Part shown: positions 1 to 64,000 of the stretch, piece by piece
How the letters are laid out: every line of letters starts with the position of its first letter
Position numbering within the stretch: the stretch's first letter is position 1
DNA from: Ostreococcus lucimarinus
Lineage: Eukaryota
Reading direction: 5' to 3' (one strand)
NCBI GenBank assembly: GCA_000092065.1
Contig: CP000586.1
Length of the DNA: 64,000 nt
Position numbers and translations under genes: made by a program
Notes under the pieces: generated by a model
Database searches by the model: none
What the model saw: the letters and a program-made list of their open reading frames with translations, nothing else
Told to the model about the DNA's origin: nothing

Positions 1-1511
1 TCGTACGAAAGTCGTTCGACTTCGACAGACAAGTTCGCAAACCACAGCCGCAAGTTTTCGTCTTTCGCGTTCCTGCTCAATCCAGCGGTACCACCGAAAT
101 ACGCGCTAAGCTCCTTCATTCGTTCTCCGGCTTCGTGTTTGCACTTTTCCCACAGCTCGTGCTTGCCGCTCAAGAGCGAGGTATAAATCTTCTTCAACTC
201 GTTCTCCAATTCGGCGCAATCTAAGAGCAAATCTATTATGTTTTCTTTGCTCGGCATGTAAGAAACGAGGGACGATACTGACTTGTGGGTGGTCAAATTG
301 TGTAGAAGTACGAAACGCGCCACGACGTTGGCGTCGCGAACGACATTCATGAGCACTTTTTCATTGCTCAAAACGAATTCCTCGGTGAGCACACCTTCGG
401 TGAGGTATGTTTTGAACGCCGTTTTCAATTCACCGACGCGCGTTGACGCGTTATCGATCAATTCCCTCGCCGCCTTGGGCGTCACCGCGTTACGCATGGC
501 CGTCGACGCCGCTTCGTACGGTTCCCATTCCGTCAACAAATCCACTGTCAACCCAGCGCCGTAGGCGACGACCCAGTTATCGGCGTAGTGTCTGTCTACG
601 ATTTCTCTCATCGCCGACGTCCCTCTATTTAAGATCTTGGGCGCCCAATACAATATAATGTACAACAATCCTCCCTGCGCGGCGAGCGCGGTGGAGCGAT
701 GATCCGGATTCGGGTAGTGCGGAGCGTGATTATACACGTCATCCGTTCGCAATCGCCCGATCACCATATATATAAGCCACTCTGGCATTTCGAATCTCGC
801 GAAATATAGCTCCGGGTACCCCTCCGGTCGCGTTTTCCGCGCGGCGTCGTATCCCGTCCGCGCGCAGAGCGTCACGATTTCGTCCGCGTTCGCGATGTCC
901 TCGCTCGCCCCTCTCATGCGATAATACGCCACCACCATGCGCTCGCGAAACCGCCAATCAAACTTTGCATCTAATATCTTCAAAATAACCCCGAACATCG
1001 CGATCGCTTCGCACACGTACTGCCTCCCGTCCTCGTCGCTCAGAATCTTTTCCCACGTCTCGCTCACGTACGTCCCCTCCGCCACGTCCTCCGCGAATCG
1101 CACGAAATCCTGATGCCACCGCACGACCGCGTCGAACGCGTTCCAATACCGTTCAAACACGTGTCCATAGCTCCCGCGCACCTCCTCGTCGAGTTCATAC
1201 GTCGATCCATCCCTCGCCGCCGCGTCCTCCGCGCGTTCCCGCGCGTCGAAGTATTCGTAATCAAACAACACCCTCGCGAACTTCGAGTCCTCGCGCGACA
1301 GCGCCCTCGGCGCGTTCTCTCCCAATCGCAGCAGTTCCGCCGCGAGCGCCTGCGCGCGCGCGACGAACGCGCACGCGCTCCGCGTCGCCGTGCGCGACGT
1401 CCCCGCGGTCGCATTCGCTTTCGCGTTCGCATTCGCGCTCGCGCGCGCGTTCGCGCGCCCGTCGCGCGCGTCGTCGCCGTCGCGCGCGCGCGACGCGTCC
1501 ACCGCGTCCAT
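1..1511 (-). CDS. WASHC5: WASH complex subunit 5 (strumpellin), N-terminal ~500 aa; the gene continues past the window start
   Basis: I translated the minus strand by hand (codon frame with low coordinate = 0 mod 3) and found it open from below position 1 up past 1700. The product aligns collinearly with human strumpellin (AELLRLGENAP; MVIGRLRTDDVYNHAPHYPNPDHRSTALAAQ; REIVDRHYADNWVV; LWEKCKHEAGERMKELSAYF..NENLRLWF). The first in-frame ATG upstream of the conserved region is at 1511-1509 (MDAVDAS...). The track omits this ORF because it runs off the window edge. Confidence 0.8.
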   Translation of the reverse strand, partial: MDAVDASRARDGDDARDGRANARASANANAKANATAGTSRTATRSACAFVARAQALAAELLRLGENAPRALSREDSKFARVLFDYEYFDARERAEDAAARDGSTYELDEEVRGSYGHVFERYWNAFDAVVRWHQDFVRFAEDVAEGTYVSETWEKILSDEDGRQYVCEAIAMFGVILKILDAKFDWRFRERMVVAYYRMRGASEDIANADEIVTLCARTGYDAARKTRPEGYPELYFARFEMPEWLIYMVIGRLRTDDVYNHAPHYPNPDHRSTALAAQGGLLYIILYWAPKILNRGTSAMREIVDRHYADNWVVAYGAGLTVDLLTEWEPYEAASTAMRNAVTPKAARELIDNASTRVGELKTAFKTYLTEGVLTEEFVLSNEKVLMNVVRDANVVARFVLLHNLTTHKSVSSLVSYMPSKENIIDLLLDCAELENELKKIYTSLLSGKHELWEKCKHEAGERMKELSAYFGGTAGLSRNAKDENLRLWFANLSVEVERLSY

Positions 1512-1940
1512 CGTCGCGCGCCCGCGCGCTCGCGCGACGCGCACTCCCGCGCGCGAACGCGCGCGAACGCGCCCGCGCGCGACCCATCGGCGAACCTCGC
1601 GATCGACGTCGCGTCGAACCTCGCGCCGTCGATCGACGTCGCGACGTCGATCGACGCGGGTCGTCGATCGATCGCGCGCGCGATCGCGATCCGACGGCGA
1701 CGACCGCGACACTTCGCGACGACGCGCCGAGCGACGACGCGCGACGGCGACGGACGCGCGACGGCGCGAGCGGCGAGGGTTCACGCGCGGCGCGCGCGCG
1801 ACGACGCGACGAGGCGACGCGGCGACGGAAACCGATCGGCGACGGCGACGGCGCCGAGGCGCTGACTTTGGCGAGCGCGCGTCGTTGACTCGATCGCGCG
1901 ACGCGAAAGACGCGACCGACGGACGCGAGGGAGAGAAAAG

Positions 1941-3524
1941 ATGACGGCGACGATGGCGGGGGAGCGGTACGTGGAGAATAAGCTGAAACACGACGTGCGG
2001 GTGTCGAACATGACGGCGGCGAAGAAGCTCGCGGACGCGATCCGAACGTCGCTCGGGCCGAGAGGCATGGACAAGATGATGGTGAACGCGAAGAACGACG
2101 TGACGATATCGAACGATGGAGCGACGATATTGAAAACGATGGACGTGACGCATCCGGCGGCGAAGATGCTGGTCGAGCTGTCGAAATCGCAAGACATCGT
2201 GGCGGGGGACGGGACGACGAGCGTGGCGGTTTTGTGCGGGGCGCTGTTGGATAAATGTATCGGATTGTTAGGACGAGGCGTGCATCCGACGGTGATTTCG
2301 GACGCGATGTCGACGGCGTGTGAGAAGGCGTGCGAAATTTTGGAGGGAATGAGCGATCCGGTGGATTTGAATGATCGCGAAAGTTTGATTCAGGCGGCGA
2401 CGACGAGTCTGGGGTCAAAAGTCGTCGCGCAGTACTCGAGCTTGTTGAGCCCGATTGCGGTGGATTGCGTGCTCAGAGTGCTCGACCAAGAGCGGCCGAA
2501 CATGGTAGATTTGCGAGACGTGAAGATCGTAAAAAAGGTCGGGGGCACGATGGACGATACCGAGTTGGTGGACGGCATCGTCTTCGACCAAAAGCCGAGC
2601 AAGGCGGCGGGCGGACCGACGAGAGTGGAGGACGCGAAGATTGGTTTGGTACAGTTTTGCATCTCCCCGCCGAAGACGGACTTAGAGAACAACGTCATCG
2701 TAAGTGATTACACGCAGATGGATAAAATTTTACGCGAAGAGCGCAACCACATCATCGGTATCATCAAGAAGATCAAGGCGAGCGGTTGCAACGTTCTCTT
2801 GGTGCAAAAGTCAATCTTGCGCGACGCGGTGTCGGATTTGGCGCTCCATTACTTGGCCAAGGCGAAGATTTTAGTCATTCGTGACATCGAGCGCGAAGAA
2901 ATTGAATTCATCAGTAAGACGCTTCACTGTCAACCGGTGGCGCACGTCGATCACATGACGCCGGATAAGCTTGGTCACGCCGCACTCGTGAACGAGAAGC
3001 AGTGCGGAAACGGCAAGGTTGTCCAAGTCACCGGTGTCGAGAACATGGGTCGTACTGTTTCAGTCATAGTTCGCGGTGGTAATCAGCTCGTCGTCGAAGA
3101 AGCCGACAGATCGCTTCACGACGCTCTGTGCGTCATTCGCTGCTTGGTGCAAAAGCGATTTTTAATCGTCGGCGGCGGAGCGCCCGAGGTTGAAATGTCC
3201 CAAAAGCTCGGCTATTGGGCGCGCACGCTAAGCGGGATGGATGCCGTCGCTGTGAAGGCGTTCGCTGAAGCTTTAGAGGTGGTTCCGTACACATTGGCTG
3301 AAAACGCTGGTTTGAACCCGATTGAAATCGTCACCGAGTTGCGCAACGCTCACGTCGCCGGCAACGTGCACCACGGCATCAACGTTCGCAAGGGAACGAT
3401 TTCCAACATGAAGGAGGAGAATGTGCTCCAACCTTTGTTAGTATCAACGAGTGCGCTTTCCTTGGCGACTGAGTGCGTTCGAATGATTCTCAAAATAGAT
3501 GACATCGTGCCAAGCATGAGGTGA
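1941..3524 (+). CDS. CCT4: T-complex protein 1 subunit delta (CCT4), 527 aa, single exon
   Basis: ATG at 1941 confirmed. The product is collinear with human CCT4 along its whole length ([40 protein letters not shown]). Confidence 0.95.
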
Positions 3525-3709
3525 GCGGGCGTGGCGACGACGCTCGAGCGGCGGCGGGGCGCGGCAATTAGACGACATTTAATACCAGGCGAGCGAGCTT
3601 GAGGTCACGACGTTCGATTCGATCACGAATTTGTGAATTATTTATTGCACGCTAATGCATATCGCTAAGAAGAATTAACCAATCTCTACAGGGGTCGCGC
3701 GCGACACAT

Positions 3710-4649
3710 TTACGCTTCCTCGAGCATGTGCGCCTTGTGCGTAGCCGCCTTCACGTCCGCCGTCACATCCGTCGGGTTTTGCGCCGCGTGCGGGTGATCC
3801 GCGCCCGCGTACACCTTCAAATGCGTAAACGTCTCCCGTCCCATGCGGTTCTTCGGCAACATACCCTTAATCGCCTTTTCAATCACTCGCGCCGGTTGAC
3901 GCGCGTGCAGGCTCGCGTACGTCTCCTCCTTCATCGACCCCGGCTTACCTCTGACGCCGAGCGTGTAGTACAACTTTTGGTTCGCCTTGTTCCCAGTCAC
4001 GACAATCTTATCGGCATTAATCACGACCACGTTCACGCCCATGTTAAACGCCGGGGTGTAGCACCCAGAGTTCCCGCCTCGCAGGTACGTCGCCGCCACC
4101 GTGCTCAGGCGTCCGAGTCGCAACCCGGCGGCGTCGATCACCACCCACGGTTTACGAGACGCGTCCGCGTCCTCACCCTTGGGGTAATACGTCGTGTTAA
4201 ACACGTCACGTCCGAGTTTCTCGGCCGTGACCCCGAGCTCCGGGGGGAGCGACCCGAGGCTGTGACCGCGAGTCTGCACGCCGCATCGTCGTCCCGGCGA
4301 GGGTTTCGCGGCTGCGCATTCGAAGCGACGATTACGTCGCGCGGCGTCGTCAGTCGACCGTCTCGAGCGTCGCGAACGACGCGCATTCGCGCGAATATTT
4401 TTTTCTCGTCGTCGAGCGTCGGCGCATCGCGCGAGGCGCGTCGCGTCGCGTCGTCGTCGGGCATCGCGCGCGCGCGAAAAAGCCCTACGCCGCGGTCGAG
4501 CGCGGCGTCGGGATTCGCGCGCGCGCGCGGCGTCGAACGACGCGCGACGCGCGCGCGGACGGGCGGGAGATGGCGAACGTACCTTGTTGGCGCTTGGGCG
4601 CGGCGGTGGGCGCGCGGACGGGCGCGAGGGAGGCCATCGTGGCGTACAT
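3710..4649 (-). CDS. RPL13: Organelle-targeted (probably chloroplast) bacterial-type 50S ribosomal protein L13; join(3710..4311,4583..4649) on the minus strand, 222 aa
   Basis: The mature region (RKPWVVIDAAG..YYTLGVRGKPGSMK..KGMLPKNRMGRETFTHLKVYAG) matches bacterial L13. The track ORF 3710..4696 begins with GTG and has no in-frame ATG before the conserved domain. An upstream minus-strand ATG at 4649 (MYATMASLAPVRAPTAAPKRQQ) ends at a consensus donor AAG|GTACGT (exon ends 4583). The acceptor ..tgcgcag| at 4312 restores the L13 frame with phase 1. The spliced N-terminus MYATMASLAPVRAPTAAPKRQQAAKPSPGRRCGVQTRGHSLG.. looks like a transit peptide. Confidence 0.7.
4312..4582 (-). other. Predicted 271-nt spliceosomal intron of the L13 gene (GTACGT...CAG)
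   Basis: The donor at 4582/4581 follows exon 1 base 4583. The acceptor AG is at 4313/4312. Reading frame is only restored across this junction. No other AG in the right phase upstream of the conserved domain gives an L13-compatible frame. Confidence 0.6.
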
Positions 4650-4771
4650 GTCGTCGCGAAGTGACGTCGAGCGCACCGAGGGTTTAGTGAGTGCACGGAT
4701 GGCTGAGGTTGGATGCGGGCGTCGGCGACGACGGCGCGGGGAGGCGAACGCGTGGGTAATACAAAGCGAGA

Positions 4772-6853
4772 CTAGGCGCTGGGAGACTCCGCGCGCTCTG
4801 CGTTGCGACGACGGACCTCGAGATGGACGAGGAGTGAGCTGACGTCGGCGGGAGTGACGCCTCCGATGCGCGAGGCTTGGCCGATGGTGGCGGGGCGGAC
4901 GCGCGCGAGCTTCTCGCGCGCCTCCATGCGGAGGGTGGAGATGGATGCGTAGTCGACGTCGTCGGGAATCGGTTTGCCGAACTTACTCGATTCACGCTCG
5001 ACTTGAAGCTCTTGGCGCTTGATGAAGCCGGAGTACTTGACTCGGATCTCCACAGCCTCGGCTTCCCAACGCGTGAGGGGGGCGTCGACGTTGCCTTGGC
5101 CGAATTCTTCGAGCATGGAGTACGGGACTTGCGGGCGTCGTAAGAGCTCCTCCAAAGTGTAACTTTGACGGGAACCCGAGCCTGAGACATCGAGCGCGCG
5201 TTGACAAAACTCATCCTTGACGTTCAAGCGCGTGCTTTGCAGGCGCGCCATCTCGTTATCCACCGCGTCGCGCTTCTTCTCGAATTTGGCCCAGCGCGCA
5301 TCTGAAATCAAACCGACCTCGCGGCCGAGCGGGGTGAGGCGCATGTCCGCGTTATCGGAACGTAACACCAACCTGTACTCGCTTCTTGAGGTCAACATGC
5401 GGTAGGGTTCTCGTAAATCCTTTGTGCACAAGTCGTCGACGAGGGTGCCGAGGTACGAACCTTCTCGAGGAAGGATGAGTTCTTTCGCGCCGTTGCTCGC
5501 ACCACCCTTCGCCAACTGCGCGGCGTTGATGCCCGCGAGAAGACCTTGTGCCGCGGCTTCTTCGTAACCCGTCGTACCGTTGATTTGACCGGAGAAAAAC
5601 AAACCGGAAATCTTTTTCGTCTCGAGCGTCGGTTTGCACTGGTAAGCGGGCAAAAAGTCGTACTCTACAGCGTACGCAGGTCTCAGGATTTTGCAGTTCT
5701 CCAACCCAGGAAGTGTGCGCAAGAGCTCGAGTTGCAAGGTTTCGGGTAAGCCCGTGCTGAAGCCTTGCACGTACACCTCGGGCACGGTTCGACCTTCGGG
5801 CTCGAGGAAAATTTGATGGCTCTCCTTGTCGGCGAAGCGCACAATTTTGTCCTCGATCGACGGGCAATACCTCGGCCCTTTCGCCCCGACCCATCCGCCG
5901 TACGTAGGCGTTTCTAATAAATTATCTTGAATCAGTTTATGCGTCGCCGCCGTCGTGCGCGTCATGTGACACGCCATTTGCTCGCGAACGACGTGCGCAT
6001 CCTCGTCAAAGGAAAACCAACGCATGTCCTCGTCCCCGGGTTGTTCCTCCAAGTTCGTGTAATCGATCGACCGCGAATCCACCCTCGCGGGAGTGCCAGT
6101 TTTCAAACGATCGATCTCGAACCCAATCTCTTGTAAATACTCCGTCAAACCTTCGCTCGGCGCCTCGCCCGCGCGTCCAGCAGCGAGCGTCTTTCGCCCG
6201 ACCCAAATTTGCCCACCCATGAACGTCCCCGTCGTCAGCACCACCGACGGCGCCTCAAACTCCATACCAAAGTGCGTTCGCACCCCTCGCACGTCATCGT
6301 TCGTTCCTAGGACCAATTCCGTCACCATCCCTTCCCGTATGCTCAGATTCGGCTCCGCCTCGAGCGTCGTTCGCATCTCTCGCGAATACTCCCATTTATC
6401 CGTCTGCGCGCGCAGCGCCCACACCGCCGGTCCTCGCGACGCGTTCAGCACTCGTTTTTGTAGGTACGTCTTATCGCTGATGATTCCCATCGCCCCTCCG
6501 AGGGCGTCGATCTCGTGCACCAACTGCGACTTCGCCGGTCCGCCGACGGCTGGGTTACACGGCTGCCACGCCACGCGGTCGAGGTTGAGCGTCAGCAGCA
6601 GCGTCGACGCCCCCGCGCGCGCGCTCGCGAGGGCGGCTTCGCATCCGGCGTGTCCGGCGCCGACGACGATGACGTCGTAGCGCGCGTCCGCGGGCGGGCG
6701 CGACGACGACGCCGACGCGCGCGCGACGACGACGCGGCGGCGATTGGGACGCGCGATGGCGACGACGGCGCCGCGAAGCCGCGAACGAGGACGCGCGACG
6801 AGCGTGGACGCGGACGTCGACGGCGCGCACGGACCGCGCGCGGAGACGACCAT
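4772..6853 (-). CDS. MTO1: tRNA uridine 5-carboxymethylaminomethyl modification enzyme MnmG/GidA (MTO1-type, organelle-targeted), 693 aa
   Basis: ATG at 6853 confirmed. FAD-binding motif [15 protein letters not shown], then the conserved GidA core ([44 protein letters not shown]) and the C-terminal GidA-associated domain. There is a ~50-aa Arg/Ala-rich presequence. Confidence 0.9.
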
Positions 6854-7070
6854 CGCGCCGGCGTCGAGGTGTGCGGGACGCCGCGCGCGGCGACGAGGCG
6901 ACGAGCGGGACGGAGAAAAAGAAAAGACGCGATAAATCCATGATTACGTGTGTTTGTGTTGCAGAATCGCTCGCGTGATGGATAACGAAACTGGGCATGC
7001 GGATGGTGCGCGAAAAGTCGTCGCGCGTCGAGTCGCGCTCGACTCGACGCGCGTCTCGCGTCTCGCGCGT

Positions 7071-7523
7071 TTATCGCTTGCCGGCCGCCGCCGCCTTCTT
7101 CTCAGTCTCCTCCGTCTTCTTCACGCCCGCGAAATCGATGTACTTACCGTTGCAGTACGCATCGGTCTTGTACCACTTGTGCCCGAACTTTCCGCCGTGA
7201 TCCATCGGGTCGCCGTTCATCTTAAACTTGCGCAGGTTGCTCACTTCGCCCTCGATCAAGCCGAGGTTCACCGCCATTTGAACCGGGTTCAACGTCCCCG
7301 TGACGAACGGCAGGAGCAACGCGCTGATGGCGCCGACGCCGACGACGATAATCGTCGTCCCGACCGCGACCGCGCCGGAGTATTCCGGTCCGAACAAGTC
7401 GCCCGCGAACGCCGGGTTCGCGAGCGCGAGCGCGAGCGCCGAGCTCGTCGCCGCCGCCGCGCGTCGTCGCGTCGTCTCCACGGCCGTCGCGCCCGCCTTC
7501 GTCTGCGTCGCGCGTCCATCCAT
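7071..7523 (-). CDS. Small single-pass membrane protein with a transit-peptide-like N-terminus, 150 aa; family not recognised
   Basis: ATG at 7523 confirmed. Ala/Thr/Arg-rich N-terminus, one hydrophobic helix (AVAVGTTIIVVGVGAISALLLPF), and a basic C-terminal tail (HGGKFGHKWYKTDAYCNGKYIDFAGVKK). Confidence 0.55.
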   Translation of the reverse strand: MDGRATQTKAGATAVETTRRRAAAATSSALALALANPAFAGDLFGPEYSGAVAVGTTIIVVGVGAISALLLPFVTGTLNPVQMAVNLGLIEGEVSNLRKFKMNGDPMDHGGKFGHKWYKTDAYCNGKYIDFAGVKKTEETEKKAAAAGKR

Positions 7524-7545
7524 CAGTCATCGCTTCGTTCGTTCG

Positions 7546-7575
7546 TCGCGTCGCGTCGCGTCGCGTCGCGTCGCG
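7546..7575. repeat. (TCGCG)6 pentanucleotide microsatellite in the divergent promoter region between 7071..7523 and 7858..8544
   Basis: Read directly from the sequence: tcgcgtcgcgtcgcgtcgcgtcgcgtcgcg. Confidence 0.9.
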
Positions 7576-7857
7576 TCGGTCCGTCGCGTTCGTTCGCGTC
7601 CGCGTTCGGTCCCGATCGCGCGCGTCTCCCCGTCGCGTTCGTTCGCGTCGTCGCGCGCACCTCGACCGCGCGCGTCGCGGTGGATCGGCGCGTCGCGCGC
7701 GCGCCGCGCGCTCTCGCGACGGGCGCGGGGCATCTGGCGGCGTTCAGCGCGAGCATGTCGTCGTCGTCGCGGTGTGCGGATCGCCCTATCCACGACGTCT
7801 GTGGGCAAACAGTGCGCGGGGTCGACGCCGGCGTCCCGCACACCGCGACGACGATCG

Positions 7858-8544
7858 ATGGCGACGGCGACGGCGACGACGGCGACGACGGCGCGCGCGC
7901 GAAGAAGCGGCGCGCGCGTCTCGAAGCGCGCGACGCGCGCGCCGGCGCGCGCGGCGCGACGCGTCGCGGTGACGGCGACGTCGACGGCGGCGGACGCGCT
8001 TCGGGACGGACGCGCGCGGTACGAGGCGGGCGATCGCATGAACGGGCTCAAGGCGTTCGAGCGCGCGCTGGAGAGCGAGGATGGGATGAGCCTCGAGACG
8101 CGACGGGAGCTGTGCTACTGCGCGATGTGCTGCAGCGCGGCGTTCGGGGACGTGGAGTCGGCGAAGATGTACCTGCGGGAGATGCAGGCGTGCGGGCTGG
8201 ACTTCGAGACGGCGATCGCGGATCCGACGATGATGAGGATGGAGTCGTCGGCGCTGATGAAGAATCAGTTGAAGAAGTTTGCGGCGGGGGAGGGGAAGTC
8301 GTTCGGGACGGTGCAGAGGGAACAGTATGAGCGGGATAAGGCGAACGCGGCGCCGACGCCGGCGACGAGCGTGAGCGGGTTGAGGGATTTGGAGATTAGC
8401 TCGGACACGGATGAGAGCGTGGAGGCGATCGTGAAGCGGGTGGGGATTTTGATCGTTCTTTCCGCGGTCGGGTTCGTGGCGCTGTTCAAGGGCGGGATGG
8501 GGATCATGGAACCGGGGTCGTTGCCGTTTGAGGAAATTTATTGA
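7858..8544 (+). CDS. Hypothetical protein with a transit-peptide-like N-terminus, helical/TPR-like middle and C-terminal transmembrane helix, 228 aa
   Basis: The track ORF 7300..8544 is antisense to the neighbouring gene in its first half. The first ATG past the divergent gene is at 7858 (MATATATTATT..). The C-terminus IVKRVGILIVLSAVGFVALF is hydrophobic. Confidence 0.5.
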   Translation: MATATATTATTARARRSGARVSKRATRAPARAARRVAVTATSTAADALRDGRARYEAGDRMNGLKAFERALESEDGMSLETRRELCYCAMCCSAAFGDVESAKMYLREMQACGLDFETAIADPTMMRMESSALMKNQLKKFAAGEGKSFGTVQREQYERDKANAAPTPATSVSGLRDLEISSDTDESVEAIVKRVGILIVLSAVGFVALFKGGMGIMEPGSLPFEEIY

Positions 8545-8647
8545 CGAGGCGACGAGCTCAAGTTTTTTCAATTACTGGTAGTTTGTTATAAAGAATATTA
8601 GTGCGCTCGCTGTGGCCTTTCTAAAGACATATCAACAATGCGTGCAT

Positions 8648-10930
8648 CTACGGGTTCATCGGCGGCGGCTTCGGTAACGAGGACGCGTCGCTGTCGGCGA
8701 AGTACTCTTGCAAAATCGAATTCCTCGACGGTTGCTTCAACTTTCGAAGAGCCTTGGCTTCGATTTGTCGAATGCGCTCGCGAGTGACGGAGAACACCGT
8801 CCCGATCTCTTCAAGGGTCTTCACGCGACCGTCATCTAATCCGTACCGAAGTCGCAACACGTCCCGCTCGCGCGGATTGAGCGTGTTCAGTACGTTTTCC
8901 AAATCCTCCTTCAACAGGGACTTGCCGCTCACCTTCTCTGGGCCCTCCGCGGTGACGTCCACGAGGGTGTCTTCGACGGTGCGTCCTTTGTTATCTCCAC
9001 CCATGGTCTGAGCCAGCGACACGGGCGCTTGCGCAGCCTTTTTAATCTGAGTAATCTTCTCCGCCGACATATCCATCTCTGCGGCGATTTCCTCCGTCGT
9101 CGGGTTGCGACCGTTATGCAACGCAAACTTTTGCTCCATCTTCGAGATGCGGGAGATGATTTCAAACAAGTGCACGGGCAAGCGAATCGTGCGACTTTGG
9201 TCGCTAATCGAACGCGTCACCGCCTGGCGAATCCACCAGTGCGCGTACGTACTAAACTTGTACCCGCGTTGGAAATCAAACTTCTCCGCCCCGCGAATCA
9301 AACCGACGCACCCTTCTTGGATTAAATCCTGGAAGCTCATGTTACTGTTGGCGTACTTCTTCGCGATGGAGACCACTAAGCGCAAGTTGGCTTGAATCAT
9401 CTCGTTCTTCGCCGACTTACCGTCGCGCAAACGCTGATGGAGCGCCTGCACGTTTAAACCCGCCGCCGACGCCCACTGGTAGTCGGTGACTTCGGCGCCA
9501 GGACCCGTCTCCTCGACGAGGTTTTCGCGAATGCTCTCCAAATGCATCAAATCTTGAATGCGCTTGGCGAGTTCGACCTCTTGACCGGCGTTTAAGAGCG
9601 TGACGGAACCGATATCCTTGAGATACGATCGCATGGAATCCGTCGCCAGGCGCTTGCTCGTGCGCGTCAACTGCTTGGACATCTTTCTCGGCTCGAGGTT
9701 GACGCCGCGCACGCGATCCTTGGATTGCGTTTGCACCATCACCGAAACCGAGGCCTTTTTCGGACGACTTCGCACGCCACGCGCGACGGCGCGCGCGCGC
9801 GCGCTTCGCGCCGCCAACCCTTCGGTGACGACGCCGTTCTCCGTCTCGTCCAGCGCGCTCTCATCTTCGCTCTGTGACACGCGTCTGATCGTCGTCATAG
9901 AAGATTTCTTCGTCCTCGCCGACGTCTTCTTCGTCGAGGACGCTTTCTTCGTCGTCATCGTGAGCTTTTCGCGCTCGGGAATATCCGCGCTCGCGTTCGC
10001 CGCGTCGTCGTCGATGAGCGAGCTCTCCAACCACGCCAACTCCTCCGCGCTCGCTCCTGAATCCCCCAACTTTTCCACCTCGGAATACAACGACCGCACC
10101 TGCGCCGCGAGCGCGTCCATATCCACCCCATCGAGCGAATCCATCGCGTTCGTCTCGTTGGACACGTCGTCCTCGCCGTCCATGCTCGTCTCTCGCGACT
10201 GCAAAATCGCCCGCGCTCGAACCGTCGACCGCTTCCGCCGCCCCACCGCGGCGCCGTACCCATCGTCGTACATCGTTTCATCGCACGACGACGACCCCTC
10301 GTCCCGTCCGCCGACGTCGTCTCGATGTCCTCGAAACGCGCGCGCGCGCGTCGCGGATAACCCACCCCCCCCAAACTGTTTGCCCATACGGGCGCGCGCG
10401 ATCGGCGCCGACGTCGATCGCCCGACGCGCGTGCGTTCGAACGCCGCGTGCGTTCGCATCGCCGCCGCGCCCGCGCGCCCGCCACCCCCGATCGTTCGCG
10501 CGTTATTCTTCCCACTCAGCGACGTCGCGCGCGCGCCCGAGCTCGTTCGCGCGCACGCGCACGTCGCGCGCATCGCCGCGATTCGCGAACGATTCCAGCG
10601 CGTCCCGAATGCGAATCGAACGCGCGCGTCGCGTATCGCCCGTCTCCCGACCGACGCGCTTCGACGGTTCGCCCGACGCCGCGACGCGTTCGACGCGGCG
10701 TCGCGCCTCGTCCGCGTTCGCCGATTCGCCCCGTTCGCGCGCGCGTCGCGTTCGCGCGCGTCGCCGTGTGCGCGCCGCGCGCGCGCGCGGACCCTAGCGG
10801 CCGACGACGGCGCTAACGACCGTCGATCCCGACGCGCGCCGTCCGGCGCTTTCGCGCGTCCGAATGCGCGTCCGATCGCGATGACGCGCGAGATAAATCG
10901 GATCACGATCCGTATGTCCGAATGACACAT
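8648..10930 (-). CDS. SIG: Plastid-type RNA polymerase sigma-70 factor with a long N-terminal extension
   Basis: C-terminal sigma regions 2-4 are present ([60 protein letters not shown]). The track start at 10960 is GTG. The first ATG is at 10930. The true 5' end (or possible introns) is uncertain. Confidence 0.75.
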
Positions 10931-11433
10931 CGATGGGTCACGACTCGTCGCGACGTCCACATCTCGGCGATCGACATCTCGCGCCGTTCCCGACCGCGAA
11001 AAAGGCGAAAAAGTCGACGGGAGTTCGCGACGACGACGAGGCGCGACGACGACGCGCGCGACGACGCGCGCGCGCGGCGATCGAGGCGGCGAACGCGCCG
11101 CGTCGCGGCGACCGCGCGGCGTCGCGATCGCGCGCGACGGGGACCGCGAGGGAGACGCGCGACGGGACGCGCGCGCGGAGGGTCGAGGTTGTTGGCGGCG
11201 ACGCCGCGACGCGACGACGCGACGCGCGCGCGGGGAAGGGGTCGGACGCGAGGCGCGGGACGTCGATGTTCAGCGCGTTCGTGAGACGGCGGAGCAAGCG
11301 GGCGCGCGCGCGCGAGGACGCGCGCGATGGACGCGAGGGCGCGCGAGGGGACGGGGAGGGACGCGCGCGGGGACGCGCGGGCGCGCGGGGACGCGCGAGC
11401 GAGAGGACGGAACGACGAGGACGGGCGTGGACG

Positions 11434-13056
11434 ATGGAACGGCGACGCGCGGTTTCGGGCGGTGAGGACGATTCGGGCGCGGATGGGAGGGTCGGGATGC
11501 ACGAGTTGCCGAGGGACGTGGTGGTGGAAATCGTGGCGAGGTTGGAGAACGAGCGCGACTTGGCGGCGTGCGCGCGGTCGTGCGCGGCGTTTCGAAGCGC
11601 GGCGCGGAGCGAGAGCGTGTGGCGGAAGTTATTGGCGAATAAGCTCGGAGCGGAGGCGAGCGTGGTGCTGCCGAAACGATTGATCGGTGAGATTGTCGAC
11701 GATGACGATTCGTCGGGGCGCGGAGGCGACGCCTCGGCGAAGGGCTACGACGGCAAGACGTCGCGAAGAAGCGTGTCTTCATCGTCGTCGTCGTCGACGA
11801 CGACCGCGGTGAGAGCATCGCCTGCTTGGATGCAGAAGTATAAGAGCTGGCATAGACCCGAATCCGGCGCCCTGCGATGGAGCGCGTCGACGACGGAGTC
11901 GAGCCTGGAACCGGCGGAGACCAAGTACGCGGCAAGGTATTTGCACAGGTGTACTGCCGTGGGCGATCGCTCGAAAATCTTATTCTTTGGCGGCCAAGGG
12001 GGCGGAAGTGACTTCTACAACGATTTACACTTGCTCGATCTCGACGAACCGGAGTTGCGGTTGAAACAACTGCACGTAGGCTCGTCGAACGAGCCTCCTT
12101 TTCCGCGCTGTTCGGGGACGTTGACCGCGATGGCTGTGAACGGCGTGGAAAACTCAGAGGTTGTCGCTCTGTTTGGCGGATCTCAAGGATTTTTTGAAGG
12201 TTTCTCCAATTCTTTGCGCATCTTGTGCGCTGAAGGCGAAGACGGACTACGCGTGAGCGATGCCGCCGCCAACGGCGGGAGCTTGATTTGGCGCGAGCCG
12301 CTCGTTCGCGCAAACCCGACGAATCCCGAGAATGCAGTGCCAGCCGCAAGGTGGGGGCACTCTGCCGTTTCATTAGACGGTAAGCTCATTCTTTTTGGTG
12401 GTTCGAACACGACGCACTGTTTCAACGATACGTGGTTGTTGGAACTCGTTGTCGAGGACGGCAGACTCGTCGCGACGTGGACGTTGTTGCTAGACGGTGT
12501 CCGTTCTCCGGCTCCACCTCCGCGCGCGGGTCAAACCGCGTGTCTCGTCGGTTCTTCGCTGTATATTTTTGGTGGTTGTCACATATCCGAGGTTTTCAAC
12601 GACGTGTGGAAGCTCGATGTGCGCCCAGCAGACGGACGCCTGCGATGGGAGCGGTTCATCGCCGCCGGAGTGCCGCCGGCACCGAGGGTTGGACACGCCG
12701 CGGTCGTCCTGGGCGACCGTATTATTCTTTGCGGTGGAAGAGGTTCGGCGCGAGAGGGTACTATTGGGAAGTATGCCACGGATAACGAAGGCTTGGCGTC
12801 GATGCAAGGCTTGACGTTTTTCCAAAGCGGTTTCGCCATGCTCGACACCACGGCTCGCAAATGGCTTCCGATTCAACACCCAGCGATGGAAAATTCGAAC
12901 GGCAATATGCTGAGCTGTGAACGTATCACGCACGTTCGTGAACATCGCACTGGCCACGTGATGATGCCAGCCCGAAATGGCTGCTTATTGCTCATCGGTG
13001 GACTCGGATATGACGGCGTCTTTCAAAACGACCTCTCGCTCGTCTCTCTATTCTGA
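11434..13056 (+). CDS. F-box / Kelch-repeat protein
   Basis: F-box motif at the N-terminus (LPRDVVVEIVARLENERDLAACARSC), followed by Kelch-type repeats (GG..W.. motifs, FGGSQG, FGGSNT, FGGCH). The track ORF start 10933 overlaps the divergent sigma gene. In-frame ATGs at 11266, 11434 and 11497 were confirmed. I chose 11434 arbitrarily among these; 11266 and 11497 are equally possible. Confidence 0.7.
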   Translation: MERRRAVSGGEDDSGADGRVGMHELPRDVVVEIVARLENERDLAACARSCAAFRSAARSESVWRKLLANKLGAEASVVLPKRLIGEIVDDDDSSGRGGDASAKGYDGKTSRRSVSSSSSSSTTTAVRASPAWMQKYKSWHRPESGALRWSASTTESSLEPAETKYAARYLHRCTAVGDRSKILFFGGQGGGSDFYNDLHLLDLDEPELRLKQLHVGSSNEPPFPRCSGTLTAMAVNGVENSEVVALFGGSQGFFEGFSNSLRILCAEGEDGLRVSDAAANGGSLIWREPLVRANPTNPENAVPAARWGHSAVSLDGKLILFGGSNTTHCFNDTWLLELVVEDGRLVATWTLLLDGVRSPAPPPRAGQTACLVGSSLYIFGGCHISEVFNDVWKLDVRPADGRLRWERFIAAGVPPAPRVGHAAVVLGDRIILCGGRGSAREGTIGKYATDNEGLASMQGLTFFQSGFAMLDTTARKWLPIQHPAMENSNGNMLSCERITHVREHRTGHVMMPARNGCLLLIGGLGYDGVFQNDLSLVSLF

Positions 13057-13194
13057 CGAGACCCACGCGCTCATTATATATGTGCTCGCGATTCAGCGTG
13101 AACACATTTGATGTATTTTTGTTGAACAATAACATTCTACTACAAGTACAAGCTTAGCCATTTGAAATATTCTATGAGTACTGTAAATCAAATA

Positions 13195-14820
13195 TCAGAA
13201 TCCCACTGGCTTTGGCAATCCGCGAGAGACCATGGCGATGGCTTTGTATCTAGACCCCATTCCCGGCGCGACGCCCGATTCCGGATCTCCAGCGCCGTCA
13301 CCCACGAGACGTTCGCATCCTTGCACCAATTCATCCGCTTGTGCCTCGCTCGACGCGTTTTCCACGAGCTTTTCAAGGCGAGGCACCAGGCCTAAACTCA
13401 ACAGCAACTGCTGTTGCGTCACCGGGCCGTAACACTTGACTCCGGACTGCGGTTTTTCCTCGACGATTTGACGCAAAGCTCCGAAGTCAACGTACGCCGA
13501 GAGATCGGCTTCTCCGGGGCTGTCGAGCACGTGCACAAACTTGTGGTCTTTAATCGCTTCGAGCGTGTTCCCGAGCGGCCCCTCTTCGCCGTAATCGATC
13601 GCGAGCACGGCGCCGGAATTCTTCTCGATGCGATCCACCAAGGCGTCCCAGAGCGTCATGCTCGGTGGGCTAAGCTCGATCAGTCGCAAACTATCTGCTT
13701 TTTCTTTCGGTATTCCCTTGAGACGGCGAGACACGAGCATGTGACTCGCCGGTGTCGGCCCAGGAGAGAGAACCATCTCTAAATCGCGTCTCGAGGCGCC
13801 GCTCGATTCCCCGCTAACGTCTTCGCCATCCTCCGCGACTAAACCGCTATCTATCGTGATGAGCTTCTCGCACCATCCTCTTTCGGTGCGTTGGAACTGT
13901 CGCACCGGTAATGCGTCGAAGAACTCGTGACAAATCACCAAAGTCGGCCCTCTCGGCACGCTCTCCAAACCGTCGTGCCAAAACACTTCTGCGTCGTTGA
14001 TTTCAGACTTCCCGCGCGTGTGCGCCTCACCCACCGGAGCGTCGCCCGACGATCCACCAGCGTCACCGGTAGCGTCGGTTTCGTCCTCTAACACGTTCTT
14101 AGGGACGACAAATCTCGCGTTCCCCTCCGCCGCCGTCGTTTCTAACTCCCCGCACCGCAACGTCTTCGCCTGCGTCTTTCGAAGCGCCGGCGACACCTCG
14201 ATCAAGTGCACGCTCACCGCATCGCGAAATTTCGCAAATTTCCTCGTCCCTCGCAGTAAATCCGCCATCAACGTCCCCCTCCCCGGCCCGAACTCCACGA
14301 TTCGAAGCGTATCCGGCGAACCCAGCGCCTCGTATTGCAGCGCCGCCCACACGCCAATCAACTCCCCGAACACCTGCGAAATCTCCGGGCTCGTCACGAA
14401 ATCCCCCTTCTTGCCGAACACGTCCGCGTCGCGCATGTAATACCCATACTCTGGATGCGTCAAGCACTCTCGCACGTACTCACTCACGGGAATCGACCCT
14501 CCCGCGAACTTCATCGCGCGCTCCAGGTGTCCCAACAACCCGCCGCGCGTCCCCTCCTCCCGCGCGTCGCCCGCGCGCGCCCGTCCCTCGAGCGCGCGTC
14601 GCAGGCCCGATCGATCGATCGCGATCTCTCCCCGCCGCCCGTCGTCCTCGCGCGACGGCGTCGTCGCGAGCGCGCGCGCGCGCGCGCGTCCGCCGTCCCC
14701 GTCGTCCCGCGTTCGCGTTCGCGTCGTCGTCGTCGCGCGCGCGCGCGCGTCGATCGCGACGCCGCGCGCGCGTCGTTCGCCGTCGATCGCGCGCGCCGCG
14801 CGCGCGAGCGCGCGCCGCAT
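13195..14820 (-). CDS. NDUFAF7: NDUFAF7/MidA-type protein arginine methyltransferase (DUF185), mitochondrial presequence, 541 aa
   Basis: ATG at 14820 confirmed. Conserved blocks VSEY..HPEYGYY, FVTSPEISQVFGELIG, EFGPGRGTLMAD, ICHEFFDALPV, AIDYGEEGPL. Confidence 0.85.
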   Translation of the reverse strand: MRRALARAARAIDGERRARGVAIDARARATTTTRTRTRDDGDGGRARARALATTPSREDDGRRGEIAIDRSGLRRALEGRARAGDAREEGTRGGLLGHLERAMKFAGGSIPVSEYVRECLTHPEYGYYMRDADVFGKKGDFVTSPEISQVFGELIGVWAALQYEALGSPDTLRIVEFGPGRGTLMADLLRGTRKFAKFRDAVSVHLIEVSPALRKTQAKTLRCGELETTAAEGNARFVVPKNVLEDETDATGDAGGSSGDAPVGEAHTRGKSEINDAEVFWHDGLESVPRGPTLVICHEFFDALPVRQFQRTERGWCEKLITIDSGLVAEDGEDVSGESSGASRRDLEMVLSPGPTPASHMLVSRRLKGIPKEKADSLRLIELSPPSMTLWDALVDRIEKNSGAVLAIDYGEEGPLGNTLEAIKDHKFVHVLDSPGEADLSAYVDFGALRQIVEEKPQSGVKCYGPVTQQQLLLSLGLVPRLEKLVENASSEAQADELVQGCERLVGDGAGDPESGVAPGMGSRYKAIAMVSRGLPKPVGF

Positions 14821-15203
14821 CGCGCCGCGCTCTGCGCGCGCCGTCGCCGCGCGCGCGTGGACGCGCGGCGACGATGGTTGCCCCGAAGACGCACCAAGTA
14901 CGCATTCAATCGTACATCATACCTAATCCGTTTGTCTGTGACATACTAATTGATGTCACTGTAAACGCATACACGATAAACCCGCGTGTGCCGCGGATAA
15001 CAAAGCCCCCCCGCGCGCCGCCTCGCGCCGCACACGCCCGCGCGACGCGCGACGCGCGACGCATCGCGAACGAGCGCGCGACGCGACGGTCGATCGACGA
15101 AACGCGTCTCGACGCGCGCCGACGACTCGCGACGGGCCCGGACGCGCGAGCCGAGCGCGAGGGCGCGGTGAAGACACGAACGGGGGATTGACCGCGCGGC
15201 GGC
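14821..15203. promoter_or_regulatory. Divergent (bidirectional) promoter region between NDUFAF7 (minus) and the PPR gene (plus)
   Basis: A 383-bp, GC/Arg-codon-like spacer between two confirmed divergent ATGs. This is inferred from gene arrangement only. Confidence 0.4.
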
Positions 15204-18152
15204 ATGAGCGCGACGGCGAGCGCGCGCGGCGGCGCGGGATATGCGCGGGATGGACGCGCGAGCGCGCGAACGATGCGAGGGATGCGAGCGCGACGAACGA
15301 CGGGCGTCGGGACGCGCGGCGGTGGACGCGGGACGAGGGAAGAGGGAGGAACGGCGGCGTCGCGCGCGCGAGGGTGCCCCGCGACGACGACGCGGGCGAT
15401 ATCCGAGGACGCGGCGTTCGGCGCGAAGGAGGCGTCGAACGCGAGCGGGAAGATCGCGAAGGGCTATGGACGGTGGTCGACGATGACGCTGGGGGAGCTG
15501 ATCGATCGCGCGGGGGAGCTCGAGGCGAAAGTGGACGGGACGCGCGCGAACGAGTCGGAGTACTTTTACATTTTTCGCGAGTTGGTGCGATGTAAAAGAC
15601 TTCATGATTCGGTGGATTTATTGAAGCACATGAAGGAGCGAGGGGTGAAAGAGCTCGGGCGAAGAGTGTCGCACAGAGACTTCTTCAGCGCGTGTCGTTC
15701 GCTGCGCGTTGTGTCCGTCGGATTTGAGTTCGTGGACGTCATCGAGAGCGGAGACATTCGACCGTACAACATGTTGGTGCACGCATGCGCCACGGCGGGG
15801 GATTTACAAGCGGCGACGCTGGCGATAGAGAAGATGAAAAATGCGGGATTTGAGCCTGATTTACAAGCGTACACCACGCTTCTTGGAGCTTGCTCAAAGT
15901 GTGGGGACGTCGAACGCGCGTTCGAGGTGTACGCCGAACTCAAGAGGGCGGGGTTTGAGCCAAACGAGAAGACGTACGGATCGATGATCGACGCCATCTC
16001 GCGAGACCTTGCGACGTCTCTTAAGGGTTCGAGGAAGAGACGAGTAGACTCCGAACACGTTCGTTCGACTTTACAAAGCTGTTTCATGATTTTTGAGGAG
16101 ATTAAAACCACGAATATGAAGCTGGATAAGATAGTGATGAATAGCTTGCTCACCGTGTGCGCTCGCGCGGCGGTGGTTCCGAGTGTGCGCAAAGAAGCTT
16201 GCGAGAAAGTGGCGATGGTACACGACGAAATGATTGAGCGTGGCTTTGAGCTCGACTCTTACGCGTACCAGGCTCTCATCTGCTGCGCCTTGGCTGAGAA
16301 GAATTACACGAGGGCTTTTGAGTACTTTGACGAGATGCACGACGCCGGTATCAATGGTACCACCGAAGTATACACAGTGATGATCAGAGCGTACGGGAAG
16401 CTTGGTAAAGCTGATAAAGCTAAGCTGATCTGGTACGCCATGTTGGAGGATAACATCATTCCGGATCAAATGAGTTACGCGACGATGATGCGACTCGCCC
16501 TGTTGGACGAGGACGACGATTTCTGCGACGAGCTGATGACGTCCATGAGACGCAATCGCGTCCGCCCAGGGCCTGAGTTGTACTCTACGCTCACTGGTGT
16601 GGCCGCGCGACAAGGCGATGCTTCACAGGTGGAAGAGATCATGCAAAACGCGAAGAAGCGAGGCGTGGTGGCTCCCATCGAATGCTACAACTCGCTCATC
16701 GCCGCGCACGCTCGCGCCGACCGGCCAGATCTCGCCGTCGAGGCTGCGGGCAAGCTCGAAGCGGCTGGGTACGAGCTTGACGCTATTTCATACGAAGGAC
16801 TTATTTTCGCGTACGCTTTCGCGAGAGATGTCGAAGAAGCAAGTAACATGTTTGAGCGTCTCCTCGAGTCTGGTATTCGCCCGACATTCCCGACATTCAA
16901 CTGTCTCGTGGCCGCTCACGCTCGAAGTGGTGATATGGACGAGGCATGCCGCTTGGTAAGTGTTATGAAACAGCATGGATACGTGGAGGATTCGATCACG
17001 TGGCGCGAGCTTCTTTTGGGCAGCGTTCAGTCGGGTGACATTGAAGCCGCATGGAAGATGTACAAAGAGTCCCGCGCGTCTGGAAATGCCGATTCCGAGC
17101 GTGCACTCAACACGATTCTCGGTCAAACTTTAGTGCATATTAGAAGTCTCACGGATATGAAGAACCGATCGAACGGGAAACCGAACGAGTTCGGCTCATT
17201 TGACGACGAAGGGGATTACATTGCCCAGGAATGGACGGAACGTGCGGTCGCGGCTTTCCACGAAGCCACGCTCGCTGGAATCAAACCTCGGGTTGAAACG
17301 TTGTCCACAATGCTCGCTTGCTTACGTCCACCTTCGACGGACGAGCAAAATGCAGCTGAGTACAGCGAAGTTGCCCGAGCCGTGAGTCACGAGACGAGCT
17401 CCCATGAAGACGCCGCCAGGTACTACCCTTCGCAAGCCCTCATCATGTACGAAGAAGCTCAAGGCTTGGGTATTGTACCGAAGTTTAGTCGTGATGATGA
17501 AGACTTTGTCTACGATATCCGAGAGTTCCCACCAGCGGCTGCCGAGGTCATGTTGTTGACGTGGTTGCGTGTCGTTCGCCGGCGCACAGACGCGCATGGA
17601 TTAGACGCTACGATACCGACTATGACTATTCGTGTGAGAGCTGACGAAGAAGTCGTTCGAATGATCAAGGAGCAACACATGGATCGAATTGATCACTCGC
17701 TGGGTCGCTTGTGCAAGACTGGAGAACGGTTGCTGACATTATTGCGCCGCCTCCGTATCAATTACGGTGGTGGCTTGCAGGAGGGCACTATCGAATTGAG
17801 TGGCCACGCGCTCGGTCGATGGCTTCAAGGTTTTGTTCCGGGCGACTTCGGCAATCACACCGGTTCCGTGTTCAGTGAGCATTCACTTTCGGGCGGGGTG
17901 AGAGACCAAGCGATGCGCATCCGCGCCAATTCTTTCGGCAGTAAAGACGACGACGTGTGGACTCCGTCAAAGATGCGTCAAGCCGCATTCAATATCCACG
18001 ATTATTATGGCAATGATGATGACGACCCGTCAGATTTTGGTGCCAGGCCATTCTATCCCAAGAACTGGGTATCACAGAGTTACGTGTCGAGCTATGATGA
18101 GGACGATGACGACGCCACAGATCTCGAGCGCATCTTAGGAAGTCGCAAGTAA
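15204..18152 (+). CDS. Pentatricopeptide-repeat (PPR) protein, probably an organellar RNA-binding factor, 982 aa
   Basis: ATG at 15204 confirmed. Multiple 35-aa PPR repeats (YNMLVHACATAGDLQAATLAIEKMKNAGFEPDLQAYTTLLGACSK.., TYGSMIDA.., YQALICC.., YTVMIRAYGK..). The C-terminal 300 aa are non-PPR. Confidence 0.8.
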   Translation: MSATASARGGAGYARDGRASARTMRGMRARRTTGVGTRGGGRGTREEGGTAASRARGCPATTTRAISEDAAFGAKEASNASGKIAKGYGRWSTMTLGELIDRAGELEAKVDGTRANESEYFYIFRELVRCKRLHDSVDLLKHMKERGVKELGRRVSHRDFFSACRSLRVVSVGFEFVDVIESGDIRPYNMLVHACATAGDLQAATLAIEKMKNAGFEPDLQAYTTLLGACSKCGDVERAFEVYAELKRAGFEPNEKTYGSMIDAISRDLATSLKGSRKRRVDSEHVRSTLQSCFMIFEEIKTTNMKLDKIVMNSLLTVCARAAVVPSVRKEACEKVAMVHDEMIERGFELDSYAYQALICCALAEKNYTRAFEYFDEMHDAGINGTTEVYTVMIRAYGKLGKADKAKLIWYAMLEDNIIPDQMSYATMMRLALLDEDDDFCDELMTSMRRNRVRPGPELYSTLTGVAARQGDASQVEEIMQNAKKRGVVAPIECYNSLIAAHARADRPDLAVEAAGKLEAAGYELDAISYEGLIFAYAFARDVEEASNMFERLLESGIRPTFPTFNCLVAAHARSGDMDEACRLVSVMKQHGYVEDSITWRELLLGSVQSGDIEAAWKMYKESRASGNADSERALNTILGQTLVHIRSLTDMKNRSNGKPNEFGSFDDEGDYIAQEWTERAVAAFHEATLAGIKPRVETLSTMLACLRPPSTDEQNAAEYSEVARAVSHETSSHEDAARYYPSQALIMYEEAQGLGIVPKFSRDDEDFVYDIREFPPAAAEVMLLTWLRVVRRRTDAHGLDATIPTMTIRVRADEEVVRMIKEQHMDRIDHSLGRLCKTGERLLTLLRRLRINYGGGLQEGTIELSGHALGRWLQGFVPGDFGNHTGSVFSEHSLSGGVRDQAMRIRANSFGSKDDDVWTPSKMRQAAFNIHDYYGNDDDDPSDFGARPFYPKNWVSQSYVSSYDEDDDDATDLERILGSRK

Positions 18153-18243
18153 CGTACGCACGCGCGCGCAGAAGTACGTAGATTATTTTTTTAGGAATTC
18201 ATTGCAATCGCAACACAAAAACAATCCGCAATCGCAATCATTC

Positions 18244-18930
18244 TCACCACCCTAACTCAAGTCTCGCCTCGAATCCACCTTCCCGCGCGACGACTCCGCG
18301 AAAGCGCGAGGTTCTGCGCTCTGTGTTTTGCGACGCTTCCACCAACATCTCCGCAATTTCTTCGATAGAAAGTTCTTCGAGCATCTGCAAATCGTCCGTA
18401 TAGTGCGTTACCGGGAAGTTAAGTTCTTCGTCGTCCCTACATCCCAGGGAAATGCGTCCCAGATCGTAAGCTCTCGCTGCCGAGTGCGAATTGTCGAAGC
18501 TGCCAAGGAAGACGTTTTTTACTGGTCCGTCGGACACATGAGTGGACACATGAGCATCATAACGCGTATTCCACAGCGATCTACTGACACCTTTGTACGT
18601 AACCAGTGTAGATTCATCTGCACCGGTCACGCTAGATCTCTTAAGTTCCACTGGCAACGAGAAAGAGCGGCGTACTTGTCTGGATCCGGGAGCGCTTTGG
18701 CTCAAGGAACTCAGCATCAAAGAAACCAACGAACGGTGATTTTCTCCATCATTTTGTGACGCAGCAAAATGTCCCTGATCACCTTCGGCCGCGTTACGAG
18801 GCGCGAGAGCGCTGACATCTGCCGTGAAAGCGCGCCGCACGGACGTGGCGTGTTGCCTTGAGTCGTGCCCAGATTCGGCTGAATCTGCTCCTTCCTCTTT
18901 GGATAACAATCGAGATCGTCGCGATGGCAT
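18244..18930 (-). CDS. AP2/ERF-domain transcription factor, 228 aa
   Basis: ATG at 18930 confirmed. One complete AP2 repeat (YKGVSRSLWNTRYDAHV..VFLGSFDNSHSAARAYDLG..NFP). A second repeat begins (SRFRGVVAREGGFEARLE) but runs into the stop codon. Confidence 0.75.
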   Translation of the reverse strand: MPSRRSRLLSKEEGADSAESGHDSRQHATSVRRAFTADVSALAPRNAAEGDQGHFAASQNDGENHRSLVSLMLSSLSQSAPGSRQVRRSFSLPVELKRSSVTGADESTLVTYKGVSRSLWNTRYDAHVSTHVSDGPVKNVFLGSFDNSHSAARAYDLGRISLGCRDDEELNFPVTHYTDDLQMLEELSIEEIAEMLVEASQNTERRTSRFRGVVAREGGFEARLELGW

Positions 18931-19098
18931 TAATCGGCACGCAGTCTCGCAATTTAAGAGTTTTGCCGAACGAGTCTCGCTTTGACGCTACCTTGGACGC
19001 GTGTTGTCTGTCACATGCAGCACGGTCGTGTGAAAATCAATTTGCTGTTAACAAAGAACCTCTAATTCTATACGGTGGTTGACGCCGGTGCTGAACGC

Positions 19099-20490
19099 TC
19101 ACGCATCGAAACCGTTGGTCCATATTTCGGCTTTGACTTGTTCCTTGCAAGCCTTTGCGAGAGCTTTAATGAACTTGGCGTGCAACTTGTGGCCAGCTTT
19201 GTAAGCGATGACGTGCCCGACCGGAACGCCGCTCATCCCGGGCTCGGCGAGCAGAGACAAATCACCAATCAAATCGAGAATCTTATGACGCGCCGGCTCG
19301 TTATTCACACGAAGAGGTGCGTTCCAGTACTGATCCCCGTTTGCGATGAGAGCACAATCTTCTAGACCTGCTCTAATATAGCCAGCGCGGTAGTACGCAG
19401 TGAAATCGTTCATAGTCCCAAACATTCTGGCCGGCGAGACGTGGAAAACATAAGGCGCGTCCTCAGTCGGCGTCCAGCTTTCCCACTGTTTACCGATGGC
19501 GGTAGTTTTGTACGAGAGATCGATACCGTACGTGAGCTTACTCACGTCGTCGACGTTGAACATCATAAAAGCGTCGCCTTCTTGCACCATGACGTTTTCA
19601 GTGATTTTCCAAGCCATACGCGGAACTTCGCCACCATCCACGGCGCGAGCCGGAGTGAGTCCCACGCAGCAAATATCGTACGCGTACGAAGATGCGCTCC
19701 CGTCCATAATGGGAACCTCGCCAGTGCCCTCAAGTTCGATGCGGCAGTTGTCGATTCCCATCGCCTCGAGCGCGCTCAACAAGTGTTCAGCCCCACGGAC
19801 TACGAAATCACCATTTAACTCCGAGCTCAAGCGCACATCTTCGTTTGCTAGCTCATAGCTCGCTCGCACTCGCGTTTCGTTCGCGTCGTATGATCCAGCG
19901 GCTTCGATCTCCGCCGCCAACGCCGTCCTCGCATTCGCCGCCAGCTCTCGCGTCTTTTCCTTTTCCTCCTCGTTGTTACTCAAAGCCATCCGCACGCGTT
20001 CGAGCAACATATCTTCAGCCTCCTCATCGCTGTAATCGATCGTATCCCGTAGCTCCTCATCGCTCGCGTTGATCGTACCGCTCGGCACCTTCACAAAGTA
20101 TCGCCCCTCTCCCGCCTTCGCCGGGCGCACTCGCATCAGCTCAACCTCACCGCTTCGCAACCCTGTGCCGGCGTACGTCACGCTTCTTCTAATCGTTTGT
20201 TGATATTCAGCGTTCGCGGGCACGCGCACGTTGAGTTCAGCCGCCGCCAACGCCGCGCTACGAACTTCGTCCCGGGACTGGAAATTCACGTACCCCTCGG
20301 TACCGCTCGACGACCCCGTCGCCTGCGCGCTCGCCCGAACGACGCGTCCGATGCGCTGCTGCGCGCCTTCACGCGCGCATCGCTGCCCCGCGGCGCTCAC
20401 CGAGGCGGTTCCCGCGCGCGCGCGGCGCGGCGTTCGCGCGGCCGAGGCGGCGGCGGCGCCCGTTCGCGCGGGCGTCAGCGTCGCGCGCAT
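19099..20490 (-). CDS. LPXC: UDP-3-O-acyl-N-acetylglucosamine deacetylase (LpxC) homolog with organellar presequence
   Basis: Collinear with E. coli LpxC (TGLRSGEVELMRVRPA.., VRGAEHLLSALEAMGIDNCRIELEGTGEVPIMDGSA, C-terminal HKILDLIGDL..AYKAGHKLHAKF). The track start 20634 is TTG. The first ATG is at 20490 (MRATLTPARTGAAAASAARTPRRARAG, transit-peptide-like). Confidence 0.85.
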   Translation of the reverse strand: MRATLTPARTGAAAASAARTPRRARAGTASVSAAGQRCAREGAQQRIGRVVRASAQATGSSSGTEGYVNFQSRDEVRSAALAAAELNVRVPANAEYQQTIRRSVTYAGTGLRSGEVELMRVRPAKAGEGRYFVKVPSGTINASDEELRDTIDYSDEEAEDMLLERVRMALSNNEEEKEKTRELAANARTALAAEIEAAGSYDANETRVRASYELANEDVRLSSELNGDFVVRGAEHLLSALEAMGIDNCRIELEGTGEVPIMDGSASSYAYDICCVGLTPARAVDGGEVPRMAWKITENVMVQEGDAFMMFNVDDVSKLTYGIDLSYKTTAIGKQWESWTPTEDAPYVFHVSPARMFGTMNDFTAYYRAGYIRAGLEDCALIANGDQYWNAPLRVNNEPARHKILDLIGDLSLLAEPGMSGVPVGHVIAYKAGHKLHAKFIKALAKACKEQVKAEIWTNGFDA

Positions 20491-20665
20491 CGTCGCCGGC
20501 GGCGTCTGGCGCCGAAACGTGGCGTCGGAGAAAGTTTTCTTTCGCCGCGCGCGTCGGGACGCGCGAGAGAGACGCGTGCGGTGCGCGCGCGTGTGCGGCC
20601 CCGAAGGCGGGCCCGTGAGGGTTACAGTCTTCAACTGTAGTTCGCGCGCGTTACAATTCTAATCG

Positions 20666-22504
20666 TTACGGTCTGTGACGGACGTAAGGGAGGCGCCGAA
20701 GGTCGGCGTGTAGGGGAGGAACGATCCAAGGTTGCGCGCTCGCGCCCGGGGGGAGTGGAAGGTAGCGCGGTGGACGAGCGGCTGGGGGGTGACGGAGGCG
20801 AAACCAACGCCAATAGTCGTCGTAGGATCGCCGCGAGCGCGCGTCGTCGCGCGCGGTTGTGGTGGTGCCGCGGTGATAGGCATCGTCGACGACATCCATG
20901 TCTGTCTCGCTGGTGTCGTCATAATCTGATTCGTCGACGACGTGTAGGGTGTAGGCATGGCGGTGGGAATCGCGCACTCGTGCTCGGCAATCGGGCTCCG
21001 ACGACTGAGGTTCGTCGGCGACGAATTCGTCGTCAGACTCATCGCTTGACTCGATCGGGGCGTCCTTGAGGGTCTGAAACAATTCGGCGTCGGTGTCATC
21101 GAGCTCGTAATCGTACCAATTCGACGGTATGGTGTCGGGTAAAGGCTCGATGTTGCCACCGCGCTCGTTCACCAAACCGGCTCGAAGTTGTTCGAGCTCG
21201 TCGGCGGTCAGCACGGCGACAGCGAGTCCGTACGTCCCGAATCGCCCGGTTCTACCAATTCTATGCATATACGTAGCACCACTTGGTGGAACATCGAGGT
21301 TTATCACCAGGTTGACGTGCGTCAAGTCGACCCCGCGCGCCGTCAAGTCAGTCGAAACTAAGACGCGAAGCTGGAAATTTCGCATCTCTTCCATGACTTT
21401 CATTCGACGTTCTTGCGGAAGCGTACCCGCGGTGAACGCCGCTTTCAATCCTTGTGACGTCAAGCGCTTCGCTAAAGCTTCTCCCCAAGCCAATCGTCGC
21501 ACGAAAACAACCGCTTGGTGAAACGACACGTCGCCGCATATTTTCAACAGTCTCGCCTCTTTGGCGGTAATAACGTCCGCAAGTTTCGTCCCGTCCTCTT
21601 TTTCGATCAACGAGTAAAACTGGCGAACTCCCTGTAAAGCTGTCGTGCTCTCGCACAGCATCACTTTTTGTGGAGCTCGCATTAATCGCTCTAAATCACC
21701 CAGCAACGTCTTTGAGTACGTCGCGCTAAACGCGCACACTTGCTTACGCTCCGGCAACATGCTGTACGCGAACAGCACGTCTCGCTCGAACGTCCCACTC
21801 AATAACGCGTCTGCTTCATCTAATATCAACAACCGTGCTCCATCACACGCCATCGAACCCTCTTCTAACATCTGCCTCGTCCGTCCCGGCGTCCCCACGA
21901 CGACGTGCGGCTGACTCGCCAGCCGCGCTCGGTCCTCCTTCACCGGCAATCCCCCGACGAGCAAACACGTCTCTATCCCACCTCGCGCGTCCCCATCCAT
22001 GTCTTTAAATTTCTCAATCATCTCCACGAAACATTCGTGCGTTTGCACCGCGCACTCCCTCGTCGGCGCCAGCGCCAGCGCTTGCGTTCGCCGTCGTCCC
22101 GCATCCACGCGTTCGAGCGCGATGACGACGAACGTCATCGTCTTTCCGGTCCCAGACTTCGCCTGCGCGATGACGTCGCATCCAAACCGTCCGAGCGGCA
22201 CGCACGCGAGCTGCACGGGCGACGGCGCGTCGAATCCAGCCGCGCGAAGCGCGCGCGTGAGTCGCTCGTCGAGTTGTAAATCACCGAAAGACGCGCTCGA
22301 CGTCGCGCGTTCGCCGACGTTCGCGCCCGCGCGCGCGTCCGTCGATGTATCGTCACGCAGAGCGACATCGGACGAGCGCGCGCGCGGCGACGCGCGCGGC
22401 ATGGCGCGGTGCGACGCGGGATGTGGCGTCACTTCGCGCAACGACCAGCGCGATGGGACTGTACGACGACTTGCCCGACGCGAAACCGCGCGCGACGACG
22501 GCAT
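20666..22504 (-). CDS. DEAD-box ATP-dependent RNA helicase, 612 aa
   Basis: ATG at 22504 confirmed, with an alternative ATG at 22402. Helicase motifs are present: Q/I (AQAKSGTGKT), DEAD (LILDEADALL), SAT, HRIGRTGRFG. The C-terminal tail is acidic. Confidence 0.85.
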   Translation of the reverse strand: MPSSRAVSRRASRRTVPSRWSLREVTPHPASHRAMPRASPRARSSDVALRDDTSTDARAGANVGERATSSASFGDLQLDERLTRALRAAGFDAPSPVQLACVPLGRFGCDVIAQAKSGTGKTMTFVVIALERVDAGRRRTQALALAPTRECAVQTHECFVEMIEKFKDMDGDARGGIETCLLVGGLPVKEDRARLASQPHVVVGTPGRTRQMLEEGSMACDGARLLILDEADALLSGTFERDVLFAYSMLPERKQVCAFSATYSKTLLGDLERLMRAPQKVMLCESTTALQGVRQFYSLIEKEDGTKLADVITAKEARLLKICGDVSFHQAVVFVRRLAWGEALAKRLTSQGLKAAFTAGTLPQERRMKVMEEMRNFQLRVLVSTDLTARGVDLTHVNLVINLDVPPSGATYMHRIGRTGRFGTYGLAVAVLTADELEQLRAGLVNERGGNIEPLPDTIPSNWYDYELDDTDAELFQTLKDAPIESSDESDDEFVADEPQSSEPDCRARVRDSHRHAYTLHVVDESDYDDTSETDMDVVDDAYHRGTTTTARDDARSRRSYDDYWRWFRLRHPPAARPPRYLPLPPGASAQPWIVPPLHADLRRLPYVRHRP

Positions 22505-23541
22505 CGACGGCGCGTGACGGAGACGCGAGCGATGATGCGTCGATTCGCGACGCGAAACGGGCGAAGCGAGCGACGGGAGACGCGGGAGAGAGGAGCGAAG
22601 ACGCGCAAAAAGTGCAGCTCAGGGACGACGCGACGGTGGCGGCGCCGTCGAAAGCGGCGACGACGAAGGACGCGCTGCAGAGGATCGCGCAACACTTGCT
22701 AAAGCCAGAGAAATTCGTGAAAGCGTCGGGATTGCTGAAGAAGTTGTTGATGTCGGAGGCGTGCGACCGGGGCGACGCCAAGGCGTTGTTCGCGTGCCTG
22801 GAAAACGCGATGACGCCCACGCCCAAGGCGCGCGCGCTGCGGGCGGAGACTCGATTGGATTACGAAGAGTTGTTTGAAATTGTCGCCGCGTTCTCTCCGC
22901 TTATTTTCAACGCGAAACAAAAGAGAAAGCTGGAGGTCTGGTCGACGTATGCCAGAAGAATCAACGCGTTGCGAACGGATGATTCGTTCGAGTTCACGAA
23001 GGCGGTGAAAGCGATTCAGGAAGTCGTGGATCGGGTGGATAGTTACGTTGAGCCGCCGGGTGTCATAGAAGATGACGACATCGAGATTCCCCCTGCACCC
23101 GAGGGCGCGAGCGAGGAGGAAGCTATGGAGATGGCGACGCAGTACGCGCGCTCAATCAAAGCGGAGCGAGCGGCTGAAATCGAGCAGTTGGCCGTCGTCG
23201 ACGAATTACGCGAAGCTCTCATCGATGCGCTCGAGTTTACGTCGTCGCTTTACGGAAGAACTTGGTCGCAAACAACGATTGATATGATGTCTAACTTTTT
23301 TCACGAGCGTCGACCAAAATTTTCGCCGACGAGCCAGGAAAGAATAGTCAAAATTTGGGACGATTTACGCAAAAAGAAGCACGCTCGCAGTTTGACGAGT
23401 GCTGGTGATAAAGTGAGTATGACGTCATTCGAGCGCGATCAAGCCCGTGCGGCGGGGTCGCAAGTTTCCGCTCGCGGCTCCGTCGGCGCCGAAAACGTCA
23501 AGGACGGTCGCGGCGAGAGCGCGGCAAAAATGTTGGGATGA
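22453..23541 (+). CDS. Conserved-looking alpha-helical protein of unknown function (begins MGLYDDLP), 362 aa
   Basis: A continuous ORF of ordinary composition downstream of a low-complexity leader. ATGs at 22345 and 22453 were confirmed. The 22453 start avoids overlap with the divergent helicase CDS. No family recognised. Confidence 0.5.
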   Translation: MGLYDDLPDAKPRATTASTARDGDASDDASIRDAKRAKRATGDAGERSEDAQKVQLRDDATVAAPSKAATTKDALQRIAQHLLKPEKFVKASGLLKKLLMSEACDRGDAKALFACLENAMTPTPKARALRAETRLDYEELFEIVAAFSPLIFNAKQKRKLEVWSTYARRINALRTDDSFEFTKAVKAIQEVVDRVDSYVEPPGVIEDDDIEIPPAPEGASEEEAMEMATQYARSIKAERAAEIEQLAVVDELREALIDALEFTSSLYGRTWSQTTIDMMSNFFHERRPKFSPTSQERIVKIWDDLRKKKHARSLTSAGDKVSMTSFERDQARAAGSQVSARGSVGAENVKDGRGESAAKMLG

Positions 23542-23653
23542 AGTAGCGCGTTAGAGTTCATCAATTCATCATCTAGAGTTTATTAAAACGACCCTAAATC
23601 GAACTTGACGCGTGACGACGGTCCAGCCGTGCGCGACGCGTCGACGTCGGCGC

Positions 23654-24100
23654 TTAGTTGGCGCTCTTCAAGAAGTCTTGAATGATGCCGAGCGCCGCCG
23701 TTTCTTCACCGAAATCGCTGATCACGCAGCACGAGCACTTCACGACCTTACGCGCAGTACCCTCGGCGTCGAGCTTGCACAAGCCAGCCCACTCACCGAG
23801 CGCCATAGCCTCCGGCACGCGAATCAAGTGCACGTTGACTTCGTTGCACAGCGCTTGGATGAGCTTCGTGTAATCCGCCTGGTCGCAATCTTGCGCCAAG
23901 ATGCAGATCAACGCCTTACGGCTCTCGATCGCCTTGCACGCTTCGCGCAAACCTCGGTGCAAGCCGTCGCAAGCGAGCGACTTCTTCAGCACCACCTGCA
24001 GCGCCGTCATGAGATCCATGGGTTCATCTCCCGCAGCCTCGACCGCGACTTCGGGTTGTTCGTCAACGACGTCTTCGACTTCCTCGCTGTTCGCGCGCAT
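23654..24100 (-). CDS. RPS12: 40S ribosomal protein S12 (eS12), 148 aa
   Basis: PMDLMTALQVVLKKSLACDGLHRGLREACKAIE..CILAQDCDQADYTKLIQALC..GEWAGLCKLDAEG..VVKCSCCVI matches human and Arabidopsis RPS12, including the N-terminal ..VAVEA..GDEPMDLMTAL. ATG at 24100 confirmed. An upstream in-frame ATG at 24205 would add an Arg-rich leader. Confidence 0.9.
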   Translation of the reverse strand: MRANSEEVEDVVDEQPEVAVEAAGDEPMDLMTALQVVLKKSLACDGLHRGLREACKAIESRKALICILAQDCDQADYTKLIQALCNEVNVHLIRVPEAMALGEWAGLCKLDAEGTARKVVKCSCCVISDFGEETAALGIIQDFLKSAN

Positions 24101-24500
24101 CGCAACATTTATTTCGCATTCGTCAGTCTCGCGTTCGACGTTCGCGCGCCATCGCGCGTCGCGCTCGCGTCCCGAACGCCGATCCCTCTGCGCTAGGGCT
24201 TTCATCGATCCTTCGTCGTCGCGCGCGTCGTCGCCGCGTCGTCGCCGCGCGTCCGCGACGTCACGCACTCGGCCATGATGAATGTGAAAAGGTTTAAGAA
24301 TACGCGCGGTCCTCAAATGTCCGTCCTTAACGACGCGTCGGTCGTCTCGAGCGATCCTCGCGCGCGAAAGTGGCGGACGGGCGCGTCGCGCGGGCGGCGC
24401 ATAACGCTCGGAAAGGCGTTTTGCGCGACACGACGACGCGCGCCGCGGCGTCGGTGAGGCGCGAGAGCGAGCGAACGACGCTCGAGCGGGGAGATAAAAA

Positions 24501-25142
24501 ATGCACGGCACGATCACGGGGACGGCGTTCGAGCGCGCGGACGTGGAGGCGGCGGTGGAGGCGGCACGAGCGGCGCGAGACGAGGCGATGCGGGCGTTCG
24601 AGGGACGAGGGCGAGACGCGGGAGGGCGCGAGCGGGCTCGGGAGGGCGCGCGGGGGGAAGAGAGAGGGCGAACGCGGGGTGGGGCGTCGAGCAGGGACGC
24701 GTTCGAGTCGCGGAGACGGCGGGAGGAGGAGAAGCGGTTCGATCCGCGCGCGCGGGCGAGACGCGCGGCGAGCGGCGCCGAGGCGAAGACGAGCGGACGC
24801 GACGGCGACGACGACGACGACGACGACGGTCACTGCGGTGCGTCGACGTTTGATGAATACGAGCTCGCGTGGTGCGCGTTCGAGCTACGAGCGATGAGCG
24901 GCGCGCAGATCGCGTTCGACGACGTCCCGTGGCCGCGCTCGGGCGCGTGGCTCCTCCGCCAATCGCTCGCGAACGCGGGCGACGACCGCGACGTGACCAA
25001 GCGCGCGCATCGCGCGTTTTTCGTGCGTTGGCATCCGGATAAGTTCATCCAACGCTTCGGTCGGGCGTTGGTCGAGAGAGATCGCGATCGAATCATCGCT
25101 CGCGCGTCGGCGACGTTTCGCTCCGCGCTCGCCGCGCGGTGA
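24501..25142 (+). CDS. Protein with a C-terminal J-domain (HPD motif intact) and an Arg/Glu-rich charged N-terminal half, 213 aa
   Basis: ATG at 24501 confirmed. The C-terminus TKRAHRAFFVRWHPDKFIQRFG...IIARASATF fits J-domain helix II, HPD loop and helix III. It is preceded by a DVPWP motif. A paralog lies at 34770..35534. Confidence 0.6.
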   Translation: MHGTITGTAFERADVEAAVEAARAARDEAMRAFEGRGRDAGGRERAREGARGEERGRTRGGASSRDAFESRRRREEEKRFDPRARARRAASGAEAKTSGRDGDDDDDDDGHCGASTFDEYELAWCAFELRAMSGAQIAFDDVPWPRSGAWLLRQSLANAGDDRDVTKRAHRAFFVRWHPDKFIQRFGRALVERDRDRIIARASATFRSALAAR

Positions 25143-25201
25143 CGCCGCTCGACGCGCGTCGGCGTCGAGCGCGCGAGCGCGCGCGTCGCCGTGTAAAAGT
25201 A

Positions 25202-25819
25202 CTAGTATGTGTGTATAACTAACGCCGCGTCGCGCTCGTCCACCGCCGTCGACCGTTCGTCGATGAACGCCCGAATCGCCTCCGTCGCCGCCGCGTCTCT
25301 CGGCGCGCGTCCGCGTCGATCCCTCGCCGCGTTCATCCTCTCCCACCGCCCCCCCATCCCGACGTGCGCGAACACCGCTCGCACGCACGCCAATTCCCCG
25401 CTCGCGCACGCTTTGTGCAGCGCGTTCTCCCCGTCCGCGTCCCTCGCCTCGGCGTCGCTCCCTCCCTCGAGCAGCGCCGCGCACGCCTCGCCTCGCCCCC
25501 CCGCGCACGCCTTGTGCAGCGCCGTCCCTCGTCCCGCCCGCGTCGTCGCGCGCGCGTCGCACCCTAACTCGAGGCACGCCTTCACGCACCTCGCGCACCC
25601 TCGTCGCGCGGCGTGATGCAGCGGCGTGTACCCCGACGCGTTCGTCGTCGTCCCGTCCTCGTCCGCGCTCGCCGGCCGTCGCGCGAGCGCCTCGCGCAGC
25701 GCCTCGACGTCGCCGCGCGCCGCCGCGCCGCACGCCGAGCGGTCGAACGCGATCTCATCCAGGGTCTGCGTCGCGCACGTCGCGCGCGCGCAGCACGCGC
25801 ACGCCGTCGCGCGCGCCAT
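25202..25819 (-). CDS. Ankyrin-repeat protein, 205 aa
   Basis: Three or four ANK repeats (GYTPLHHAARRGCARCVKACLELGCDA.., GTALHKACAGG.., GENALHKACASGELACVRAV). The track start 25927 is GTG. The first ATG is at 25819. Confidence 0.75.
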   Translation of the reverse strand: MARATACACCARATCATQTLDEIAFDRSACGAAARGDVEALREALARRPASADEDGTTTNASGYTPLHHAARRGCARCVKACLELGCDARATTRAGRGTALHKACAGGRGEACAALLEGGSDAEARDADGENALHKACASGELACVRAVFAHVGMGGRWERMNAARDRRGRAPRDAAATEAIRAFIDERSTAVDERDAALVIHTY

Positions 25820-25840
25820 CGCGTCGCGCGATGCCGCGAC

Positions 25841-25876
25841 GACCGACCGACCGACCGACCGACCGACCGACCGACC
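25841..25876. repeat. (GACC)9 tetranucleotide microsatellite between the ankyrin start (25819) and the ISN1 start (25978)
   Basis: Read directly from the sequence: gaccgacc... x9. Confidence 0.9.
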
Positions 25877-25977
25877 GGGGTTTAGCGACGCACGTTTTCG
25901 GGGGTGCTCATATGGCGTACGCGTCACCTAGAATACGTGTGTGACTTCTCTGACGTATACGACACATCGCGAACGGC

Positions 25978-26210
25978 ATGAAATGGATTTATTACCACGG
26001 CCCCCCGCCGCGGTCGAATTCAAATCGCGTCGGCGCGCGGCGCGCGAACGGCGCGACCGACGACGGGAGAACGACGCGCGCGCGCGCGACGCGGGCGATG
26101 GCGATGACGATGCGCTGGACGCGCGTCGCGCCGAACGCGGCGAACGCGGCGCGCGGACGCCGCGTCGACGCGCGACGAGGGCGCGCGGGGACGAGGGACG
26201 GCGCGCGCGG

Positions 26211-26241
<31 letters not shown>

Positions 26242-27606
26242 GCGGCGGCGGGACGCGCGAGGACGACGACGCGACGCGCGATCGGACCGAGCGAACCGAC
26301 GTCGTTCGTGGAGGACGAACCGAGGGACGAGGAGATCGAGGCGGTGGTGAACGAGGGGAGAGGGAACGCGGGGACGGGGGCGCAAGACGTGGGACGCGCG
26401 GCGAGGTACATGCGAGAGCTGATCAAGAACCAGGTGAACTCGAATCATCTCGCGCGCGCGGGTTCGATCACGGATTCTTCGGTCTTGCGCAGGAAAGGAC
26501 GGCTCAAGGAGCAGGACGCGCTGATCGAGTTCATCGTGGAGTTGCACAAGACGCACACGACGGAGGAGGTTTTCACGAAGGTGGAGACGTGGATCGACGA
26601 GGTGCTCGAGCTGCCGAAAGAGAAGCGGAGGTTTAGTAAGCTTTCGAGAATGGTACCCGCGGTTGGGTTTTTCTTCCACCGCTTGCCTTTGTTGAAGGCG
26701 CTGCGAGAGTACGACGAGTTTTCCTCGTTGTCCAAGCGGCGGTACGTGCTTCCAAACTTTGCCGAGGTGCGGCACATTTTGAACATCGCGCAAGTGCACG
26801 CGTCGAGTAAGGACGTGCGGTTGGTGACTTTCGATGCCGATGGAACGTTGTACGCCGACGGTGAGCACTTTGAGGACGATAATAAGATGATCGATAAGAT
26901 TATGCAGCTCATGGAGTTGGGCATTCACGTCGCCATTGTCACCGCCGCGGGTTATCCGGGCGAGCCGACCAAGTTTGAGGGGCGACTGAAGGGTTTGGTG
27001 GACGCTTTCGAGGCGCAAGCGCTGCCGAAAGAAGTGTACGAAAAGTTTCACGTCATGGGTGGCGAATGTAACTACCTCTTGCGAGTTAACGACGAGTATC
27101 GCCTGGAGTTTGTACCCTCGGAGGAGTGGCACAGCGAGCACATGTACGACTGGAGAGACAACGACGATGTTCGCATGTTCCTCGACCGCGCGGAAGAATT
27201 CTTGACCTCATATGCGAAGCACTTGGGCGTTCAAGTGGATGTCTTGCGCAAGGAATACGCGGTCGGAGTCTTGCCCAAGGGCGATACCATTTACGAAAAC
27301 TTGGAAGAAATGGCGCTCGCGAGCCAAGCCGAGCTTAGCGACGCGAAGATTCCATTCTGCGCCTTCAACGGAGGTAACGACGTTTTCGTGGACGTAGGTA
27401 ACAAGCACATCGGTTTGCAAGCGCTCATGAAGTACTTAAACGTCGCTGGTTCGCAAACTTTGCACGTCGGCGATCGTTTCACTCTCACGGGTAACGACGC
27501 CAAGGTGCGCGAAGCGGCGTCCATTCTCTGGGTCGCGAGTCCGGACGAAACCACGTTCTTCATGCGTTTGCTCTACCGCGATATTCTCAACGCACGTATT
27601 CTTTAA
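25978..27606 (+). CDS. ISN1: IMP-specific 5'-nucleotidase (ISN1 family), 542 aa; the N-terminal ~130 aa are low-complexity
   Basis: ATG at 25978 confirmed. FAEVRHILNIAQVH and the HAD-type motif VRLVTFDADGTLYADG match yeast Isn1 (FNDIRHILNTAQIF, LRLVTFDGDVTLYEDG). The C-terminal half is collinear with Isn1. Confidence 0.75.
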
Positions 27607-27646
27607 TATAACTGCAAGCTGTGTATATTATAATCCTATTTCATCG

Positions 27647-29539
27647 TCATTTCGCCGCTGAAGCCATCGCGGCTTTCGCGACTTCTATTTCGTCGACAAG
27701 ATACCCCAAGCGACGTTCCAAATAAACCAACTCGTTGTTGAGAATCTTCGATTTTGCTTCCCAATATCTCGCCTCGTCGTAAACACGAGTGGGATGCCAA
27801 CCAAAAATCCTCTCCGCGACGCCACCGAACACGAACTCTGTCGACATTGAGAGCGCGGTGTGGAAAAGTAGCACGCAAACGATTATCAACACGATTCTCG
27901 CTGCACGCGAACAGAAGAAGCACGTCTTCCTCCAAGGGCTGGCCTTCTTGAGATCGATTTCCGGCGCAGCCGAAGTTTGCTGCACGAAGTTTTTAGTGGC
28001 CACAAGCATGCTCCAAACGGCGTCTCGAGATGCGTCCGGGATTCGCAGCTTGCTCACGTCGACGAACTCCGGCACGTCGGAAGGTGCCCTCGCCACTTTC
28101 TGCTTGGGATTAATTTTTCGCATGTAAATCTCGATCATTTTCGCCACCTGCACTTTACTCTCGTCGATAACGCTACTCACGATTAAACCTTTCATCATCG
28201 TCGATTTGGTGAAGATCACCTCGGTACCGACGGAGAGGGCGCACTTTTTGGGCCCGAGTGGACGAAGCACCCAACGCGCTTCGACTCTGAAATAGTCACC
28301 GTAAGGTATGTCAGTTTGAACTTGAGACGTATTCAAGACGAAGACATTGTCATCGTATACGGCGTAACTTTGTGTCTGGTGGCAGCGAGTCGATTTCGGA
28401 CCGAAAGTTTGTCTCACGGGAACGGTGACCACCATCTCTCGAACGCATCCGATGGCTCTCTTCTCGAACCAATCCGTGATTTTCACCTGTGTTTGCTCTA
28501 ACGCTTGCGATATCTTCGGCTGCACATCGTGCCGCGATTTATTTGACCACGCGACGAGAAAGAAGTCCTCCACGGAGCAATCGACATCGCCGCTGTACAG
28601 ATTAATCAGCGACGGCGAATCGCTCGGCGCCTTCCCGGGGAGTCTCGCCAGCGGGATGTTTCCAAAATCTCCGACGATATCTTCAGCGCCGACGCCGTCG
28701 TCGTCGTCGTCGTCGTCGTCATTTTCGATTTCTTGAATCTTCTGTTCTACATTCAAATGCTCCGGTGTGGACTGCTCGCTCTCTTCGCTCGATCGTCTCG
28801 CCGTCGCGACATCCCTCGGCGAATCTTCCGCGGCGTCTTCGACGACGTCCTTGTCATGGTCTTCGTTGTCATACAACTTCGAAAGCCTCTTCACGTTCAT
28901 CGCGTTCAATTTACCGTAATGCGACGCCCGCACCCACTCATGGCAAATCACATTGAACGACTTCTCGGGAAAGATGAATGATGTAAAAAAATCCGTCTTC
29001 CCGTCGTACGTGATTTCGATGGCGTTCGGAAACACCATCGCCGTCTTGGCCCTGTTGATCAGCGTGATCCTGCTGAACGGAATCGTCCTTTTCTTCATGT
29101 ACCCGAACACGTTACTGTAAAAGCACACGTAATTCTCGAACACGTACATCTTCCCTTGCAATAAAATCTTACTGTGCAGCGCGCACATGTAGTCCGCGAC
29201 GAGCGTCTCGTCCTCCGGCACGTTGAAGAGTCGCCTCAACCGCCGTCTCGCCGCCGCGCGTTTCGACGCGCTCTCGTTCGGCGGCGTCTCGACCATCATT
29301 CCGTACGCCTCCACCGCCGCGTCCGCGCGCGCGGCCGTCGACGTCGACGCCCCGTCGTCGTCGAATCCATCGAATCCGCCGATCCCACCGCGCGCGTCCT
29401 CGTCGCTCGCCGTCGACCGCCGTCGCTCGAGCGCCGCCATCAGCGACTCGTCGTCGCGCATCGCGTCGTCGTCGTCCTCGTCGTCGTCGCGCGTCATCGC
29501 GCGCTCGTGTGCGGCGCGCTCGTGTGCGGCGCGTCGCAT
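27647..29539 (-). CDS. GRAM-domain plus VASt-domain lipid-transfer protein (VAD1/Aster/Lam-like) with a C-terminal transmembrane anchor, 630 aa
   Basis: GRAM domain (LVADYMCALHSKILLQGKMYVFENYVCFYSNVFG..IPFSRITLINRAK). VASt domain (DFFLVAWSN..QTDIPYGDYFRVEARWVL). C-terminal helix IVLIIVCVLLFHTALSM. The track start 29701 is GTG. The first ATG is at 29539. Confidence 0.8.
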   Translation of the reverse strand: MRRAAHERAAHERAMTRDDDEDDDDAMRDDESLMAALERRRSTASDEDARGGIGGFDGFDDDGASTSTAARADAAVEAYGMMVETPPNESASKRAAARRRLRRLFNVPEDETLVADYMCALHSKILLQGKMYVFENYVCFYSNVFGYMKKRTIPFSRITLINRAKTAMVFPNAIEITYDGKTDFFTSFIFPEKSFNVICHEWVRASHYGKLNAMNVKRLSKLYDNEDHDKDVVEDAAEDSPRDVATARRSSEESEQSTPEHLNVEQKIQEIENDDDDDDDDGVGAEDIVGDFGNIPLARLPGKAPSDSPSLINLYSGDVDCSVEDFFLVAWSNKSRHDVQPKISQALEQTQVKITDWFEKRAIGCVREMVVTVPVRQTFGPKSTRCHQTQSYAVYDDNVFVLNTSQVQTDIPYGDYFRVEARWVLRPLGPKKCALSVGTEVIFTKSTMMKGLIVSSVIDESKVQVAKMIEIYMRKINPKQKVARAPSDVPEFVDVSKLRIPDASRDAVWSMLVATKNFVQQTSAAPEIDLKKASPWRKTCFFCSRAARIVLIIVCVLLFHTALSMSTEFVFGGVAERIFGWHPTRVYDEARYWEAKSKILNNELVYLERRLGYLVDEIEVAKAAMASAAK

Positions 29540-29895
29540 CGCCGCGCGACGCCGCGCCGTCTCGCGCCTTCGTCGCGACTCCGCGACGATGCTGCGCGCG
29601 GTGACGTCTCGAATCGCGCGCCGCGTCGTCGGCGCGCGCGGCGCGGCGTCGACCGCGGACGCGAGCGGGGTCTGGCGAGGGTACGACGCCGTGCCGGACA
29701 CGCCCGGTGCGTCGAGCGCGACGCGACGCGACGACGGGGCCTCGACGGGACGCGACGGAAAGCGACCGACGGGACGCGCGACGTTAAAACGACGCGATCG
29801 AACGACGCGCGCGACTGACGACCGAGAGACCCGCAGACGGATTCACCGCGCGATTCGCGGTGTCGGAGACGAACCCGAACGGCGTCGAGGTCATC

Positions 29896-30168
29896 ATGGA
29901 GAAGTGGCGCGCGGGGGCGCGGGAGCCCGCGCACTCGCACCCCGGCGACGACATGACGGTCGTCGTCGAGGGATCTATGGCGGTGCAGTTCTTCACGAAA
30001 TCCGACGATGGGACGCTGGTGAAGGACGGCGCGCCGCTGGTGCTGAAAAAGGGCGACGCGGGGCACATCGCGGGGGGGAGAATACACGACGCGGCGTATC
30101 TGGAGGATTGCAAACTGGTGTACGTGCACGACGGACGATTCGGGTTCGTCGCCGAGGGCGCGGCGTGA
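29896..30168 (+). CDS. Small cupin-fold protein, 90 aa from the first ATG
   Basis: Cupin motif 1 GAREPAHSHPGDDMTVVVEGS and motif 2 LKKGDAGHIAGGRIHDAAY. The track ORF begins at GTG 29860. There is an in-frame stop at 29785 and no ATG before 29896, so either this is the start or a 5' exon is missing. Confidence 0.45.
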   Translation: MEKWRAGAREPAHSHPGDDMTVVVEGSMAVQFFTKSDDGTLVKDGAPLVLKKGDAGHIAGGRIHDAAYLEDCKLVYVHDGRFGFVAEGAA

Positions 30169-30201
30169 GACCGACGCGCGTCGACGCGGGACGTTAATAT
30201 T

Positions 30202-30229
30202 ATCGATCGATCGATCGATCGATCGATCG
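30202..30229. repeat. (ATCG)7 tetranucleotide repeat in the 150-bp spacer between the cupin gene and the CPBP gene
   Basis: Read directly from the sequence: atcgatcgatcg... Confidence 0.9.
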
Positions 30230-30319
30230 TCGCGCTCGTTGTTGATTAATATTTATTAACGCGCGTCGCGAGACGAAGACGCCGACGCGGCGATATCCAT
30301 CCGCACACGCGCGCGCGCG

Positions 30320-31135
30320 ATGTCGATCGTCTCGTCGCCGACGCGCGCGGTGGCGCCGCGCGCGCGTCGCACGAACGCGCGCGCGTCGCCCAGACGCGCC
30401 GTCGTCGTCGACGCGCGGCGCGGGCGAAAGAAGACCTCGCGCGAGCTCGACCGCGCGGACGCCGTCGACGACGACGCGATGACGACGGACGACGCGCCCG
30501 CGCTCGCGCGCGTCGGTCGAGACGACGTCCTTCGATCGTGCGCGACGACGTCGATCGGGATGCTGGTCGTCGGCCTGGGCGCGCGCGCGGCGAGCGGGGC
30601 GTTCCCGACGCGAGCGACGCACGGGGACTGGAACGCGGCGCTGCCGCTGCTCGGGGACGACGCCGGCGCGACGGCGGTGGCGGCGCTGTGCGCGGCGGGC
30701 GCGGTGACGGTGGGCAGAATAGCGCTGCTGCAGGTGTGGGACGAGTTCGCGGCGAGCACGGACCGATCGAACGCGCAGGTTTTGGGGGCGCTGGACGGCG
30801 CCGGGGACGTCGCGCAAGTCGCCGTGCTCCCGGCGCTCGGGGAAGAGGTTTTATTTCGAGGCGCGCTGCTTCCCGCGGTCGGAGGGGTGCCGGGGGTGGT
30901 GGTGTCTTCTTTAGTGTTCGGTGCGCTTCACATCGGCGGCGGACGGAGCGCGGCGTTCGGGGTTTGGGCGAGCGCGGTGGGCGCGGTGTACGGCGTCGCG
31001 GCGTTGCACACGCACAGCGTCGCCGCGCCGGCGGCGGCGCACGCGCTGGCTAATATCGCGTCGGCGGTGTACTGGAACGCGACGCGCGCGGAAAAGGTAA
31101 TTGGAGAGAAGAAATGGGAAGGAGAAGATCAGTAG
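30320..31135 (+). CDS. CPBP-family intramembrane metalloprotease (CAAX protease / Abi-like), transit peptide, 271 aa
   Basis: ATG at 30320 confirmed. Arg-rich N-terminus, several hydrophobic helices, and the CPBP motifs EEVLFRGALL and FGALH. Confidence 0.75.
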   Translation: MSIVSSPTRAVAPRARRTNARASPRRAVVVDARRGRKKTSRELDRADAVDDDAMTTDDAPALARVGRDDVLRSCATTSIGMLVVGLGARAASGAFPTRATHGDWNAALPLLGDDAGATAVAALCAAGAVTVGRIALLQVWDEFAASTDRSNAQVLGALDGAGDVAQVAVLPALGEEVLFRGALLPAVGGVPGVVVSSLVFGALHIGGGRSAAFGVWASAVGAVYGVAALHTHSVAAPAAAHALANIASAVYWNATRAEKVIGEKKWEGEDQ

Positions 31136-31182
31136 CGGTGACGGTTTTGTAGTAAGAAGTTGTTGTTTCACAGGACGACGCG

Positions 31183-31923
31183 TCAATCAAAGTGCGGCCG
31201 GCGAGGCGCCGCGCCGGCGGCGTTCTCCCCACCACCTCTATTACCGTTTCGGTACATCGCGCGCGTCTCTTGAAGCACGTTGCGACAAATCATCATATCT
31301 GCGACGAATATCGCAAACATCCCCGCCATCACGGGCACGCACAGCGTCAAGAACAAGATGGCCACGTTGCTCAGTCTCAAATCGCCGTGAAGGTACGCGT
31401 ACGCCTTCTCCCCGATCGCGGGCACCGCGTACAGCAAGCGCAAACCCTTCGAGAACCACACCGCGTGGAAGAATCCGCGTGCTTTCGTCTTTCTATAATC
31501 TTTCCTCGCGAAACTCACGATCGCCGCGACGCTTCGATCGCCGCTCTCGTACTCGTACATTTTCCCATTCTTGAACAGCGCGATGGTCGGGTACGCCTTG
31601 GCGCCTATGCGTTTCAACAGCAACCTATTCTTCGGCCCATCGACGCGACCGACGAAGAGCTCACCCTCGAGTTCGCGCGCCACCTCCCCCCACACCGGTG
31701 CCAACGCGACGCAATGTTTACACCACTCCGCGTACACCTTGACGAGCACCGGCGTCCCTCGTCCCACGACTTCGTCAAAGTTCGTCTCGCTCAGATCCAC
31801 CACCTCACCGTCCGGGCCGTGTCGATCAAACCGCGCCTTCGCCACCGCCGTCGCGTCTCCGCTCGCGCGCGTCCCTCGCGCGCCGAACCCGAGCAGACAC
31901 CCCGCGCACGTCAGCGCCATCAT
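31183..31923 (-). CDS. Thioredoxin-domain single-pass membrane protein (TMX/PDI-like, WCKHC active site), 246 aa
   Basis: Signal-like start MMALTCAGCLLGFGA. Thioredoxin fold with VKVYAEWCKHCVALAP. Later hydrophobic helix VAILFLTLCVPVMAGMFAIFV. ATGs at 31923/31920 confirmed. An alternative upstream ATG at 32052 would add an Arg-rich leader containing TVTTVTTVT. Confidence 0.7.
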   Translation of the reverse strand: MMALTCAGCLLGFGARGTRASGDATAVAKARFDRHGPDGEVVDLSETNFDEVVGRGTPVLVKVYAEWCKHCVALAPVWGEVARELEGELFVGRVDGPKNRLLLKRIGAKAYPTIALFKNGKMYEYESGDRSVAAIVSFARKDYRKTKARGFFHAVWFSKGLRLLYAVPAIGEKAYAYLHGDLRLSNVAILFLTLCVPVMAGMFAIFVADMMICRNVLQETRAMYRNGNRGGGENAAGAAPRRPHFD

Positions 31924-32434
31924 CGTCACCGTCGTCACCGTCGTCACCGTCCTCGCTCGCCGCGCGCGGTGCCGCCCCCTCGCGCCATCGCTCGCGCGTC
32001 CGAGGCCGTCTCGACGTCCGTCGCGCCGCGCCCGCGTCGCGCGCGCCGTCATTCCGCGCCGTCGAACGCCTCGCGCGCGCGCGCGAGTGCCACCGCGCGC
32101 GCGAACGGTGGCGCGACGACGCGCGAACGACGACACACGGACCACACCCGACGCCGCGTCGCGGATCGGATAAGGGCAAAATGACTTTTTCGTCGCGCGC
32201 TTTGAAGCGCTCGCGAACGCCATCAAATCCACGGTCGATGCCTCGATACGCGTAGATACGCCGCACTTTTCCGACGTGGCGCGACGTCGATTTCGGCGCG
32301 AAAACCGAGCGCGCGGCGCCGGGGGGGGGTCGCGGCAGAGCGCGACGACGACGCGCGCGCGATCGATCGACGCGACGCGCCGAGGGTGATCGAACGAAAA
32401 ACGTAGACGCGCGGCGACGCGCTCGACCGCCGCG

Positions 32435-33777
32435 ATGCTGATGAAACCCGCGCCGACGGTGGGGAACGCACCGCGCGCGGGCGATGGTGCCGCGCGCGGG
32501 AATTCACCGGCGAACGCGCGACAGGAGCGGAAGAAGGGTGCGCGCGCGCGATGCGAAGCGAAAGCGCGCGAGGGGATTATGTCGCGGCGTTCGCGCGACG
32601 CGCGGGCGACGCGCGGGCGTCGCGCGCGCGTCGCGGGCGCGCGGGATACGGGATACGTCGGCGCGCGCCGCGTCGGCGCGCCGCGTTGACTTAGCTTTTT
32701 GGATTTTTTTGGTGAAATTGAGATATTTCGCGTATTCGGGGTGCATTCGGGGGAATCGCGCCAGGGTGGCACCGCCCCGGATCGCGCGCGGAGATATTTT
32801 ATCCTGGAGACCCGGAGCGAGACTGACGACGAACGCGCTCGCGATGTCTAGGCGTGGCGTGGACGGAGGAGGAACATAAAAACTTTTTGATTGGGTTGCA
32901 AAAGCTCGGGAAAGGAGATTGGCGCGGGATCTCGCGACATTTCGTGACGACGAGGACGCCGACGCAGGTGGCGTCGCACGCGCAAAAATACTTCATCAGA
33001 CAAACCAACGTGAGCAAGCGTAAGCGACGCTCGAGCTTGTTTGACATCATCTCCACGCCGACGGATGATGGAGAAGGGATGACGATCGTGCACAGACCGG
33101 CGGCGAATAATAACGGAGTGGCGAGCAAGGCGACGACTGGCTCCAGCAAGGCGTCGAACGGCGTGCACAGGACGCACGGCGGCGTGCACAAGATGTCGCA
33201 AGTGTCCAGTCGAGCGTCCGCTCAAACGAACGTGTCGGTGGATCACAGTGCACATTATCATCACAACGCGGCGAACGGTAGCGCTTTGACGGCTTCGTTA
33301 TCGAACTTGGCGGATATGGCGGCGCGCGAGGCGCACTACGTGGCGTCGATTCCGCAGCACCAGAGCACGAGCACGAGCACGAGTCAGGCGATTAAGATCG
33401 ATGAGGAATCTCACAGATCGTTCCCTATGATGACTGCTGCATATCCAGGTCACTTCGCTGCACCCATGGCGGCGACACAGGCGCCAGTGTTTGATGCGTA
33501 CAACCAAGCCATGGCGCAATACATGTTGCAGTTGCAGTCGCTCGCAGCGCAACAAGGGGACGGAATGAGTCACATCAACCAAATCAATCAGATGAATCAA
33601 ATGGCGTGGATGGCGCAGCAAAATTTGGCTTACCAAATGGCGGCGCAAAACTACGCCGCAACTCCACTCTCGCCGCAGCAAAACGCCAACTTTTGCCGTC
33701 CGACGGCAATTTACGCGGCCAAGTCTATTGATGACAACGTCGGCGAGCAGCGTAATGCGGCCAGCGGAGGGGCCTAG
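32435..33777 (+). CDS. MYB-related transcription factor, KUA1/MYBH/MYBS3 type (SHAQKYF class); join(32435..32537,32852..33777), 342 aa
   Basis: [65 protein letters not shown] is a near-exact match to the plant KUA1/MYBS3 signature. The track ORF starts at GTG 32854 with an in-frame stop at 32824 and no ATG. The only upstream AG (32850-51) is an acceptor. Exon 1 (ATG 32435, [34 protein letters not shown]) ends AAGG|GTGCGC at 32537 and splices to give ..[14 protein letters not shown]. This is the same context (RERKKG.PWTEEEH) seen in plant homologs. The C-terminal half is Q/M/A-rich. Confidence 0.7.
32538..32851 (+). other. Predicted 314-nt intron of the MYB gene
   Basis: GT at 32538, AG at 32850-51. 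It contains an AT-rich tract (cttagctttttggatttttttggtgaaattgagatatttc) that is unusual for this genome. Phase-1 splicing joins the exon 1 ORF to the MYB domain. Confidence 0.6.
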
Positions 33778-33876
33778 ACGCTCATCAAGAAACTCAACAA
33801 GACAAGCATTCGAATGGATGCCCAGTGTACAACAGGCTCGCAGAACACAACCAGCAGAATAAAATAATGTACTGTA

Positions 33877-33904
33877 CTTTCAGCTTTCAGCTTTCAGCTT
33901 TCAG
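33877..33904. repeat. (CTTTCAG)4 heptanucleotide repeat in the presumed 3' UTR of the MYB gene
   Basis: ctttcagctttcagctttcagctttcag lies 100 nt past the MYB stop, next to an AT-rich stretch (aataaaataatgtactgtac). Confidence 0.85.
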
Positions 33905-34176
33905 CAGTCGGGTGACTTTTTCCCTCCATCTTTATCACCACCGGAATTACACGCGAGGATAATTCCATCGGTTTGTTGTAAGCTTAACCGCACAACGCCC
34001 GACTCCTAAACCGTACTTTTAATAAACATGTGTATCAGGTTGACATGACTCTGTGTACTAAAGTACTTGACTCGACATCCGATGTCGTCGAGACGAGGCG
34101 CGCGCGCGCAGCAGAAGTACAGAACGCGGCGTGTCTTTGCCACCGATACGAACGATAATAGCACGTAACAGTAGGT

Positions 34177-34782
34177 ATGACTCCAACATCTCTCGACGTG
34201 CGGCTACTCGTTCGCGAGTTCAAGTCGTTGAAGCGACGCGAAGCCGACGACCTGATACGCAACCTCAAGATGGTGGGTGACGACGTAACCAAATGGACGT
34301 TTGAGCTGCATACGTTTGACACGACGTGTCCTGGTGGCAAAATGCTTATGAAGGACTTGGGAAGACTCCAGAAACGTGGTTTGGATCACATCCTCATGGA
34401 GGCGAACATGACTGCGCACGGTGGGTCTTGGCCAACCGACCCACCCCTCTTGCGCGTCGTGAAGCCTCGGATGAAGCTCTATACCGGCCACGTGACAGCG
34501 GGCGGCTCGATTTGCAGCGAAATGCTGGTAAATACTGGAGGTTCGAACGGTTGGAATCCTCGGTTGTCGATGGAAGCGATCATCGAGACAATCAAGCTGA
34601 ACATGGTGGATTGCGAAGTCGTCGAGATCGAAACTCCGTACAATGGCAGGCAGCGTGCGGGGCCGCTCCGAATAGATTTGAAGGGCGAGTATTCGTACGA
34701 CTGCATGAATGAATACTCTGAATTCGCTGCAATGGCTGCTTTTGATCGCGCAGTTGCGCACCATCGTCGTCATGGCTGGTAA
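34177..34782 (+). CDS. Ubiquitin-conjugating enzyme E2, UBE2Q-like, 201 aa
   Basis: ATG at 34177 confirmed. UBC fold with PPLLRVVKPRMKLYTGHVTAGGSICSEMLVNTGGSNGW. The active-site Cys sits in a GG.IC context as in UBE2Q. The C-terminus ends HHRRHGW like UBE2Q (HEKNGW). Confidence 0.75.
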   Translation: MTPTSLDVRLLVREFKSLKRREADDLIRNLKMVGDDVTKWTFELHTFDTTCPGGKMLMKDLGRLQKRGLDHILMEANMTAHGGSWPTDPPLLRVVKPRMKLYTGHVTAGGSICSEMLVNTGGSNGWNPRLSMEAIIETIKLNMVDCEVVEIETPYNGRQRAGPLRIDLKGEYSYDCMNEYSEFAAMAAFDRAVAHHRRHGW

Positions 34783-35534
34783 CGATTGATTTCACTCCAG
34801 GCATCATTGATCGCTTGAGACACTCCCCGCACGCGTTCTTGGACTTGATCCGCATCCTTGGGATCGAGATATTTTCCAAACTTTGCTGCAAATTTGTCTG
34901 GATGCCAACGCAGTGAAGCTTTCCTAAACGCCCTCTTGTACGCCGCCAGTGCGGTTGTTTTGGTATCATTCCACTGCTCCATCGCAGCCATCTGCGCGAG
35001 CATCGATTCCTCATCCGGAGGCCAAGGAATGTCGTGCGCGTGAATGAACATCGTCTCATCGCATCGATTAGTGAGTGTTTCAGCGATGCGCTTCTCCAAA
35101 GTCAACCAAGACGACTCATACTCTGACCACAGATGCAATAAGACGTACGCTTTGTCGTCGTCTCCGATTTGCGCGTCCAAAGCATCAGCCATCGCTGCAG
35201 CCGCACGCTCGGCGATTTCTTCCGCCTCGAGCTGACGAGAGCTATACGCGTTATCAATCGTGTCCATTTCGGTCAGGCGACGCTTGATCTCTTCCATCTC
35301 AGCTTCCATCGTCGCTCTCGCCTCGCGTTCTTCTCTCACCGAGCGCAAGCGACGCATCTGTTCCTCCGCTTCTCTTTGAATCCCTCGATTCCGAACGAAT
35401 CGCCCTCGAATCACCGCTCGCTCATTCGCCGCAAACTCGGCCGCTTTCGTTTCCTCATCATCCGTGTCACTTTCGCTCGACGACGACGAAGCGCGCGAGA
35501 GTCGACGACGAAGCGGATTGATGTACCGCCCCAT
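34770..35534 (-). CDS. Protein with a C-terminal J-domain, paralog of 24501..25142, 254 aa
   Basis: AAYKRAFRKASLRWHPDKFAAKFG...VQERVRGVSQAINDAWSEI gives J-domain helices II and III with an intact HPD. It is preceded by an IPWP motif and a charged coiled-coil-like N-terminus. The track start 35585 is GTG. The first ATG is at 35534. Confidence 0.6.
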   Translation of the reverse strand: MGRYINPLRRRLSRASSSSSESDTDDEETKAAEFAANERAVIRGRFVRNRGIQREAEEQMRRLRSVREEREARATMEAEMEEIKRRLTEMDTIDNAYSSRQLEAEEIAERAAAAMADALDAQIGDDDKAYVLLHLWSEYESSWLTLEKRIAETLTNRCDETMFIHAHDIPWPPDEESMLAQMAAMEQWNDTKTTALAAYKRAFRKASLRWHPDKFAAKFGKYLDPKDADQVQERVRGVSQAINDAWSEINRYQP

Positions 35535-35734
35535 GCGCTCCGACTCAACCGACCCCGCGCGCGTCCACGATCGGCGCGCGTTCACGAATGATTTTTTCCT
35601 GTCGTCTCGCTCGTCTTCACGCGCGCGCGCTCGACCGCGCGCGCGTCGCGGTGTGCGTTATTGACTTCTTTTCAATCCGTAACGCCTTCGAGCGGAAGCG
35701 TCGCTCGCGCGTCACTCTCGCGCTCGACGACGCG
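35535..35734. promoter_or_regulatory. Divergent promoter region between the J-domain gene (minus, ATG 35534) and EMC4 (plus, ATG 35735)
   Basis: A 200-bp spacer between head-to-head start codons. Inferred from gene arrangement only. Confidence 0.4.
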
Positions 35735-36325
35735 ATGAACGGCGCGTACGAGGTGCGCCCGAACGCGCGCGCCGCGCGCATCGATGGCGAACGCTTGCCC
35801 GATCCTCCCGGCTACGTCCCGCGCGCGCTCGGCGCGAGCGACGGCGCGAGCGATCACGCCGCGCGCGCATCCTCCTCCTCCCGCGCGGCGTCGAGCGCGC
35901 CGACGACGACGATGGACGGCGCGGCGGTCGAGCTCGAACGAAGCAAACTCAGAGTGCGACGCGCGTACGCGTTCGCGCAGTCCAGCGTGTCGTCGATCGC
36001 GATGATGACGTTCATGATGTGGATGAGCGGCAACTCGGTGCAAGTCTTTAGCATCATGGTCGTCTTCGGCGGCGTCGCGCAGACGACGCGAGCGATCCTG
36101 AGCTCGCGAGCGACGTTCGATAGATTCGTCGATGGTGATGCGAGCGTGGACGTCACGGTGCCGAGGTTGATGTTTTGCGCGGTGCAGCTCGTGGGATTGT
36201 GCCTGGCGTTGCGCAAGCTCAACGTCATGGGTCTGTTGCCCACGCACGCGAGCGACTGGGCGAGCGGGATGAAGCCTCCGAGAGCGTTGGAGCGCGCGTT
36301 CGGCGACGTCGAGCTCGACCTTTAA
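35735..36325 (+). CDS. EMC4: ER membrane protein complex subunit 4 (EMC4), 196 aa
   Basis: FMMWMSGNSVQVFSIMVV, then LALRKLNVMGLLPTHASDW matching EMC4 (MGLLPTHASDW). The upstream ATG at 35588 precedes an unrelated leader. ATG 35735 gives a protein of the expected size. Confidence 0.8.
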   Translation: MNGAYEVRPNARAARIDGERLPDPPGYVPRALGASDGASDHAARASSSSRAASSAPTTTMDGAAVELERSKLRVRRAYAFAQSSVSSIAMMTFMMWMSGNSVQVFSIMVVFGGVAQTTRAILSSRATFDRFVDGDASVDVTVPRLMFCAVQLVGLCLALRKLNVMGLLPTHASDWASGMKPPRALERAFGDVELDL

Positions 36326-36527
36326 CGTCAAATGTAATAGATATTGTACTAGTCTCTATCGATAGAGCATTCGCGCGCGCGTCGCGCGTTCTCAATCGTC
36401 CGTCGTCGTCGCGCTTTCAAAAGTCGTTCCACGACACGACCGCATTCCTCGACGCGTTCGTACGCGAATCACACGAACGGGCGTCGCGCCGCTCGAACGA
36501 ACGCGATCTATAGCGCGCGCGCGCGCG

Positions 36528-37049
36528 ATGTCCTCCCTCATCACCGCGCGTCTAGCGCAAGAGCGCAAAGATTGGCGCAAAGACCACCCGCACGGCTTCA
36601 TCGCGAAACCGTCGACGAAGAAGGATAAAAACGGTGACACCACCACCGATCTCACGGTGTGGAACTGCGCGATCCCTGGAAAGGCTGATACGCCCTGGGC
36701 GGGGGGATCGTACCCGCTGCGGTTGGAGTTTGGTAACGATTATCCGGCGAAGCCACCTCGAGTGGCGTTCCCAGCTGGATTCTTTCACCCAAACGTGTAC
36801 CCGACGGGTAAGGTGTGCCTGTCGATTTTGAACGAGGATAAGGGATGGAAACCGTCGGTGTCGATCAAACAAATCTTGATCGGGGTGCAGGACTTGCTAG
36901 ATTCGCCGAATATGAGCGATCCGGCGCAGCAAGAGGCGTACGATCAACTGCGAAGATCAAAGGCGACGTACCTGAAGAGAATCAAAGAGCAGGCGAAAAA
37001 GTTTGGAAGCGCATCTGGGGGGGCTGGGGATGAGATCATCGTGCTTTGA
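36528..37049 (+). CDS. UBC9: SUMO-conjugating enzyme UBC9 (SCE1), 173 aa
   Basis: ATG confirmed. ARLAQERKDWRKDHPHGF..WNCAIPGK..HPNVYPTGKVCLSIL..WKP..IKQILIGVQDLL is about 70% identical to human UBC9. Confidence 0.95.
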   Translation: MSSLITARLAQERKDWRKDHPHGFIAKPSTKKDKNGDTTTDLTVWNCAIPGKADTPWAGGSYPLRLEFGNDYPAKPPRVAFPAGFFHPNVYPTGKVCLSILNEDKGWKPSVSIKQILIGVQDLLDSPNMSDPAQQEAYDQLRRSKATYLKRIKEQAKKFGSASGGAGDEIIVL

Positions 37050-37234
37050 TGCCCGAAACGAGAGAGGACGCCGAACTCTAAAAGTGCACGCGTTTACGTG
37101 AGCGATAGCGCCGATTTGCGAGAGCGAGAGGCTAATCAATAGACATAGAAGCGCCACGTGGGCACGCGCGTCGTCACAACGTATCTTCCTAATTTCGTTC
37201 GTCCGTTCGTTCGTTAATTCGTGCGTTCATTGTA

Positions 37235-38419
37235 TCATTCGTTCGTCTCATCGTGTAGTCGTTTCAGAAACTGCATGATGTCCACGTACTGGGCAGTTTT
37301 AAAGGTCTCTTTGTGAGCCTCAAACAGCTGTAGAATCACGTGAAGACGAGCGCGATCGGCTTCTGGCGACCAACCTTTCTTTGAGCGCAGATACTGTCTC
37401 AAATCACGATATCGGCGCTCTAAGCCGATCGGGTCCTCGTATCGACGATCAGCCATCGCATCACTATGCTCCCAGGCATCGCGCAAACTCGTCAGGAGAT
37501 CATCGATATCGTAAACCAGAGCCGCCTCATCTATGAGGTATTTTGTCATTGGGATGTCAAGATTTTCGCAAGCTTGAGAGACAAAGTACGGTTGTAACAC
37601 GAGACCCATTTCATCGCGAAAGATCTTCAGTAAAGTGACGTTCGATCGAAGAACCGCGCACTCCATATGCGACGCGTCTGGCTGCACACCACCTTCGTTC
37701 TTCAACCAGCGAAGCAAATCAGCGCTTCGCGATTCGCGATCCGCCGATCCCCAAGAGTTGATAATAGTGTTCACATTCCTTAGCTCAGGCTTCGCGCCTT
37801 GATCTTTCAAAACCTTCAAGAAATCTATCACAGAGTGCTTGTGATATGATCCGTTCGAGATGATGTCGTTGAAAAAGTCGTTGAGAATGAAAGGTGAAGA
37901 TTCTGGAAATGATTTCGCTGCACATTCCTCAAAAATGCATCGGAACGTTTCCAGCCGATTTAAGCGCACCGCCACTCGCATCGCTTGTTTTCCATCGTAC
38001 GACACCGCGTGCTCGCGCATAAACTTCAGCAAATCTCGAAGCTTTTCCGCGTCGCTCTCATCTTCAAACAATCTAGATAGCAACGATTCATAAAAGTTGC
38101 GCTGCCAGTGCGTGTTTACCGATACACAGTGTCCGCATTTGACTCTTACGGCGTCGTAGAGGCACTTGCACGAGGGCAGCGGCGGTGGCGGCGCGGTGGT
38201 GTTCGTCGCGACTTCCTGTGCCGTACACGTCGTCGCGTTCGCCTTCGACGCGCTCTCCTCCGTCGTCGCTCGCACGCATCGGCTCTCGACAGCTTTCGCT
38301 TTCGGTGCCGGTGCCGGCTTCTTGGAACTGCTCGTCTTCGCTTTTTTACGCGACGCCGTCGTCTTCGCGCCGGCGGCGCCACCGGCGCGTCGCCATCGTC
38401 GAACCGGTGGCGTCGCCAT
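37235..38419 (-). CDS. Unknown-family protein A: Lys/Ala-rich basic N-terminus, Cys motif (CKCLYDAVRVKCGHC), then a helical domain, 394 aa
   Basis: ATG at 38419 confirmed. A clean ORF of ordinary composition. It is paralogous to the gene immediately upstream (38600..40282). Confidence 0.6.
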   Translation of the reverse strand: MATPPVRRWRRAGGAAGAKTTASRKKAKTSSSKKPAPAPKAKAVESRCVRATTEESASKANATTCTAQEVATNTTAPPPPLPSCKCLYDAVRVKCGHCVSVNTHWQRNFYESLLSRLFEDESDAEKLRDLLKFMREHAVSYDGKQAMRVAVRLNRLETFRCIFEECAAKSFPESSPFILNDFFNDIISNGSYHKHSVIDFLKVLKDQGAKPELRNVNTIINSWGSADRESRSADLLRWLKNEGGVQPDASHMECAVLRSNVTLLKIFRDEMGLVLQPYFVSQACENLDIPMTKYLIDEAALVYDIDDLLTSLRDAWEHSDAMADRRYEDPIGLERRYRDLRQYLRSKKGWSPEADRARLHVILQLFEAHKETFKTAQYVDIMQFLKRLHDETNE

Positions 38420-38599
38420 CGTCGTCGCGCCGAACGTGAGTTTCCTTCGTATGAAGCGAAGAATGGTGAGTTCGAGCGCGCGCGAGCGCGCGTGACGCGT
38501 CGATGTGTGGAGTGCGGCGCGTCGTGCGTGATTTACAAGGCGTGATTCACAGGCAAACAGGCTGTTCGCCGCGGACAGGCTGTTCCGCTGTAGCCGCGG

Positions 38600-40282
38600 C
38601 TACAGGGGACGGAACAAGCCAGCGAATGGCATGTCGGCCATCAACATCGCGTTTCTTTCCGAGAGAATTCCGTCGATTTCGTTGCGCAGGAGGTGGTCTT
38701 TTGCATTCTCCGCAGCTTTGTCATGTTGGCGCTGAAGGTACTTCATGACGCCGATGAACACACCTTCGCTCAAAGATGTTTTGTGCTCTTCGACGATTTC
38801 GTACAGAGCGTTAATGTGTTTTTTGTCTTCGTTTGCGACGGTATCAAGAGTTTCAAAGTAAATGATGAACTTCTCAACCTCGGTAAATGCGTTCTCTTCG
38901 TCGTTCTCAAGCATCTCCATAATCATTTCACCGTTGTCAACGGCTTCGATTAATTGTTCCTTCATCAAGCGAACAATGTCTGGATACTCTTTATAACCAT
39001 GCTCGACGACGTACTTGAGCATGTCCAGATTCAAATGATCTATGCAGCGATAGACGGTTTCCGGATAACCGGCGGGGGCGGCGGGGGTGAAAAACAAAAG
39101 ACCCCAATCCTCGTGGAGGGGTTGCACGAAAAGTGATTCAGGCAAGTCAAGCTCGAGCGAGAGCTCGACTGCAGTGCTCATTACTGCAGTTCTCATCTTT
39201 GGATCCGGGTGGTTAAGTCCCAGCCTGTCTCTATGAAGATGAAGATAGCGAAACATGAACCATCTTTCGAGGATGTCGCGATCGAGATCATCGTAACTTT
39301 GTTTGTTAATGTAGATTGAATCGTGCAGTGCGCGCATCGATTCAAACAAATGAAACAGAAAGGCGTCACCATGAGTCGCCACTGGAGAGTCGACTCGTCC
39401 CCAATGCGTTCGTTCGCGCAACCAATCCAGAAATTTGATGCGCGGGTCTATCTTCATAAGTTGTGCAAACTTCTCCGCGAGATACGTCGGACTTCCTTCG
39501 AGTTTTAGAGCCCCTTCGAAAACAATGTTTCGTCGTTTGTTCATCGCTTGCATATTTGGTCGTGTGAGCACCATCATGAACAAAAGTTCCGCGTCGGCCC
39601 GCCGATATTGAGGTGCATGGTTCACAAGTTCATCATACAACACCTTGAACAACTCGAACCTATCGTACCAATACGCGAGCCAACACGCCTCGAGGCGCGT
39701 TACGTAACCAGGTGCAAAACTCTTAAGTCCATGTTCTTTGATGGATGCTTCCAACCAAACAGGACGCCGCATATCTGCCTTGTTCTCGCCAACCCATGCC
39801 ACTATTTTTCTCATCGTTTCATCGTCGACGTGACGTTTCTCATACATCAATCGCCGCAACGCACTAGCCCACATCTCTCGTTTCGTTAGCAACGGTTTGC
39901 CCTTCAACTTACGCTTCACACATGACGCGCACTCCGCGACCAGCGCCGCCGCGAGCGTCTTACATTTCGTCTTGCCCAACTTATCCGCGCCTTCCTTTGT
40001 CAGCCGCGTGCACGGCGGCCGCTGCTCCGTCGACGACGACGCTCCAGTCTGCTTTACACCCTTGGACGCAGACGTCGACGCTTTAGTCGTCTTCGCCGCG
40101 TCTTCACCTCGTCGTGCGTTCGATTTCTTCGGCGGCGGCACATTTAAGATCGGATCGTGGTCTACGCTGAGCCCGTTGAGTCCTCTTCGCGCCATCAAGG
40201 CTTGGATGACACGAAGCGTGCACTCCCTGCAGTCGCACATCGGCTGATACATGCCCTCGCCCGCGCCAGGTCGTCCGGACAT
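38600..40282 (-). CDS. Unknown-family protein B, tandem paralog of A: basic N-terminus, Cys motifs (MCDCRECTL; CKTLAAALVAECASCVKRK), large helical domain, 560 aa
   Basis: The track ORF 38600..40693 starts at GTG and would overlap the Piezo stop. In-frame ATGs at 40282, 40252 and 40240 were confirmed. C-terminal similarity to A (VMKYLQRQHDK vs IMQFLKRLHDE; INALYEIVEEHKTSL vs LHVILQLFEAHKETF). Confidence 0.6.
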   Translation of the reverse strand: MSGRPGAGEGMYQPMCDCRECTLRVIQALMARRGLNGLSVDHDPILNVPPPKKSNARRGEDAAKTTKASTSASKGVKQTGASSSTEQRPPCTRLTKEGADKLGKTKCKTLAAALVAECASCVKRKLKGKPLLTKREMWASALRRLMYEKRHVDDETMRKIVAWVGENKADMRRPVWLEASIKEHGLKSFAPGYVTRLEACWLAYWYDRFELFKVLYDELVNHAPQYRRADAELLFMMVLTRPNMQAMNKRRNIVFEGALKLEGSPTYLAEKFAQLMKIDPRIKFLDWLRERTHWGRVDSPVATHGDAFLFHLFESMRALHDSIYINKQSYDDLDRDILERWFMFRYLHLHRDRLGLNHPDPKMRTAVMSTAVELSLELDLPESLFVQPLHEDWGLLFFTPAAPAGYPETVYRCIDHLNLDMLKYVVEHGYKEYPDIVRLMKEQLIEAVDNGEMIMEMLENDEENAFTEVEKFIIYFETLDTVANEDKKHINALYEIVEEHKTSLSEGVFIGVMKYLQRQHDKAAENAKDHLLRNEIDGILSERNAMLMADMPFAGLFRPL

Positions 40283-40533
40283 CGACCTTGTTCGTTGCCA
40301 CGAGCCACGGCGCGCGAGGCGCGAGACGCGAGGCGCGACGTGACGGGGGGGTGCACGAGCGTTTCTGAGGAGTTGGCGACGAGACTGGACGGCGTCGCCG
40401 CGGCGCGGCGACCTTTCGTGCGTCGTGCGATCGGTAGATTGGTGTTGGCTAATGAAATAATCTATATTTACATGTGCTACAGTGCTACAGGGTGATGACG
40501 AAGATCCGTCGAACGCGCACGCAGGGCGCGCGC

Positions 40534-43500
40534 TCAAGACGTCTTCGGACGCAGGGGCATCGCGCTGCCATCCGACGTTCGAGTAAACTCGAACAGCACG
40601 GCTGGAGAACGGTAGATACGGATGAGAAGCCAATAAAGACGCTCCTCGAGAACAAAATCTCTCACTTGACGCGCGCTGTAAATATCGCTGCACAGCGAGA
40701 TGAGACGGTGCGTTGATGGCAAATCGACGTGCTGGATGCTGCCGACGAGATTGTTGGTGAAGCCTCGAACGATGGACGCCAAAGTTAAGATGTAGACGAC
40801 GTACACGCCCGTCAGACCACCAACAAATTGACTGAACGTCGCAAAAACGCCGGTCGGTACTTCGGATGAGATCAACACGATCTCAGGACCGTTCTCAAAC
40901 GCACTGCAGGGTCGCCACCAATCCAAACTCTGTCGATTCTCTTCCGAGGCTGCGAGGGGAACGACGTATGTTCCGCAATCGACGGACCACCACGGTGAGG
41001 TCGTGTTGTACCCATTCAGGGCAAGCGTGCAACTTATACTTTGTTGACTCGAATAATTCGGCACGGGCGAACCTTTGCCGTGCAAGTGCCAAACTCGCGG
41101 GTAAATGTTTTCCAAGAAGACATTGTTTTGTTCGCCGTTGAGCACTCTGATAAGCGCGGCGGCTTCGTCTTCTGCAAAGGTGTAGTCGACGCCTTCTGAA
41201 TATAAAATAGGATTATCCAGCGGTAAATGACGTTTAAACATCCAACCCGTGGTTAGTTTTGCACCACTTGAGAGAGACTTCTTCAAAGCCTCGATAGAAG
41301 GTGGAGGGGGCGACCAGACGGTGTCGCTGTCTTTCGCCAAACACGCCTCCTGTATTTGTCCAGGCTTGTTTATCATTGGTATCGGTCCATCCGTGCGAAG
41401 AGTCGACCACGGCATCGTTTCAATCGTTTTTCTGAATCCGCCTTCAAAGATTGGATACTTGAAGGTGTTTTCTGCTCCAATCAAGCTCATGTTGAACCGA
41501 ATATCGTAGACTGGATTGATGTCGACTTGTGGGTTTGATGTGCTGAATACGAAGAACGGCACGACCAACAGACTGAAAATGATCGTAAAAAGACCACCAC
41601 CCTCGAGGAAAACTTTTTTCCACCATGGTTGGGGTTGACCGAACGGATGATACTTTCTATAAGTGTTATTCCGGACGTTGATTCTGAACAAGTCACGCGA
41701 GATGTTCTCAAGCTTCAACCAGTCGTAAAGATCCAGGGCGCTGTCCGTGCAAGCATATTCGAGCAACACGCGTAATTCGTACATGAACGGAATCGAAAAG
41801 TACGCCATGAAAGCTCCAAAAGAAATAATATCAGAACGCTGGAAGATCAAGCTGTTCGTGAATACTTCAGCTGGGAACCCACAGCGTATTTGTCGCGCTC
41901 CGAGAGTGAACGACAACGACTTAAGGAGGAAAAAGAATTGCAAATACGAGTGACGTGCCGTCGTGTTCTGGTGGAAAATCATCAACAAAAATCCAACAAA
42001 TCCAGCATACGTCAAGTAGTGGTAGAAAACTTTGGCAATCTTTGCTTTTTTCATGTAAATCACTCCATCAACGACGATGAGTACCAAGCAAATGAAGACG
42101 GATACGACGTAGTCAATTTTGAACAAACCTTGATAGTATGTCTCCACCAATGCCTCTGCATCTGAGTCCACCGTGTTTTGATAGCAAATCGCCACGAAGA
42201 ATGTTGCGAGGATGTCGAAACAAAGCGTCGCGGTGTAAAAGTCCTGACCTTCTTGGTGGAAACCACGAACAGACGTGAGGCCAAGCGGGGCTACATCTGA
42301 GCCGCCAGCAGCTTCTCTGAGTTGCATCGCCTCAAGCGCTTTACTCGCCTCCGCACTAGGACGAAGGACGGAAACTGGGGCTATAACGCGGAATATTGCG
42401 GCACGATGTCCCGGGCTCGTTCGTAGACTATCGGTGTCTACTTGCACAAACTCGAGCGTGTAGTACGAAAGCGGTAGTTTTGAGCCACCTTCAGAAATCG
42501 TCTGGTGATTAATGAGTGCGTCGTTCACTCGGGCGACAATTTCATCCCAATCTGGCTCTGCATCTTCCTGTGCGAGGACTGAAAGCGCTACGAATGACGG
42601 ACCATACTCAGCTTCCGGAGTTAAGATTCGTTGGAAGAAATTATCCATTTCTGCTAGCAATCCTCGAGAGACTTCGATGTGGAAAGGTGAAGACTCAGAA
42701 TCGTCTTGGCGCGCGAAATTCATTTCAAATTCCGCAAAATGGACATTTTTAAACCTGGAAAACAGGGCGTTCGCGGCGAACAAGTCGCCGTTATTGCCCT
42801 CGTCACGCTCTTCGCGACGATGAATTTCATCTCTTGGTGTTTGCTGAGCGCTGTGGTGCACCGTGATGGCGATGTATGCCATGAACGCACCAATCATGGA
42901 AGGGACAAACGCACTACTGGCATCCTGGATACCGAACACGACTCCCGTATGAGCGCAGGCGGTCATACCCGAGCATTGCAAAGAACAAGGAATAGTAACA
43001 ACGTACGCAACGGCGAGCGATAATTCGGCGTACAAGAGAATCAATCGCCAAAATCCGGCAGGCACCACTGGATACGTCATCAGTCCGTATGCGATGATTG
43101 ACGTGGGAAAGACGAGAGCAGCGATGGAGAAATCGATGGCAAAAGCCAGTATCATGAAAAAATAGCACATTGAATACCGGGGTGCTGTCAACCACGGCCA
43201 TGCTTTCAAAAAGGCGCCAAATAATAAGCCAATTGTGGAGCTGCGATCACCAAGCCAGGTATGAAGTAAGGCTGTCAAATCCTTCTTCGGGTCATCCACA
43301 CTCGTGCGCATCTTCAGCTCGTGATCACGGAGTTGCGCTGCTCGCAAGTCCTGCCTTTCGGCGTTGTCTTCGTCTTCTCTGATCCATTCTTCATTGTTCT
43401 CATCGTCATCGCTGTCTCTGACGCCACGCCGACGGCGGATTGTATCACTTGGTGGCTTGCGGTCGCCCGTCGGTTTGCGACGAGTGCCTCGACTTTCCAC

Positions 43501-46500
43501 AGCGAGAATCTCTCGAGACAGACTTGTGATTTCGTTCCTGATGTCCTCTACTCTTTGACGACGATTTTCTTTCTCGCTCACCTTGGTCAAACAAGTTGCC
43601 AAACTTTCATGAATCCATCCCCGCTTCAACGCATCGTCGACAATGCGCTCCGCTTCAATGGACTGGCGACGCATAATCATCGCGGCTTTGTATGTGGGCT
43701 GAGTGATGATGCTTCTCAACAAGTGAACGATGGCAAAAATGACCAAATCCGGTGAAAGTTGACCAGACTGCCATCCGAGCACCGTGGGAAGCTTGTAAAA
43801 TCCAAAGCCTTGAAGTAGCGAACATTCAGACTCAACAGATACGTACCAGTCACCTAGTAAGCCTTCAAGCGGAGCTTGGTAAAGGAGAATCGCGCCGATG
43901 ACGGATACGTTGTACAGTTGCAAAATTCTCAAGCCCATCAGACTGTCCATACTCAAAGAATCGCGCGTACGGAGAAAATAGAATGGCAAAATCAAATAGC
44001 CAACGTGCATGAGATCTCGCGAAAAAGTGCCAAAGAAAATCACCATGACCAATGCCCAGTCAACTGCGTATCGCAAGTAAAAGTATCGCATCCATTCAAG
44101 GATGGTCCAATTTGTACTTGCTTCCCAGGTAAGCGGTGCGAATAAGATGTCAAAGTACGACGTCTCCTGCGTTTCCGGCGGGAGCAAAGCAACTTGTGTC
44201 GGTGTTTGCCTCGGTACCATCGTGGCGATCAACTCTGAAATCATAGCTTCATCTAACTCCGCGCCTTCTGCTTGCGTCGCCTCTATCGTCATTCGCGCGC
44301 GCTCTTCCAGAGCTGCTAAAATGGCATCCATCCTCAGTTGGCAAGCGGCGATAAAGAAAGCGCTAAAATAGCCAAACAGCATCATTTTGCTGCATGGGTA
44401 AACGGCAAGCCACTGTCTAGTCTCTCGTGAAAGCCGCATTTGTTCGCTCGCAGTGGAGAGGAGTGCCCGTGCAAACGACGGCGATGGTGGAGGAGACGGC
44501 GGAACGTCATCCACGCGGTTTTGCACGATATCAATCGAGACAACGTACTGCCATAGGACTATCAAGGCGCAGATCGCCGTAGTAAAGCGCCATAAGAGCA
44601 AGCGGTCACGCGGCGTGGACCCAAGCTTACTGTTAATCAACTTGAAAGTTACCCCTAAGTAGACGAGAGACAGCATGTTTGTAGACGCGATTCCGACAAT
44701 CGCAAAGACTACGTACAACAAACCTGGCATGAGATTCGCCATCATGCCTTCAATCATTTCAGGAACGATGGAAAGGAGCATAATCATCTGTCCCAGATTC
44801 GTTTGTGCATTTTCTCTCACTCGCTTAGTGAATTCGCGACGTGCCTCATCGCTCGCCGCACTTTCGCCTTCATCCGCGATGTCGGACGTGCTCTCCGAGA
44901 TTTCAGACATTGCTTTGTCATCTAAGTCGTCCATTTCCTTGCTTGCATCGGTGTTTTCCGTTTTTCGTTGAACAAGCATCGCTCGTGCGTCGCGTTGCGG
45001 CCAGAAGAGGTGACAAGGTTCAGGAGAACATCCAGATTTCAACGCCGGTGGTAGTTTCCTCAACCAGAAGCGTGTCGCCTTGGTCAACTCAACGGAAAGT
45101 ATCACCAGCACCGGATAGCGAAGCATGGATTCATTCTCTGGTATGAAATCACTCGGCGATTCTGGCCACTTATGCGCACCCAAGAGAGTCAAAATACCCC
45201 AATGTTGTCCCGCTTGAGTGTATTGAATCTTATAGGCGTAATCGATGATGGCAGAAATGAGTGCAACTGTACCAACCAGTTCGGTGGGACCATCGCTCGT
45301 TTTCATCGACAACGTCGCTGCGATGAGTGCTGCGAGCATCAATAATCCGAGCAAATCTCGGCGCTCGAGACTAAACAAGATTGCACAGAGGGTAACGATT
45401 TTATTTGTGTGCAAAATGATGGCTCGCTTCACAAGTGGCAGAAAGCCAAGCTCGGTTGCGGCCAACGGCAGACTTCGTCTCGCATCCACTGCATTGCTCA
45501 TCGTGAGCAATCCAATCTCGTGGAAATATGTTACGACGAGGAGAGTGCTCGGTCCGATCAATTCAGCCATGAGCTTGCCTGGCTCGACATTTTGCGCCAA
45601 CCCTACCGCGTTTGAGAGGAACGCCTTGAACTCGGTGGAGAATCCAAAAATTTCGTCGAGCGGGAAAGCGCCAAAGGCGTAACGACTCGCGAGATTGAAT
45701 AAACAGAACAACAGAACAGCGCGCCATCGACCGGACTCGGTTTCTTCTGAGTGCCGTTTAGCGATGCAATTCAATCCAAGGAGTACGAGAAGTGTCAAGT
45801 TTATCAGCGAACACTGCGACGTTTCGAGCGTCACCAGACCAACCAAGAGCACTAAATAAGCGCCAAAGCGCGTCATCAACTTCATGAGCACCAACGAGCA
45901 CTCGTACACTACGGCTTTACCCAAAGACACCAATGAGTTCAAGGTTCCCTGGCCAGGCGCACTATCTTCCTCAGTTTCCGGCGTCAGCGCGTTAAGGACC
46001 TTCTGCAGGTACAGCACGATGCAAATTACCACCAAAACGCAGGCGAAAGGTCCAGTCGTGTGAATCATGTTTGATTGCTCAAGGCCTAAAACACGCAATG
46101 TCGTCGCCCACTTCGTGTGGTACACATTGAATATATTAACGTGTTCATTCATCGCCCACAGATACAACGCCGCAACAAAGCCAGCGAGTGTTTGTGCCGT
46201 CAGATGCAATACCGTCCGGTCTCCCGGTTTGAGGATATTGAACAAGAATGCCAATAGCAATGCGGCGTGGAGTAAATCGGCTCGCGATAGAGCCACAATC
46301 CACAGTGCGAAGGGCACCAAGAGGTGTGAGATCAACTGAACTAAAGGCAAATCCCACATCAAGCGACTGTCGTCGACGGCCGGGTTATGCTCAATCTCAA
46401 GGTCATCTAATGGTACAAAATCCACAATGACACCATCCTGCACTCTTTGTTCCAGAACGTCATCCGTCGGGGTACTCTTGGCGTTCTTTGTGAGCCAACC

Positions 46501-47652
46501 GACAAAGGTGAGCGTGGCTACTAAACTGCCCATATAACACGCGTTAATGCCCGATTGCTCGCCGTTGTGCGCTGGCGATGCACCGAATATTTGTAGCAAA
46601 ACTCTTACTTTGCCGTTCATGGATGACATCATCACTGGTGGAATGCAAAGCAGGGCGTACTCTCCAACGCTCCAAAGCGCGACGTAGGCGAAAATCACCG
46701 GACCGTGCACGTTCGCAAACGTCGTGTGACGCGTTGGGTTCACGACGAGAATCAATCCTAGCAAAAGCATGGGGTACGCAATTACGTTAACGACGAGTAA
46801 TGACGTCGCGAGTAACGTAAAGCCAGCCAAGACGCCGCCAAATCGAGCCAGCAAGCGGGCGACTGTTCCCGCGTCATCGTAGGTGTCCACGACGTCTGCA
46901 TCTGAAGCTGACTCCCCCTCCATCAAAGGCGCTCTAATACCTTCACCGTCTGCGGTATCGTAATCGCTGTCGTGTGACTCCACCGCACACAGCGCCATGA
47001 ATAGCCCGCCGATAGCGATGATTTGCGTCAAACGCAACAATCGCGCCACCGGCCCTTCCGTCCTATCCATCGAATACAACCCAAGCAACTGCGCCGAAGA
47101 CTCTCGCGCCGCGTCTTGCAACTCCGGTAACTGATACATGTAAATTGCCATGAAATGAATCGCGGTGTAGCACAAGCACGCCACCGTGGCCCTTCGCGGA
47201 AGATTTAATAAACTCTCGCGCGCACCTTGAAATTTGCCACCGACGCCGCGCCGCATCTCAGTTGCGAAATACGACACCACGAATAATAAATACATCATCG
47301 ACGACAGTGAAGGCACTGTCACCGCCGCTAACGCCGCCGTACACACCGTCACGCGCATCACCGTCTCCTTATCGCTCACTGTCGTCGCAAACGCCCCTTC
47401 CGCGTCGCCGCCGTCGAGCGCGCTCGCGCGCTCGCTCGCCCCATCCACGTACAGCTTACTTCCTCCCGCGAGCGCGATCCCGAAATAAGGCACAAAGAAC
47501 AGCACGTAGTCTATGATGCCATCCAATCTTCCGAACCCTAAATACCGCAGCGCGTCCGCTTGCCATGGATTCCTCGGCCACGCCGCTCCGAAACCGACGT
47601 AACACGCCTGCGTCGCGCAATTCCCCAACAGCACGAACGCACACAGCCCCAT
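40534..47652 (-). CDS. PIEZO: Piezo-type mechanosensitive ion channel homolog, 2372 aa from the first ATG
   Basis: Dozens of predicted transmembrane helices. The C-terminal region is collinear with the human Piezo1 pore/cap module (PFMYELRVLLEYACTDSALDLYDWLKLENI vs PFLFELRAVMDWVWTDTTLSL; C-terminus ..VRGFTNNLVGSIQHVDLPSTHRLISLCSDIYSARQVRDFVLEERLYWLLIRIYRSPAVLFEFTR vs [65 protein letters not shown]). The track start 47742 is TTG. The first ATG is at 47652. Confidence 0.85.
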   Translation of the reverse strand: MGLCAFVLLGNCATQACYVGFGAAWPRNPWQADALRYLGFGRLDGIIDYVLFFVPYFGIALAGGSKLYVDGASERASALDGGDAEGAFATTVSDKETVMRVTVCTAALAAVTVPSLSSMMYLLFVVSYFATEMRRGVGGKFQGARESLLNLPRRATVACLCYTAIHFMAIYMYQLPELQDAARESSAQLLGLYSMDRTEGPVARLLRLTQIIAIGGLFMALCAVESHDSDYDTADGEGIRAPLMEGESASDADVVDTYDDAGTVARLLARFGGVLAGFTLLATSLLVVNVIAYPMLLLGLILVVNPTRHTTFANVHGPVIFAYVALWSVGEYALLCIPPVMMSSMNGKVRVLLQIFGASPAHNGEQSGINACYMGSLVATLTFVGWLTKNAKSTPTDDVLEQRVQDGVIVDFVPLDDLEIEHNPAVDDSRLMWDLPLVQLISHLLVPFALWIVALSRADLLHAALLLAFLFNILKPGDRTVLHLTAQTLAGFVAALYLWAMNEHVNIFNVYHTKWATTLRVLGLEQSNMIHTTGPFACVLVVICIVLYLQKVLNALTPETEEDSAPGQGTLNSLVSLGKAVVYECSLVLMKLMTRFGAYLVLLVGLVTLETSQCSLINLTLLVLLGLNCIAKRHSEETESGRWRAVLLFCLFNLASRYAFGAFPLDEIFGFSTEFKAFLSNAVGLAQNVEPGKLMAELIGPSTLLVVTYFHEIGLLTMSNAVDARRSLPLAATELGFLPLVKRAIILHTNKIVTLCAILFSLERRDLLGLLMLAALIAATLSMKTSDGPTELVGTVALISAIIDYAYKIQYTQAGQHWGILTLLGAHKWPESPSDFIPENESMLRYPVLVILSVELTKATRFWLRKLPPALKSGCSPEPCHLFWPQRDARAMLVQRKTENTDASKEMDDLDDKAMSEISESTSDIADEGESAASDEARREFTKRVRENAQTNLGQMIMLLSIVPEMIEGMMANLMPGLLYVVFAIVGIASTNMLSLVYLGVTFKLINSKLGSTPRDRLLLWRFTTAICALIVLWQYVVSIDIVQNRVDDVPPSPPPSPSFARALLSTASEQMRLSRETRQWLAVYPCSKMMLFGYFSAFFIAACQLRMDAILAALEERARMTIEATQAEGAELDEAMISELIATMVPRQTPTQVALLPPETQETSYFDILFAPLTWEASTNWTILEWMRYFYLRYAVDWALVMVIFFGTFSRDLMHVGYLILPFYFLRTRDSLSMDSLMGLRILQLYNVSVIGAILLYQAPLEGLLGDWYVSVESECSLLQGFGFYKLPTVLGWQSGQLSPDLVIFAIVHLLRSIITQPTYKAAMIMRRQSIEAERIVDDALKRGWIHESLATCLTKVSEKENRRQRVEDIRNEITSLSREILAVESRGTRRKPTGDRKPPSDTIRRRRGVRDSDDDENNEEWIREDEDNAERQDLRAAQLRDHELKMRTSVDDPKKDLTALLHTWLGDRSSTIGLLFGAFLKAWPWLTAPRYSMCYFFMILAFAIDFSIAALVFPTSIIAYGLMTYPVVPAGFWRLILLYAELSLAVAYVVTIPCSLQCSGMTACAHTGVVFGIQDASSAFVPSMIGAFMAYIAITVHHSAQQTPRDEIHRREERDEGNNGDLFAANALFSRFKNVHFAEFEMNFARQDDSESSPFHIEVSRGLLAEMDNFFQRILTPEAEYGPSFVALSVLAQEDAEPDWDEIVARVNDALINHQTISEGGSKLPLSYYTLEFVQVDTDSLRTSPGHRAAIFRVIAPVSVLRPSAEASKALEAMQLREAAGGSDVAPLGLTSVRGFHQEGQDFYTATLCFDILATFFVAICYQNTVDSDAEALVETYYQGLFKIDYVVSVFICLVLIVVDGVIYMKKAKIAKVFYHYLTYAGFVGFLLMIFHQNTTARHSYLQFFFLLKSLSFTLGARQIRCGFPAEVFTNSLIFQRSDIISFGAFMAYFSIPFMYELRVLLEYACTDSALDLYDWLKLENISRDLFRINVRNNTYRKYHPFGQPQPWWKKVFLEGGGLFTIIFSLLVVPFFVFSTSNPQVDINPVYDIRFNMSLIGAENTFKYPIFEGGFRKTIETMPWSTLRTDGPIPMINKPGQIQEACLAKDSDTVWSPPPPSIEALKKSLSSGAKLTTGWMFKRHLPLDNPILYSEGVDYTFAEDEAAALIRVLNGEQNNVFLENIYPRVWHLHGKGSPVPNYSSQQSISCTLALNGYNTTSPWWSVDCGTYVVPLAASEENRQSLDWWRPCSAFENGPEIVLISSEVPTGVFATFSQFVGGLTGVYVVYILTLASIVRGFTNNLVGSIQHVDLPSTHRLISLCSDIYSARQVRDFVLEERLYWLLIRIYRSPAVLFEFTRTSDGSAMPLRPKTS

Positions 47653-47862
47653 CACCCCCCACCACACGTCTCTCTGCACCCGCGTCAGCGCGTGCGTATT
47701 CTTTCGTCCCTCGTGCACGCGTTCGATCGCGAACGCCGTCAAGAATCCAAAACTCTGTAATCGACATGGTGTTCACGATGATGGATTCGTCAGTCCGTCG
47801 TTTCGTCCGGTTTTCTCTCTCGCGCGCGCGTCGATTCGCGTCGGCGCGTCCACGCGCGCACC

Positions 47863-49329
47863 ATGATCGACGGTCGCTGTTCCGCGGCGTGTATGCTCAC
47901 GGCGACGACGAGCATGACGCTCGACATCGCCGCCATCGGGTCGACGCCCATGGCGCGTTGTGACGCGCTCGGCGCACACGCGCGCGCGCTCGACGGACAC
48001 GCGCCGTTCGCGCGCGGCGAAGCGGTCGACGCGAGGCGCGCGCCGATGCGCGCGTCGGCGTCGGCGGCGACGGCGGCGACGGCGCCGCGCGCGACCGCGA
48101 GGCGCGCGCGAATCGCGAACGCAAAGGCGCGCGGGACGACGACGACGACGCGCGCGTGCGTGAACTCGCCCGAGGGCGTGTTGGCGGCGCTGGTGTGCGT
48201 GGGGACGTGCGCGGGAGTGTTGGAGAAGCGCACGCGCGTCGGGGCGCGCGTGTCGGGGCCGGTGCTGGCGATGGCGAGCGCGAGCGCGCTGGCGAGCGCG
48301 AACGCGCTGCCGGGCGCGAGCGCGGCGTACGAGGCGGTGTGGACGACCGTCATGCCGAGTGGGGTGGTCTTAGCGTTGTTAGCGAGTGGGAAGGCGCTCG
48401 TGGGGAAGGGATGGACGGGGGCGGGTGAGGACGTGGCGAAGGCGTTCGTCGTCGGCGCGTGCGGCACCGTCGTCGGCACCGCGGCGGCGTTCGCGGCGTG
48501 CGGACGCGCACTCGGTACGCACGGAGCGAAGATCGCGGGGTGTTTGTGCGCGAGCTACATCGGTGGCAGCTTGAATTTTGCGGCGACGGCGCAGGCGTTG
48601 GACGTGGTGAACGCGGGAGGGAAGGCACTGTTGACTGGCGCGATGGCGGCGGACAATCTCGCGATGTGCGCGTATCTTGCGGCGCTCTTCGCAATTAAGA
48701 CTTCGGGGCCGAGTGAGGAAGAAAGATCGAGGGAGGTTGAGAGCGGCGAACGAGTTTTGAGTGGTGTCACGGCGGCGTCCGCATGCGCATCGCTCGCGAT
48801 GGCGTTGATTGTTTTGGAATTGTCGCGTCTCGTCGCCGCCGGATTCGGCGCGCCCAGTTTATCGCTGGGCGTCGCGTGCGTTTTGGCGCCCATCGTCTCG
48901 ATTTCGGCGAGCACGATCGCTCGGACGTCAAAATCTGAATCAAGGAATTTATCCAGTATTTTGGCGTTTTCTGGATCGCAACCGATGAGCGAGGCGCTCA
49001 TGCTCTTGTTTTTCGCTACGCTCGGCGCCATGGTGGATTTGCGCACAATTTTTGCGACGCTCTCGGGCGGCGCTATGTTGCCATTCATCGCGATTCTTCT
49101 CACAACACAACTTGTGTTCACTCTGCTTGTCGGTCACAAGTTATTGAAGATCCCATTGTGGGCCGTGCTCGTCGCGGCGAACGCGAATGTGGGCGGACCA
49201 GCGACCGCCGCAGCGATGGCCGCAGCGCGCGGATGGCGTCAAGCCTTTGCACCGGCGGTGGCCACGGGGATATTCGGTTATTCGATCGCGACTTTGATCG
49301 GCGTCGCGATAGGAATTTTTTTAGCGTAG
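47863..49329 (+). CDS. Polytopic membrane protein with a transit-peptide-like N-terminus (possibly DUF819/YjcL-like), 488 aa
   Basis: ATG at 47863 confirmed. After ~110 aa of Ala/Arg/Thr-rich leader there are about 10 hydrophobic helices. The DUF819 assignment is from memory and is tentative. Confidence 0.55.
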   Translation: MIDGRCSAACMLTATTSMTLDIAAIGSTPMARCDALGAHARALDGHAPFARGEAVDARRAPMRASASAATAATAPRATARRARIANAKARGTTTTTRACVNSPEGVLAALVCVGTCAGVLEKRTRVGARVSGPVLAMASASALASANALPGASAAYEAVWTTVMPSGVVLALLASGKALVGKGWTGAGEDVAKAFVVGACGTVVGTAAAFAACGRALGTHGAKIAGCLCASYIGGSLNFAATAQALDVVNAGGKALLTGAMAADNLAMCAYLAALFAIKTSGPSEEERSREVESGERVLSGVTAASACASLAMALIVLELSRLVAAGFGAPSLSLGVACVLAPIVSISASTIARTSKSESRNLSSILAFSGSQPMSEALMLLFFATLGAMVDLRTIFATLSGGAMLPFIAILLTTQLVFTLLVGHKLLKIPLWAVLVAANANVGGPATAAAMAAARGWRQAFAPAVATGIFGYSIATLIGVAIGIFLA

Positions 49330-49401
49330 TAGTGGGGCGTGTAATAGTTAGCATTAGTGTTCGTTCGTATTCAAACGGGATCTACTATACAGAGGATTAA
49401 T

Positions 49402-52400
49402 TTACGCCGTCAGCGCGGCGCGCTCCGCCTCGACTGCGGCATTACTCTCTTGCTGTTGAAGCTGCGCGAGTTGGTTGGCGCCAACCTTGAATGCGCCCGG
49501 ATTGATCGCCACTGTCTTCGTGGTGTTGTTGGTCTTGTAAATACCGACCAATCTATCCGCGAGCTCGAACATGTTATTGCGCAGAGAAATGATCACAAAC
49601 TGAGCGTTTTTCGTTCGCTCCTTGATGTAATGTCCGACGATGGAAACGTTCTTGAAATCCAACGCAGCGTCAATTTCGTCCATGACATACAACGGTGTGG
49701 GCTTGTAGTGATGCAAAGCAAACACCAATGCGAGCGATGAGAGCGTCTTCTCACCACCGGATAAATTGGCGATGTTCTTCCAGCTCTTCTTCGGCGGGCG
49801 CACGCTGAAAACAATGCCCTCGGAGAAGGGATCGAGCGAATCTACCAGCTCAAGTTCGGCATCACCACCGAGAGTGATCATTTGATACATCTCTTTGAGT
49901 TTGAGCGAGATAATATTGAAACCATCCATGAACTCGTTGAGTCGTTTTTGTCGTAGCTTGTCGTACGCTTCACGAGTGTTATCACGCTCCTCCGTCGCCG
50001 CGCTCAACTCAGCGGCGCGCTCTTCGTACTCCTCCGCTTTCTTCGCGTACGCTTCGATAGATGACATGTCAGGCTTTGCAGCCGCGAGTTCTTCTTCTAA
50101 AATCACCGCCTTTTCTTGCATCTCGTCCGTCGTATGTTGCTCGAGCTCTTCGTCGTTCAAGAGTTCAGGCACTTCACCCTCCGCGTAAAGCGACGTGCGC
50201 TCCTTCGTCACCTTGTTGATTTCTTTATTCCAGTGCTTTTCCTTGTCTTTATTCTCCTTCTGGACGACGCTGAGGTCGTCTAATTTCGCTTGAATATCAA
50301 CTTCAACGCCTCGGATGGTGCCGACAATTTTCATTATTTCATCGAACGCTTTCTGTGCCTCGGAGAACTCGCCACTCTTCACTTCAAGGAGCTGCTTAAG
50401 TTCGCCTTGCGATTCGAGTACGGCGGCGGCGCCGTCTTCAAGTGCCTTGAATTCAGCCTCGTGATTCTGCATATTAGCCTTAATTTGCTCAACTTCGGCT
50501 TGATTGGCTTCGATTCCCTTGGAGAGACGAGCGGTCGTCCCTTCGTGAGACTTGGCCTTGGCGCGCTTCTCGGTGACGGCGTCAGACGCTGCAGCGATGC
50601 CGGCGGTGAGATCCTTGACTAACGCTCGCTGCCTTTTCAAGCCATCACCGCCAACGTTATCCATCTTTTGTTGCAACTTGGCTTCCTTCTGTTTAAGAGC
50701 GGCTGCACCCGCCGTGACTTCATCCAACACAACCTTGGCCTTTTCAACTTCTTTGTCGAGTCTCTTGAGCTCGTCCGCGTCGTTCTTACTCGCGTCATGC
50801 GCCGCTTCGAGTTCAACCAAACGAGTGGACAAATCAGCAGCCTTGGCTTCGGCTGCGTCAAATTCAGCCTTCAACTTGGGAATCATGCGTTCGATTTTGT
50901 TGACGATCGCCTCTGCATCGCGAGCCTCCTGGAGAGATTTGAGCGCCACCTGACGCGAGCGTTCGTAGAGTTTTCCAGCTTGTTCAAGCTCCACCTCTGC
51001 CATTTTAATCTCTTTCGCCACTTCGGCGGCATCGGTAATCACTGGTGCTTGATTTCCAACGCGCATTCTACCGGTACGCGGCTTGGAACCGCCACCACTC
51101 AACGTACCGCTGGTCTCAAACAGTTGACCCTGAATGGTAACCACTCGACGGCGCTTCTCGCCGTGAGCCAGGCGCGAAGCTTGTTCGAGATCTTGAGCCA
51201 CTAAAGTATCACGAACTCCGAAGTAGAAAGCGACCGCAAAGCGTTCTTCCGCGGGTTTGATCAAATCGATCAGGCGCGGCGCGTTGTCCGGGTTGGAAAC
51301 CTTTTCGTTCATCTTAGAAAGAAGATGCTTCTGTCTGTCGAGGGCAAGAAAGTTGCCCCGACCGAGGTTGTGCTTCCGAAGGTACGACACACAAAGCTGC
51401 GCATCGGACGTGGTTTCAACCAAGATGTGATCAAGAGGTCCACATGCAGTCGACACCGCGACATCATATTCTTTGTCAATAGCCCCAAGATCACCGAGAC
51501 GACCGAGAACACCCTTGAGCGCGCCAGCGGCTTGAGCGTCAAGCAACGCTTGCACCATCGCATTCTGACTCTTCTCCGTCTCGGCCGTCGAACGACGTTG
51601 TTCGAGCTTACCACGAATCTCACGAGTCTCAGCTTGCGCAGCGGCTTCTTTTTCTTTCGCATCGGCTTCCATTACTCGAGCCTTATCGGCGCGCGCGCGC
51701 TCTGTCTCCAACGTCGCTTCCTCTTCGCCGATGGTTTTCTTCAACTCGATAGCCTTCACGCGTGCCTCCTTTTGACCCTCACGTGCCGCGTTCAAAGACT
51801 TTTCTGCATCAGCGTGTTTTTCAAGGAGAAGGGCTCGCTCAGACGTAGCGACGTTGAACGCCCCCTGAGCCGCGGCGAGCTTACCTTCCCACGGCGCCAA
51901 ATCCTTTTGCGCTTGGTCGAGTTCGCGGCCCACCGCTGCGAACTCATCTTGCAAGCTAGCGACGAGAGCATCCAAAGCAGCCTCTTCTTTGTCGATTCTT
52001 GCCTCGAGATCTGCCTTTTTTGCTTCCAAAACGGGCACTTCTTTCTCAATCGCCGCGCATTCCGCCGCCATTTTCTGCTGCTTTTCCGTGTCCGTGGCAA
52101 TTTTCGTGTTGAGTTTCTTCACCGACGCCTTCATGTTTTTCAACTCCTCTCGATACTTGGCATCCTTCAGCTCGAAGTCGGCAAAGTCTTTCACACTCTT
52201 GTCGAAATCAGCTTGAATCTTGGACAATTCGTCAGCAATTTCGCCCTTACGGCCCTCTGCAGCCTTCAACGCGTCCTCGTGCTCGGAGTGTTTCGCGCGC
52301 TCTTCTTCGAGCTTTTGCGTGAGCGCATCCTTGTTTTCTTGAATCTTGACCAAGTTGGTTTGCGTCTCTTTGATGAATAGTTGGTACATCGTCGATCGCG

Positions 52401-53384
52401 TAGACAAGAGCTCTTTTTCTTTCTCTAAGAACGCCTCCGCCTCCGCCTTGACGATGGCGAGCGCATCCTTCTCACCCTCGACTAACTTCAATCGGTTTAC
52501 CATGACATCGCGCTGCTCGTTCAACTCCTCCAACTTCTTGCTCGCCTCTTCGATGGGCTCGACGTATTGCAAAGTACCGATGATGTCTTCCAAGTATTCC
52601 AATAAGCCTTCATCGCCCGGCGCCGCCCCTTTCGGCTTCATCATGGAAATTTGTTCAACTTCCCCTTGCAAGATGAGGAAACGGTTGTTGTTTAAATCCA
52701 CATCCTTCGACTTTAACAACTTTGTCACCTCTGTGAACGAGCTCGTCTTATCGTTCACGAAGTATTTGCTCGAGTTATTCCTGTACGCCTCGCGAGAGAT
52801 GACGAAATCCGAGTTCGGCACGATATCGTATCCTTCTTCGTCGTCCACGTGATCGATGATTTCGTGAAAGTGCACCTCCACACGCGCGTGCTCCAAATTT
52901 CTGAAATCTGTAGAGTTGTGAATCAACTCGCTCACCTTATTCAATCGCAACTGTTTCGCTCGTTTACCGAACACAAACATCATCGCGTCGATCACGTTCG
53001 ACTTCCCGCTCCCATTCGGGCCGACGACGGATGAAAAACTCTGCTCGAGCGAGTCGCGCGCGGCGCGTCAGTCCCCCGTCGTCGCGACGCGCGAACCAGT
53101 CAAATCGAACTCGAGCGCGTCGACATCCGCGCCCTCGCGCGCGTCCGAGCGCGCACCTTATGAAACGGTCCCACGTGTTGCGCCCCCGCGTAGGATTTAA
53201 AATTCTCCAGCACCATCTTCTTGATCGCCAATCGCGGTTTCCGCGCTCGTCGCTTCGCGTCCTCGTCGTCCTCGCGATGTCGTTCCCGTTCGTCCGTCTC
53301 CGTCGCCGTCGCGTCCTCGCGCGCGCGCGCGTCGCTCGCGGGCGCGTCATCGTCGCATTCGCGCGCGCCGTCTTCCGCCGTCAT
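49402..53384 (-). CDS. SMC4: Structural maintenance of chromosomes protein 4 (condensin SMC4); join(49402..53040,53157..53384) on the minus strand, ~1288 aa
   Basis: Exon 2 is collinear with SMC4 (VVGPNGSGKSNVIDAMMFVFGKRAKQLRLNKVSELIHNS.., long coiled coils, hinge, C-terminal LSGGEKTLSSLALVFALHHYKPTPLYVMDEIDAALD). The track ORF starts at an internal GTG (Val). The conserved N-terminal strand KMVLENFKSYAGAQHVGPFHK lies in a separate upstream ORF (53100..54173) and ends AAG|GTGCGC at 53157. The acceptor ..GAGCAG| at 53041 gives ..PFHK|SFSSVVGPNGSGKS, restoring the canonical Walker A context. The start ATG is at 53384 (MTAEDGARECDDD.., an acidic leader). Confidence 0.8.
53041..53156 (-). other. 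Predicted 116-nt intron of SMC4 (GTGCGC...CAG), phase 0, immediately before the P-loop
   Basis: The donor GT (53156/53155) follows the K codon 53159-53157. The acceptor AG is at 53042/53041. Exon 2 then begins at 53040 with AGT (Ser). All positions were checked base by base. Confidence 0.7.
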
Positions 53385-53389
53385 CGCGC

Positions 53390-53394
<5 letters not shown>

Positions 53395-53427
<33 letters not shown>
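53395..53427. repeat. (CGT)11 trinucleotide repeat in the shared SMC4 / MT-A70 promoter and 5' UTR region
   Basis: The cgtcgtcgt... run lies immediately upstream of the SMC4 ATG (53384) on the minus strand, where it reads (ACG)n. Confidence 0.9.
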
Positions 53428-53430
<3 letters not shown>

Positions 53431-53729
53431 GGTGTGTCATCCGTCGCCCGACCAACGACCGTTCCGTTCCCCTCTGTCGATGGCGCACGTGTCGCGCGGA
53501 ATACGGGGTTTCGTACTTTTTTTTTTGAAAATTCAAACGCCGTCGACAGGTGCGTCGATCGCGCGGCGCGCGCACTTGGACGCGCGCGCGCGCGGACGAG
53601 GCGACGGACGAGCGACGCGCGGTGCGGTGCGCGAGACGGACGCGCGCGCGAGCGAACGAACGCGGCGGGAACCGCGCTCGAAGACGCGGGAAGACGCGCC
53701 AGCGGTCGAGGCGTCGACAGCGCGCGACG

Positions 53730-55070
53730 ATGGCGAACGAGGACGGCGATGTCGCCGCGGGGAGCCGGCCGAAGCGCAAGGCGAGCGCATCGTTGCGAGC
53801 GCGGACGTCGCGAGGGAAACAAGCGCCGTCGAGCGCGCACTACGTGGGATACGTGCAAGACGACGAGACGCCAGAGATGATTATGAAAAAGTTTGAAGAG
53901 ATGGAACGGATTCGACAAGCCACCAAGGCGCAAGTCGGTGAGGATGGTGATAAGGAGAACAAGGAAGGCGCGACAAACGGTGCGGGTGGAGACGCGGTCG
54001 GGACCAACGGCGACGAGCACGAAGGGTTGGACGAGGAACAGTTGAAGGAGTTGTTCAAAAATACGTCTACGTTTACGGTGAAGGAGGCCGTGATGGATTC
54101 TAACGCGCTTTTCGGTGATATGAGGATCGCGAACGAAGATGGGATGTATTTCTCGGACGATGAAGAGTTGCAAGATGAATTCTGGGAGGCGCTGACCGGT
54201 AAGAAGCGTAGAGGTAAGAAATCCAAGGGGCCGAGAGTGCCGAGAGCGCCGAGAGCGCCGCGCGAACCAAAGGCGGCGCAGTCACACATGATCACCGCGT
54301 ACAATAGCGACCAAGGCTTGTTCTTGCGCAAGAAGAAGTTTGTTGATCCTTTCGAGCCTGTCATCATCAAGGTCCCGGCGCACCCGATTCCAGTGAGCTA
54401 TGGACGAGTAATTCAGCCGTACGAACCAAAATCGGTGCGAGAGGCGAAACTGAAACAAGTTCCCGATTGCGTGCACATGCAAACGAACATCAAGAAGATG
54501 GAATATGAATCGCTCGGTAAGGACTATTTAGGTGTGCTCATGAACCCGCCGTGGGATATTGAAGATTCCCCAGATCGCGGCGACGTGACGTTGGAGGACA
54601 TCGAAGCCATTCCGCTTGAAAAACTCACGCCACTCGGTTTCATCTTTATTTGGGTTGAGAAGGAAAATTTGTCCAAGGTTTGCGACATCATGGACCGAAA
54701 GAACTTTGTCTACGTAGAGAACTTGACGTGGGTACAACTCAAGCCGAACAACACGATCGTTGAGTCCTCTGCGCGCTATCTTGGTCGCTCGCACAGAACA
54801 ATGCTCATCTTCAGACGAGACGTTCGCGACAAGCGCTTCATTGAAGGGAAGAAGATTGAGTTGCGACACCAACGTAACTCGGATGTGACTCTCGATATTG
54901 TGCAGACCACGAAAACTGGTCGACGTGTTGTCCCTGAGCACGTGTACAAGTCCATCGAAACTCTTTTACCGACGGCGTACGAACCTGGAACGCCTGGTAA
55001 GCTCCTCGAATTGTGGGCCGAACCGGGCGCGCGACGCGCGGGTTGGACTTCCGTGGCGGATACTCCTTAG
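53730..55070 (+). CDS. MT-A70-family N6-adenine methyltransferase-like protein (NPPW catalytic motif), 446 aa
   Basis: GVLMNPPWDIED...LTPLGFIFIWVEKENL..CDIMDRKNFVYVENLTWVQLKPNN..GRSHRTMLIFRR is collinear with the MT-A70 catalytic domain (DPPW..[31 protein letters not shown]). There is no CCCH zinc-finger region. The track start 53550 is GTG. The first ATG is at 53730 (MANEDGDVAAG). Confidence 0.75.
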   Translation: MANEDGDVAAGSRPKRKASASLRARTSRGKQAPSSAHYVGYVQDDETPEMIMKKFEEMERIRQATKAQVGEDGDKENKEGATNGAGGDAVGTNGDEHEGLDEEQLKELFKNTSTFTVKEAVMDSNALFGDMRIANEDGMYFSDDEELQDEFWEALTGKKRRGKKSKGPRVPRAPRAPREPKAAQSHMITAYNSDQGLFLRKKKFVDPFEPVIIKVPAHPIPVSYGRVIQPYEPKSVREAKLKQVPDCVHMQTNIKKMEYESLGKDYLGVLMNPPWDIEDSPDRGDVTLEDIEAIPLEKLTPLGFIFIWVEKENLSKVCDIMDRKNFVYVENLTWVQLKPNNTIVESSARYLGRSHRTMLIFRRDVRDKRFIEGKKIELRHQRNSDVTLDIVQTTKTGRRVVPEHVYKSIETLLPTAYEPGTPGKLLELWAEPGARRAGWTSVADTP

Positions 55071-55091
55071 TCTCTAGATCTTTGTTGTTAT

Positions 55092-55988
55092 TCAATCCCT
55101 TTGGATACGTCTAATTTTTCTTCCGCTACTGCTAATCGTCGGTTTGGACAGAACTAATTCCTCTTGAGCTCTGGAGTGATTTACGTCGCCCCGCTGCCGT
55201 CTCTTCCGCCTATTTGTGGTGATGTTGCGTGGCTTTGACTCTTCTTTCGCCATCGCACGCTTTGTCTGTGCCTTCAGGGACGCACGATACATCAAACTTT
55301 CCTCTGTTTGCACAATAGTTCGCTTCGACGGCCCTCTGCAAATACTTCGCGAGTCGCGCAAAAACGTCTCCAACTGCTGCTTGCCGGCGCCGAGTCGCTT
55401 TGCCTCGCGCACTTTTTCATCCTCATCCACCGATTTTCTAGACAACCCTTTGGCCCAAGATGGAAGTTTTGGATTGAACCACATATTTTTACACTCTCGA
55501 ATCACGCTCAACGATCGCGGAACCTCGTTTGCGTTGCGATTGACGCGAATAATATCGCGCATTCGAGTCTTCAAATCCGTTCCAATAAAATGGTGCTCGC
55601 TCGCGTACATATACGCGACTGCAGTGTCCTCCAATCCTTCGGCGAATTGCTTCCAGCCTTTCAACGTCGTTCTAAAATTCTCACCCACATTTAAGCACCA
55701 AATACGTTTCCGTCGCAACACGTCGAGGAGCAGCATCAACTGCTCGTCGTACACCCCGTCTTCGAAGTTTTGCAAGTACAGCGCTTCGATTTTCGTGTTT
55801 TCCTTCAGCGCCTCGAGCACCGCATCGATCACTACCGGCTTAGCCGTGCTAGGGACGTATCGCTTCAACCTCAAGACCTTACCTCCGGCGTCACACGCGA
55901 GTGTGTTGTCGCGTAGGCGCGCGATGAAGTCGACGAAGGCGGGCGACTCGAGAACGTTCGAGCCAGATTCTCGCCGCTTCGCGCGCAT
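55092..55988 (-). CDS. Hypothetical protein with an RNI-like leucine-rich-repeat flavour, 298 aa
   Basis: ATG at 55988 confirmed. Ordinary composition. Weak LRR-like periodicity (KIEALYLQNFEDG.., IWCLNVGENF..). Basic C-terminal tail. No confident family. Confidence 0.5.
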   Translation of the reverse strand: MRAKRRESGSNVLESPAFVDFIARLRDNTLACDAGGKVLRLKRYVPSTAKPVVIDAVLEALKENTKIEALYLQNFEDGVYDEQLMLLLDVLRRKRIWCLNVGENFRTTLKGWKQFAEGLEDTAVAYMYASEHHFIGTDLKTRMRDIIRVNRNANEVPRSLSVIRECKNMWFNPKLPSWAKGLSRKSVDEDEKVREAKRLGAGKQQLETFLRDSRSICRGPSKRTIVQTEESLMYRASLKAQTKRAMAKEESKPRNITTNRRKRRQRGDVNHSRAQEELVLSKPTISSSGRKIRRIQRD

Positions 55989-56172
55989 CGCTGGGCGATG
56001 TCGGCGAACCGCGTGACGCTGTGTCTGTTTAGCTCACCCGCGGTCGTCGGATCGCGAGCGATGCCGTCGAAGAATGAGGCAGAGGCGGTGATACTCGCGG
56101 CGAAGAATCCAAGCCGTCTGGGCGACACGCGCCTCCAATGGATGGTGTAGTTTTCTTTTAATTACATCTCGT

Positions 56173-57726
56173 CTAGCGCTCGCACGCGAATTGTGGAGAA
56201 AATTTTCTATCTGTGCACCCAGTCACGTGCGCCTTATCATCCCAACGTCCGGCGAACGGGACGATAGTGTCGTAAAACAGACACGTCTCGCGCATGTCCT
56301 CCTCGTCCGAGTCGTTGGAGATCCAAGCCCAAGCTCTGAACGCGTGGCTAGGTTCGAGGGCGTATTTTCTACAATCTACCGGCGACTTGGCGGTACCAGT
56401 ACCGAGCGGGGTCGCAAAATCTGCCTGGTCCAGTCCGATTAAGCCGTGCACGATGTTGGGGTTGGATGAGCTCTCGTCAGGGACGAGCACCTCGTCGGAT
56501 TCCTGATGCGCCACGGGTTCTGGGTTGGTCGGTACTGGCGACCGCACATCCGAGGGCTGATTAACAGGTTCTTGTACCGGCTCAGCCACCTTGGCCGGTG
56601 TCGTTGAGACCTCTGGTTCTGGGGCGGGGATTGCGCTCGTCGCGTTTTCGTCCGCGCACGCATGCAACGGCGAGACATCGGAAGCGGTGCACCCAGTGAT
56701 GAGCGTCGGCTCCTCGTAGCCAGCAAATGGCACGATTTCTTTGTAGAACAAGCATGTCGATCGCAATGAGAGATCATTCGCTTCCGAGTTAGCGTAAGCG
56801 AAAGCCACATAATTGTGCTCAGCGGCGAAATCTCTGCATTCGCCCGGACCGCTCGTCGATTGCCCTCTACCGAGCGGCGTTTCGTAAGCAACATTCAAAC
56901 CAAGCATACCGCGAACGATGTTCGGGCGAGTCTTCCGCACTTGCGGTGCGGGCTCAACTACAGCTTCCACCTCCTCCGTCTTCGGCACCCCCGGCTCGGA
57001 CACTGCGGTAGCTACCTCGTGCTTGGCCGCGGGCTCACCCGTCGCCGCCATCGCCGTGCTCTCAAGCTTGCATCCGTTCGCTGGAGATACATCGAAGCTC
57101 GTGCAGCCCATGATGTGCGCGTGATCTCCCGGGTACCCCTCAAAGGGCACTACTTCGCGATACATCAGACACGAGTTTCGCAACCGCTCGATGTCCGAGT
57201 ACGAATTCACCCACGCCCACGCCACGTAGTGTTCCTTTGCGTTGTCCGCGTACTCTCGGCACGCTCCGGGGGAATCAGCGTTACCGACCCCAGCCGGCGT
57301 TTCAAACGCGCTCATTTTCGGGTCAATGAAACCATTCACTATATTCGGATGATTACCGCGCACTTTCGCGTACGCCGCGGCTTCTTCCGCCGTCAGCGGC
57401 GGTTTGATTTGCTTCAACATCTTCACTTTGGTGTTGGATTCCGGGGCGACGACGTCGATCTTGCCCGACGTTGCCGGAGCGTGACGGTGTTGTGGCACCG
57501 ACACCACAGTACTCGTCGCGCTCTGTTCCGCGCACACGCACTTCGGCCCGTCGTCGCATCCCAAGTCCACGACCGCGCCATCGCCATCGCCGCGACCGAG
57601 GGCGAGACCCACGCCGACGCCGACGACTAACGCGGTCACGCCGACGACCACGGGGCGCTTGTACCACGGCACCGCAGTTGATTTGTGGGGGCGAGACAGT
57701 ATGAACGCTTTCTCTTCGTCCGACAT
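56173..57726 (-). CDS. Type II membrane protein with three tandem ~110-aa four-cysteine repeats (PAN/apple-like?), 517 aa
   Basis: ATG at 57726 confirmed. N-terminal cytosolic segment, then a transmembrane helix VVVGVTALVVGVGVGLAL. Three repeats each read .PNIV.G.I......TP.G.G....PG.CR.(Y/F)A......(V/F)A(W/F)A(W/Y)..S........CL(M/F)Y..(V/I)VPF.G.......(I/V)TGCT.....SP...C. Confidence 0.65.
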   Translation of the reverse strand: MSDEEKAFILSRPHKSTAVPWYKRPVVVGVTALVVGVGVGLALGRGDGDGAVVDLGCDDGPKCVCAEQSATSTVVSVPQHRHAPATSGKIDVVAPESNTKVKMLKQIKPPLTAEEAAAYAKVRGNHPNIVNGFIDPKMSAFETPAGVGNADSPGACREYADNAKEHYVAWAWVNSYSDIERLRNSCLMYREVVPFEGYPGDHAHIMGCTSFDVSPANGCKLESTAMAATGEPAAKHEVATAVSEPGVPKTEEVEAVVEPAPQVRKTRPNIVRGMLGLNVAYETPLGRGQSTSGPGECRDFAAEHNYVAFAYANSEANDLSLRSTCLFYKEIVPFAGYEEPTLITGCTASDVSPLHACADENATSAIPAPEPEVSTTPAKVAEPVQEPVNQPSDVRSPVPTNPEPVAHQESDEVLVPDESSSNPNIVHGLIGLDQADFATPLGTGTAKSPVDCRKYALEPSHAFRAWAWISNDSDEEDMRETCLFYDTIVPFAGRWDDKAHVTGCTDRKFSPQFACER

Positions 57727-57880
57727 CTCGCGGACGTGAACGCGACGCGCGCGAGTGTGCAGCCAGGCAGATCCAAATTTTTAGTGTTGAGGCGATTCGA
57801 AGGAAGGACGGAAGCGAGGAGGGAAGGACGCTACTGGGATATATTATTGAGTGCGGCTACGACGCGAAGAATGACGTTAA

Positions 57881-59062
57881 TCAAATCCACGGGAACAAAA
57901 AGTACTCGGAATAGAACAACGCCCAGATATCGCGGTAGTACTGTAGAATGGCATCGCGCGAAAACTTGGCGTTTTCGAGCGCCTTGGTCTTGACGATGAG
58001 GAAGGAGGCGAAGAGGGCGTGGCCGCCGATCATCAAAGGTTGGATGAACCACGTAGGATTCTTCACCGAAAGCGCGATAGCGAAGATGTAGTTTGCGAGC
58101 AACAACCCTGATCCAATGTAAGACACCTTCTTCACCCCGAGACGCGTGGAAAACGTTTCAATCTTGTACTTTAAGTCACCCTCGATGTCCGGCAAGTCCT
58201 TGGTGATGGCGATGACGGTGGCGAAAGTCGTGACGAAGATGGTGATGAACGTAATCGCAGGACTCCACACAAAGGGTAAACCAATCGCAGCTCGAGTGGC
58301 GTGGTACACGCCAAAGTTGAGCAAAAACCCACGCACGCAGGCGATGATGAGGAAAGCGGGAAGCGCGTACTGCTTCAAGCGCAACGGCGGCACGGAGTAA
58401 ATCGTGCCGAGGAACAAGCCAAAGCAGTACAATTTGGTGATCAAAGCTCCAAAGTTCGTGGCGACGATCGCCGCTCCGCCGAGCGCGGTGACGGCGCAGA
58501 ACGCCCACGCGGCGAACACGGAGAGTTCACCAGAAGCCACGGGCAAAAACGGCTTGTTCACCTTGTCGATGTCGATGTCATAAATTTGATTGATTCCGAC
58601 GATGTATCCATTCCCCATCAGCAGCGCCAACAGCCCTAACAACGCGCGAGGAACCAAATGCATGGAAATCATTTCCGGGTTCCCCATCAAAATCTTCGAC
58701 ACGATCGCCGTCGTACCGAGCAAAGTCCCTCGAATCGTGTGCGGACGCACGAATTTCCATATCGCCGCGCCGAGCGCGTTCAGTTTTCCAGTCTCCCCAT
58801 CCACGGTCGTCGACCGCGCGATGACGCGTCGTCGACGCATCGTCGCCGTCGCCGTCGTCGTCGCCGCCGCGTCGACCCCTCGCGCATCGATCGCGCATTC
58901 GAACCCACGCGCCGTGGACGACGCGCGCACCGTCACCGTCGCGCGTCGCGTCGCCCCGACGTCCACGCGTCGACGCGTCGCCGTCCGCCGCGCGCTCGAC
59001 CTCGCGGCGTCGCGCGTCGTCGTCGTCGTCGTGGTCGTCGTCGTGGCCGTCGTCGCGCGCAT
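57881..59062 (-). CDS. HST: Homogentisate prenyltransferase of the UbiA family (HST/VTE2 family; the motif favours homogentisate solanesyltransferase), plastid transit peptide, 393 aa
   Basis: [24 protein letters not shown] matches plant HST (NQIYDISIDKVNKPYLP) more closely than HPT. Multiple transmembrane helices and a second Asp-rich region (KDLPDIEGD). The track start 59122 is GTG. The first ATG is at 59062 ([23 protein letters not shown]..). Confidence 0.8.
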
Positions 59063-59240
59063 CGTCGCTCGAATCGTCGCGCGCGGCGCGGTGTGCGACG
59101 CCCGTCGCGGGCGACACGTCACCCGCCCGACCGCGGCGTTATCTAAACCCTAGTGAGTCCGCGAAATCTGAGGATAGCGCGGGCGTCCGACGGTGCGACG
59201 CCGCACATCGCGCCCCGGACCGTCGAAGCGCGCGAACGAC

Positions 59241-60107
59241 ATGAGTGTCATCGCGCACGCGCACGCGAGAGCGCGCGTCGATCGCACGCCCGCGGCGAGC
59301 GCGTCGCGGAACGCACGACCACGCGGGAAGACGATAAAGATGCGAGGGACGGACGAGAAGCGCGACGGCGCGGGCGGCGGTGGGTTGTTCTCGAGGGTGG
59401 AAAAGCTCGCGGAGAAGGTGGGAGTGTCGCTTGGACCGATCGGGATGACGTTGCAGGAGGGAGAGGTGAAGAAGAAGACGACGACGGAAGGCTCGAAGGA
59501 GGAGTCGTACGAACGACCGCCGAGCATCGCGAGCATGAACTCGGCGCAGTGGAGAGAAAAGTACGTCAAGACGGACGGCACGGTGGATTTATGGCTCGAA
59601 GACGATTTCAATATCGCCAGTCGCAAGGCGGGAGCGTGCGATGCGGACTCCTTGGTGAATATTGAAAACTACGCGTGGTCGGGGATGAAGACGACGGACG
59701 TCAACGCGCCCATTCGCAGCGTCAAAGTCACGGATCACGAGACTGGAGAAATGCTGGAGTTAGATGTGCCCGAAGGGCGGTACATTTTGTTCGAAGCTGA
59801 GCAGCAAGGATGGGTACTTCCGAACGCGTGTCGCATGGGCGGGTGCACAAAGTGCGCGGTGAAAATTAGCAAAGGCTCGTTGGAGCAACCCGAATCTTTG
59901 GGCCTATCCAAAGAACTCAAGGACCAAGGCTACGCGTTGCTGTGTGTCGCTACCGCGACGGAAGACGTCGAGTGCGTGACTCAGGACGAAGAGGAGGTGT
60001 ACATGAAGCAGTTTGGCAAATCTTTCGCCGAGATGGCGTTGGATAAAAACGCGAGCTCCGTGCTTCGCGACGATTTTGCGCTCGAAATCGCAGACATGGA
60101 CGAATAA
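59241..60107 (+). CDS. Protein with a C-terminal plant-type 2Fe-2S ferredoxin domain and a ~150-aa N-terminal domain of unknown type, transit peptide, 288 aa
   Basis: Cys ligand pattern CRMGGCTKC (C-x4-C-x2-C) plus ..GYALLCVA. The track start 59193 is GTG. The first ATG is at 59241 (MSVIAHAHARARVDRTPAAS). Confidence 0.7.
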   Translation: MSVIAHAHARARVDRTPAASASRNARPRGKTIKMRGTDEKRDGAGGGGLFSRVEKLAEKVGVSLGPIGMTLQEGEVKKKTTTEGSKEESYERPPSIASMNSAQWREKYVKTDGTVDLWLEDDFNIASRKAGACDADSLVNIENYAWSGMKTTDVNAPIRSVKVTDHETGEMLELDVPEGRYILFEAEQQGWVLPNACRMGGCTKCAVKISKGSLEQPESLGLSKELKDQGYALLCVATATEDVECVTQDEEEVYMKQFGKSFAEMALDKNASSVLRDDFALEIADMDE

Positions 60108-60162
60108 TTTTTGCATTAGCGGCTACAATTTTTTACACACATTCAATCTATATGTTTTGTTT

Positions 60163-63100
60163 CTAATTTTTCTCTTCGTCTCCTTCCCCAAAGTCGTCTT
60201 CAAGCTTCTTCCTTGGGCTCGTTTTCTCTGTCTCGCCTCTCTGCGCCAAGAACCGCGCGCGCGGCGACACCGCGGTGGGATCGCTCGGTGAAGGTTCTCT
60301 CTTCCCAGTAGGCGATCGAATCGGTGAAGCTTTCTTCGTTTTACTGATGAGCTCGGCGTGCATGGCATCGACGGTATCGAATACGCGCACTGGCTTAGGC
60401 TTTGGACTGAGCTTTTTCTTCAGCACCTTTTGCTCCTCGCGCGCCTTTTCAAGACGAAGTTTCAAAGCATCTGCGGCTTCTTCTGCCTTGATCGAATCGC
60501 GCACGTTATCGAAAATGGTCAAGAAATCGCTCACAACTCGAAGGATGTGAGTGGGATTATCTGGCTTGTACGGCTCGCCGTAAAATTCAGTCACCCGCTT
60601 CGCCGACTCGACTGCGCCGAGCGACAGTTCAGAAGCTTCCTTGAGTTTCTCATCCATGGTCTCCGCGAACGGTGCCATCTTCGCATGAAACGCTTTATGA
60701 ACCTCTTCGCCGAGAACACCCGCGGCATGTAGTATTTCATCCTTGACTTTTGTCAAACCGTCTTGTAACTTACCCAAATTCGCGGATGTCGTTTCGATTG
60801 AAAGCGCCGCCGCCTTCTTGACGACGGCGAGATCGGTGGAAAGATTACCGATTCCAGGCTCTGTCTTTACCAGTTCTTTGTAAACAAAGTGCAACAAAGA
60901 TGTCTTTCTATCCACAGCTTTGAAATCTTTCAGCCGAAGGAGCATGTCGAGTCTAAAACCAGACGCAGATCCACGGTACGAGCCAGTGTTCAAATGATTG
61001 CCGACAACTAAAACACCCCTCAAGACTTTTACGAAAAGAGTGCTTTCTCGCAAGCAATCCGACGCTTCGGAAAGTAATCTGTACTCACTAGTCACCTTCA
61101 ACAACGCGTCTGACGCGAGCGATTTGTACAGCAGAGAGTTTACCCGACCTTCGAGTCGTGGGATTTGCATGACGTGCATGAAATATTGCTCGACCGTCGC
61201 CAACTCTTCCTTTGCGCCCTTGTAATCCATTATGAGTGTGATCTCTTTTGACGTCGGCACGGTCGAAGATATGACTTCAAGTTGCTCAGACTGCAAAACT
61301 TCGTCATCCATGGCGAGTAAAGCATCCTTAATCCGATCGAAAGGCATTCTCAAACCAGCGAGCTGAATGCTGATGTTGAGTGAGCGCTTTTGATCAATCA
61401 AAGTGACGCTCTTCTGCTTCTTCGCCGCCGCCTTGGCCTTAGCTTTCGCTTCTTCGATAGCAAATAACTGATCGAGGCTTTCAAGATTCAATGACAATTC
61501 GTCCTTGTTGGCATTCTCCCACACAGTGCCTCCGATGGCGCCTCCTTGAAGTTTCTCCCAGTGTAACATTTTCACCTTCTTGCGAGCCTTTTGAGCCCAC
61601 GCGTGCGCGTTTGCGATGGCAGCAATGCCCATCTTTGGCGGTACTGGTGGTGCTGCAGGAACACTGGATTTGAAACCTGGAGGAGGTGGAGGAGGCGGAG
61701 GCGCGGGTGCGCTTACACTCGAAGATTTGAACCCAGGAGGAGCCGGTGGCGGCGGAGGCGCAGGAGGCGCGACGCCTGTCGCACGTTTGAAACCAGGAGG
61801 CGCTGGCGGAGGTGGAGGTGCCGGTGGAACTGTCGCTTTTGAAACTGACGATTTGAAGCCAGGTGGAGGTGGTGGGGGTGGCGGAGGCGGTGCGACTTTC
61901 CCAGAAGCCTTCGGTGGAGGAGGAGGAGGAGGAGGAGGAGGAGGAGGAGGAGGAGGAGGAGCCACCAACGGCGATGTCTTTGATGAAGGAGCAGGAGGAG
62001 CAGGAGGAGCAGGAGGAGCGTCTAGCGCTTTAAGAACAACTGCTTTGGCTCCTCTTCCTAAGTGATCAAGATCCAACTTTGCCTTTGTCTCTGACAGCTT
62101 TGATGGCGGTGGCGGCGGCGGCGGCGGCGGCGCGTCAGAAGCTTGCTCTTGAAGAGACTCCATTTGCGCGGCAAAACCGCTGACCGGACTAACATCGCCA
62201 AGCAATGCTTTTGCAAGCTTACTATCAGCTTTCAAGACAGTCCCTGGATCCACTTCGTCCGCGATTTCTATGTCCTTCATCAATTTGATGAGCTCTTGCG
62301 TAAAGTTATTCCGCGACGCAACCTCTTCCAGTCCGCGAATTTGATTCAATTTCTTCGTCTTGACTAATGTGGCAAACTTCAGAAGTGTCTCTATTTCTTC
62401 ATTAACCGACACGGAACCCTCTGTGCTCTCATCACGCGCATCGGACTTTCCGGTGACTTGCACCAAATTATTCAGCGCTTCGCGCAGCGCACCGTCATTA
62501 TACAACGCAAGCAGATACGCCTCCTGCTCAGGCGTCAAGTCTACTCTCGGTACCGCCACTGGTGTTGCTATTGGTAAATTGACGGTAACTAGCGGAGAAT
62601 CGCCGCCAGAAAAACCGTCACCGCCAGAAAAACCGTCACCGCCAGAAAAACCGTCACCGTGCGCGACTTGCACCACCTCTTGAGGCGTGAACGCCGCATG
62701 TTCTTGCTCCGATTCCTCATCAAAATAAGCATCATCGTCGTTCTCGCTCAAGTAGTCATCTTGTCCGTACTCATCGTCGACGTAGTCGTCATCATCGCGA
62801 TATTTGTCTCCGAGGAGCGCCTGATGACTTAATTGAGCCGAGGTGCTTTCGGCGAGCCTCGTCCGAATTTTTTGCAGCGTTGAAGAAGATGCTGGCGAGC
62901 GAGCCTTACCCCCAGCTTTAAGAGTGGAGTGTATGAGAGGAATGACATCGTGAATTTGATCGTTCGCCACATGCACTGCAGAAGCGAGTACGGTAGGTAC
63001 ATCCGCTCGCGACGCTGTGCGCCTGTGAACGCGCCCACGTATCGCGCCACGCTCACCCCTGCTCGCCGCTGGTTTCCTTCTAATAATCACTGGCACTTCA

Positions 63101-64000
63101 TCCTGATCCGATTCATCCACTGGCACGTCATCCTGGCCCACGTAAGCTTCACTCTCATCGAGTTCGGACGCAGATTCGTCACTCGGCTGCTCATCGCTCT
63201 CGAAGTCTTCCAAGTCCTCGCCCGACTCCGAAATCGCCGCGCCCGCATTGTCTGAGAGATTCTTGACAGCTCGTCTCGTTCCAATCCTTCCACCCTTAGC
63301 TCGCTTGCGTAACTTTTTCCTGTGTGAAGGTTCCATTTCGGCTTTTTCTCGTTCGACTGGATCCCACTGAAACATCGGTGGAAAAACAGACGGCTGCCAA
63401 AAATCGGTGCTGTGCTCCTGGAGCCAGGGCGGAAGTTTTGTTTCGCTGAGTAAAATCCGCGACTTTGGTTTGCGCTCGATCTTAGACGCCGCAACACTGC
63501 GCAAAATATCAGTTGGATTGAAGCGAGACGCTGAGGACGTCGTCTCCCTGACATGATCGAATGTCGATTGTCCTCGCGTTGAACTTGAAAATGAAATCGT
63601 TTCGTCCGCGTCCTCGTCTTCACCCGGCATCTGAACCTTAAGTCGCGCCTTCGGATCGACGAACACTGTTTGCTTCTCGTATAGGATCAAGTAACGAAAT
63701 TCTCGCAGCAGAGTTCCAACCAGGCGAACCGCGTACTCGTTGTGTTCCCTCGACGTGTTGTTTCGCGCCGTCCGAAACACTCTCGGCGCAAACATCTCAG
63801 ACAACGTACATAACGGTTCATCTTCCTCTATGCTCGCCGTGCATCCACGAGTGACGACGAATCCAAACAGCGTCCGGTGTAAGAGCTCCGTTAACTCCGT
63901 CAAGACCTCCATTCGAGGCTTTGGCACCCGTTCAAGAAGAACTCTGAGAATGTACAGCCTCGACTCGTAGTGCTCCGTCTTGATCGCCTGCACGAACGCC
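60163..64000 (-). CDS. Formin (FH1 polyproline + FH2 domain), C-terminal ~1276 aa; the gene continues beyond the window end
   Basis: FH1 domain: PPPPPPPPPPPSK.., APPAPPAPPAP, PPPPPPPPPPPPPPPPK, PPPPPPPPPPGFK. FH2 domain: KMLHWEKL..LDQLFA..VGNHLN..LLHFV. The topmost in-frame start at 63993 is GTG, so the N-terminus lies outside the window. Confidence 0.85.
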   Translation of the reverse strand, partial: AFVQAIKTEHYESRLYILRVLLERVPKPRMEVLTELTELLHRTLFGFVVTRGCTASIEEDEPLCTLSEMFAPRVFRTARNNTSREHNEYAVRLVGTLLREFRYLILYEKQTVFVDPKARLKVQMPGEDEDADETISFSSSTRGQSTFDHVRETTSSASRFNPTDILRSVAASKIERKPKSRILLSETKLPPWLQEHSTDFWQPSVFPPMFQWDPVEREKAEMEPSHRKKLRKRAKGGRIGTRRAVKNLSDNAGAAISESGEDLEDFESDEQPSDESASELDESEAYVGQDDVPVDESDQDEVPVIIRRKPAASRGERGAIRGRVHRRTASRADVPTVLASAVHVANDQIHDVIPLIHSTLKAGGKARSPASSSTLQKIRTRLAESTSAQLSHQALLGDKYRDDDDYVDDEYGQDDYLSENDDDAYFDEESEQEHAAFTPQEVVQVAHGDGFSGGDGFSGGDGFSGGDSPLVTVNLPIATPVAVPRVDLTPEQEAYLLALYNDGALREALNNLVQVTGKSDARDESTEGSVSVNEEIETLLKFATLVKTKKLNQIRGLEEVASRNNFTQELIKLMKDIEIADEVDPGTVLKADSKLAKALLGDVSPVSGFAAQMESLQEQASDAPPPPPPPPPSKLSETKAKLDLDHLGRGAKAVVLKALDAPPAPPAPPAPSSKTSPLVAPPPPPPPPPPPPPPPPKASGKVAPPPPPPPPPPGFKSSVSKATVPPAPPPPPAPPGFKRATGVAPPAPPPPPAPPGFKSSSVSAPAPPPPPPPPGFKSSVPAAPPVPPKMGIAAIANAHAWAQKARKKVKMLHWEKLQGGAIGGTVWENANKDELSLNLESLDQLFAIEEAKAKAKAAAKKQKSVTLIDQKRSLNISIQLAGLRMPFDRIKDALLAMDDEVLQSEQLEVISSTVPTSKEITLIMDYKGAKEELATVEQYFMHVMQIPRLEGRVNSLLYKSLASDALLKVTSEYRLLSEASDCLRESTLFVKVLRGVLVVGNHLNTGSYRGSASGFRLDMLLRLKDFKAVDRKTSLLHFVYKELVKTEPGIGNLSTDLAVVKKAAALSIETTSANLGKLQDGLTKVKDEILHAAGVLGEEVHKAFHAKMAPFAETMDEKLKEASELSLGAVESAKRVTEFYGEPYKPDNPTHILRVVSDFLTIFDNVRDSIKAEEAADALKLRLEKAREEQKVLKKKLSPKPKPVRVFDTVDAMHAELISKTKKASPIRSPTGKREPSPSDPTAVSPRARFLAQRGETEKTSPRKKLEDDFGEGDEEKN
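61916..61960. repeat. (GGA)15 trinucleotide run encoding part of the formin FH1 polyproline tract (minus strand CCT/TCC)
   Basis: Read directly from the sequence. Confidence 0.9.
62604..62657. repeat. Perfect 18-bp tandem triplication (ccgccagaaaaaccgtca x3) inside the formin CDS
   Basis: On the minus strand this encodes GDGFSGGDGFSGGDGFSGGD. Confidence 0.9.

Follow-up and report, generated by a model that had tools for sequence, protein, structure and literature searches.

The closest described relatives of the gene reported here are KUA1/MYBH of Arabidopsis (At5g47390), MYBS3 of rice and MYB1R1 of potato, a subgroup of MYB-related proteins that bind I-box/TATCCA-type DNA and regulate transcription. 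A second described system is that of the clock MYBs CCA1/LHY/RVE (the CCA1-TOC1 oscillator of Ostreococcus), which resemble the present protein in that their single MYB repeat contains a SHAQKYF helix. In the TOC1 promoters of Mamiellales, O. lucimarinus included, CCA1 binds the evening element AAAATATCT (PMC12704426, Table 1; PMC3130137). The introns of O. lucimarinus have also been described: EST-confirmed introns outside chromosome 2 have an unusual 5' splice site, GTGCGTG, and the extended branch site GACTGACG is present in 66.5% of these introns (Irimia & Roy 2008, PMC2483917), while the median intron length in this species is 111 nt (PMC2483917, Table 2).

We analysed one stretch of 64 kb of O. 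lucimarinus CCE9901 DNA, which is called the window below, and we conclude with very high confidence that it contains an ordinary two-exon nuclear gene for a 342-residue single-repeat SHAQKYF-class MYB-related transcription factor. Its corrected coding sequence is join(32435..32537, 32852..33777), and the reading frame is kept across the junction. The features of the gene, and the coding sequence that is annotated at present, are as follows.

32337..32434, plus strand: 5' UTR of about 98 nt, with a probable start near 32337 from adaptor-bearing contigs
32435..32537, plus strand: coding part of exon 1, 103 nt (34 codons and 1 base), joined to exon 2 in 8 of 8 cDNA-type contigs
32538..32851, plus strand: intron of 314 nt, phase 1, GT-AG, missing from contigs L012-L019
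32538..32544, plus strand: 5' splice site GTGCGCG, matching the consensus GTGCGTG at 6 of 7 positions and differing at +6, in the context aagg/GTGCGC
32821..32828, plus strand: branch-site motif GACTGACG, an exact consensus, also present in lineages L001 and L008 and in O. tauri
32850..32851, plus strand: 3' splice site AG in the context tctAG/gc, confirmed by cDNA
32852..33777, plus strand: coding part of exon 2, from the open reading frame and cDNA, ending in a TAG stop
33778..34048, plus strand: 3' UTR of 271 nt, with the poly(A) site at 34048 and AATAAA about 20 nt upstream of it
33079..33777, plus strand: annotated coding sequence ABO96471.1/XP_001418178.1/A4RYK2 (P0243), a 232-aa 'predicted protein', 5'-truncated

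The original prediction, made from the sequence, had pointed out that the open reading frame with the MYB domain lacks an ATG and is preceded by a stop 30 nt upstream, and this description is exact. According to both the sequence reading and the ORF listing, the frame (32854..33777, 307 codons) opens at a GTG; an in-frame TGA at 32824 lies 30 nt upstream of it, and the first in-frame ATG downstream of this TGA is found only at 33079, past the MYB domain. Between the TGA and the GTG there is a single AG, at 32850-51; it had been taken as the acceptor of a 314-nt intron preceded by an ATG exon at 32435..32537, and it is the one used in cDNA. Transcripts spanning the junction 32537/32852 had been named as a check of that model, and the contigs described in the next paragraph agree with it.

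The exact 342-aa spliced protein was found in a public protein collection, on contigs of 1606 nt or less only. We collected eight cDNA-type contigs (L012-L019) from three ENA analyses and five Logan/SRA runs, which we judge to be cDNA by the absence of the intron and by their poly(A) tails and adaptors. The contigs derive from environmental or unidentified samples, for which an origin from strain CCE9901 is not demonstrable, and they match the window over about 1.4 kb, with 100% identity in the exon-2 block and 99–100% in the exon-1 block. All eight align as two blocks, one from 32300, 32322 or 32333 to 32538 and the other from 32851 to 34048 (to about 34120 in two contigs). The 2-nt overlap of the blocks corresponds to the G's flanking the junction, and among the three possible cuts only 32537/32852 gives GT..AG. 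Every contig reads cggaagaagg/GCGTGGCGTGG at this point (aagg/GCGTGG). These data show that the 314-nt phase-1 GT-AG intron at 32538..32851 is removed from the mRNA.

The same contigs delimit the mRNA, whose length is about 1.4 kb. Poly(A) is present at the end of six contigs and in four of these directly follows 34048, after GTTGACATGA, which shows that 34048 is a 3' end of the mRNA; L017 stops at 34039 and L018 at 34047. On the 5' side, the ENA contigs start at 32300 or 32322, and the five Logan contigs carry an adaptor ending in AACGCAGAGTACGGG, which we take to be a SMART-type template-switch adaptor, followed by AGAGCGCGACG (also given as AGAGCGCG), i.e. the window from 32337 onward. Because such an adaptor directly precedes 32337, a capped 5' end should lie near this position, and transcription presumably starts there. 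Translation most probably starts at the ATG at 32435, the mRNA's first AUG, which has an in-frame stop upstream of it at 32387. No other ATG was found in the transcript upstream of 32435 (32300..32434), and we accordingly rejected other 5' exons and upstream ATGs as candidates, since the sequence between the cDNA 5' ends (32300-32337) and 32435 has no ATG and contains the stop at 32387. The start of exon 1, ML.KP, is also present in O. tauri, whose exon 1 begins ML.KP.P and ends ARTERKKG. An open reading frame of 529 aa on the minus strand (31183..32772), overlapping exon 1 and the intron, was rejected as an artefact of GC-rich sequence.

Judged from its motifs, the intron is shown to bear the strict splicing signals of its own species. 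In addition to the GT..AG ends and the removal from mRNA, it has a donor of the GTGCGTG type (6 of 7) and the branch site, as the introns outside chromosome 2 do. The branch A is presumably the one at 32826, which leaves 25 nt to the 3' splice site, and the in-frame TGA stop (32824-26) sits within the branch motif. Taken separately, these motifs are not enriched in the window: GACTGACG was found 6 times vs 4.3 expected, and the donor GGTGCGYG 14 times vs 12.4 expected. When the two are taken together, three of the six GACTGACG sites are preceded on their own strand by a GGTGCGYG donor no more than 400 nt away (binomial p = 0.0015); the splice motifs are informative only as an ordered pair, not each alone. 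The overall GC content of the intron is 67%. A noncoding RNA hosted in the intron, e.g. a snoRNA, was also considered and rejected, as an Rfam search at E <= 1 over 31900..34300 gave nothing, and the intron did not fold better than its shuffled versions (z = -1.63; 9 of 100 shuffles as good).

Syntenic loci could be examined in five further lineages, four of which include the upstream region (loci L010 and L025-27 belong to O. tauri). All four have an ATG exon whose last residues are (E/D)RKKG and which stops at a phase-1 GT; in each, an AG stands directly before G(C/A) GTG GCG TGG.

L001, 92% protein identity: exon 1 of 103 nt, intron of 307 nt
L027, O. tauri: exon 1 of 100 nt, intron of 322 nt, TERKKG/GTGCGTG
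L004, about 60% identity: exon 1 of 88 nt, intron of 519 nt, IERKKG/GTGCGTA
L006, about 58% identity: exon 1 of 163 nt, intron of 167 nt, DRKKG/GTACGA

Alignment with orthologues had been proposed as a further check on the two-exon model, and it is satisfied by O. tauri, the 92% relative and the two relatives of about 58-60%, which share the exon-1 end, the phase and the acceptor. The introns of L004 (519 nt) and L006 (167 nt) are themselves confirmed by cDNA contigs, which encode spliced products of 325 and 358 aa, respectively. The conserved junction is more than a chance occurrence, because eight contigs carry it and the layout is kept in four other lineages. In O. tauri, the annotation (GCA_002158475.1, KZ155774.1, L027 2196..3543, 341-aa Myb protein) equals our two-exon model; since both the annotated range and the product match the spliced form, the structure has already been annotated in the sister species, which distinguishes the O. 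tauri gene, correctly annotated, from that of O. lucimarinus. The two loci agree in synteny, with a thioredoxin-like gene upstream and E2-Q-like, EMC4 and UBC9 genes downstream, in the two-exon layout and phase, and in having GGACTGACG about 30 nt before the intron AG; they differ in that protein identity is only about 55% outside the MYB domain, and in that the O. tauri intron lacks AAATATCT and has GGTTATCCA instead. As a separate observation, the neighbouring thioredoxin-like gene encodes about 246-254 aa in relatives and probably begins at the ATG at 31923.

At the junction, splicing joins G to GC to form the codon of Gly35 and fuses the basic arm ERKKG of exon 1 to VAWTEEEH of exon 2, so that the intron splits the N-terminal edge of the MYB domain. 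The spliced product was expected to recreate the RERKKG context of plant proteins, and it does so in the form QERKKG/VAWTEEEH. The protein matches PF00249 (E = 9e-12, 45.3 bits against a cut-off of 24.4; residues 37-82) and TIGR01557 myb_SHAQKYF (62.3 bits against a cut-off of 29.3; residues 33-85, profile positions 1-57 of 57), and because the latter match starts at residue 33, the domain model begins in exon 1; residues 33-85 correspond to 32531-32537 plus 32852-33003. A literal SHAQKYF is found in the third helix (residues 76-82, 32974..32994), and a C-terminal RPTA motif at 33697-33708, whose P318 and A320 are invariant in our alignment. In the same alignment, RKKG, W, E, E, H ... RKRR.SLFD are invariant among Ostreococcus, Cymbomonas, Mesostigma, Physcomitrium, Elaeis and Arabidopsis. 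Among solved structures, PDB 6NVZ ('Myb family DNA-binding protein SHAQKYF family') comes nearest in sequence (E = 2.8e-9), with an alignment running from KK..WT..EH through SHAQKYF, although only the domain of about 55 residues is covered and the identity is moderate.

By domain, flanks and named matches, this SHAQKYF-class MYB stands nearest to KUA1/MYBS3/MYB1R1; this placement is made by alignment and named matches, not by a tree, and does not imply orthology to one plant gene. The named relatives among the best 120 matches listed are KUA1, MYBS3, MYB1R1 and one MYBS3 labelled 'DIVARICATA'. With the three plant proteins it has in common a near-identical MYB domain with the flanks RERKKG.(P/A)WTEEEH and (K/R)RKRRSSLFD, and also the C-terminal (K/R)PTA, written (K/R)P(T/Q)A for the subgroup. 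It differs from them in lacking the CCHC zinc knuckle (CSHCGHNGHNSRTC) at the N terminus, the motifs LFGVRL and DGY.S, and LSLKL (EAR-like) and SAFH at the C terminus, where it ends soon after RPTAIYAAK, and in having a Q/N/M-rich region specific to Mamiellales. As exon 1 contributes no more than 34 residues, no CxxC..H..C precedes the MYB domain; the Cymbomonas (P0025) and Mesostigma (P0105) proteins have no knuckle either. The description as KUA1/MYBS3-type in the original prediction thus holds for the MYB domain, its flanks and the position and phase of the intron, and does not extend to the CCHC knuckle and the C-terminal LSLKL/SAFH. On the basis of family membership only, the protein would bind DNA via its SHAQKYF recognition helix and regulate transcription, like KUA1 and MYBS3. 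The clock MYBs CCA1/LHY/RVE bind AAAATATCT, copies of which occur in the intron of this gene (PMC12704426, Table 1), but no such name appears among the best 120 matches listed. Because the flanks are of the KUA1/MYBS3 type and CCA1/LHY/RVE are absent from these matches, the gene is a possible target of a clock MYB, not a clock MYB itself.

For the position of the intron in plants, we reconstructed the gene structure of the Arabidopsis KUA1 locus (At5g47390; L028) from its protein. KUA1 exon 1 is 283 nt long and its first intron, aaag/GTATCT..TTGTAG/gaactccatgg, lies at phase 1 in the Gly codon of RERKKG/TPW; the counterpart in the window, aagg/GTGCGC..TCTAG/gcgtggcgtgg, follows 103 nt of exon-1 coding sequence at phase 1 in the same Gly codon. 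KUA1 has a second intron, which has no counterpart in the Ostreococcus gene. Because codon and phase are identical, the intron is probably ancient and probably comes from the common ancestor of chlorophytes and streptophytes, shared ancestry being the simplest reading. That plants and Mamiellales each gained an intron here in parallel is less probable, but keeps some probability because AAG/G is a classical proto-splice site.

The intron contains further elements that may be concerned with regulation.

32685..32737, plus strand: AT-rich tract, 30% GC or less per 40 nt, with a minimum of 25%
32721..32728, minus strand: evening-element core AAATATCT, antisense to the gene; a similarly placed GAAATCGGAGATATTT is found in the 59% lineage L003
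32792..32800, minus strand: full 9-mer evening element AAAATATCT, antisense to the gene and abutting TATCC, kept in L001 and L008

The tract had been noticed beforehand as unusually AT-rich; it is real, but it is not unique, being one of 29 segments with 30% GC or less in the 64-kb window. Compared with the 92% relative, its identity is 53/56 vs 181/228 for the flanking intron sequence (Fisher p = 0.006), while four-fold degenerate sites are 94.5% identical and the whole intron 83.8%. The tract is recognisable also in the 88% lineage L008. Concerning the evening elements, AAAATATCT occurs twice in the window vs 0.12 expected, the window has three AAATATCT sites, of which two, one of them in the full AAAATATCT, are inside this intron, and in 108 kb of orthologous loci five of the eight sites are in the 2.5 kb belonging to this intron, all five antisense to the gene; since three of the lineages are closely related, these five cannot be counted as separate events, and the motif was picked out post hoc, so that the counts serve only as a lead. 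TATCCA and I-box motifs near the gene are about as frequent as chance predicts. Taken together, the conserved AT-rich block and the evening elements suggest that the intron may contain a clock-responsive element. More tentatively, and with more doubt than belief on our side, the ancient intron may have been kept in this intron-poor genome as a cis-regulatory module, in which the AT-rich block and the antisense evening elements (32721, 32792) would allow CCA1, or this MYB itself, to time expression.

Plant clock MYB genes often show regulated intron retention, and among the alternatives to the two-exon gene as such, the one that survives best accepts the splice and adds a substantial regulatory isoform retaining the intron, which would encode an 84-aa peptide (32435..32689) without the MYB domain. 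The length of the intron (314 nt, above the median of 111 nt for this species; PMC2483917, Table 2), the block conserved above its flanks and the evening-element motifs can be counted in its favour. We nevertheless consider such an isoform quite unlikely, as the near-consensus splice signals argue for efficient splicing, and no unspliced cDNA contig was present among those retrieved, the search having been made by the spliced protein only.

The two-exon gene disagrees with the O. lucimarinus reference. The annotated 232-aa protein equals residues 111-342 of the spliced product, and therefore its coding sequence is 33079..33777; since this start is an internal ATG, the whole MYB DNA-binding domain is missed, and no NCBIfam family matches the annotated protein. 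That the reference is right, with a product translated from 33079 and the upstream MYB-like frame left untranslated, is highly improbable, even though GenBank, RefSeq, UniProt and EukProt use this model and an analogous truncated call of 231 aa (P0254) exists in a related lineage: the ATG at 33079 is not the first AUG of the spliced mRNA, in which the in-frame codons of Met1 and Met3 precede it; no part of the gene is better conserved than the MYB region, which stays invariant all the way from Ostreococcus to Arabidopsis, and this is unexpected of untranslated sequence; and the O. tauri annotation has two exons. The weakest alternative, an unspliced transcript translated from the GTG at 32854 or another non-AUG codon, is hardly credible, because, although metagenome pipelines call the 307-aa GTG-start frame on many genomic contigs (P0001, P0240), 32538..32851 is missing from 8/8 cDNA contigs, the ERKKG arm of exon 1 is kept across lineages and completes the TIGR01557 profile, and the in-frame stop 30 nt upstream lies in a branch-site motif. 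Elsewhere in the window, the TCP1-delta protein at 1941..3521 corresponds to ABO96462.1/XP_001418169.1.

The reference model of O. lucimarinus is wrong, and replacing it with the two-exon model is a routine gene-model correction, which leaves current understanding unchanged. The 232-aa form is carried by GenBank, RefSeq, UniProt (A4RYK2) and EukProt; since it has no domain, inventories and comparative studies that use this proteome miss one SHAQKYF MYB. Prokaryote-style gene calling on picoeukaryote contigs has additionally produced hundreds of GTG-start or truncated versions of the protein. The intron position common to KUA1 provides a small, clean case of an intron that a genome very poor in introns has probably retained from before chlorophytes and streptophytes separated. 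If the intron were indeed a cis-regulatory module timed by the clock, the gene would be an output that the minimal CCA1-TOC1 oscillator of Mamiellales controls directly, through an intron.

The MYB gene, whose coding sequence joins exons 32435..32537 and 32852..33777, is present in public metagenome gene calls in many wrong forms (protein clusters P0001, P0008 and P0007). These comprise GTG-start proteins of 295-307 aa, truncated proteins of 231-232 aa and proteins with N-termini produced by reading through the intron, such as MCFCLDVG.., MRVRYLG.. and ..CFLVIAG.., whose final residues preceding VAW are the translated acceptor AG. An ORF of the opposite strand overlaps the gene:

31183-32772, minus strand: ORF of 529 aa, overlapping MYB exon 1 and the intron

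We rejected this ORF as a real gene at its full length: it is an over-extension in GC-rich sequence. The thioredoxin-domain protein of relatives has 246-254 aa. The true start of the thioredoxin-domain gene is probably the ATG at 31923. With that start, the gene would lie next to the MYB gene in divergent orientation, at a distance of about 410 nt from where MYB transcription begins.

The evening-element core AAATATCT occurs at three sites in the window, two of which lie inside the MYB intron:

32721-32728, minus strand: core, MYB intron
32792-32800, minus strand: core as the full 9-mer, MYB intron
34867-34875, minus strand: third core, next-but-one gene region from the MYB gene

By chance, a window would be expected to hold 0.56 copies of the 8-mer and 0.12 copies of the 9-mer. 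Two close relatives keep the intronic 9-mer, and a site resembling the intronic element was found in the 59% lineage.

Two other candidate introns were found on the minus strand:

47755-47861, minus strand: candidate intron of 107 nt, splice signals like those of the MYB intron
about 53041-53156, minus strand: candidate intron of 113-116 nt, with donor, GACTGACG and AG

In the former, the donor (atcATG|GTGCGCG) stands immediately 3' of an ATG, GACTGACG is at 47795-47788 and the acceptor cAG at 47756-55; the flanking ORFs are 47790..48479 and 40534..47742, the latter Piezo-like (2402 aa). The other has the donor aag|GTGCGCG, GACTGACG at positions 53073-53066 and two alternative acceptors, the AG at 53045-44 and the one at 53042-41; its removal would join the minus-strand ORFs 53100..54173 and 49402..52995.

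Within the 3' UTR of the MYB mRNA, CTTTCAG is repeated four times in tandem (33877-33904, plus strand). In the lineage of the syntenic locus L004, the spliced, cDNA-type contigs L020, L021 and L022 continue across the downstream E2-Q-like gene into the next, convergent gene, a pattern suggestive of transcripts that read through or overlap, or of contigs merged during assembly, in these very compact genomes.

Follow-up and report, generated by a model that had tools for sequence, protein, structure and literature searches.

The window, a 64,000-nt stretch of DNA, carries on its minus strand an uninterrupted open reading frame (ORF, 40534..47742) of 2402 codons when counted from the first alternative start, a TTG, and the in-frame stop upstream of it is a TGA at 47775..47773. 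The first in-frame ATG, at 47652, lies 90 nt inside this ORF and opens a protein of 2372 aa, as the original prediction had stated and our ORF scan confirmed. All 2372 residues are identical to those of XP_001418409.1 (UniRef A4RYK8), a 'predicted protein' of Ostreococcus lucimarinus CCE9901, so the expected picoeukaryote host was correct. Zhang et al. 2019 (PMC6395819) included the same accession in their phylogeny as the Piezo of Ostreococcus lucimarinus, and Fang et al. 2021 (PMC7796506) listed it as 'OlPiezo', the name used here, in their alignment of the beam, inner helix, and C-terminal domain (CTD). Because the accession was used in these two papers, the Piezo identity of the gene is already known, contrary to the novelty that the original prediction implied, and the new point is the missing 5′ exon in the public gene model. 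The remark that Piezos of unicellular algae are little studied does hold, since the literature we searched contained neither a functional study of algal Piezos nor an electrophysiological recording from any of them. OlPiezo was a single copy in the searches run here, and no second Piezo copy was seen. The window protein had no exact match in the contig index, and orthologues were used instead. The GC content of the window (50-70%) and its very tight gene spacing fit a chromosome segment of O. lucimarinus, and no Rfam or tRNA features were found in its 64,000 nt.

The membership of OlPiezo in the Piezo family is well supported by several independent lines of evidence. Three Piezo domains of Pfam were matched above their curated cut-offs, namely THU_Piezo1 (PF23188, 3.5e-8, aa 1495-1581), Piezo_THU9_anchor (PF24874, 1e-49, aa 1803-2037), and Piezo_cap (PF12166, 1.4e-60, aa 2090-2359), the last being the hit anticipated from a profile search for the Piezo channel domain; the last two together mark the pore module. 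PF24871 was not detected in the Pfam search. On the minus strand these matches place THU8 at 42910..43170, THU9 and the anchor at 41542..42246, and the cap, inner pore helix, and CTD at 40576..41385. The anchor match extends to the start of the outer pore helix, which follows it at ~41539..41625, and the inner pore helix was located at ~40741..40815 by alignment to mouse Piezo1. When all PDB chains were searched with phmmer, only Piezo1 and Piezo2 were found, and the best match (2.9e-40) aligned aa 1854-2361 with mouse Piezo1 2026-2546. A profile built from ten Mamiellophyceae orthologues matched the Piezo1/2 structures at 3.1e-56 with a continuous alignment of ~560 C-terminal residues, so that the predicted C-terminal similarity to Piezo1 was not only reproduced by alignment tools but proved stronger than stated. 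The same profile matched THU7 (aa ~1192-1259 against mouse Piezo1 1150-1221) and THU8 (aa 1500-1565 against the 6bpz_A stretch equated with mouse 1684-1746, the residues to which the PF23188 region also aligns). From these two matches, OlPiezo is colinear with mouse Piezo1 and has a similar amount of sequence upstream of THU7.

The predicted structures agree with this assignment. In the AlphaFold2 model of the last 1200 aa (mean pLDDT 60), three four-helix units (THU7, THU8, and THU9), a beam helix, the anchor, the outer helix, a beta-rich cap, the inner helix, and a helical CTD can be recognized. Foldseek gave this model no significant matches in the PDB other than 18 Piezo1, Piezo2, or PEZO-1 chains (E as low as 5e-23) and the isolated C. 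elegans cap domain, whose crystal structures 4pke and 4pkx gave TM-scores of 0.61-0.67. The predicted beam helix, ~68 residues long and cytosolic, lies between THU7 and THU8 (43495..43698, minus strand; model residues 147-214), is bracketed by the profile matches to these two units, and thus sits where a Piezo beam is expected. The first 1195 aa were modelled as all-helical (pLDDT 59), and the significant Foldseek matches of this model were again only Piezo structures (6e-11 to 1e-3), although a sequence search with the N-terminal 1200 aa detected hardly any relatives outside Mamiellophyceae (45 matches). A Piezo has a blade of nine four-helix units, that is, 36 transmembrane helices (TM), and 38 TM in total; about 36-38 hydrophobic segments were counted by eye in a Kyte-Doolittle scan of OlPiezo, which is compatible with this plan, but the helix count is approximate because the structure models are moderately confident (mean pLDDT 59-60). 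The colinearity with mouse Piezo1 from THU7 to the C-terminus and the Piezo-like folds predicted for both halves support the original description of a full-length homologue.

Mouse and human PIEZO1/PIEZO2 (5z10, 6b3r, 6bpz, 6kg7, 9vee) were the top matches to OlPiezo in both sequence and fold, and they resemble it in length and in the order of THU7, beam, THU8, THU9, anchor, outer helix, cap, inner helix, and CTD. However, the identity in the structural alignments is only ~16%, the N-terminal blade of OlPiezo has no detectable sequence similarity to theirs, and OlPiezo has an additional predicted alpha/beta module in the THU8-THU9 loop. The genes also differ, as animal Piezo genes have about 50 exons whereas the OlPiezo gene has one intron (described below). 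Among land plants, OlPiezo is 24% identical to a Piezo of Victoria cruziana over 40% of its length (E 4e-62), and it falls in the same green-lineage clade as the homologues AtPiezo/ESC1 and PpPIEZO1/2, in line with two published trees that group it with plant Piezos (PMC6395819, PMC7796506). OlPiezo lacks PF25288, the Pfam PIEZO domain specific to plants.

The additional module in the THU8-THU9 loop (42256..42597, minus strand; AlphaFold2 residues 514-627) is predicted to be cytosolic with a beta-alpha-beta-beta-alpha-beta order, at a pLDDT of about 56-80. Animal Piezos have a short or disordered linker at this place, and the module is absent from a nematode Piezo. It is conserved in Mamiellophyceae, with 32 invariant columns over model residues 495-640, and it has no Pfam match. 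A plant Piezo has, at the corresponding position, a loop segment equal in length, but homology between the two has no statistical support, because BLASTP was not significant (E 11) and hhalign was weak (E 0.01, probability 4%). We tentatively suggest, as a somewhat doubtful reading, that a folded ferredoxin-like module occurs in this loop in green-lineage Piezos, that is, in Mamiellophyceae and possibly in land plants. If so, it would give the blade, near the pore, a lineage-specific handle for regulation or ligand binding.

The original prediction described the gene as a single, intronless 7.1-kb exon but allowed for a true N-terminus in a 5′ exon, and comparative genomics supported the latter. 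For this comparison, the orthologous loci of six further Ostreococcus lineages were taken from metagenome contigs and the DNA upstream of Piezo was aligned (seven lineages in total). In the proposed structure, all on the minus strand, exon 1 (47862..47951) has 30 codons and encodes MGVDPMAAMSSVMLVVAVSIHAAEQRPSIM (MGVDP...EQRPSIM), which is absent from XP_001418409.1. It is followed by a phase 0 intron of 107 nt (47755..47861) with the donor GTGCGCG (47861..47855), an exact branch motif GACTGACG (47795..47788), and a CAG acceptor of the YAG type (47757..47755). Exon 2 (40534..47754) has 2406 codons and a stop, begins with SFGFLTAFAIERV, and encodes the rest of the blade, the beam, anchor, pore helices, cap, and CTD. 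The peptide across the junction reads ...EQRPSIM|SFGFLTAFAIER, and the corrected product has 2436 aa, so that 64 has to be added to the annotated numbering. The intron has the donor, branch, and YAG signals of a canonical non-chromosome-2 Ostreococcus spliceosomal intron; the published O. lucimarinus consensus is GTGCGTG for the 5′ splice site and GACTGACG for the branch point (Irimia & Roy 2008, PMC2483917). In the window, GACTGACG begins 39 nt upstream of the 3′ splice site (the distance refers to the CTGAC core). Taken alone, this motif shows no enrichment in the window (6 observed vs 4.3 expected), and only the combination of donor and branch is informative, with 4 occurrences of the donor together with GACTGAC vs 1.6 expected.

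These features recur in the other Ostreococcus lineages. The ATG of exon 1 is found at the same aligned position in all seven, conservation begins at this ATG with none upstream of it, and no stop interrupts the exon over its 90 nt (93 nt in one of the seven). In every lineage it encodes M-x4-5, a hydrophobic helix, and then AAEQRPS(I/V/A)(M/L). The donor GT(G/A)CG(C/T) is likewise common to 7/7 lineages, as is a CTRAY motif (mostly GACTGAC or GACTAAC) 21-42 nt before the YAG acceptor. In contrast to the exons, the intron is weakly conserved, its length (88-122 nt) falls in all three classes modulo 3, and reading through it meets at least one in-frame stop in each of the seven lineages. Exon 2 then opens in phase 0 with SF(G/L)F(L/V) throughout. 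The conservation of exon 1 is not neutral carry-over, since synonymous sites are saturated among these lineages (pS 0.74-0.79). Serine codons in exon 1 switch between TCG and AGC, a change that is synonymous only on the Piezo strand, and the first codon of exon 2 switches between AGT/AGC and TCG, again synonymous only on that strand. A start at the out-of-frame ATG at 47767, or a frameshift, was considered and rejected, because this codon is intronic, four lineages lack it, and in two it is out of frame. A more distant relative among the Mamiellophyceae, P0058, differs from OlPiezo in having no intron at the junction position; its continuous genomic ORF, adjoining SMC, reads ...LSSLALFVAATFQAVSQRPSLLSACFLALFGAER... 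through the junction and aligns without a gap across exon 1 and exon 2 (BLASTP 2e-24).

The annotated start codon (47650..47652, minus strand), Met1 of XP_001418409.1, corresponds to Met65 of the corrected protein. Instead of Met, this site holds L, V, or I in the orthologues; the preceding 34 codons include no ATG in any lineage, yet their translation (SFGFLTAFAIERVH...RDVWWGV) is conserved. A hydropathy plot places a TM1 peak at aa 5-23 and the annotated Met within a hydrophobic segment at aa 60-81, corresponding to TM2. The annotated start is thus probably internal and not conserved, and the public 2372-aa model, beginning there, would lack TM1 and half of TM2. Judged by genome comparison, the corrected 5′ end appears comparatively well supported.

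The gene upstream of Piezo bears on this conclusion. It is a divergent DUF819 gene, which appears in the window as an over-long plus-strand ORF (47863..49329); orthologue alignment places its true start at ~48046, where it begins with the transit-peptide-like MRASASAATAA. The synteny SMC-DUF819-Piezo is kept in all Ostreococcus lineages sampled, and two more distant loci (L011 and L012) keep SMC, while the DUF819 gene was not called there. An exactly conserved 16-mer, CATCGTGAACACCATG, lies in intron 1 at 47765..47780. It may lie in an overlapping, bidirectional promoter common to Piezo and the DUF819 gene, a possibility that we regard as speculative. As an alternative to the two-exon gene, the public single-exon model could be correct, with translation initiating at the 47652 ATG or at some non-AUG codon of the ORF, and the upstream peptide would then be a small ORF, an upstream ORF, or an antisense image of DUF819. 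The antisense frame of exon 1 is indeed open in 7/7 lineages and is part of the DUF819 ORF in the window, and the spliced 2436-aa product was absent from a collection of 15 billion proteins in an exact look-up, although other collections may still have this model. In addition, a word-indexed search with the spliced N-terminus retrieved two fragments only, neither of which extends across the junction. However, the DUF819 coding sequence cannot account for the conservation of exon 1, because it starts at ~48046, and contig coordinates suggest that the ORF called in other lineages stops roughly 170-450 nt short of exon 1. The serine codon switch also argues against coding on the opposite strand, where it would be a radical D-to-L change, and an antisense DUF819 origin of the conservation was rejected on these two grounds. 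The substituted Met within a predicted TM helix, the ATG-free but conserved codons before it, the splice signals that fit the species consensus in all seven lineages, and the continuity of P0058 across the junction are further evidence against the single-exon model, which we consider very improbable.

In every sampled Ostreococcus lineage, purifying selection on Piezo is strong. The nine orthologues are 64-72% identical to OlPiezo over the full length, with pN of 0.17-0.23 and pS of 0.74-0.79, a saturation of synonymous sites that makes a proper dN/dS not computable. These sequences from other Ostreococcus clades and Mamiellophyceae (P0002-P0010, P0058) come from loci with the same synteny, and the Ostreococcus clades have the two-exon structure and the splice signals in common with OlPiezo. 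One of the orthologues, P0010, has 3057 aa with long low-complexity inserts.

We compared the residues of the pore module with those of mouse Piezo1 (OlPiezo residues in the annotated numbering). E1959, R1961, and R2296 correspond to E2133, R2135, and R2482, the importance of which was described in mouse Piezo1 (PMC4445471), and L2289 corresponds to L2475; all four are conserved. Other positions are substituted, with T2290 in place of V2476, S2293 in place of K2479, and Q2307/H2308 in place of M2493/F2494, which form the cytosolic constriction. V2309/D2310 align with E2495/E2496, and most sequences retain the second of these acidic residues. The motif PF(X2)E(X6)W was called absolutely conserved in Piezos (Prole & Taylor 2013, PMC3681921), but OlPiezo does not match it: its version, PFMYELRVLLEY (41755..41790, minus strand, within the THU9/anchor region), keeps P, F, and E and has Y in place of W (mouse W2140). 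All ten Mamiellophyceae sequences have this Y, as does a Phytophthora Piezo, whereas the plant and nematode sequences keep W. Since tyrosine is a conservative aromatic change, we take the substitution to mean that the motif is relaxed to W/Y, rather than that the protein has lost its function or falls outside the family.

By analogy with animal Piezo1/2, OlPiezo may function as a trimeric, tension-gated cation channel. Three subunits would assemble into a curved, propeller-like trimer whose blades would be flattened by membrane tension, and the blade movement would be transmitted through the beam and anchor to open a central cation pore. This pore would be lined by the inner helices and would pass Ca2+ and monovalent cations. 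In a wall-less cell of ~1 micrometre, OlPiezo would most plausibly report osmotic or mechanical stress of the membrane.

Two alternatives concern this mechanism rather than the gene. OlPiezo could be a Piezo-derived but non-conducting protein with a structural or curvature-shaping role in the membrane, for which one can cite the change of W to Y in the motif and of M/F to Q/H at the constriction, together with the report that W2140A inactivates mouse Piezo1 (PMC4445471). The conservative nature of the aromatic replacement and its presence in an oomycete Piezo weaken this argument, as do the retained glutamate and arginines that are important for conduction or gating. Moreover, no part of the protein is better conserved across Mamiellophyceae than the pore module, which has long runs of invariant columns, and we therefore regard a non-conducting OlPiezo as unlikely. 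The membrane in which the channel would reside is less certain. It could be a genuine Piezo of the vacuole or another internal membrane, where it would shape an organelle or release stored Ca2+ instead of sensing plasma-membrane tension. OlPiezo belongs to the green lineage, and the moss homologues PpPIEZO1/2 are located in the tonoplast and control vacuole shape according to Radin et al. 2021, as cited in PMC8538497; for this reason, a role at the plasma membrane is not assured, and we give the endomembrane location appreciable weight as the lesser of the two options. The exit motif of the inner helix (I-P/Q-Y/H-x-D/E-L-P) points the same way, being similar to that of a plant Piezo and nearer to plant and oomycete than to animal sequences, and so does the loop segment of equal length and position in the plant protein. 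On the other hand, no targeting signal was found in OlPiezo here, the plant homology of the loop module is statistically unsupported, and Ostreococcus is wall-less, so that its plasma membrane is directly under osmotic stress. Taken together, we put the probability at roughly 80% that the locus is OlPiezo of O. lucimarinus CCE9901 with two exons, a 2436-aa product, the Piezo architecture, and a channel mechanism as in animals.

The practical value of this analysis is the corrected gene model. Cloning or synthesis from the public 2372-aa model would yield a protein that lacks TM1 and starts inside TM2; in such a truncated protein the first helical unit could adopt a faulty topology, and folding or trafficking might suffer as well. 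The truncated OlPiezo sequence also underlies the published alignments and trees. Ostreococcus is genetically tractable, and the 2436-aa product would be a compact, nearly intron-free Piezo of a wall-less alga, encoded by a single copy in the searches run. OlPiezo could therefore help to address the roles of Piezos outside animals and land plants.

The gene encoding a DUF819 protein lies upstream of the Piezo gene and diverges from it, and its ORF (window 47863..49329, + strand, 488 aa) overlaps Piezo exon 1 in antisense. The Pfam domain in this ORF begins only at aa 108, and this position together with the alignment of orthologs indicates that the ORF is over-extended and that the real start is at ~48046, from which the N-terminus reads MRASASAATAA... 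and resembles a transit peptide. The part of the ORF that overlaps exon 1 is its spurious 5' portion, and the start codons of Piezo and DUF819 would lie head to head, ~95 nt apart.

Within the Piezo intron, we noticed a 16-mer, CATCGTGAACACCATG (window 47765..47780, - strand), which is matched exactly in three of the seven Ostreococcus lineages, namely in the window and in the Piezo introns of two metagenome loci, L001 and L004, despite saturated synonymous sites among the lineages. The motif is uncommon across the window, where one exact copy and two copies with 3 mismatches were found. The 16-mer falls on one or the other side of the branch motif depending on the lineage. It might be part of the divergent DUF819 gene, in its promoter or 5' UTR. 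In L004, the ATG of the 16-mer is followed directly by GTGAGT, and from this sequence an alternative first exon of a single codon (ATG|GTGAGT) is possible.

Three further elements in the window, 116-182 nt long, carry the Ostreococcus intron signature GTGCG(C/T)...GACTGAC...YAG (29707..29836, + strand; 53041..53156, - strand; 24087..24268, - strand), and two of them are visibly near a start codon or ORF ends: the element at 29707 starts directly past an ORF that ends at 29701, and the junction at 24268 reads ATGGCCGA|GTGCGT. These elements are likely 5'-proximal introns of genes nearby. The structure of the Piezo gene differs in the more distant Mamiellophyceae (loci L011 and L012). The Piezo gene of L012 (P0058, L012 3001..4608) has no intron at the position of the Ostreococcus Piezo intron. 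Because its ORF ends after 535 aa and is followed by another one, the gene probably has an intron or a frameshift elsewhere. The Piezo protein of L011, P0010, has 3057 aa with long inserts rich in Gly and Ala.

The order SMC-DUF819-Piezo recurs among the Ostreococcus lineages, as do the downstream UQ_con and EMC4 genes, while no DUF819 gene was called between SMC and Piezo in L011 and L012. In the window, the SMC protein gene (49402..52995, - strand) and an FH2 formin gene (60163..63993, - strand) lie on one side, and the EMC4 gene (35588..36325, + strand) and a UQ_con-like ORF (34177..34782, + strand), a weak match below the Pfam cut-off, on the other. A gene for a conserved protein of ~650 aa without a Pfam domain (38600..40693, - strand), whose ORF has a GTG start and shares 160 nt with the 3' end of Piezo, was seen in only some Ostreococcus lineages, for example L004 and L008. 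No tRNA or Rfam features were found in the window.

In the protein, the THU8-THU9 loop contains a putative cytosolic module (window 42256..42597, - strand; about aa 1750-1863 in the corrected numbering) that is well conserved across Mamiellophyceae, has no match in Pfam and is predicted to adopt a beta-alpha-beta-beta-alpha-beta, ferredoxin-like fold. One plant Piezo has a segment of equal length at the same place, with no significant homology to the algal module (BLASTP E 11; hhalign E 0.01). The nematode Piezo used for comparison lacks the module. Absolute conservation has been reported for the 'PFEW' motif of Piezo (window 41755..41790, - strand); in every Mamiellophyceae sequence examined, its W is replaced by Y, a substitution also seen in one Phytophthora Piezo.

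Follow-up and report, generated by a model that had tools for sequence, protein, structure and literature searches.

A gene next to SMC4 in Ostreococcus lucimarinus very probably encodes an AMT6/7 (MTA9)-type partner of the AMT1 DNA 6mA methyltransferase complex

Gene organization at the locus

The window, by which the whole analyzed stretch of 64,000 nucleotides (64 kb) is meant, contains an intron-free gene for a predicted MT-A70-fold protein, arranged head-to-head with an SMC4 (condensin) gene. The features of the locus are:

49402..53384, minus strand: SMC4 (condensin) gene, with Pfam SMC_N and SMC_hinge matches; exon 1 at 53384..53157, a 116-nt intron, exon 2 at 53040..49402
53385..53729, no strand: head-to-head intergenic region, 345 bp from ATG to ATG, 70% GC
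53730..55070, plus strand: complete single-exon coding sequence, 446 residues plus TAG, of probable AMT6/7 (MTA9)-type MT-A70 class (open reading frame; full-length homologs; best solved relatives Tetrahymena MTA9/AMT7)
53730..54419, plus strand: N-terminal region, residues 1–230 (79-sequence alignment, AF2, composition)
54198..54284, plus strand: basic patch GKKRRGKKSKGPRVPRAPRAPREPKAAQS, residues 157–185 (composition, 41% Lys/Arg)
54420..55067, plus strand: predicted MT-A70-fold methyltransferase-like domain, about residues 231–446 (AF2, Foldseek, hhalign)
54543..54554, plus strand: motif IV NPPW, residues 272–275, formally intact (sequence)
54864..54875, plus strand: RHQR loop, residues 379–382 (alignment to 7yi8_A)

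The plus-strand open reading frame extends over 53550..55070, with its first ATG at 53730 and its TAG stop codon at 55068–55070. Both this start codon and the absence of introns hold up, because Met1 is near-invariant across 79 homologs and close homologs span 98–100% of the 446-residue protein. Public data hold an identical protein and relatives with E-values down to 1e-247, and by this sequence evidence the observation of the gene is therefore far beyond chance. As the original prediction stated, METTL3-type CCCH zinc fingers are absent: the 446 residues contain no CCCH motif, and upstream there is only the 345-bp intergenic DNA before SMC4, which begins so close by that no room is left for a further exon.

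The N-terminal region contains a conserved helix motif (HYVGYV..ETPEMIMKKFEE) and conserved strands around ITAYN/LFLRKK; Gly40, Tyr41, Glu46, Ile51, Met52, Lys54, and Phe55 are invariant in the 79 sequences. AF2 pLDDT values are 62–81 at residues 31–70 and below 50 at residues 71–96 and 123–149. The earlier description of an acidic, Lys-rich N-terminus is roughly right. Residues 71–156 form acidic, low-confidence linkers with 29–30% Asp/Glu, and the basic patch that follows is indeed rich in Lys/Arg, but Lys only equals Arg there (about 21% each). Model confidence is low around this patch (mean pLDDT per block of 54, 55, 68, and 53 across residues 151–190), and from its composition the patch may be a nuclear localization signal. 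The protein ends in ...GWTSVADTP, and RGG repeats are absent from its 446 residues.

The SMC4 gene starts at 53384 on the minus strand, and its splice model restores the Walker A motif (...GPFHK joined to SFSSVVGPNGSGKSN). Its best solved match is the SMC4 chain 9f5w_B, at 772 bits, compared with 189 for SMC1 and 99 for SMC2. The 345-bp divergent arrangement with SMC4 described previously is thus real. The intergenic DNA contains a (GTC)11 run at 53396–53429 and a T10 run followed by GAAAATTC at 53517–53534; no conserved block was found when it was compared with the corresponding regions of two homologous loci (L004 and L001), and a promoter and terminator scan with bacterial models, which are not applicable to a eukaryote, returned nothing. 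Pairing with SMC4 is conserved at the locus of the Ostreococcus tauri cluster representative (P0005, locus L004), where SMC4 is likewise head-to-head, and a single more distant Mamiellophyceae-like lineage also has it; two further Mamiellophyceae-like lineages and Chloropicon lack it. Since the pairing is patchy across lineages and the intergenic DNA is not conserved, the adjacency is taken to be local synteny within a gene-dense genome rather than a sign that the two genes are functionally coupled. The pairing proposed earlier as chromatin-related is kept only in the closest lineages, and a functional link to SMC4 drawn from adjacency alone was rejected. The SMC4 gene is context only and lies outside the methylase system.

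Family, fold, and clade

Pfam searches with the whole protein and with its C-terminal half gave no match to PF05063 (MT-A70), even at E-values up to 10, and the sole Pfam match is to N6_N4_Mtase (16.6 bits, below cut-off). PF05063 is nevertheless matched by 54 of the 79 aligned family members (best E-value 1.4e-15), and the family profile matches solved MT-A70 proteins with E-values from 1e-44 to 1e-10. In the AF2 model, pLDDT is mostly 88–97 across residues 231–446, with two blocks at 80–86. Foldseek aligns this model to MTA9, MTA1, and METTL3 chains with a probability of 1.00 and target-normalized TM-scores of 0.60–0.76; the best match is MTA9 (7yi8_A), and identities are 26–29% to MTA9 chains, 21–23% to MTA1, and 19–20% to METTL3. 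The hhalign probability for METTL3 is 98%. Judged by the PF05063 matches of its family, by profile and single-sequence searches of solved proteins, and by its predicted fold, the protein is a member of the MT-A70 family, in agreement with the original prediction. Of the two further sequence blocks named there, IWV is present (FIFIWVEKE), and the W.K block is found as LTWVQLK, which is not a strict match to that pattern.

Assignment within the family is based on score differences and clade-specific residues. Against solved structures, the profile built from 79 relatives scores 156 bits for MTA9/AMT7 and 150 bits for MTA9-B (8xyl_B), compared with 92 for MTA1, 53 for METTL3, 43 for METTL14, and 19 for METTL4. 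The single-sequence search gives the same order, with 82.6 bits for MTA9/AMT7 (E = 3e-22), 41.6 bits for MTA1 (about 1e-9), and 24 bits for METTL3 (about 2e-4); its top five alignments are all to MTA9 variants. On sequence, the protein is closer to MTA9/AMT6/AMT7 than to AMT1, METTL3, METTL14, or METTL4. Relatives occur in prasinophytes, core chlorophytes, Mucoromycota, Glomeromycota, Basidiobolus, and one amoebozoan, a spread that mirrors the taxa with AMT1-dependent 6mA known from earlier work (PMC7145601, PMC12695648). From these scores and the predicted fold, the gene is very probably the Mamiellophyceae ortholog of AMT6/7 (MTA9), the MT-A70-fold partner in the AMT1/MTA1 DNA 6mA methyltransferase complex.

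A six-frame HMM scan found no other MT-A70 gene within the 64-kb window. An exhaustive search of representatives with the family profile identified 326 relatives at E ≤ 1e-30; the best 150 of the 326 all score at least 190 bits and are AMT6/7-like, and AMT1 is not among these 150.

Motif IV, the SAM pocket, and the DNA-contact loop

The motif IV signature of these enzymes is [DNSH]PP[YFW] (PMC7145601), and the NPPW at residues 272–275, correctly read beforehand as a variant of DPPW, fits it. In a 116-sequence alignment, this column contains NPPW in 28 sequences, NPGW in 24, DPPL in 17, DPPW in four, and DPPF in three. NPPW is the form in the 28 closest relatives, other chlorophyte-like sequences have NPGW or NxxW, and fungi have DPPL or DPPF. 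Asn272, Pro273, Pro274, and Trp275 are each present in 19 of the 19 Mamiellophyceae-like rows of alignment A1. Motif IV of Tetrahymena MTA9 is NALW (PMC9852454). Such erosion is not shared by the whole clade, and its absence sets the window protein apart from the ciliate MTA9/AMT7 but not from the AMT6/7 clade. The presence of NPPW in the 28 closest relatives, unlike the Tetrahymena NALW, therefore points to some constraint on the pocket.

The remainder of the cofactor site is poorly preserved. With METTL3 as the reference for SAM contacts (sequence verified against 5il0_A), seven of the eight side-chain contacts lying outside motif IV have other residues in the window protein: Ser511 to Arg, Lys513 to Val, Arg536 to Glu, His538 to Gly, Asn539 to Ala, Asn549 to Asp, and Gln550 to Thr. 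The sole contact kept of these eight is METTL3 Glu532 (Glu427). METTL3 Pro514 is also retained (Pro402), as an invariant neighbor that is not itself a SAM contact, and METTL3 Asp377 is replaced by Asn, with Asn, Pro, Lys, and Asp among the closest relatives. Because seven of the eight contact positions are substituted, the protein is, on its sequence, most likely a pseudoenzyme.

The DNA-contact loop shows the opposite pattern. In the alignment to 7yi8_A, the RHQR loop is the equivalent of the β5/β6 loop of Tetrahymena MTA9 (Arg378-His379-Gln380-Arg381), and RHQR is invariant in all 79 family sequences. MTA9 Arg366, His379, Gln380, and Arg381 align to Arg362, His380, Gln381, and Arg382; Arg362 is kept in 75 of 79 sequences, and the equivalent of MTA9 Lys374 is not conserved across the family. 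In the solved complex these four MTA9 residues contact DNA, and the loop wedges into the duplex and stacks on a flipped thymidine (PMC12485025).

Other N6-adenine methyltransferases work with NPP[YFW] as their motif IV, and the intact NPPW raises the question of whether the protein is itself a catalytically competent N6-adenine DNA methyltransferase, alone or as a second active subunit of a heterodimer. Agreement with the [DNSH]PP[YFW] signature (PMC7145601), retention of NPPW in the 28 closest relatives, which are Mamiellophyceae-like, even though overall identities between lineages are only 47–59%, and the weak, below-cut-off match to the N6_N4_Mtase DNA methylase model (16.6 bits) are consistent with activity. 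However, seven of the eight other SAM contacts are replaced, including a charge reversal (Arg536 to Glu) and the loss of His538, Asn539, and Lys513, and the variation at the Asp377 equivalent among the closest relatives (Asn, Pro, Lys, Asp) would be unexpected in a working cofactor site. Sister lineages of the AMT6/7 clade have NPGW, NAAW, or DPPL at motif IV, and METTL14 is inactive although it keeps an EPPL remnant (PMC12485025). An active enzyme is thus improbable, and the suggestion that the gene product could itself be an m6A or 6mA methylase most likely does not apply to a member of the AMT6/7 partner clade in which most SAM-contact residues are substituted.

A role in mRNA m6A writing, as an Ime4/METTL3-like or METTL14-like component, is suggested by the automatic JGI name "N6-adenosine-specific RNA methylase IME4" carried by several metagenomic homologs and by the fold that the protein has in common with METTL3 and METTL14, but is very hard to reconcile with the profile scores (53 and 43 bits, against 156 for MTA9), with the absence of CCCH fingers and an RGG tail, or with the RHQR DNA-contact loop, which is reported to be conserved in MTA9 and not in METTL14 (PMC12485025). 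A published survey moreover scores both METTL3 and METTL14 as 0 in O. tauri (PMC12695648). A METTL3 ortholog with zinc fingers on a missed upstream exon was rejected on these scores, the lack of CCCH, the conserved Met1, the lack of upstream room, and the substituted SAM contacts; METTL14/Kar4 was rejected on its 43 bits, a motif reading NPPW rather than EPPL, and the missing RGG tail. Like METTL4, the protein belongs to MT-A70 and lacks zinc fingers, and a stand-alone enzyme of the METTL4 type, with DNA 6mA or snRNA m6Am as its mark, was also considered. The profile gives only 18.9 bits (E = 0.008) to Arabidopsis METTL4 (7cv6_B), on which METTL4/DAMT-1 was rejected; the 50 listed Foldseek matches include no METTL4 chain, and METTL4 is scored as 0 in O. 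tauri (PMC12695648), leaving this reading scarcely credible. Of the two classes originally offered, METTL4-like or DNA 6mA-type, only the DNA 6mA side is upheld (19 bits for METTL4 versus 156 for MTA9/AMT7).

Proposed role and comparison with known systems

In ciliates, the partner in the AMT1 complex is MTA9, which has DNA-contact roles (PMC12485025). As an AMT6/7-type partner, the window protein would, by analogy with the solved Tetrahymena complex, pair its C-terminal domain antiparallel with catalytic AMT1 and supply the RHQR loop, in which Gln would wedge the duplex, His stack on the displaced thymidine, and Arg hold the backbone. Catalysis would be performed by AMT1, with the window protein neither binding SAM nor transferring methyl groups. 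The AMT1/MTA1 complex maintains symmetric 6mA at ApT dinucleotides immediately downstream of active transcription start sites. As with all functional statements made here, homology is the basis on which we infer that, in this alga, the protein forms a heterodimer, performs no catalysis, and is targeted to the nucleus. A further reading is that, with NPPW kept under purifying selection in the Mamiellophyceae partner although the SAM contacts are gone, the pocket still works. It might dock a base flipped out of the complementary strand, such as the parental 6mA or the displaced thymidine, and so read it, or it might be a weak second catalytic center with an unconventional cofactor site. This is a long shot; if true, the prasinophyte complex would be mechanistically unlike the ciliate one.

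Symmetric ApT 6mA has been detected by nanopore sequencing in O. tauri and Micromonas pusilla, for which the same survey scores AMT1 as 1 (PMC12695648). Its supplementary table scores AMT6/7 as 0 in both species (PMC12695648), and the gene has therefore so far not been treated as a partner by anyone. The family described here contradicts this absence in O. tauri and Micromonas. The gene probably escaped the survey because the Pfam MT-A70 model does not recognize the protein. With this family, the probable partner is present in both O. tauri and O. lucimarinus, as well as in numerous related sequences of marine picoalgae that come from metagenomes only. It fills a gap in the machinery for 6mA among the smallest free-living eukaryotes, and the rule of AMT1–AMT6/7 co-occurrence loses an apparent exception. 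O. tauri has been transformed by PEG in cited work, and the compact, intron-free gene offers a means to test there the contributions of the partner subunit and of the retained NPPW.

The O. tauri ortholog, annotated as "MT-A70-like" (XP_022839183.1/CEF98283.1, A0A090N3K6), has 439 residues and clusters at 90% with P0005, a protein that shares 81% identity with the window protein. In the window the gene is followed by a 298-residue open reading frame that is missing from the O. tauri-type locus. The two proteins come from different species or clades, and database copies of the window protein are from metagenomes only.

The best match in sequence, profile, and fold is Tetrahymena thermophila MTA9/AMT7 (7yi8_A, 9o6k_A, 9u92_B), the non-catalytic subunit of MTA1c/AMT1. 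The two are alike in size (446 and 449 residues) but match only in the C-terminal MT-A70 domain, with an identity of only 26–29%, and a long insertion splits the Tetrahymena domain, so that the match falls into two stretches. The ELRHQR..SDV loop is identical in its DNA-wedging His, Gln, and Arg, and in both proteins the C-terminal (L/M)EL(W/F)A...GW block lacks the SAM-binding Arg, His, and Asn. Motif IV differs, being NPPW in the window protein and the eroded NALW in Tetrahymena. AMT7 has been reported to interact with a bromodomain-ET protein (PMC11761967).

Tetrahymena AMT6 and MTA9-B (8xyl_B), alternative MTA9-type partners of AMT1/MTA1, fall in the same clade as the window protein. AMT6 is recruited by PCNA and has a PIP-box-like EKKITDFFKR in an internal loop (PMC11761967); no such PIP-box was seen by eye in the 446-residue window sequence. 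The published subset tree joins AMT6 and AMT7 as sister tips (99.9/100 support; PMC12695648). Their duplication may therefore be lineage-specific, and the window gene is assignable to neither paralog.

The catalytic subunit, Tetrahymena MTA1/AMT1, shares the MT-A70 fold, ranks second among the matches (92 bits), and likewise has a motif IV of the [DN]PPW type. Its SAM contacts (PMC9852454) correspond to the METTL3 positions substituted in the window protein, in a mapping made by matching residue types only, and the RHQR loop, which is specific to the family, belongs to MTA9. Human METTL14, the pseudoenzyme partner of METTL3, follows the same logic: a partner of MT-A70 fold whose cofactor site is degenerate helps the catalytic subunit to bind its substrate. 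The core secondary structure is similar (PMC12485025). METTL14 nevertheless belongs to a different clade from the window protein (43 versus 156 bits), differs in its N-terminal fold, carries an RGG tail, and does not conserve the DNA-contact residues of MTA9; METTL3–METTL14 prefers ssRNA, whereas MTA1–MTA9 methylates dsDNA (PMC12485025). No new kind of system is revealed; the window gene is most likely an ordinary member of a known family.

Gene model and clade assignment

53550-55070, + strand: open reading frame of the AMT7-like gene (first ATG at 53730, TAG at 55068-55070, 446 aa)
Residues 272-275 of the product: NPPW (motif IV), followed by FIFIWVEKE and LTWVQLK blocks

The interval from first ATG to stop coincides exactly with the coordinates proposed originally. 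Homologues cover 98-100% of the length of the window protein and Met1 is conserved almost throughout a 79-sequence alignment; the single-exon model and start codon are therefore sound. The N-terminal half contains acidic linkers (residues 71-156, approximately 29% Asp/Glu) and a Lys/Arg patch (residues 157-185, 41% Lys/Arg). CCCH fingers are absent from the protein which, with the NPPW motif and the coordinates, bears out the observation behind the original prediction. Marine metagenomes contain an identical copy, which stands at the head of a 90% cluster with 86 members. Within the collection searched, exact identity was seen only with metagenome-derived sequences, and O. lucimarinus and O. 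tauri-cluster proteins were 73-83% identical, pointing to an Ostreococcus-type lineage as the source. The closest named relatives are an O. lucimarinus 'predicted protein' and O. tauri XP_022839183.1 ('MT-A70-like'), a member of the cluster headed by P0005; P0005 and the window protein share 81% identity.

The Pfam MT-A70 model gives no match at all to the window protein, and matches 54 of its 79 aligned relatives. A single-sequence search against sequences of solved structures returned Tetrahymena MTA9/AMT7, the partner subunit of the DNA 6mA methyltransferase complex, with E = 3e-22, the catalytic subunit MTA1 with approximately 1e-9, and METTL3 with approximately 2e-4. The gap between MTA9 and the others widens when a profile of the 79 relatives is used.

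Scores of the profile of 79 relatives against solved proteins
MTA9/AMT7: 156 bits
MTA1: 92 bits
METTL3: 53 bits
METTL14: 43 bits
Arabidopsis METTL4: 19 bits

The C-terminal domain was modeled confidently from the alignment by AlphaFold2 (pLDDT mostly 88-97, residues 231-446). Foldseek highlights MTA9 chain 7yi8_A as the top PDB match of the model, with 26-29% identity for MTA9 chains, against 21-23% for MTA1 and 19-20% for METTL3. The family is large, given that 326 representatives pass E ≤ 1e-30 in an exhaustive search. Its members are spread over prasinophytes, core chlorophytes, Mucoromycota, Glomeromycota, Basidiobolus, and one amoebozoan, matching the described distribution of AMT1, AMT6/7, and abundant ApT 6mA (PMC7145601; PMC12695648). 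On the strength of search scores, profile, predicted fold, and taxon spread, we assign the window protein as a probable member of the AMT6/7 (MTA9) clade. The original interpretation is partly borne out: its DNA 6mA option is retained, but the protein is most likely a partner subunit rather than a METTL4-like or stand-alone methylase, METTL4 scoring 19 bits versus 156 for MTA9/AMT7. The automatic name carried by many metagenomic homologues, 'N6-adenosine-specific RNA methylase IME4', is misleading on present evidence.

This assignment bears on a 2025 survey of MT-A70 clades, whose distribution table (MTA70distribution) gives both O. tauri and M. pusilla AMT1 = 1 and AMT6/7 = 0 (PMC12695648); the column order agrees with the human and Chlamydomonas entries. 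For O. tauri, the zero in this table is contradicted by the annotated orthologue XP_022839183.1. Survey candidates were found using the Pfam MT-A70 model and BLASTP from Tetrahymena AMT7 (PMC12695648), and the failure of the Pfam model to match the window protein could explain the zero. Since the survey tree file also contains tips of both species, three from O. tauri and five from M. pusilla (PMC12695648), the discrepancy described here concerns the distribution table alone. Correction of the phyletic table is one of two useful points of this analysis, the other being the retained NPPW motif.

SMC4 and other neighbors

ATG at 53384, exon 2 from 53040, − strand: SMC4 (best solved match, SMC4 chain 9f5w_B)
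55092-55988, − strand: 298-aa ORF, tail-to-tail, 21 bp after the AMT7-like gene
56173-57726, − strand: 517-aa ORF, predicted N-terminal hydrophobic segment and three Cys-containing domains
L005 7537-8877 and L003 7464-9044, both − strand: tail-to-tail genes in the same position as the 298-aa ORF

The minus-strand neighbor is SMC4 (772 bits to 9f5w_B versus 189 for SMC1 and 99 for SMC2), and the ATG-to-ATG distance is the predicted 345 bp. Its 116-nt GT..AG intron (53041-53156, −) interrupts the Walker A region, lying a short distance upstream of the motif itself. The L004 copy of SMC4 was divided by the gene caller into 88-aa and 1191-aa products.

SMC4 head-to-head pairing at loci carrying relatives of the window protein
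L004: O. tauri cluster, protein 81% identical to the window protein; yes
L001, L002: lineage 54% identical, SMC4 61% identical; yes
L003, L005: lineages 48-51% identical; no, ferredoxin gene upstream
L006: Chloropicon primus; no

Since the pairing is absent from L003, L005, and L006, and no conserved intergenic block is found among the window, L004, and L001, it is lineage-restricted synteny in very gene-dense genomes rather than evidence for co-regulation. The shared intergenic region contains a (GTC)11 run (53396-53429), which begins 12 bp before the SMC4 ATG, and a T10 run followed by GAAAATTC (53517-53534), resembling a heat-shock-element core (nGAAnnTTCn); neither element is conserved in the L004 or L001 equivalents.

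Genes for a UbiA prenyltransferase and a 2Fe-2S ferredoxin accompany the AMT7-like gene in L001, L003, L004, and L005. They lie downstream in the SMC4-paired L001 and L004, and upstream in L003 and L005, which lack SMC4; this switch of side points to local inversion or rearrangement, the breakpoint being at the 5' end of the AMT7-like gene. GC content of the window swings from approximately 50% to 70% (2-kb windows).

The 298-aa ORF has no Pfam match. Its sequence matches the N-terminal domain of its counterparts in L005 and L003 (distant, Mamiellophyceae-like) at 56-64% identity; these counterparts also have, at the C-terminus, a Tudor domain of PTM/DIR17 type (30.5 bits in L005, above cut-off); the window ORF stops before this domain. 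No counterpart was found in the O. tauri-type L004 or in L001. In Chloropicon, an ARID-Tudor protein is encoded two genes downstream of the AMT7-like gene. Linkage to a chromatin-reader-like neighbor may predate that to SMC4. The 517-aa ORF, also without a Pfam match, has a 37% identical orthologue adjoining the AMT7-like gene in L004. Its three repeats of approximately 100 aa follow the pattern NIV.G...ETP.G.G....C..YA....AWAW.N......R..CL.Y..IVPF.G...TGCT....SP...C.

Cofactor site, motif IV and DNA-contact loop

SAM contacts were mapped using the METTL3 catalytic-domain sequence, verified against 5il0_A and aligned to the family profile (probability 98%).

METTL3 SAM-site residues and their equivalents in the window protein
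D377: N253 (N, P, K or D among closest relatives)
D395: N272
S511: R399
K513: V401
E532: E427 (kept)
R536: E431
H538: G433
N539: A434
N549: D444
Q550: T445

By this mapping, the SAM-binding site is predicted not to be preserved. Across 116 relatives, the 28 closest sequences, which are Mamiellophyceae-like, carry NPPW in the motif IV column; the remaining chlorophyte-like sequences have NPGW or NxxW, fungi have DPPL or DPPF, and four sequences have DPPW. NPPW is thus retained in the Mamiellophyceae-like lineage, apparently under constraint, in a pocket that is otherwise not preserved. In contrast to this canonical motif, Tetrahymena MTA9 has NALW, and its activity was not obviously altered when N150 in this motif was mutated (PMC9852454). 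By analogy with EPPL in METTL14, we read NPPW as a probable structural remnant; residual function of the pocket is very improbable.

In Tetrahymena cryo-EM structures, DNA spans the MTA1-MTA9 dimer; Gln380 of the MTA9 β5/β6 loop wedges into the duplex, His379 stacks on the displaced thymidine, and Arg381 and Arg366 hold the DNA backbone (PMC12485025). In the alignment to 7yi8_A, the equivalents of Gln380, His379, Arg381, and Arg366 are Gln381, His380, Arg382, and Arg362. All 79 relatives carry RHQR unchanged, and 75 of the 79 keep Arg362. In O. tauri and Micromonas pusilla, both scored AMT1-positive, symmetric 6mA at ApT is found immediately downstream of active start sites (PMC12695648), and the ciliate AMT7 complex performs the bulk of maintenance methylation (PMC11761967). 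The window protein would most likely act as a partner subunit that has kept the DNA-handling loop and lost cofactor binding, the same pattern as in ciliate MTA9 and METTL14.

Follow-up and report, generated by a model that had tools for sequence, protein, structure and literature searches.

A predicted type II membrane protein of Ostreococcus lucimarinus with three tandem PAN-like four-cysteine modules and relatives in giant viruses

The minus strand of the window (the whole stretch of 64,000 nucleotides of Ostreococcus lucimarinus DNA that was analysed) contains an uninterrupted open reading frame (ORF) that starts with ATG and, according to the ORF list and its translation, forms a complete gene in a single exon. 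The same protein occurs as an exact match in public sequence collections, and a cluster look-up returned 173 near-identical sequences of it in metagenome collections. Table 1 lists the features of the gene and its product. The window, presumably nuclear DNA, is gene-dense and has a GC content of 58%, which varies from 0.50 to 0.70 between neighbouring 2-kb segments (0.699 at 10-12 kb and 0.698 at 24-26 kb, for instance, as against 0.496 at 42-44 kb). Scans of all 64 kb for tRNA and Rfam families found nothing, and a hidden Markov model (HMM) of the repeated module detected no further copy of it anywhere in the window.

Table 1. Coordinates of the PAN-like gene and of the segments of its product (positions are those of the window)
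Feature	Coordinates	Strand	Basis
Complete single-exon CDS, 517 aa + stop	56173..57726	-	ORF list, translation, orthologs sharing the MSDEE... Met start
N-terminal tail, aa 1-23, predicted cytosolic	57658..57726	-	Invariant columns in 7-ortholog alignment
EExxxIL motif of the tail (E4-E5-x3-I9-L10)	57697..57717	-	7-ortholog alignment
Single hydrophobic transmembrane segment, aa 24-44 RPVVVGVTALVVGVGVGLALG, predicted signal anchor	57595..57657	-	Hydropathy, AF2 helix 26-42
Juxtamembrane stalk, aa 45-124, 80 residues, low-complexity, disordered	57355..57594	-	pLDDT 22-47
Cys cluster C57/C63/C65 in the stalk	57532..57558	-	Translation, ortholog alignment
PAN-like module 1, aa 125-219, Cys 156/186/208/219	57070..57354	-	HMM domain i-E 1.6e-41
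Linker 1, aa 220-265 (46 aa), Ala/Glu/Val/Pro-rich, net charge -3, disordered	56932..57069	-	Composition, pLDDT 22-35
PAN-like module 2, aa 266-357, Cys 297/325/346/357	56656..56931	-	HMM domain i-E 1.6e-35
Linker 2, aa 358-420 (63 aa), Pro/Glu/Val-rich, net charge -11, disordered	56467..56655	-	Composition, pLDDT 25-33
PAN-like module 3, aa 421-517, Cys 452/482/504/515	56176..56466	-	HMM i-E 3.7e-44

Twelve of the 15 cysteines of the protein fall into three sets of four, one set per repeat, and the remaining three are C57, C63 and C65. The repeats share 43-46% pairwise identity, which bears out the three tandem four-Cys repeats that an earlier note had read from the sequence. They align well beyond the cysteines, with 31 invariant columns of about 100 in the three-repeat alignment and repeat-versus-repeat local alignment scores of 196-220, against 25 ± 4.5 for shuffled sequences (z about 40). 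The cysteine spacing is C-x29-C-x21-C-x10-C in repeats 1 and 3 and C-x27-C-x20-C-x10-C in repeat 2, close to the approximate C-x30-C-x22-C-x10-C given earlier. The repeat length of ~110 aa given with it fits neither the folded unit (approximately 93-98 aa) nor the repeat period (141-155 aa), the latter being longer because low-complexity linkers of 46 and 63 aa sit between the units. The shared motifs are also present, though the spelling differs in part: PNIVxG occurs in all three repeats and is followed by VAWAW, VAFAY or RAWAW (formerly read as FAWAW/FAYA), then by CL[MF]Y..[VI]VPF (CLFY..VPF) and [MT]GCT (TGCT). Module 2 lacks the Asp/His that the wider family usually carries ahead of the third Cys (EEPTLITGC), and module 3 forms the C-terminus of the protein (...FACER-stop). 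A single N-x-T sequon (N361) was found in linker 2 by sequon scan, and linker 1 is not alignable across lineages in the 7-ortholog alignment.

A word-indexed search of 5.8 billion proteins returned only eight cluster representatives, all of them unnamed or 'hypothetical' and without Pfam domains, the full-length ones being 36-99% identical to the O. lucimarinus protein. Every full-length representative has the same plan of tail, anchor and three repeats. Such orthologs are present in at least four lineages, begin at the equivalent MSDEE... methionine and keep the cysteines and motifs invariant. The search for the repeat in related algae that the earlier note had recommended thus yielded three-repeat orthologs, and these lie in syntenic position: the window and three ortholog contigs have in common the gene order Fer2 (a ferredoxin-domain gene) - UbiA - PAN-like gene - (MT-A70-like) - SMC - DUF819. 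Within this block, the PAN-like gene is the fastest-evolving member, its product being 40-43% identical between lineages compared with 57-91% for the flanking syntenic genes (UbiA, 90-92%; SMC, 81-85%).

Relative to an 87%-identical ortholog (L007), the gene shows 41 synonymous and 54 non-synonymous differences, where the neutral expectation is about 23 and 72. The resulting dN/dS is 0.40 overall, 0.15-0.48 in the modules and 0.6-0.8 in the linkers, and it is below 1 in every segment; length differences among orthologs are in frame and confined to the linkers. A dN/dS of 0.4 together with 40% identity between lineages points to weak constraint outside the core. Repeats in the same position resemble one another across lineages more than repeats in different positions do, so the triplication is old; module 3 is the most conserved (56% versus 40% for other pairs). 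It could be objected that long overlapping ORFs are common in GC-rich genomes and that several lie on the opposite strand here, so that the frame might be a spurious ORF or a repeat artefact of GC-rich DNA. The chance of this is practically negligible: orthologs in at least four lineages, synteny, the synonymous excess and the in-frame indels effectively refute it, and the confident module fold (pLDDT 93) and 145 remote relatives described below argue in the same direction. By these comparisons, the gene is evidently real, conserved and fast-evolving.

Several neighbours deserve mention in their own right. A UbiA-family prenyltransferase (57881..59122, minus strand) lies directly upstream of the PAN-like gene at a distance of 154 bp; its core is 90-92% identical between lineages, and the N-terminal extension, rich in Thr, Arg and Ala, resembles an organelle-targeting peptide. 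Immediately downstream is a 298-aa ORF without a Pfam match (55092..55988, minus strand), which is also present in a contig of the same species (L001, 6284-7180). It is absent from contig L008, where the MT-A70-like gene comes directly after the PAN-like gene, and its position in contig L002 is occupied by an unrelated 248-aa gene; the 298-aa ORF thus seems to be a lineage-specific insertion in a block that is conserved apart from it. The ORF at 53550..55070 (plus strand) is an MT-A70-like adenine methyltransferase candidate with an NPPW motif and 77-83% identity between lineages; Pfam gives a weak N6_N4_Mtase match for it and a weak MT-A70 match (PF05063) for its ortholog in L008. Translation probably begins further downstream than the listed GTG start, which is followed by an Arg-rich leader. 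In L008, the DUF819 gene is followed by a very large gene (17516..19596, plus strand) with the cap and anchor domains of a Piezo-type mechanosensitive channel.

The hydropathy peak of the whole protein lies at aa ~24-44 (19-residue Kyte-Doolittle mean of 2.4). The single transmembrane helix of the earlier note coincides with this strongest hydrophobic stretch and with a helix at residues 26-42 in the AlphaFold2 (AF2) model. The 21-residue segment begins 23 residues from the N-terminus and has a K/R-rich flank before it and an acidic one (RGDGDG...DD) after it; the 7-ortholog alignment shows a weaker charge bias in some orthologs. A C-out orientation is predicted because the hydrophobic segment looks uncleaved, its flanks are basic before and acidic after, and the disulfide-containing modules would need an oxidising compartment. 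The protein is therefore best described as a putative single-pass type II (N-in/C-out) protein held by a predicted signal anchor. The tail residues E4, E5, I9, L10, W21 and Y22 are invariant in the seven orthologs. The EExxxIL motif formed by four of them resembles an acidic dileucine sorting signal, except that Ile takes the place of the canonical Leu, and hints at endocytosis or regulated trafficking; it is missing from P0086, a GC-rich putative relative from Micromonas.

The stalk carries a juxtamembrane cysteine cluster, C-x5-C-x-C in this species, about 15-20 residues outside the anchor, and its CxC is aligned in six of the seven orthologs. The cluster gives the ectodomain of this species an odd number of cysteines, so C57-C65 may be a site of intermolecular disulfide formation or of lipid or metal attachment. 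Covalent dimerisation through the juxtamembrane CxC could be imagined, as a speculation.

The dileucine-like tail and the type II topology also fit residence in the Golgi, endosomes or vacuole. In such a location, the modules would face the lumen and bind cargo or glycans, and the protein would act as a sorting or quality-control receptor. The invariant EExxxIL resembles the [DE]xxxL[LI] signals for endosomes and vacuoles, and the short cytosolic tail and type II topology are as expected of Golgi residents, which are typically built in this way. However, long, flexible, acidic and Pro-rich spacers between tandem modules are typical of exposed surface proteins, the partner domains of the module in related proteins are extracellular ones (TSP1, collagen, discoidin and ricin), and its viral homologues would be unlikely Golgi receptors. 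We consider a lumenal endomembrane role unlikely and favour exposure at the cell surface.

The fold of the repeat is predicted with confidence. An AF2 model of module 3, built from an alignment of 21 repeat copies, has a mean pLDDT of 93 and a pTM of 0.86 and places a strand, a helix and three strands in succession (E-H-E-E-E). In the full-length model, three confident beads (pLDDT 65-89), joined by disordered connections, repeat this order of elements, and module 1 retains E-H-E-E-E at pLDDT 66-84. The modelled architecture, a helix packed on a curved antiparallel beta-sheet within ~70-90 residues, is that of the PAN/apple fold. Foldseek searches with the module model listed factor XI (FXI) and kallikrein first, at a remote level (E 0.025-0.17, TM 0.42-0.56), with TM values of 0.47-0.56 and E >= 0.025 for solved apple domains. 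A profile of 61 diverse family members compared with 177,635 PDB sequences retrieved kallikrein only, at its apple domain 2 (E 0.037), in a marginal alignment that spans the N-terminal half only; a profile of the orthologs alone found no matches among PDB sequences. The likeness to PAN/apple-type modules that the earlier note had proposed is thus supported by the AF2 fold, by Foldseek and by the family profile against the PDB.

Pfam does not recognise this relationship. The whole protein gave no Pfam match at E<=1, none of 61 isolated module copies matched a PAN or WSC model at E<=10, and the scores stay short of the curated thresholds of PAN_1 (PF00024), PAN_4 (PF14295) and PAN_2 (PF08276). 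In apple domains, three disulfides link C1-C6, C2-C5 and C3-C4. The alignment with kallikrein apple 2 places Cys1 of the algal module on apple C2 (EEC) and Cys2 on apple C5 (NNCLL), while the position of apple C3 is Ala in 93% of 162 copies and that of apple C4 is a conserved Tyr/Phe. The pair of core PAN disulfides (C2-C5 and C3-C4) is accordingly incomplete: since Ala and Tyr/Phe occupy the C3 and C4 positions in this marginal alignment (E 0.037), only one of the two would be possible. We infer that Cys1-Cys2 retains a bond of the C2-C5 type, that the other core bond and the terminal clasp have been lost, and that Cys3-Cys4 closes a new 11-residue C-terminal loop. No natural variants that lose cysteines in pairs were found among the 162 copies, the apparent losses being misalignments.

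These features set the module apart from known PAN-fold domains. A canonical apple domain is rejected, for each module has four cysteines and none of them is N-terminal to the helix, so that the six-Cys pattern with its C1-C6 bond is lacking. Compared with the six-Cys apple domains of kallikrein and factor XI (PF00024, SMART APPLE), to which its identity is 9-15%, the algal module would, by alignment, replace the N-to-C clasp C1-C6 with the local Cys3-Cys4 loop. Apple domains are moreover found in soluble proteases, packed as a disc, whereas the algal modules are separated by long linkers and carried on a membrane anchor. The apple/PAN lectins of apicomplexan micronemes (such as Toxoplasma MIC4, Sarcocystis SML-2 and Eimeria MIC5) are secreted or partner-associated and have the canonical PAN cysteine pattern; they show no sequence-level relationship to the algal module, and their sugar-binding residues cannot be mapped onto it.

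A WSC domain (PF01822) is likewise rejected on the basis of four cysteines instead of eight and the lack of a Pfam WSC match. The WSC proteins (Wsc1, Kremen1 and the N-terminal domains of fungal copper-radical oxidases) combine eight cysteines with a type I orientation and a signalling tail. The same features bear on the idea that the protein is a mechanosensor, in which a Cys-rich PAN-fold head on a stalk reports surface stress as in yeast Wsc1. The stalked head is the point of resemblance; the cysteine count and the Pfam result speak against it, Wsc1 is a type I protein with a signalling cytoplasmic tail of ~90 aa while the algal tail has 23 aa and is N-terminal, and Ostreococcus-type cells have no wall. 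A mechanosensor of this kind is highly improbable, and the PAN-like binding module remains the preferred description.

The module belongs to a much wider family. An exhaustive HMMER search with the repeat profile against 1.84 billion cluster representatives retrieved 145 proteins at E<=1e-3, 43 at E<=1e-10 and 9 at E<=1e-30, many of them with 2-4 copies of the module; when the family alignment served as the query of another word-indexed search of proteins, it returned 6 small proteins only. All four cysteines are present in 157 of 162 full-length copies, whose consensus is CRQxAL...GKYVAWGyRn..HPd...rNTCFLYt..f.PfxGN..D..H.TGC..PGEKV..GC. The family can be defined by the signature C-R-x2-A ... 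[YF]-x-A-[WFY] ... [RK]-x-[TS]-C-[FL]-[LFM]-[YF] ... G ... G-C ... x10 ... C over ~70-98 aa, and the three algal repeats conform to this definition (i-E 1e-35 to 1e-44 against the profile). They form a divergent subgroup with an additional N-terminal strand region (PNIVxG...ETPxGxG) and lack Arg50, His54 and, in part, Asn61; module 2 also lacks Asp78 and His81. Because these family-conserved residues are missing, the algal modules may not share a ligand with modules of the viral type.

Among 123 members scanned, the domains that co-occur with the module include F5/8-C discoidin, Ricin-B, TSP1, collagen, B-lectin, PA14/GLEYA and canonical PAN, a vocabulary of extracellular adhesion and carbohydrate binding. 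In two relatives for which Pfam does report PAN_1 or PAN_4, the matches adjoin the module and do not cover it: P0120 (PAN match at 231-278, modules at 136-222 and 418-498) and P0146 (PAN match at 284-330, module at 350-444). Judging from their composition, the GC-rich P0086 and P0093, each with an anchor and three module copies, seem to be orthologs that belong to a Micromonas-type alga. A four-module relative, P0082, in which Pfam finds nothing, carries N-terminal to its modules (aa 1-200) three copies of a different, unannotated repeat of ~60 aa (G-N-T/A-x-YLDRH-x-I/V-x-C ... L-K/R-LVR ... DAQG ... Y-x-Y-x-C).

Many family members are encoded on contigs of giant viruses, among them a prasinovirus-like one. 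Among predicted viral structures, the best match is an uncharacterised protein of Bathycoccus sp. RCC716 virus 2 (A0A7S6NYG7; E 3e-6, TM 0.72). The top matches include five unnamed entries, which we take to be other prasinovirus proteins, and the prasinovirus-type range extends from E 3e-6 to 1.5e-4 with TM 0.69-0.75; 'PAN/Apple' proteins of marseilleviruses, mimivirids, pandoraviruses and others come next. These giant-virus and prasinovirus PAN/Apple proteins are the best viral matches in fold, while several proteins from metagenomic giant viruses are true sequence relatives of the algal module, often placed on an N-terminal membrane anchor. One of them, a 364-aa protein encoded at 5140..6234 (plus strand) of contig L005 (IMG/VR 3300033183_000482), consists of a Cys-rich hydrophobic N-terminal anchor, a Gly-rich middle region of ~230 aa without a Pfam match and one module at the very C-terminus. 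Other genes on this contig encode a ribonucleotide reductase small subunit with glutaredoxin, TFIIB, a TBP-like protein and a C5 DNA methylase. L005 and the algal ortholog contig L002 come from one metagenome. In addition, a 148-kb viral contig (L004) encodes a 546-aa protein with one module copy between two hydrophobic segments, and P0203, a small protein with a single module, has Pox_VLTF3 and D5 primase-helicase genes as neighbours. Scanning of viral contigs with a tighter family alignment gave three loci only, and a scan with the viral ORF recovered only itself.

On this evidence, the module family occurs both in these algae and in nucleocytoplasmic large DNA viruses, among them viruses that infect the same group of algae. 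The viral copies follow the pattern CRQ.AL...YVAWG.R...HP...NTCFLY...D..H.TGC...GC, come as a rule in 1-2 copies and are found in fusion with other domains. They are of the main-family type, with Arg50 and His54 present, and since the algal copies form a divergent subgroup, nothing points to recent exchange between virus and alga.

The viral relatives raise the question of whether the surface protein serves as a receptor, co-receptor or decoy in prasinovirus infection. The viral module proteins could bind the algal one through homotypic PAN-PAN contact, as in the apple-4 dimerisation of factor XI, or the two could be competitors for one surface ligand. The ranking of prasinovirus proteins ahead of other giant-virus 'PAN/Apple' proteins in the structure search, the anchored L005 protein that ends in a module and the setting of P0203 are consistent with such a role, and the low identity of the algal protein relative to its neighbours is as expected for an arms-race locus. 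However, a common domain is not evidence of interaction, the viral and algal modules differ in type without a sign of recent exchange, and dN/dS is below 1 in every segment. Virus resistance in Ostreococcus has been linked to a poorly syntenic outlier chromosome; the present gene, by contrast, sits in a region where synteny is well conserved and the GC content ordinary, and no paper linking such a protein to infection was found. A part in infection is quite unlikely by this balance, and an adhesin or receptor with another ligand is preferred.

We thus regard it as probable, though with some reserve, that the gene encodes a type II surface protein whose three PAN-fold modules make it a multivalent glycan- or protein-binding adhesin or receptor. 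The 23-residue cytosolic tail and the 21-residue signal-anchor helix would hold a long extracellular or lumenal chain, along which three disulfide-stabilised modules of the PAN/apple fold would be strung as beads on flexible, acidic, Pro-rich linkers, with module 3 outermost at the far C-terminal tip. Each module would be stabilised by two disulfides, one (Cys1-Cys2) tying the helix to the central strand and the other (Cys3-Cys4) closing a short C-terminal loop, while a conserved Ala and an aromatic residue would take the place of the second core PAN disulfide. The array may bind a glycan or protein ligand multivalently at the cell surface, a role proposed by analogy to PAN, apple and WSC modules and in view of the lectin and adhesion domains that accompany the module in its relatives, and EExxxIL may act as a signal for endocytosis or adaptor-mediated sorting.

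It is well known that surface and adhesion proteins can be built from tandem PAN-fold modules and that giant viruses encode PAN/apple proteins. What appears to be new is a sequence family that escapes current Pfam models and has a different putative disulfide layout, as well as the use of its module in a conserved, rapidly evolving membrane protein specific to these picoalgae and the sharing of this module with viruses of those algae. A literature search for PAN/apple together with Ostreococcus or prasinovirus turned up no publication that describes this protein. In naked picoalgae such as Ostreococcus, the plasma membrane is in direct contact with seawater, grazers and viruses, and we know of almost no picoalgal surface protein that has been characterised. 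The gene offers a conserved, abundant and fast-evolving candidate surface receptor with a confidently modelled fold, and addition of the PAN-like module to the domain libraries that now miss it would annotate many 'hypothetical' viral and protist proteins. It is also conceivable, albeit decidedly unlikely, that this undescribed four-Cys family joins a Mamiellales-type surface protein to membrane proteins of the giant viruses of these algae, which would engage or mimic it as an attachment receptor, co-receptor or decoy; if true, this would supply a concrete host-side candidate for prasinovirus adsorption. Should the viral link prove functional, host recognition by prasinoviruses would become open to direct testing; otherwise, the protein would represent an ordinary adhesion or receptor protein of the PAN type.
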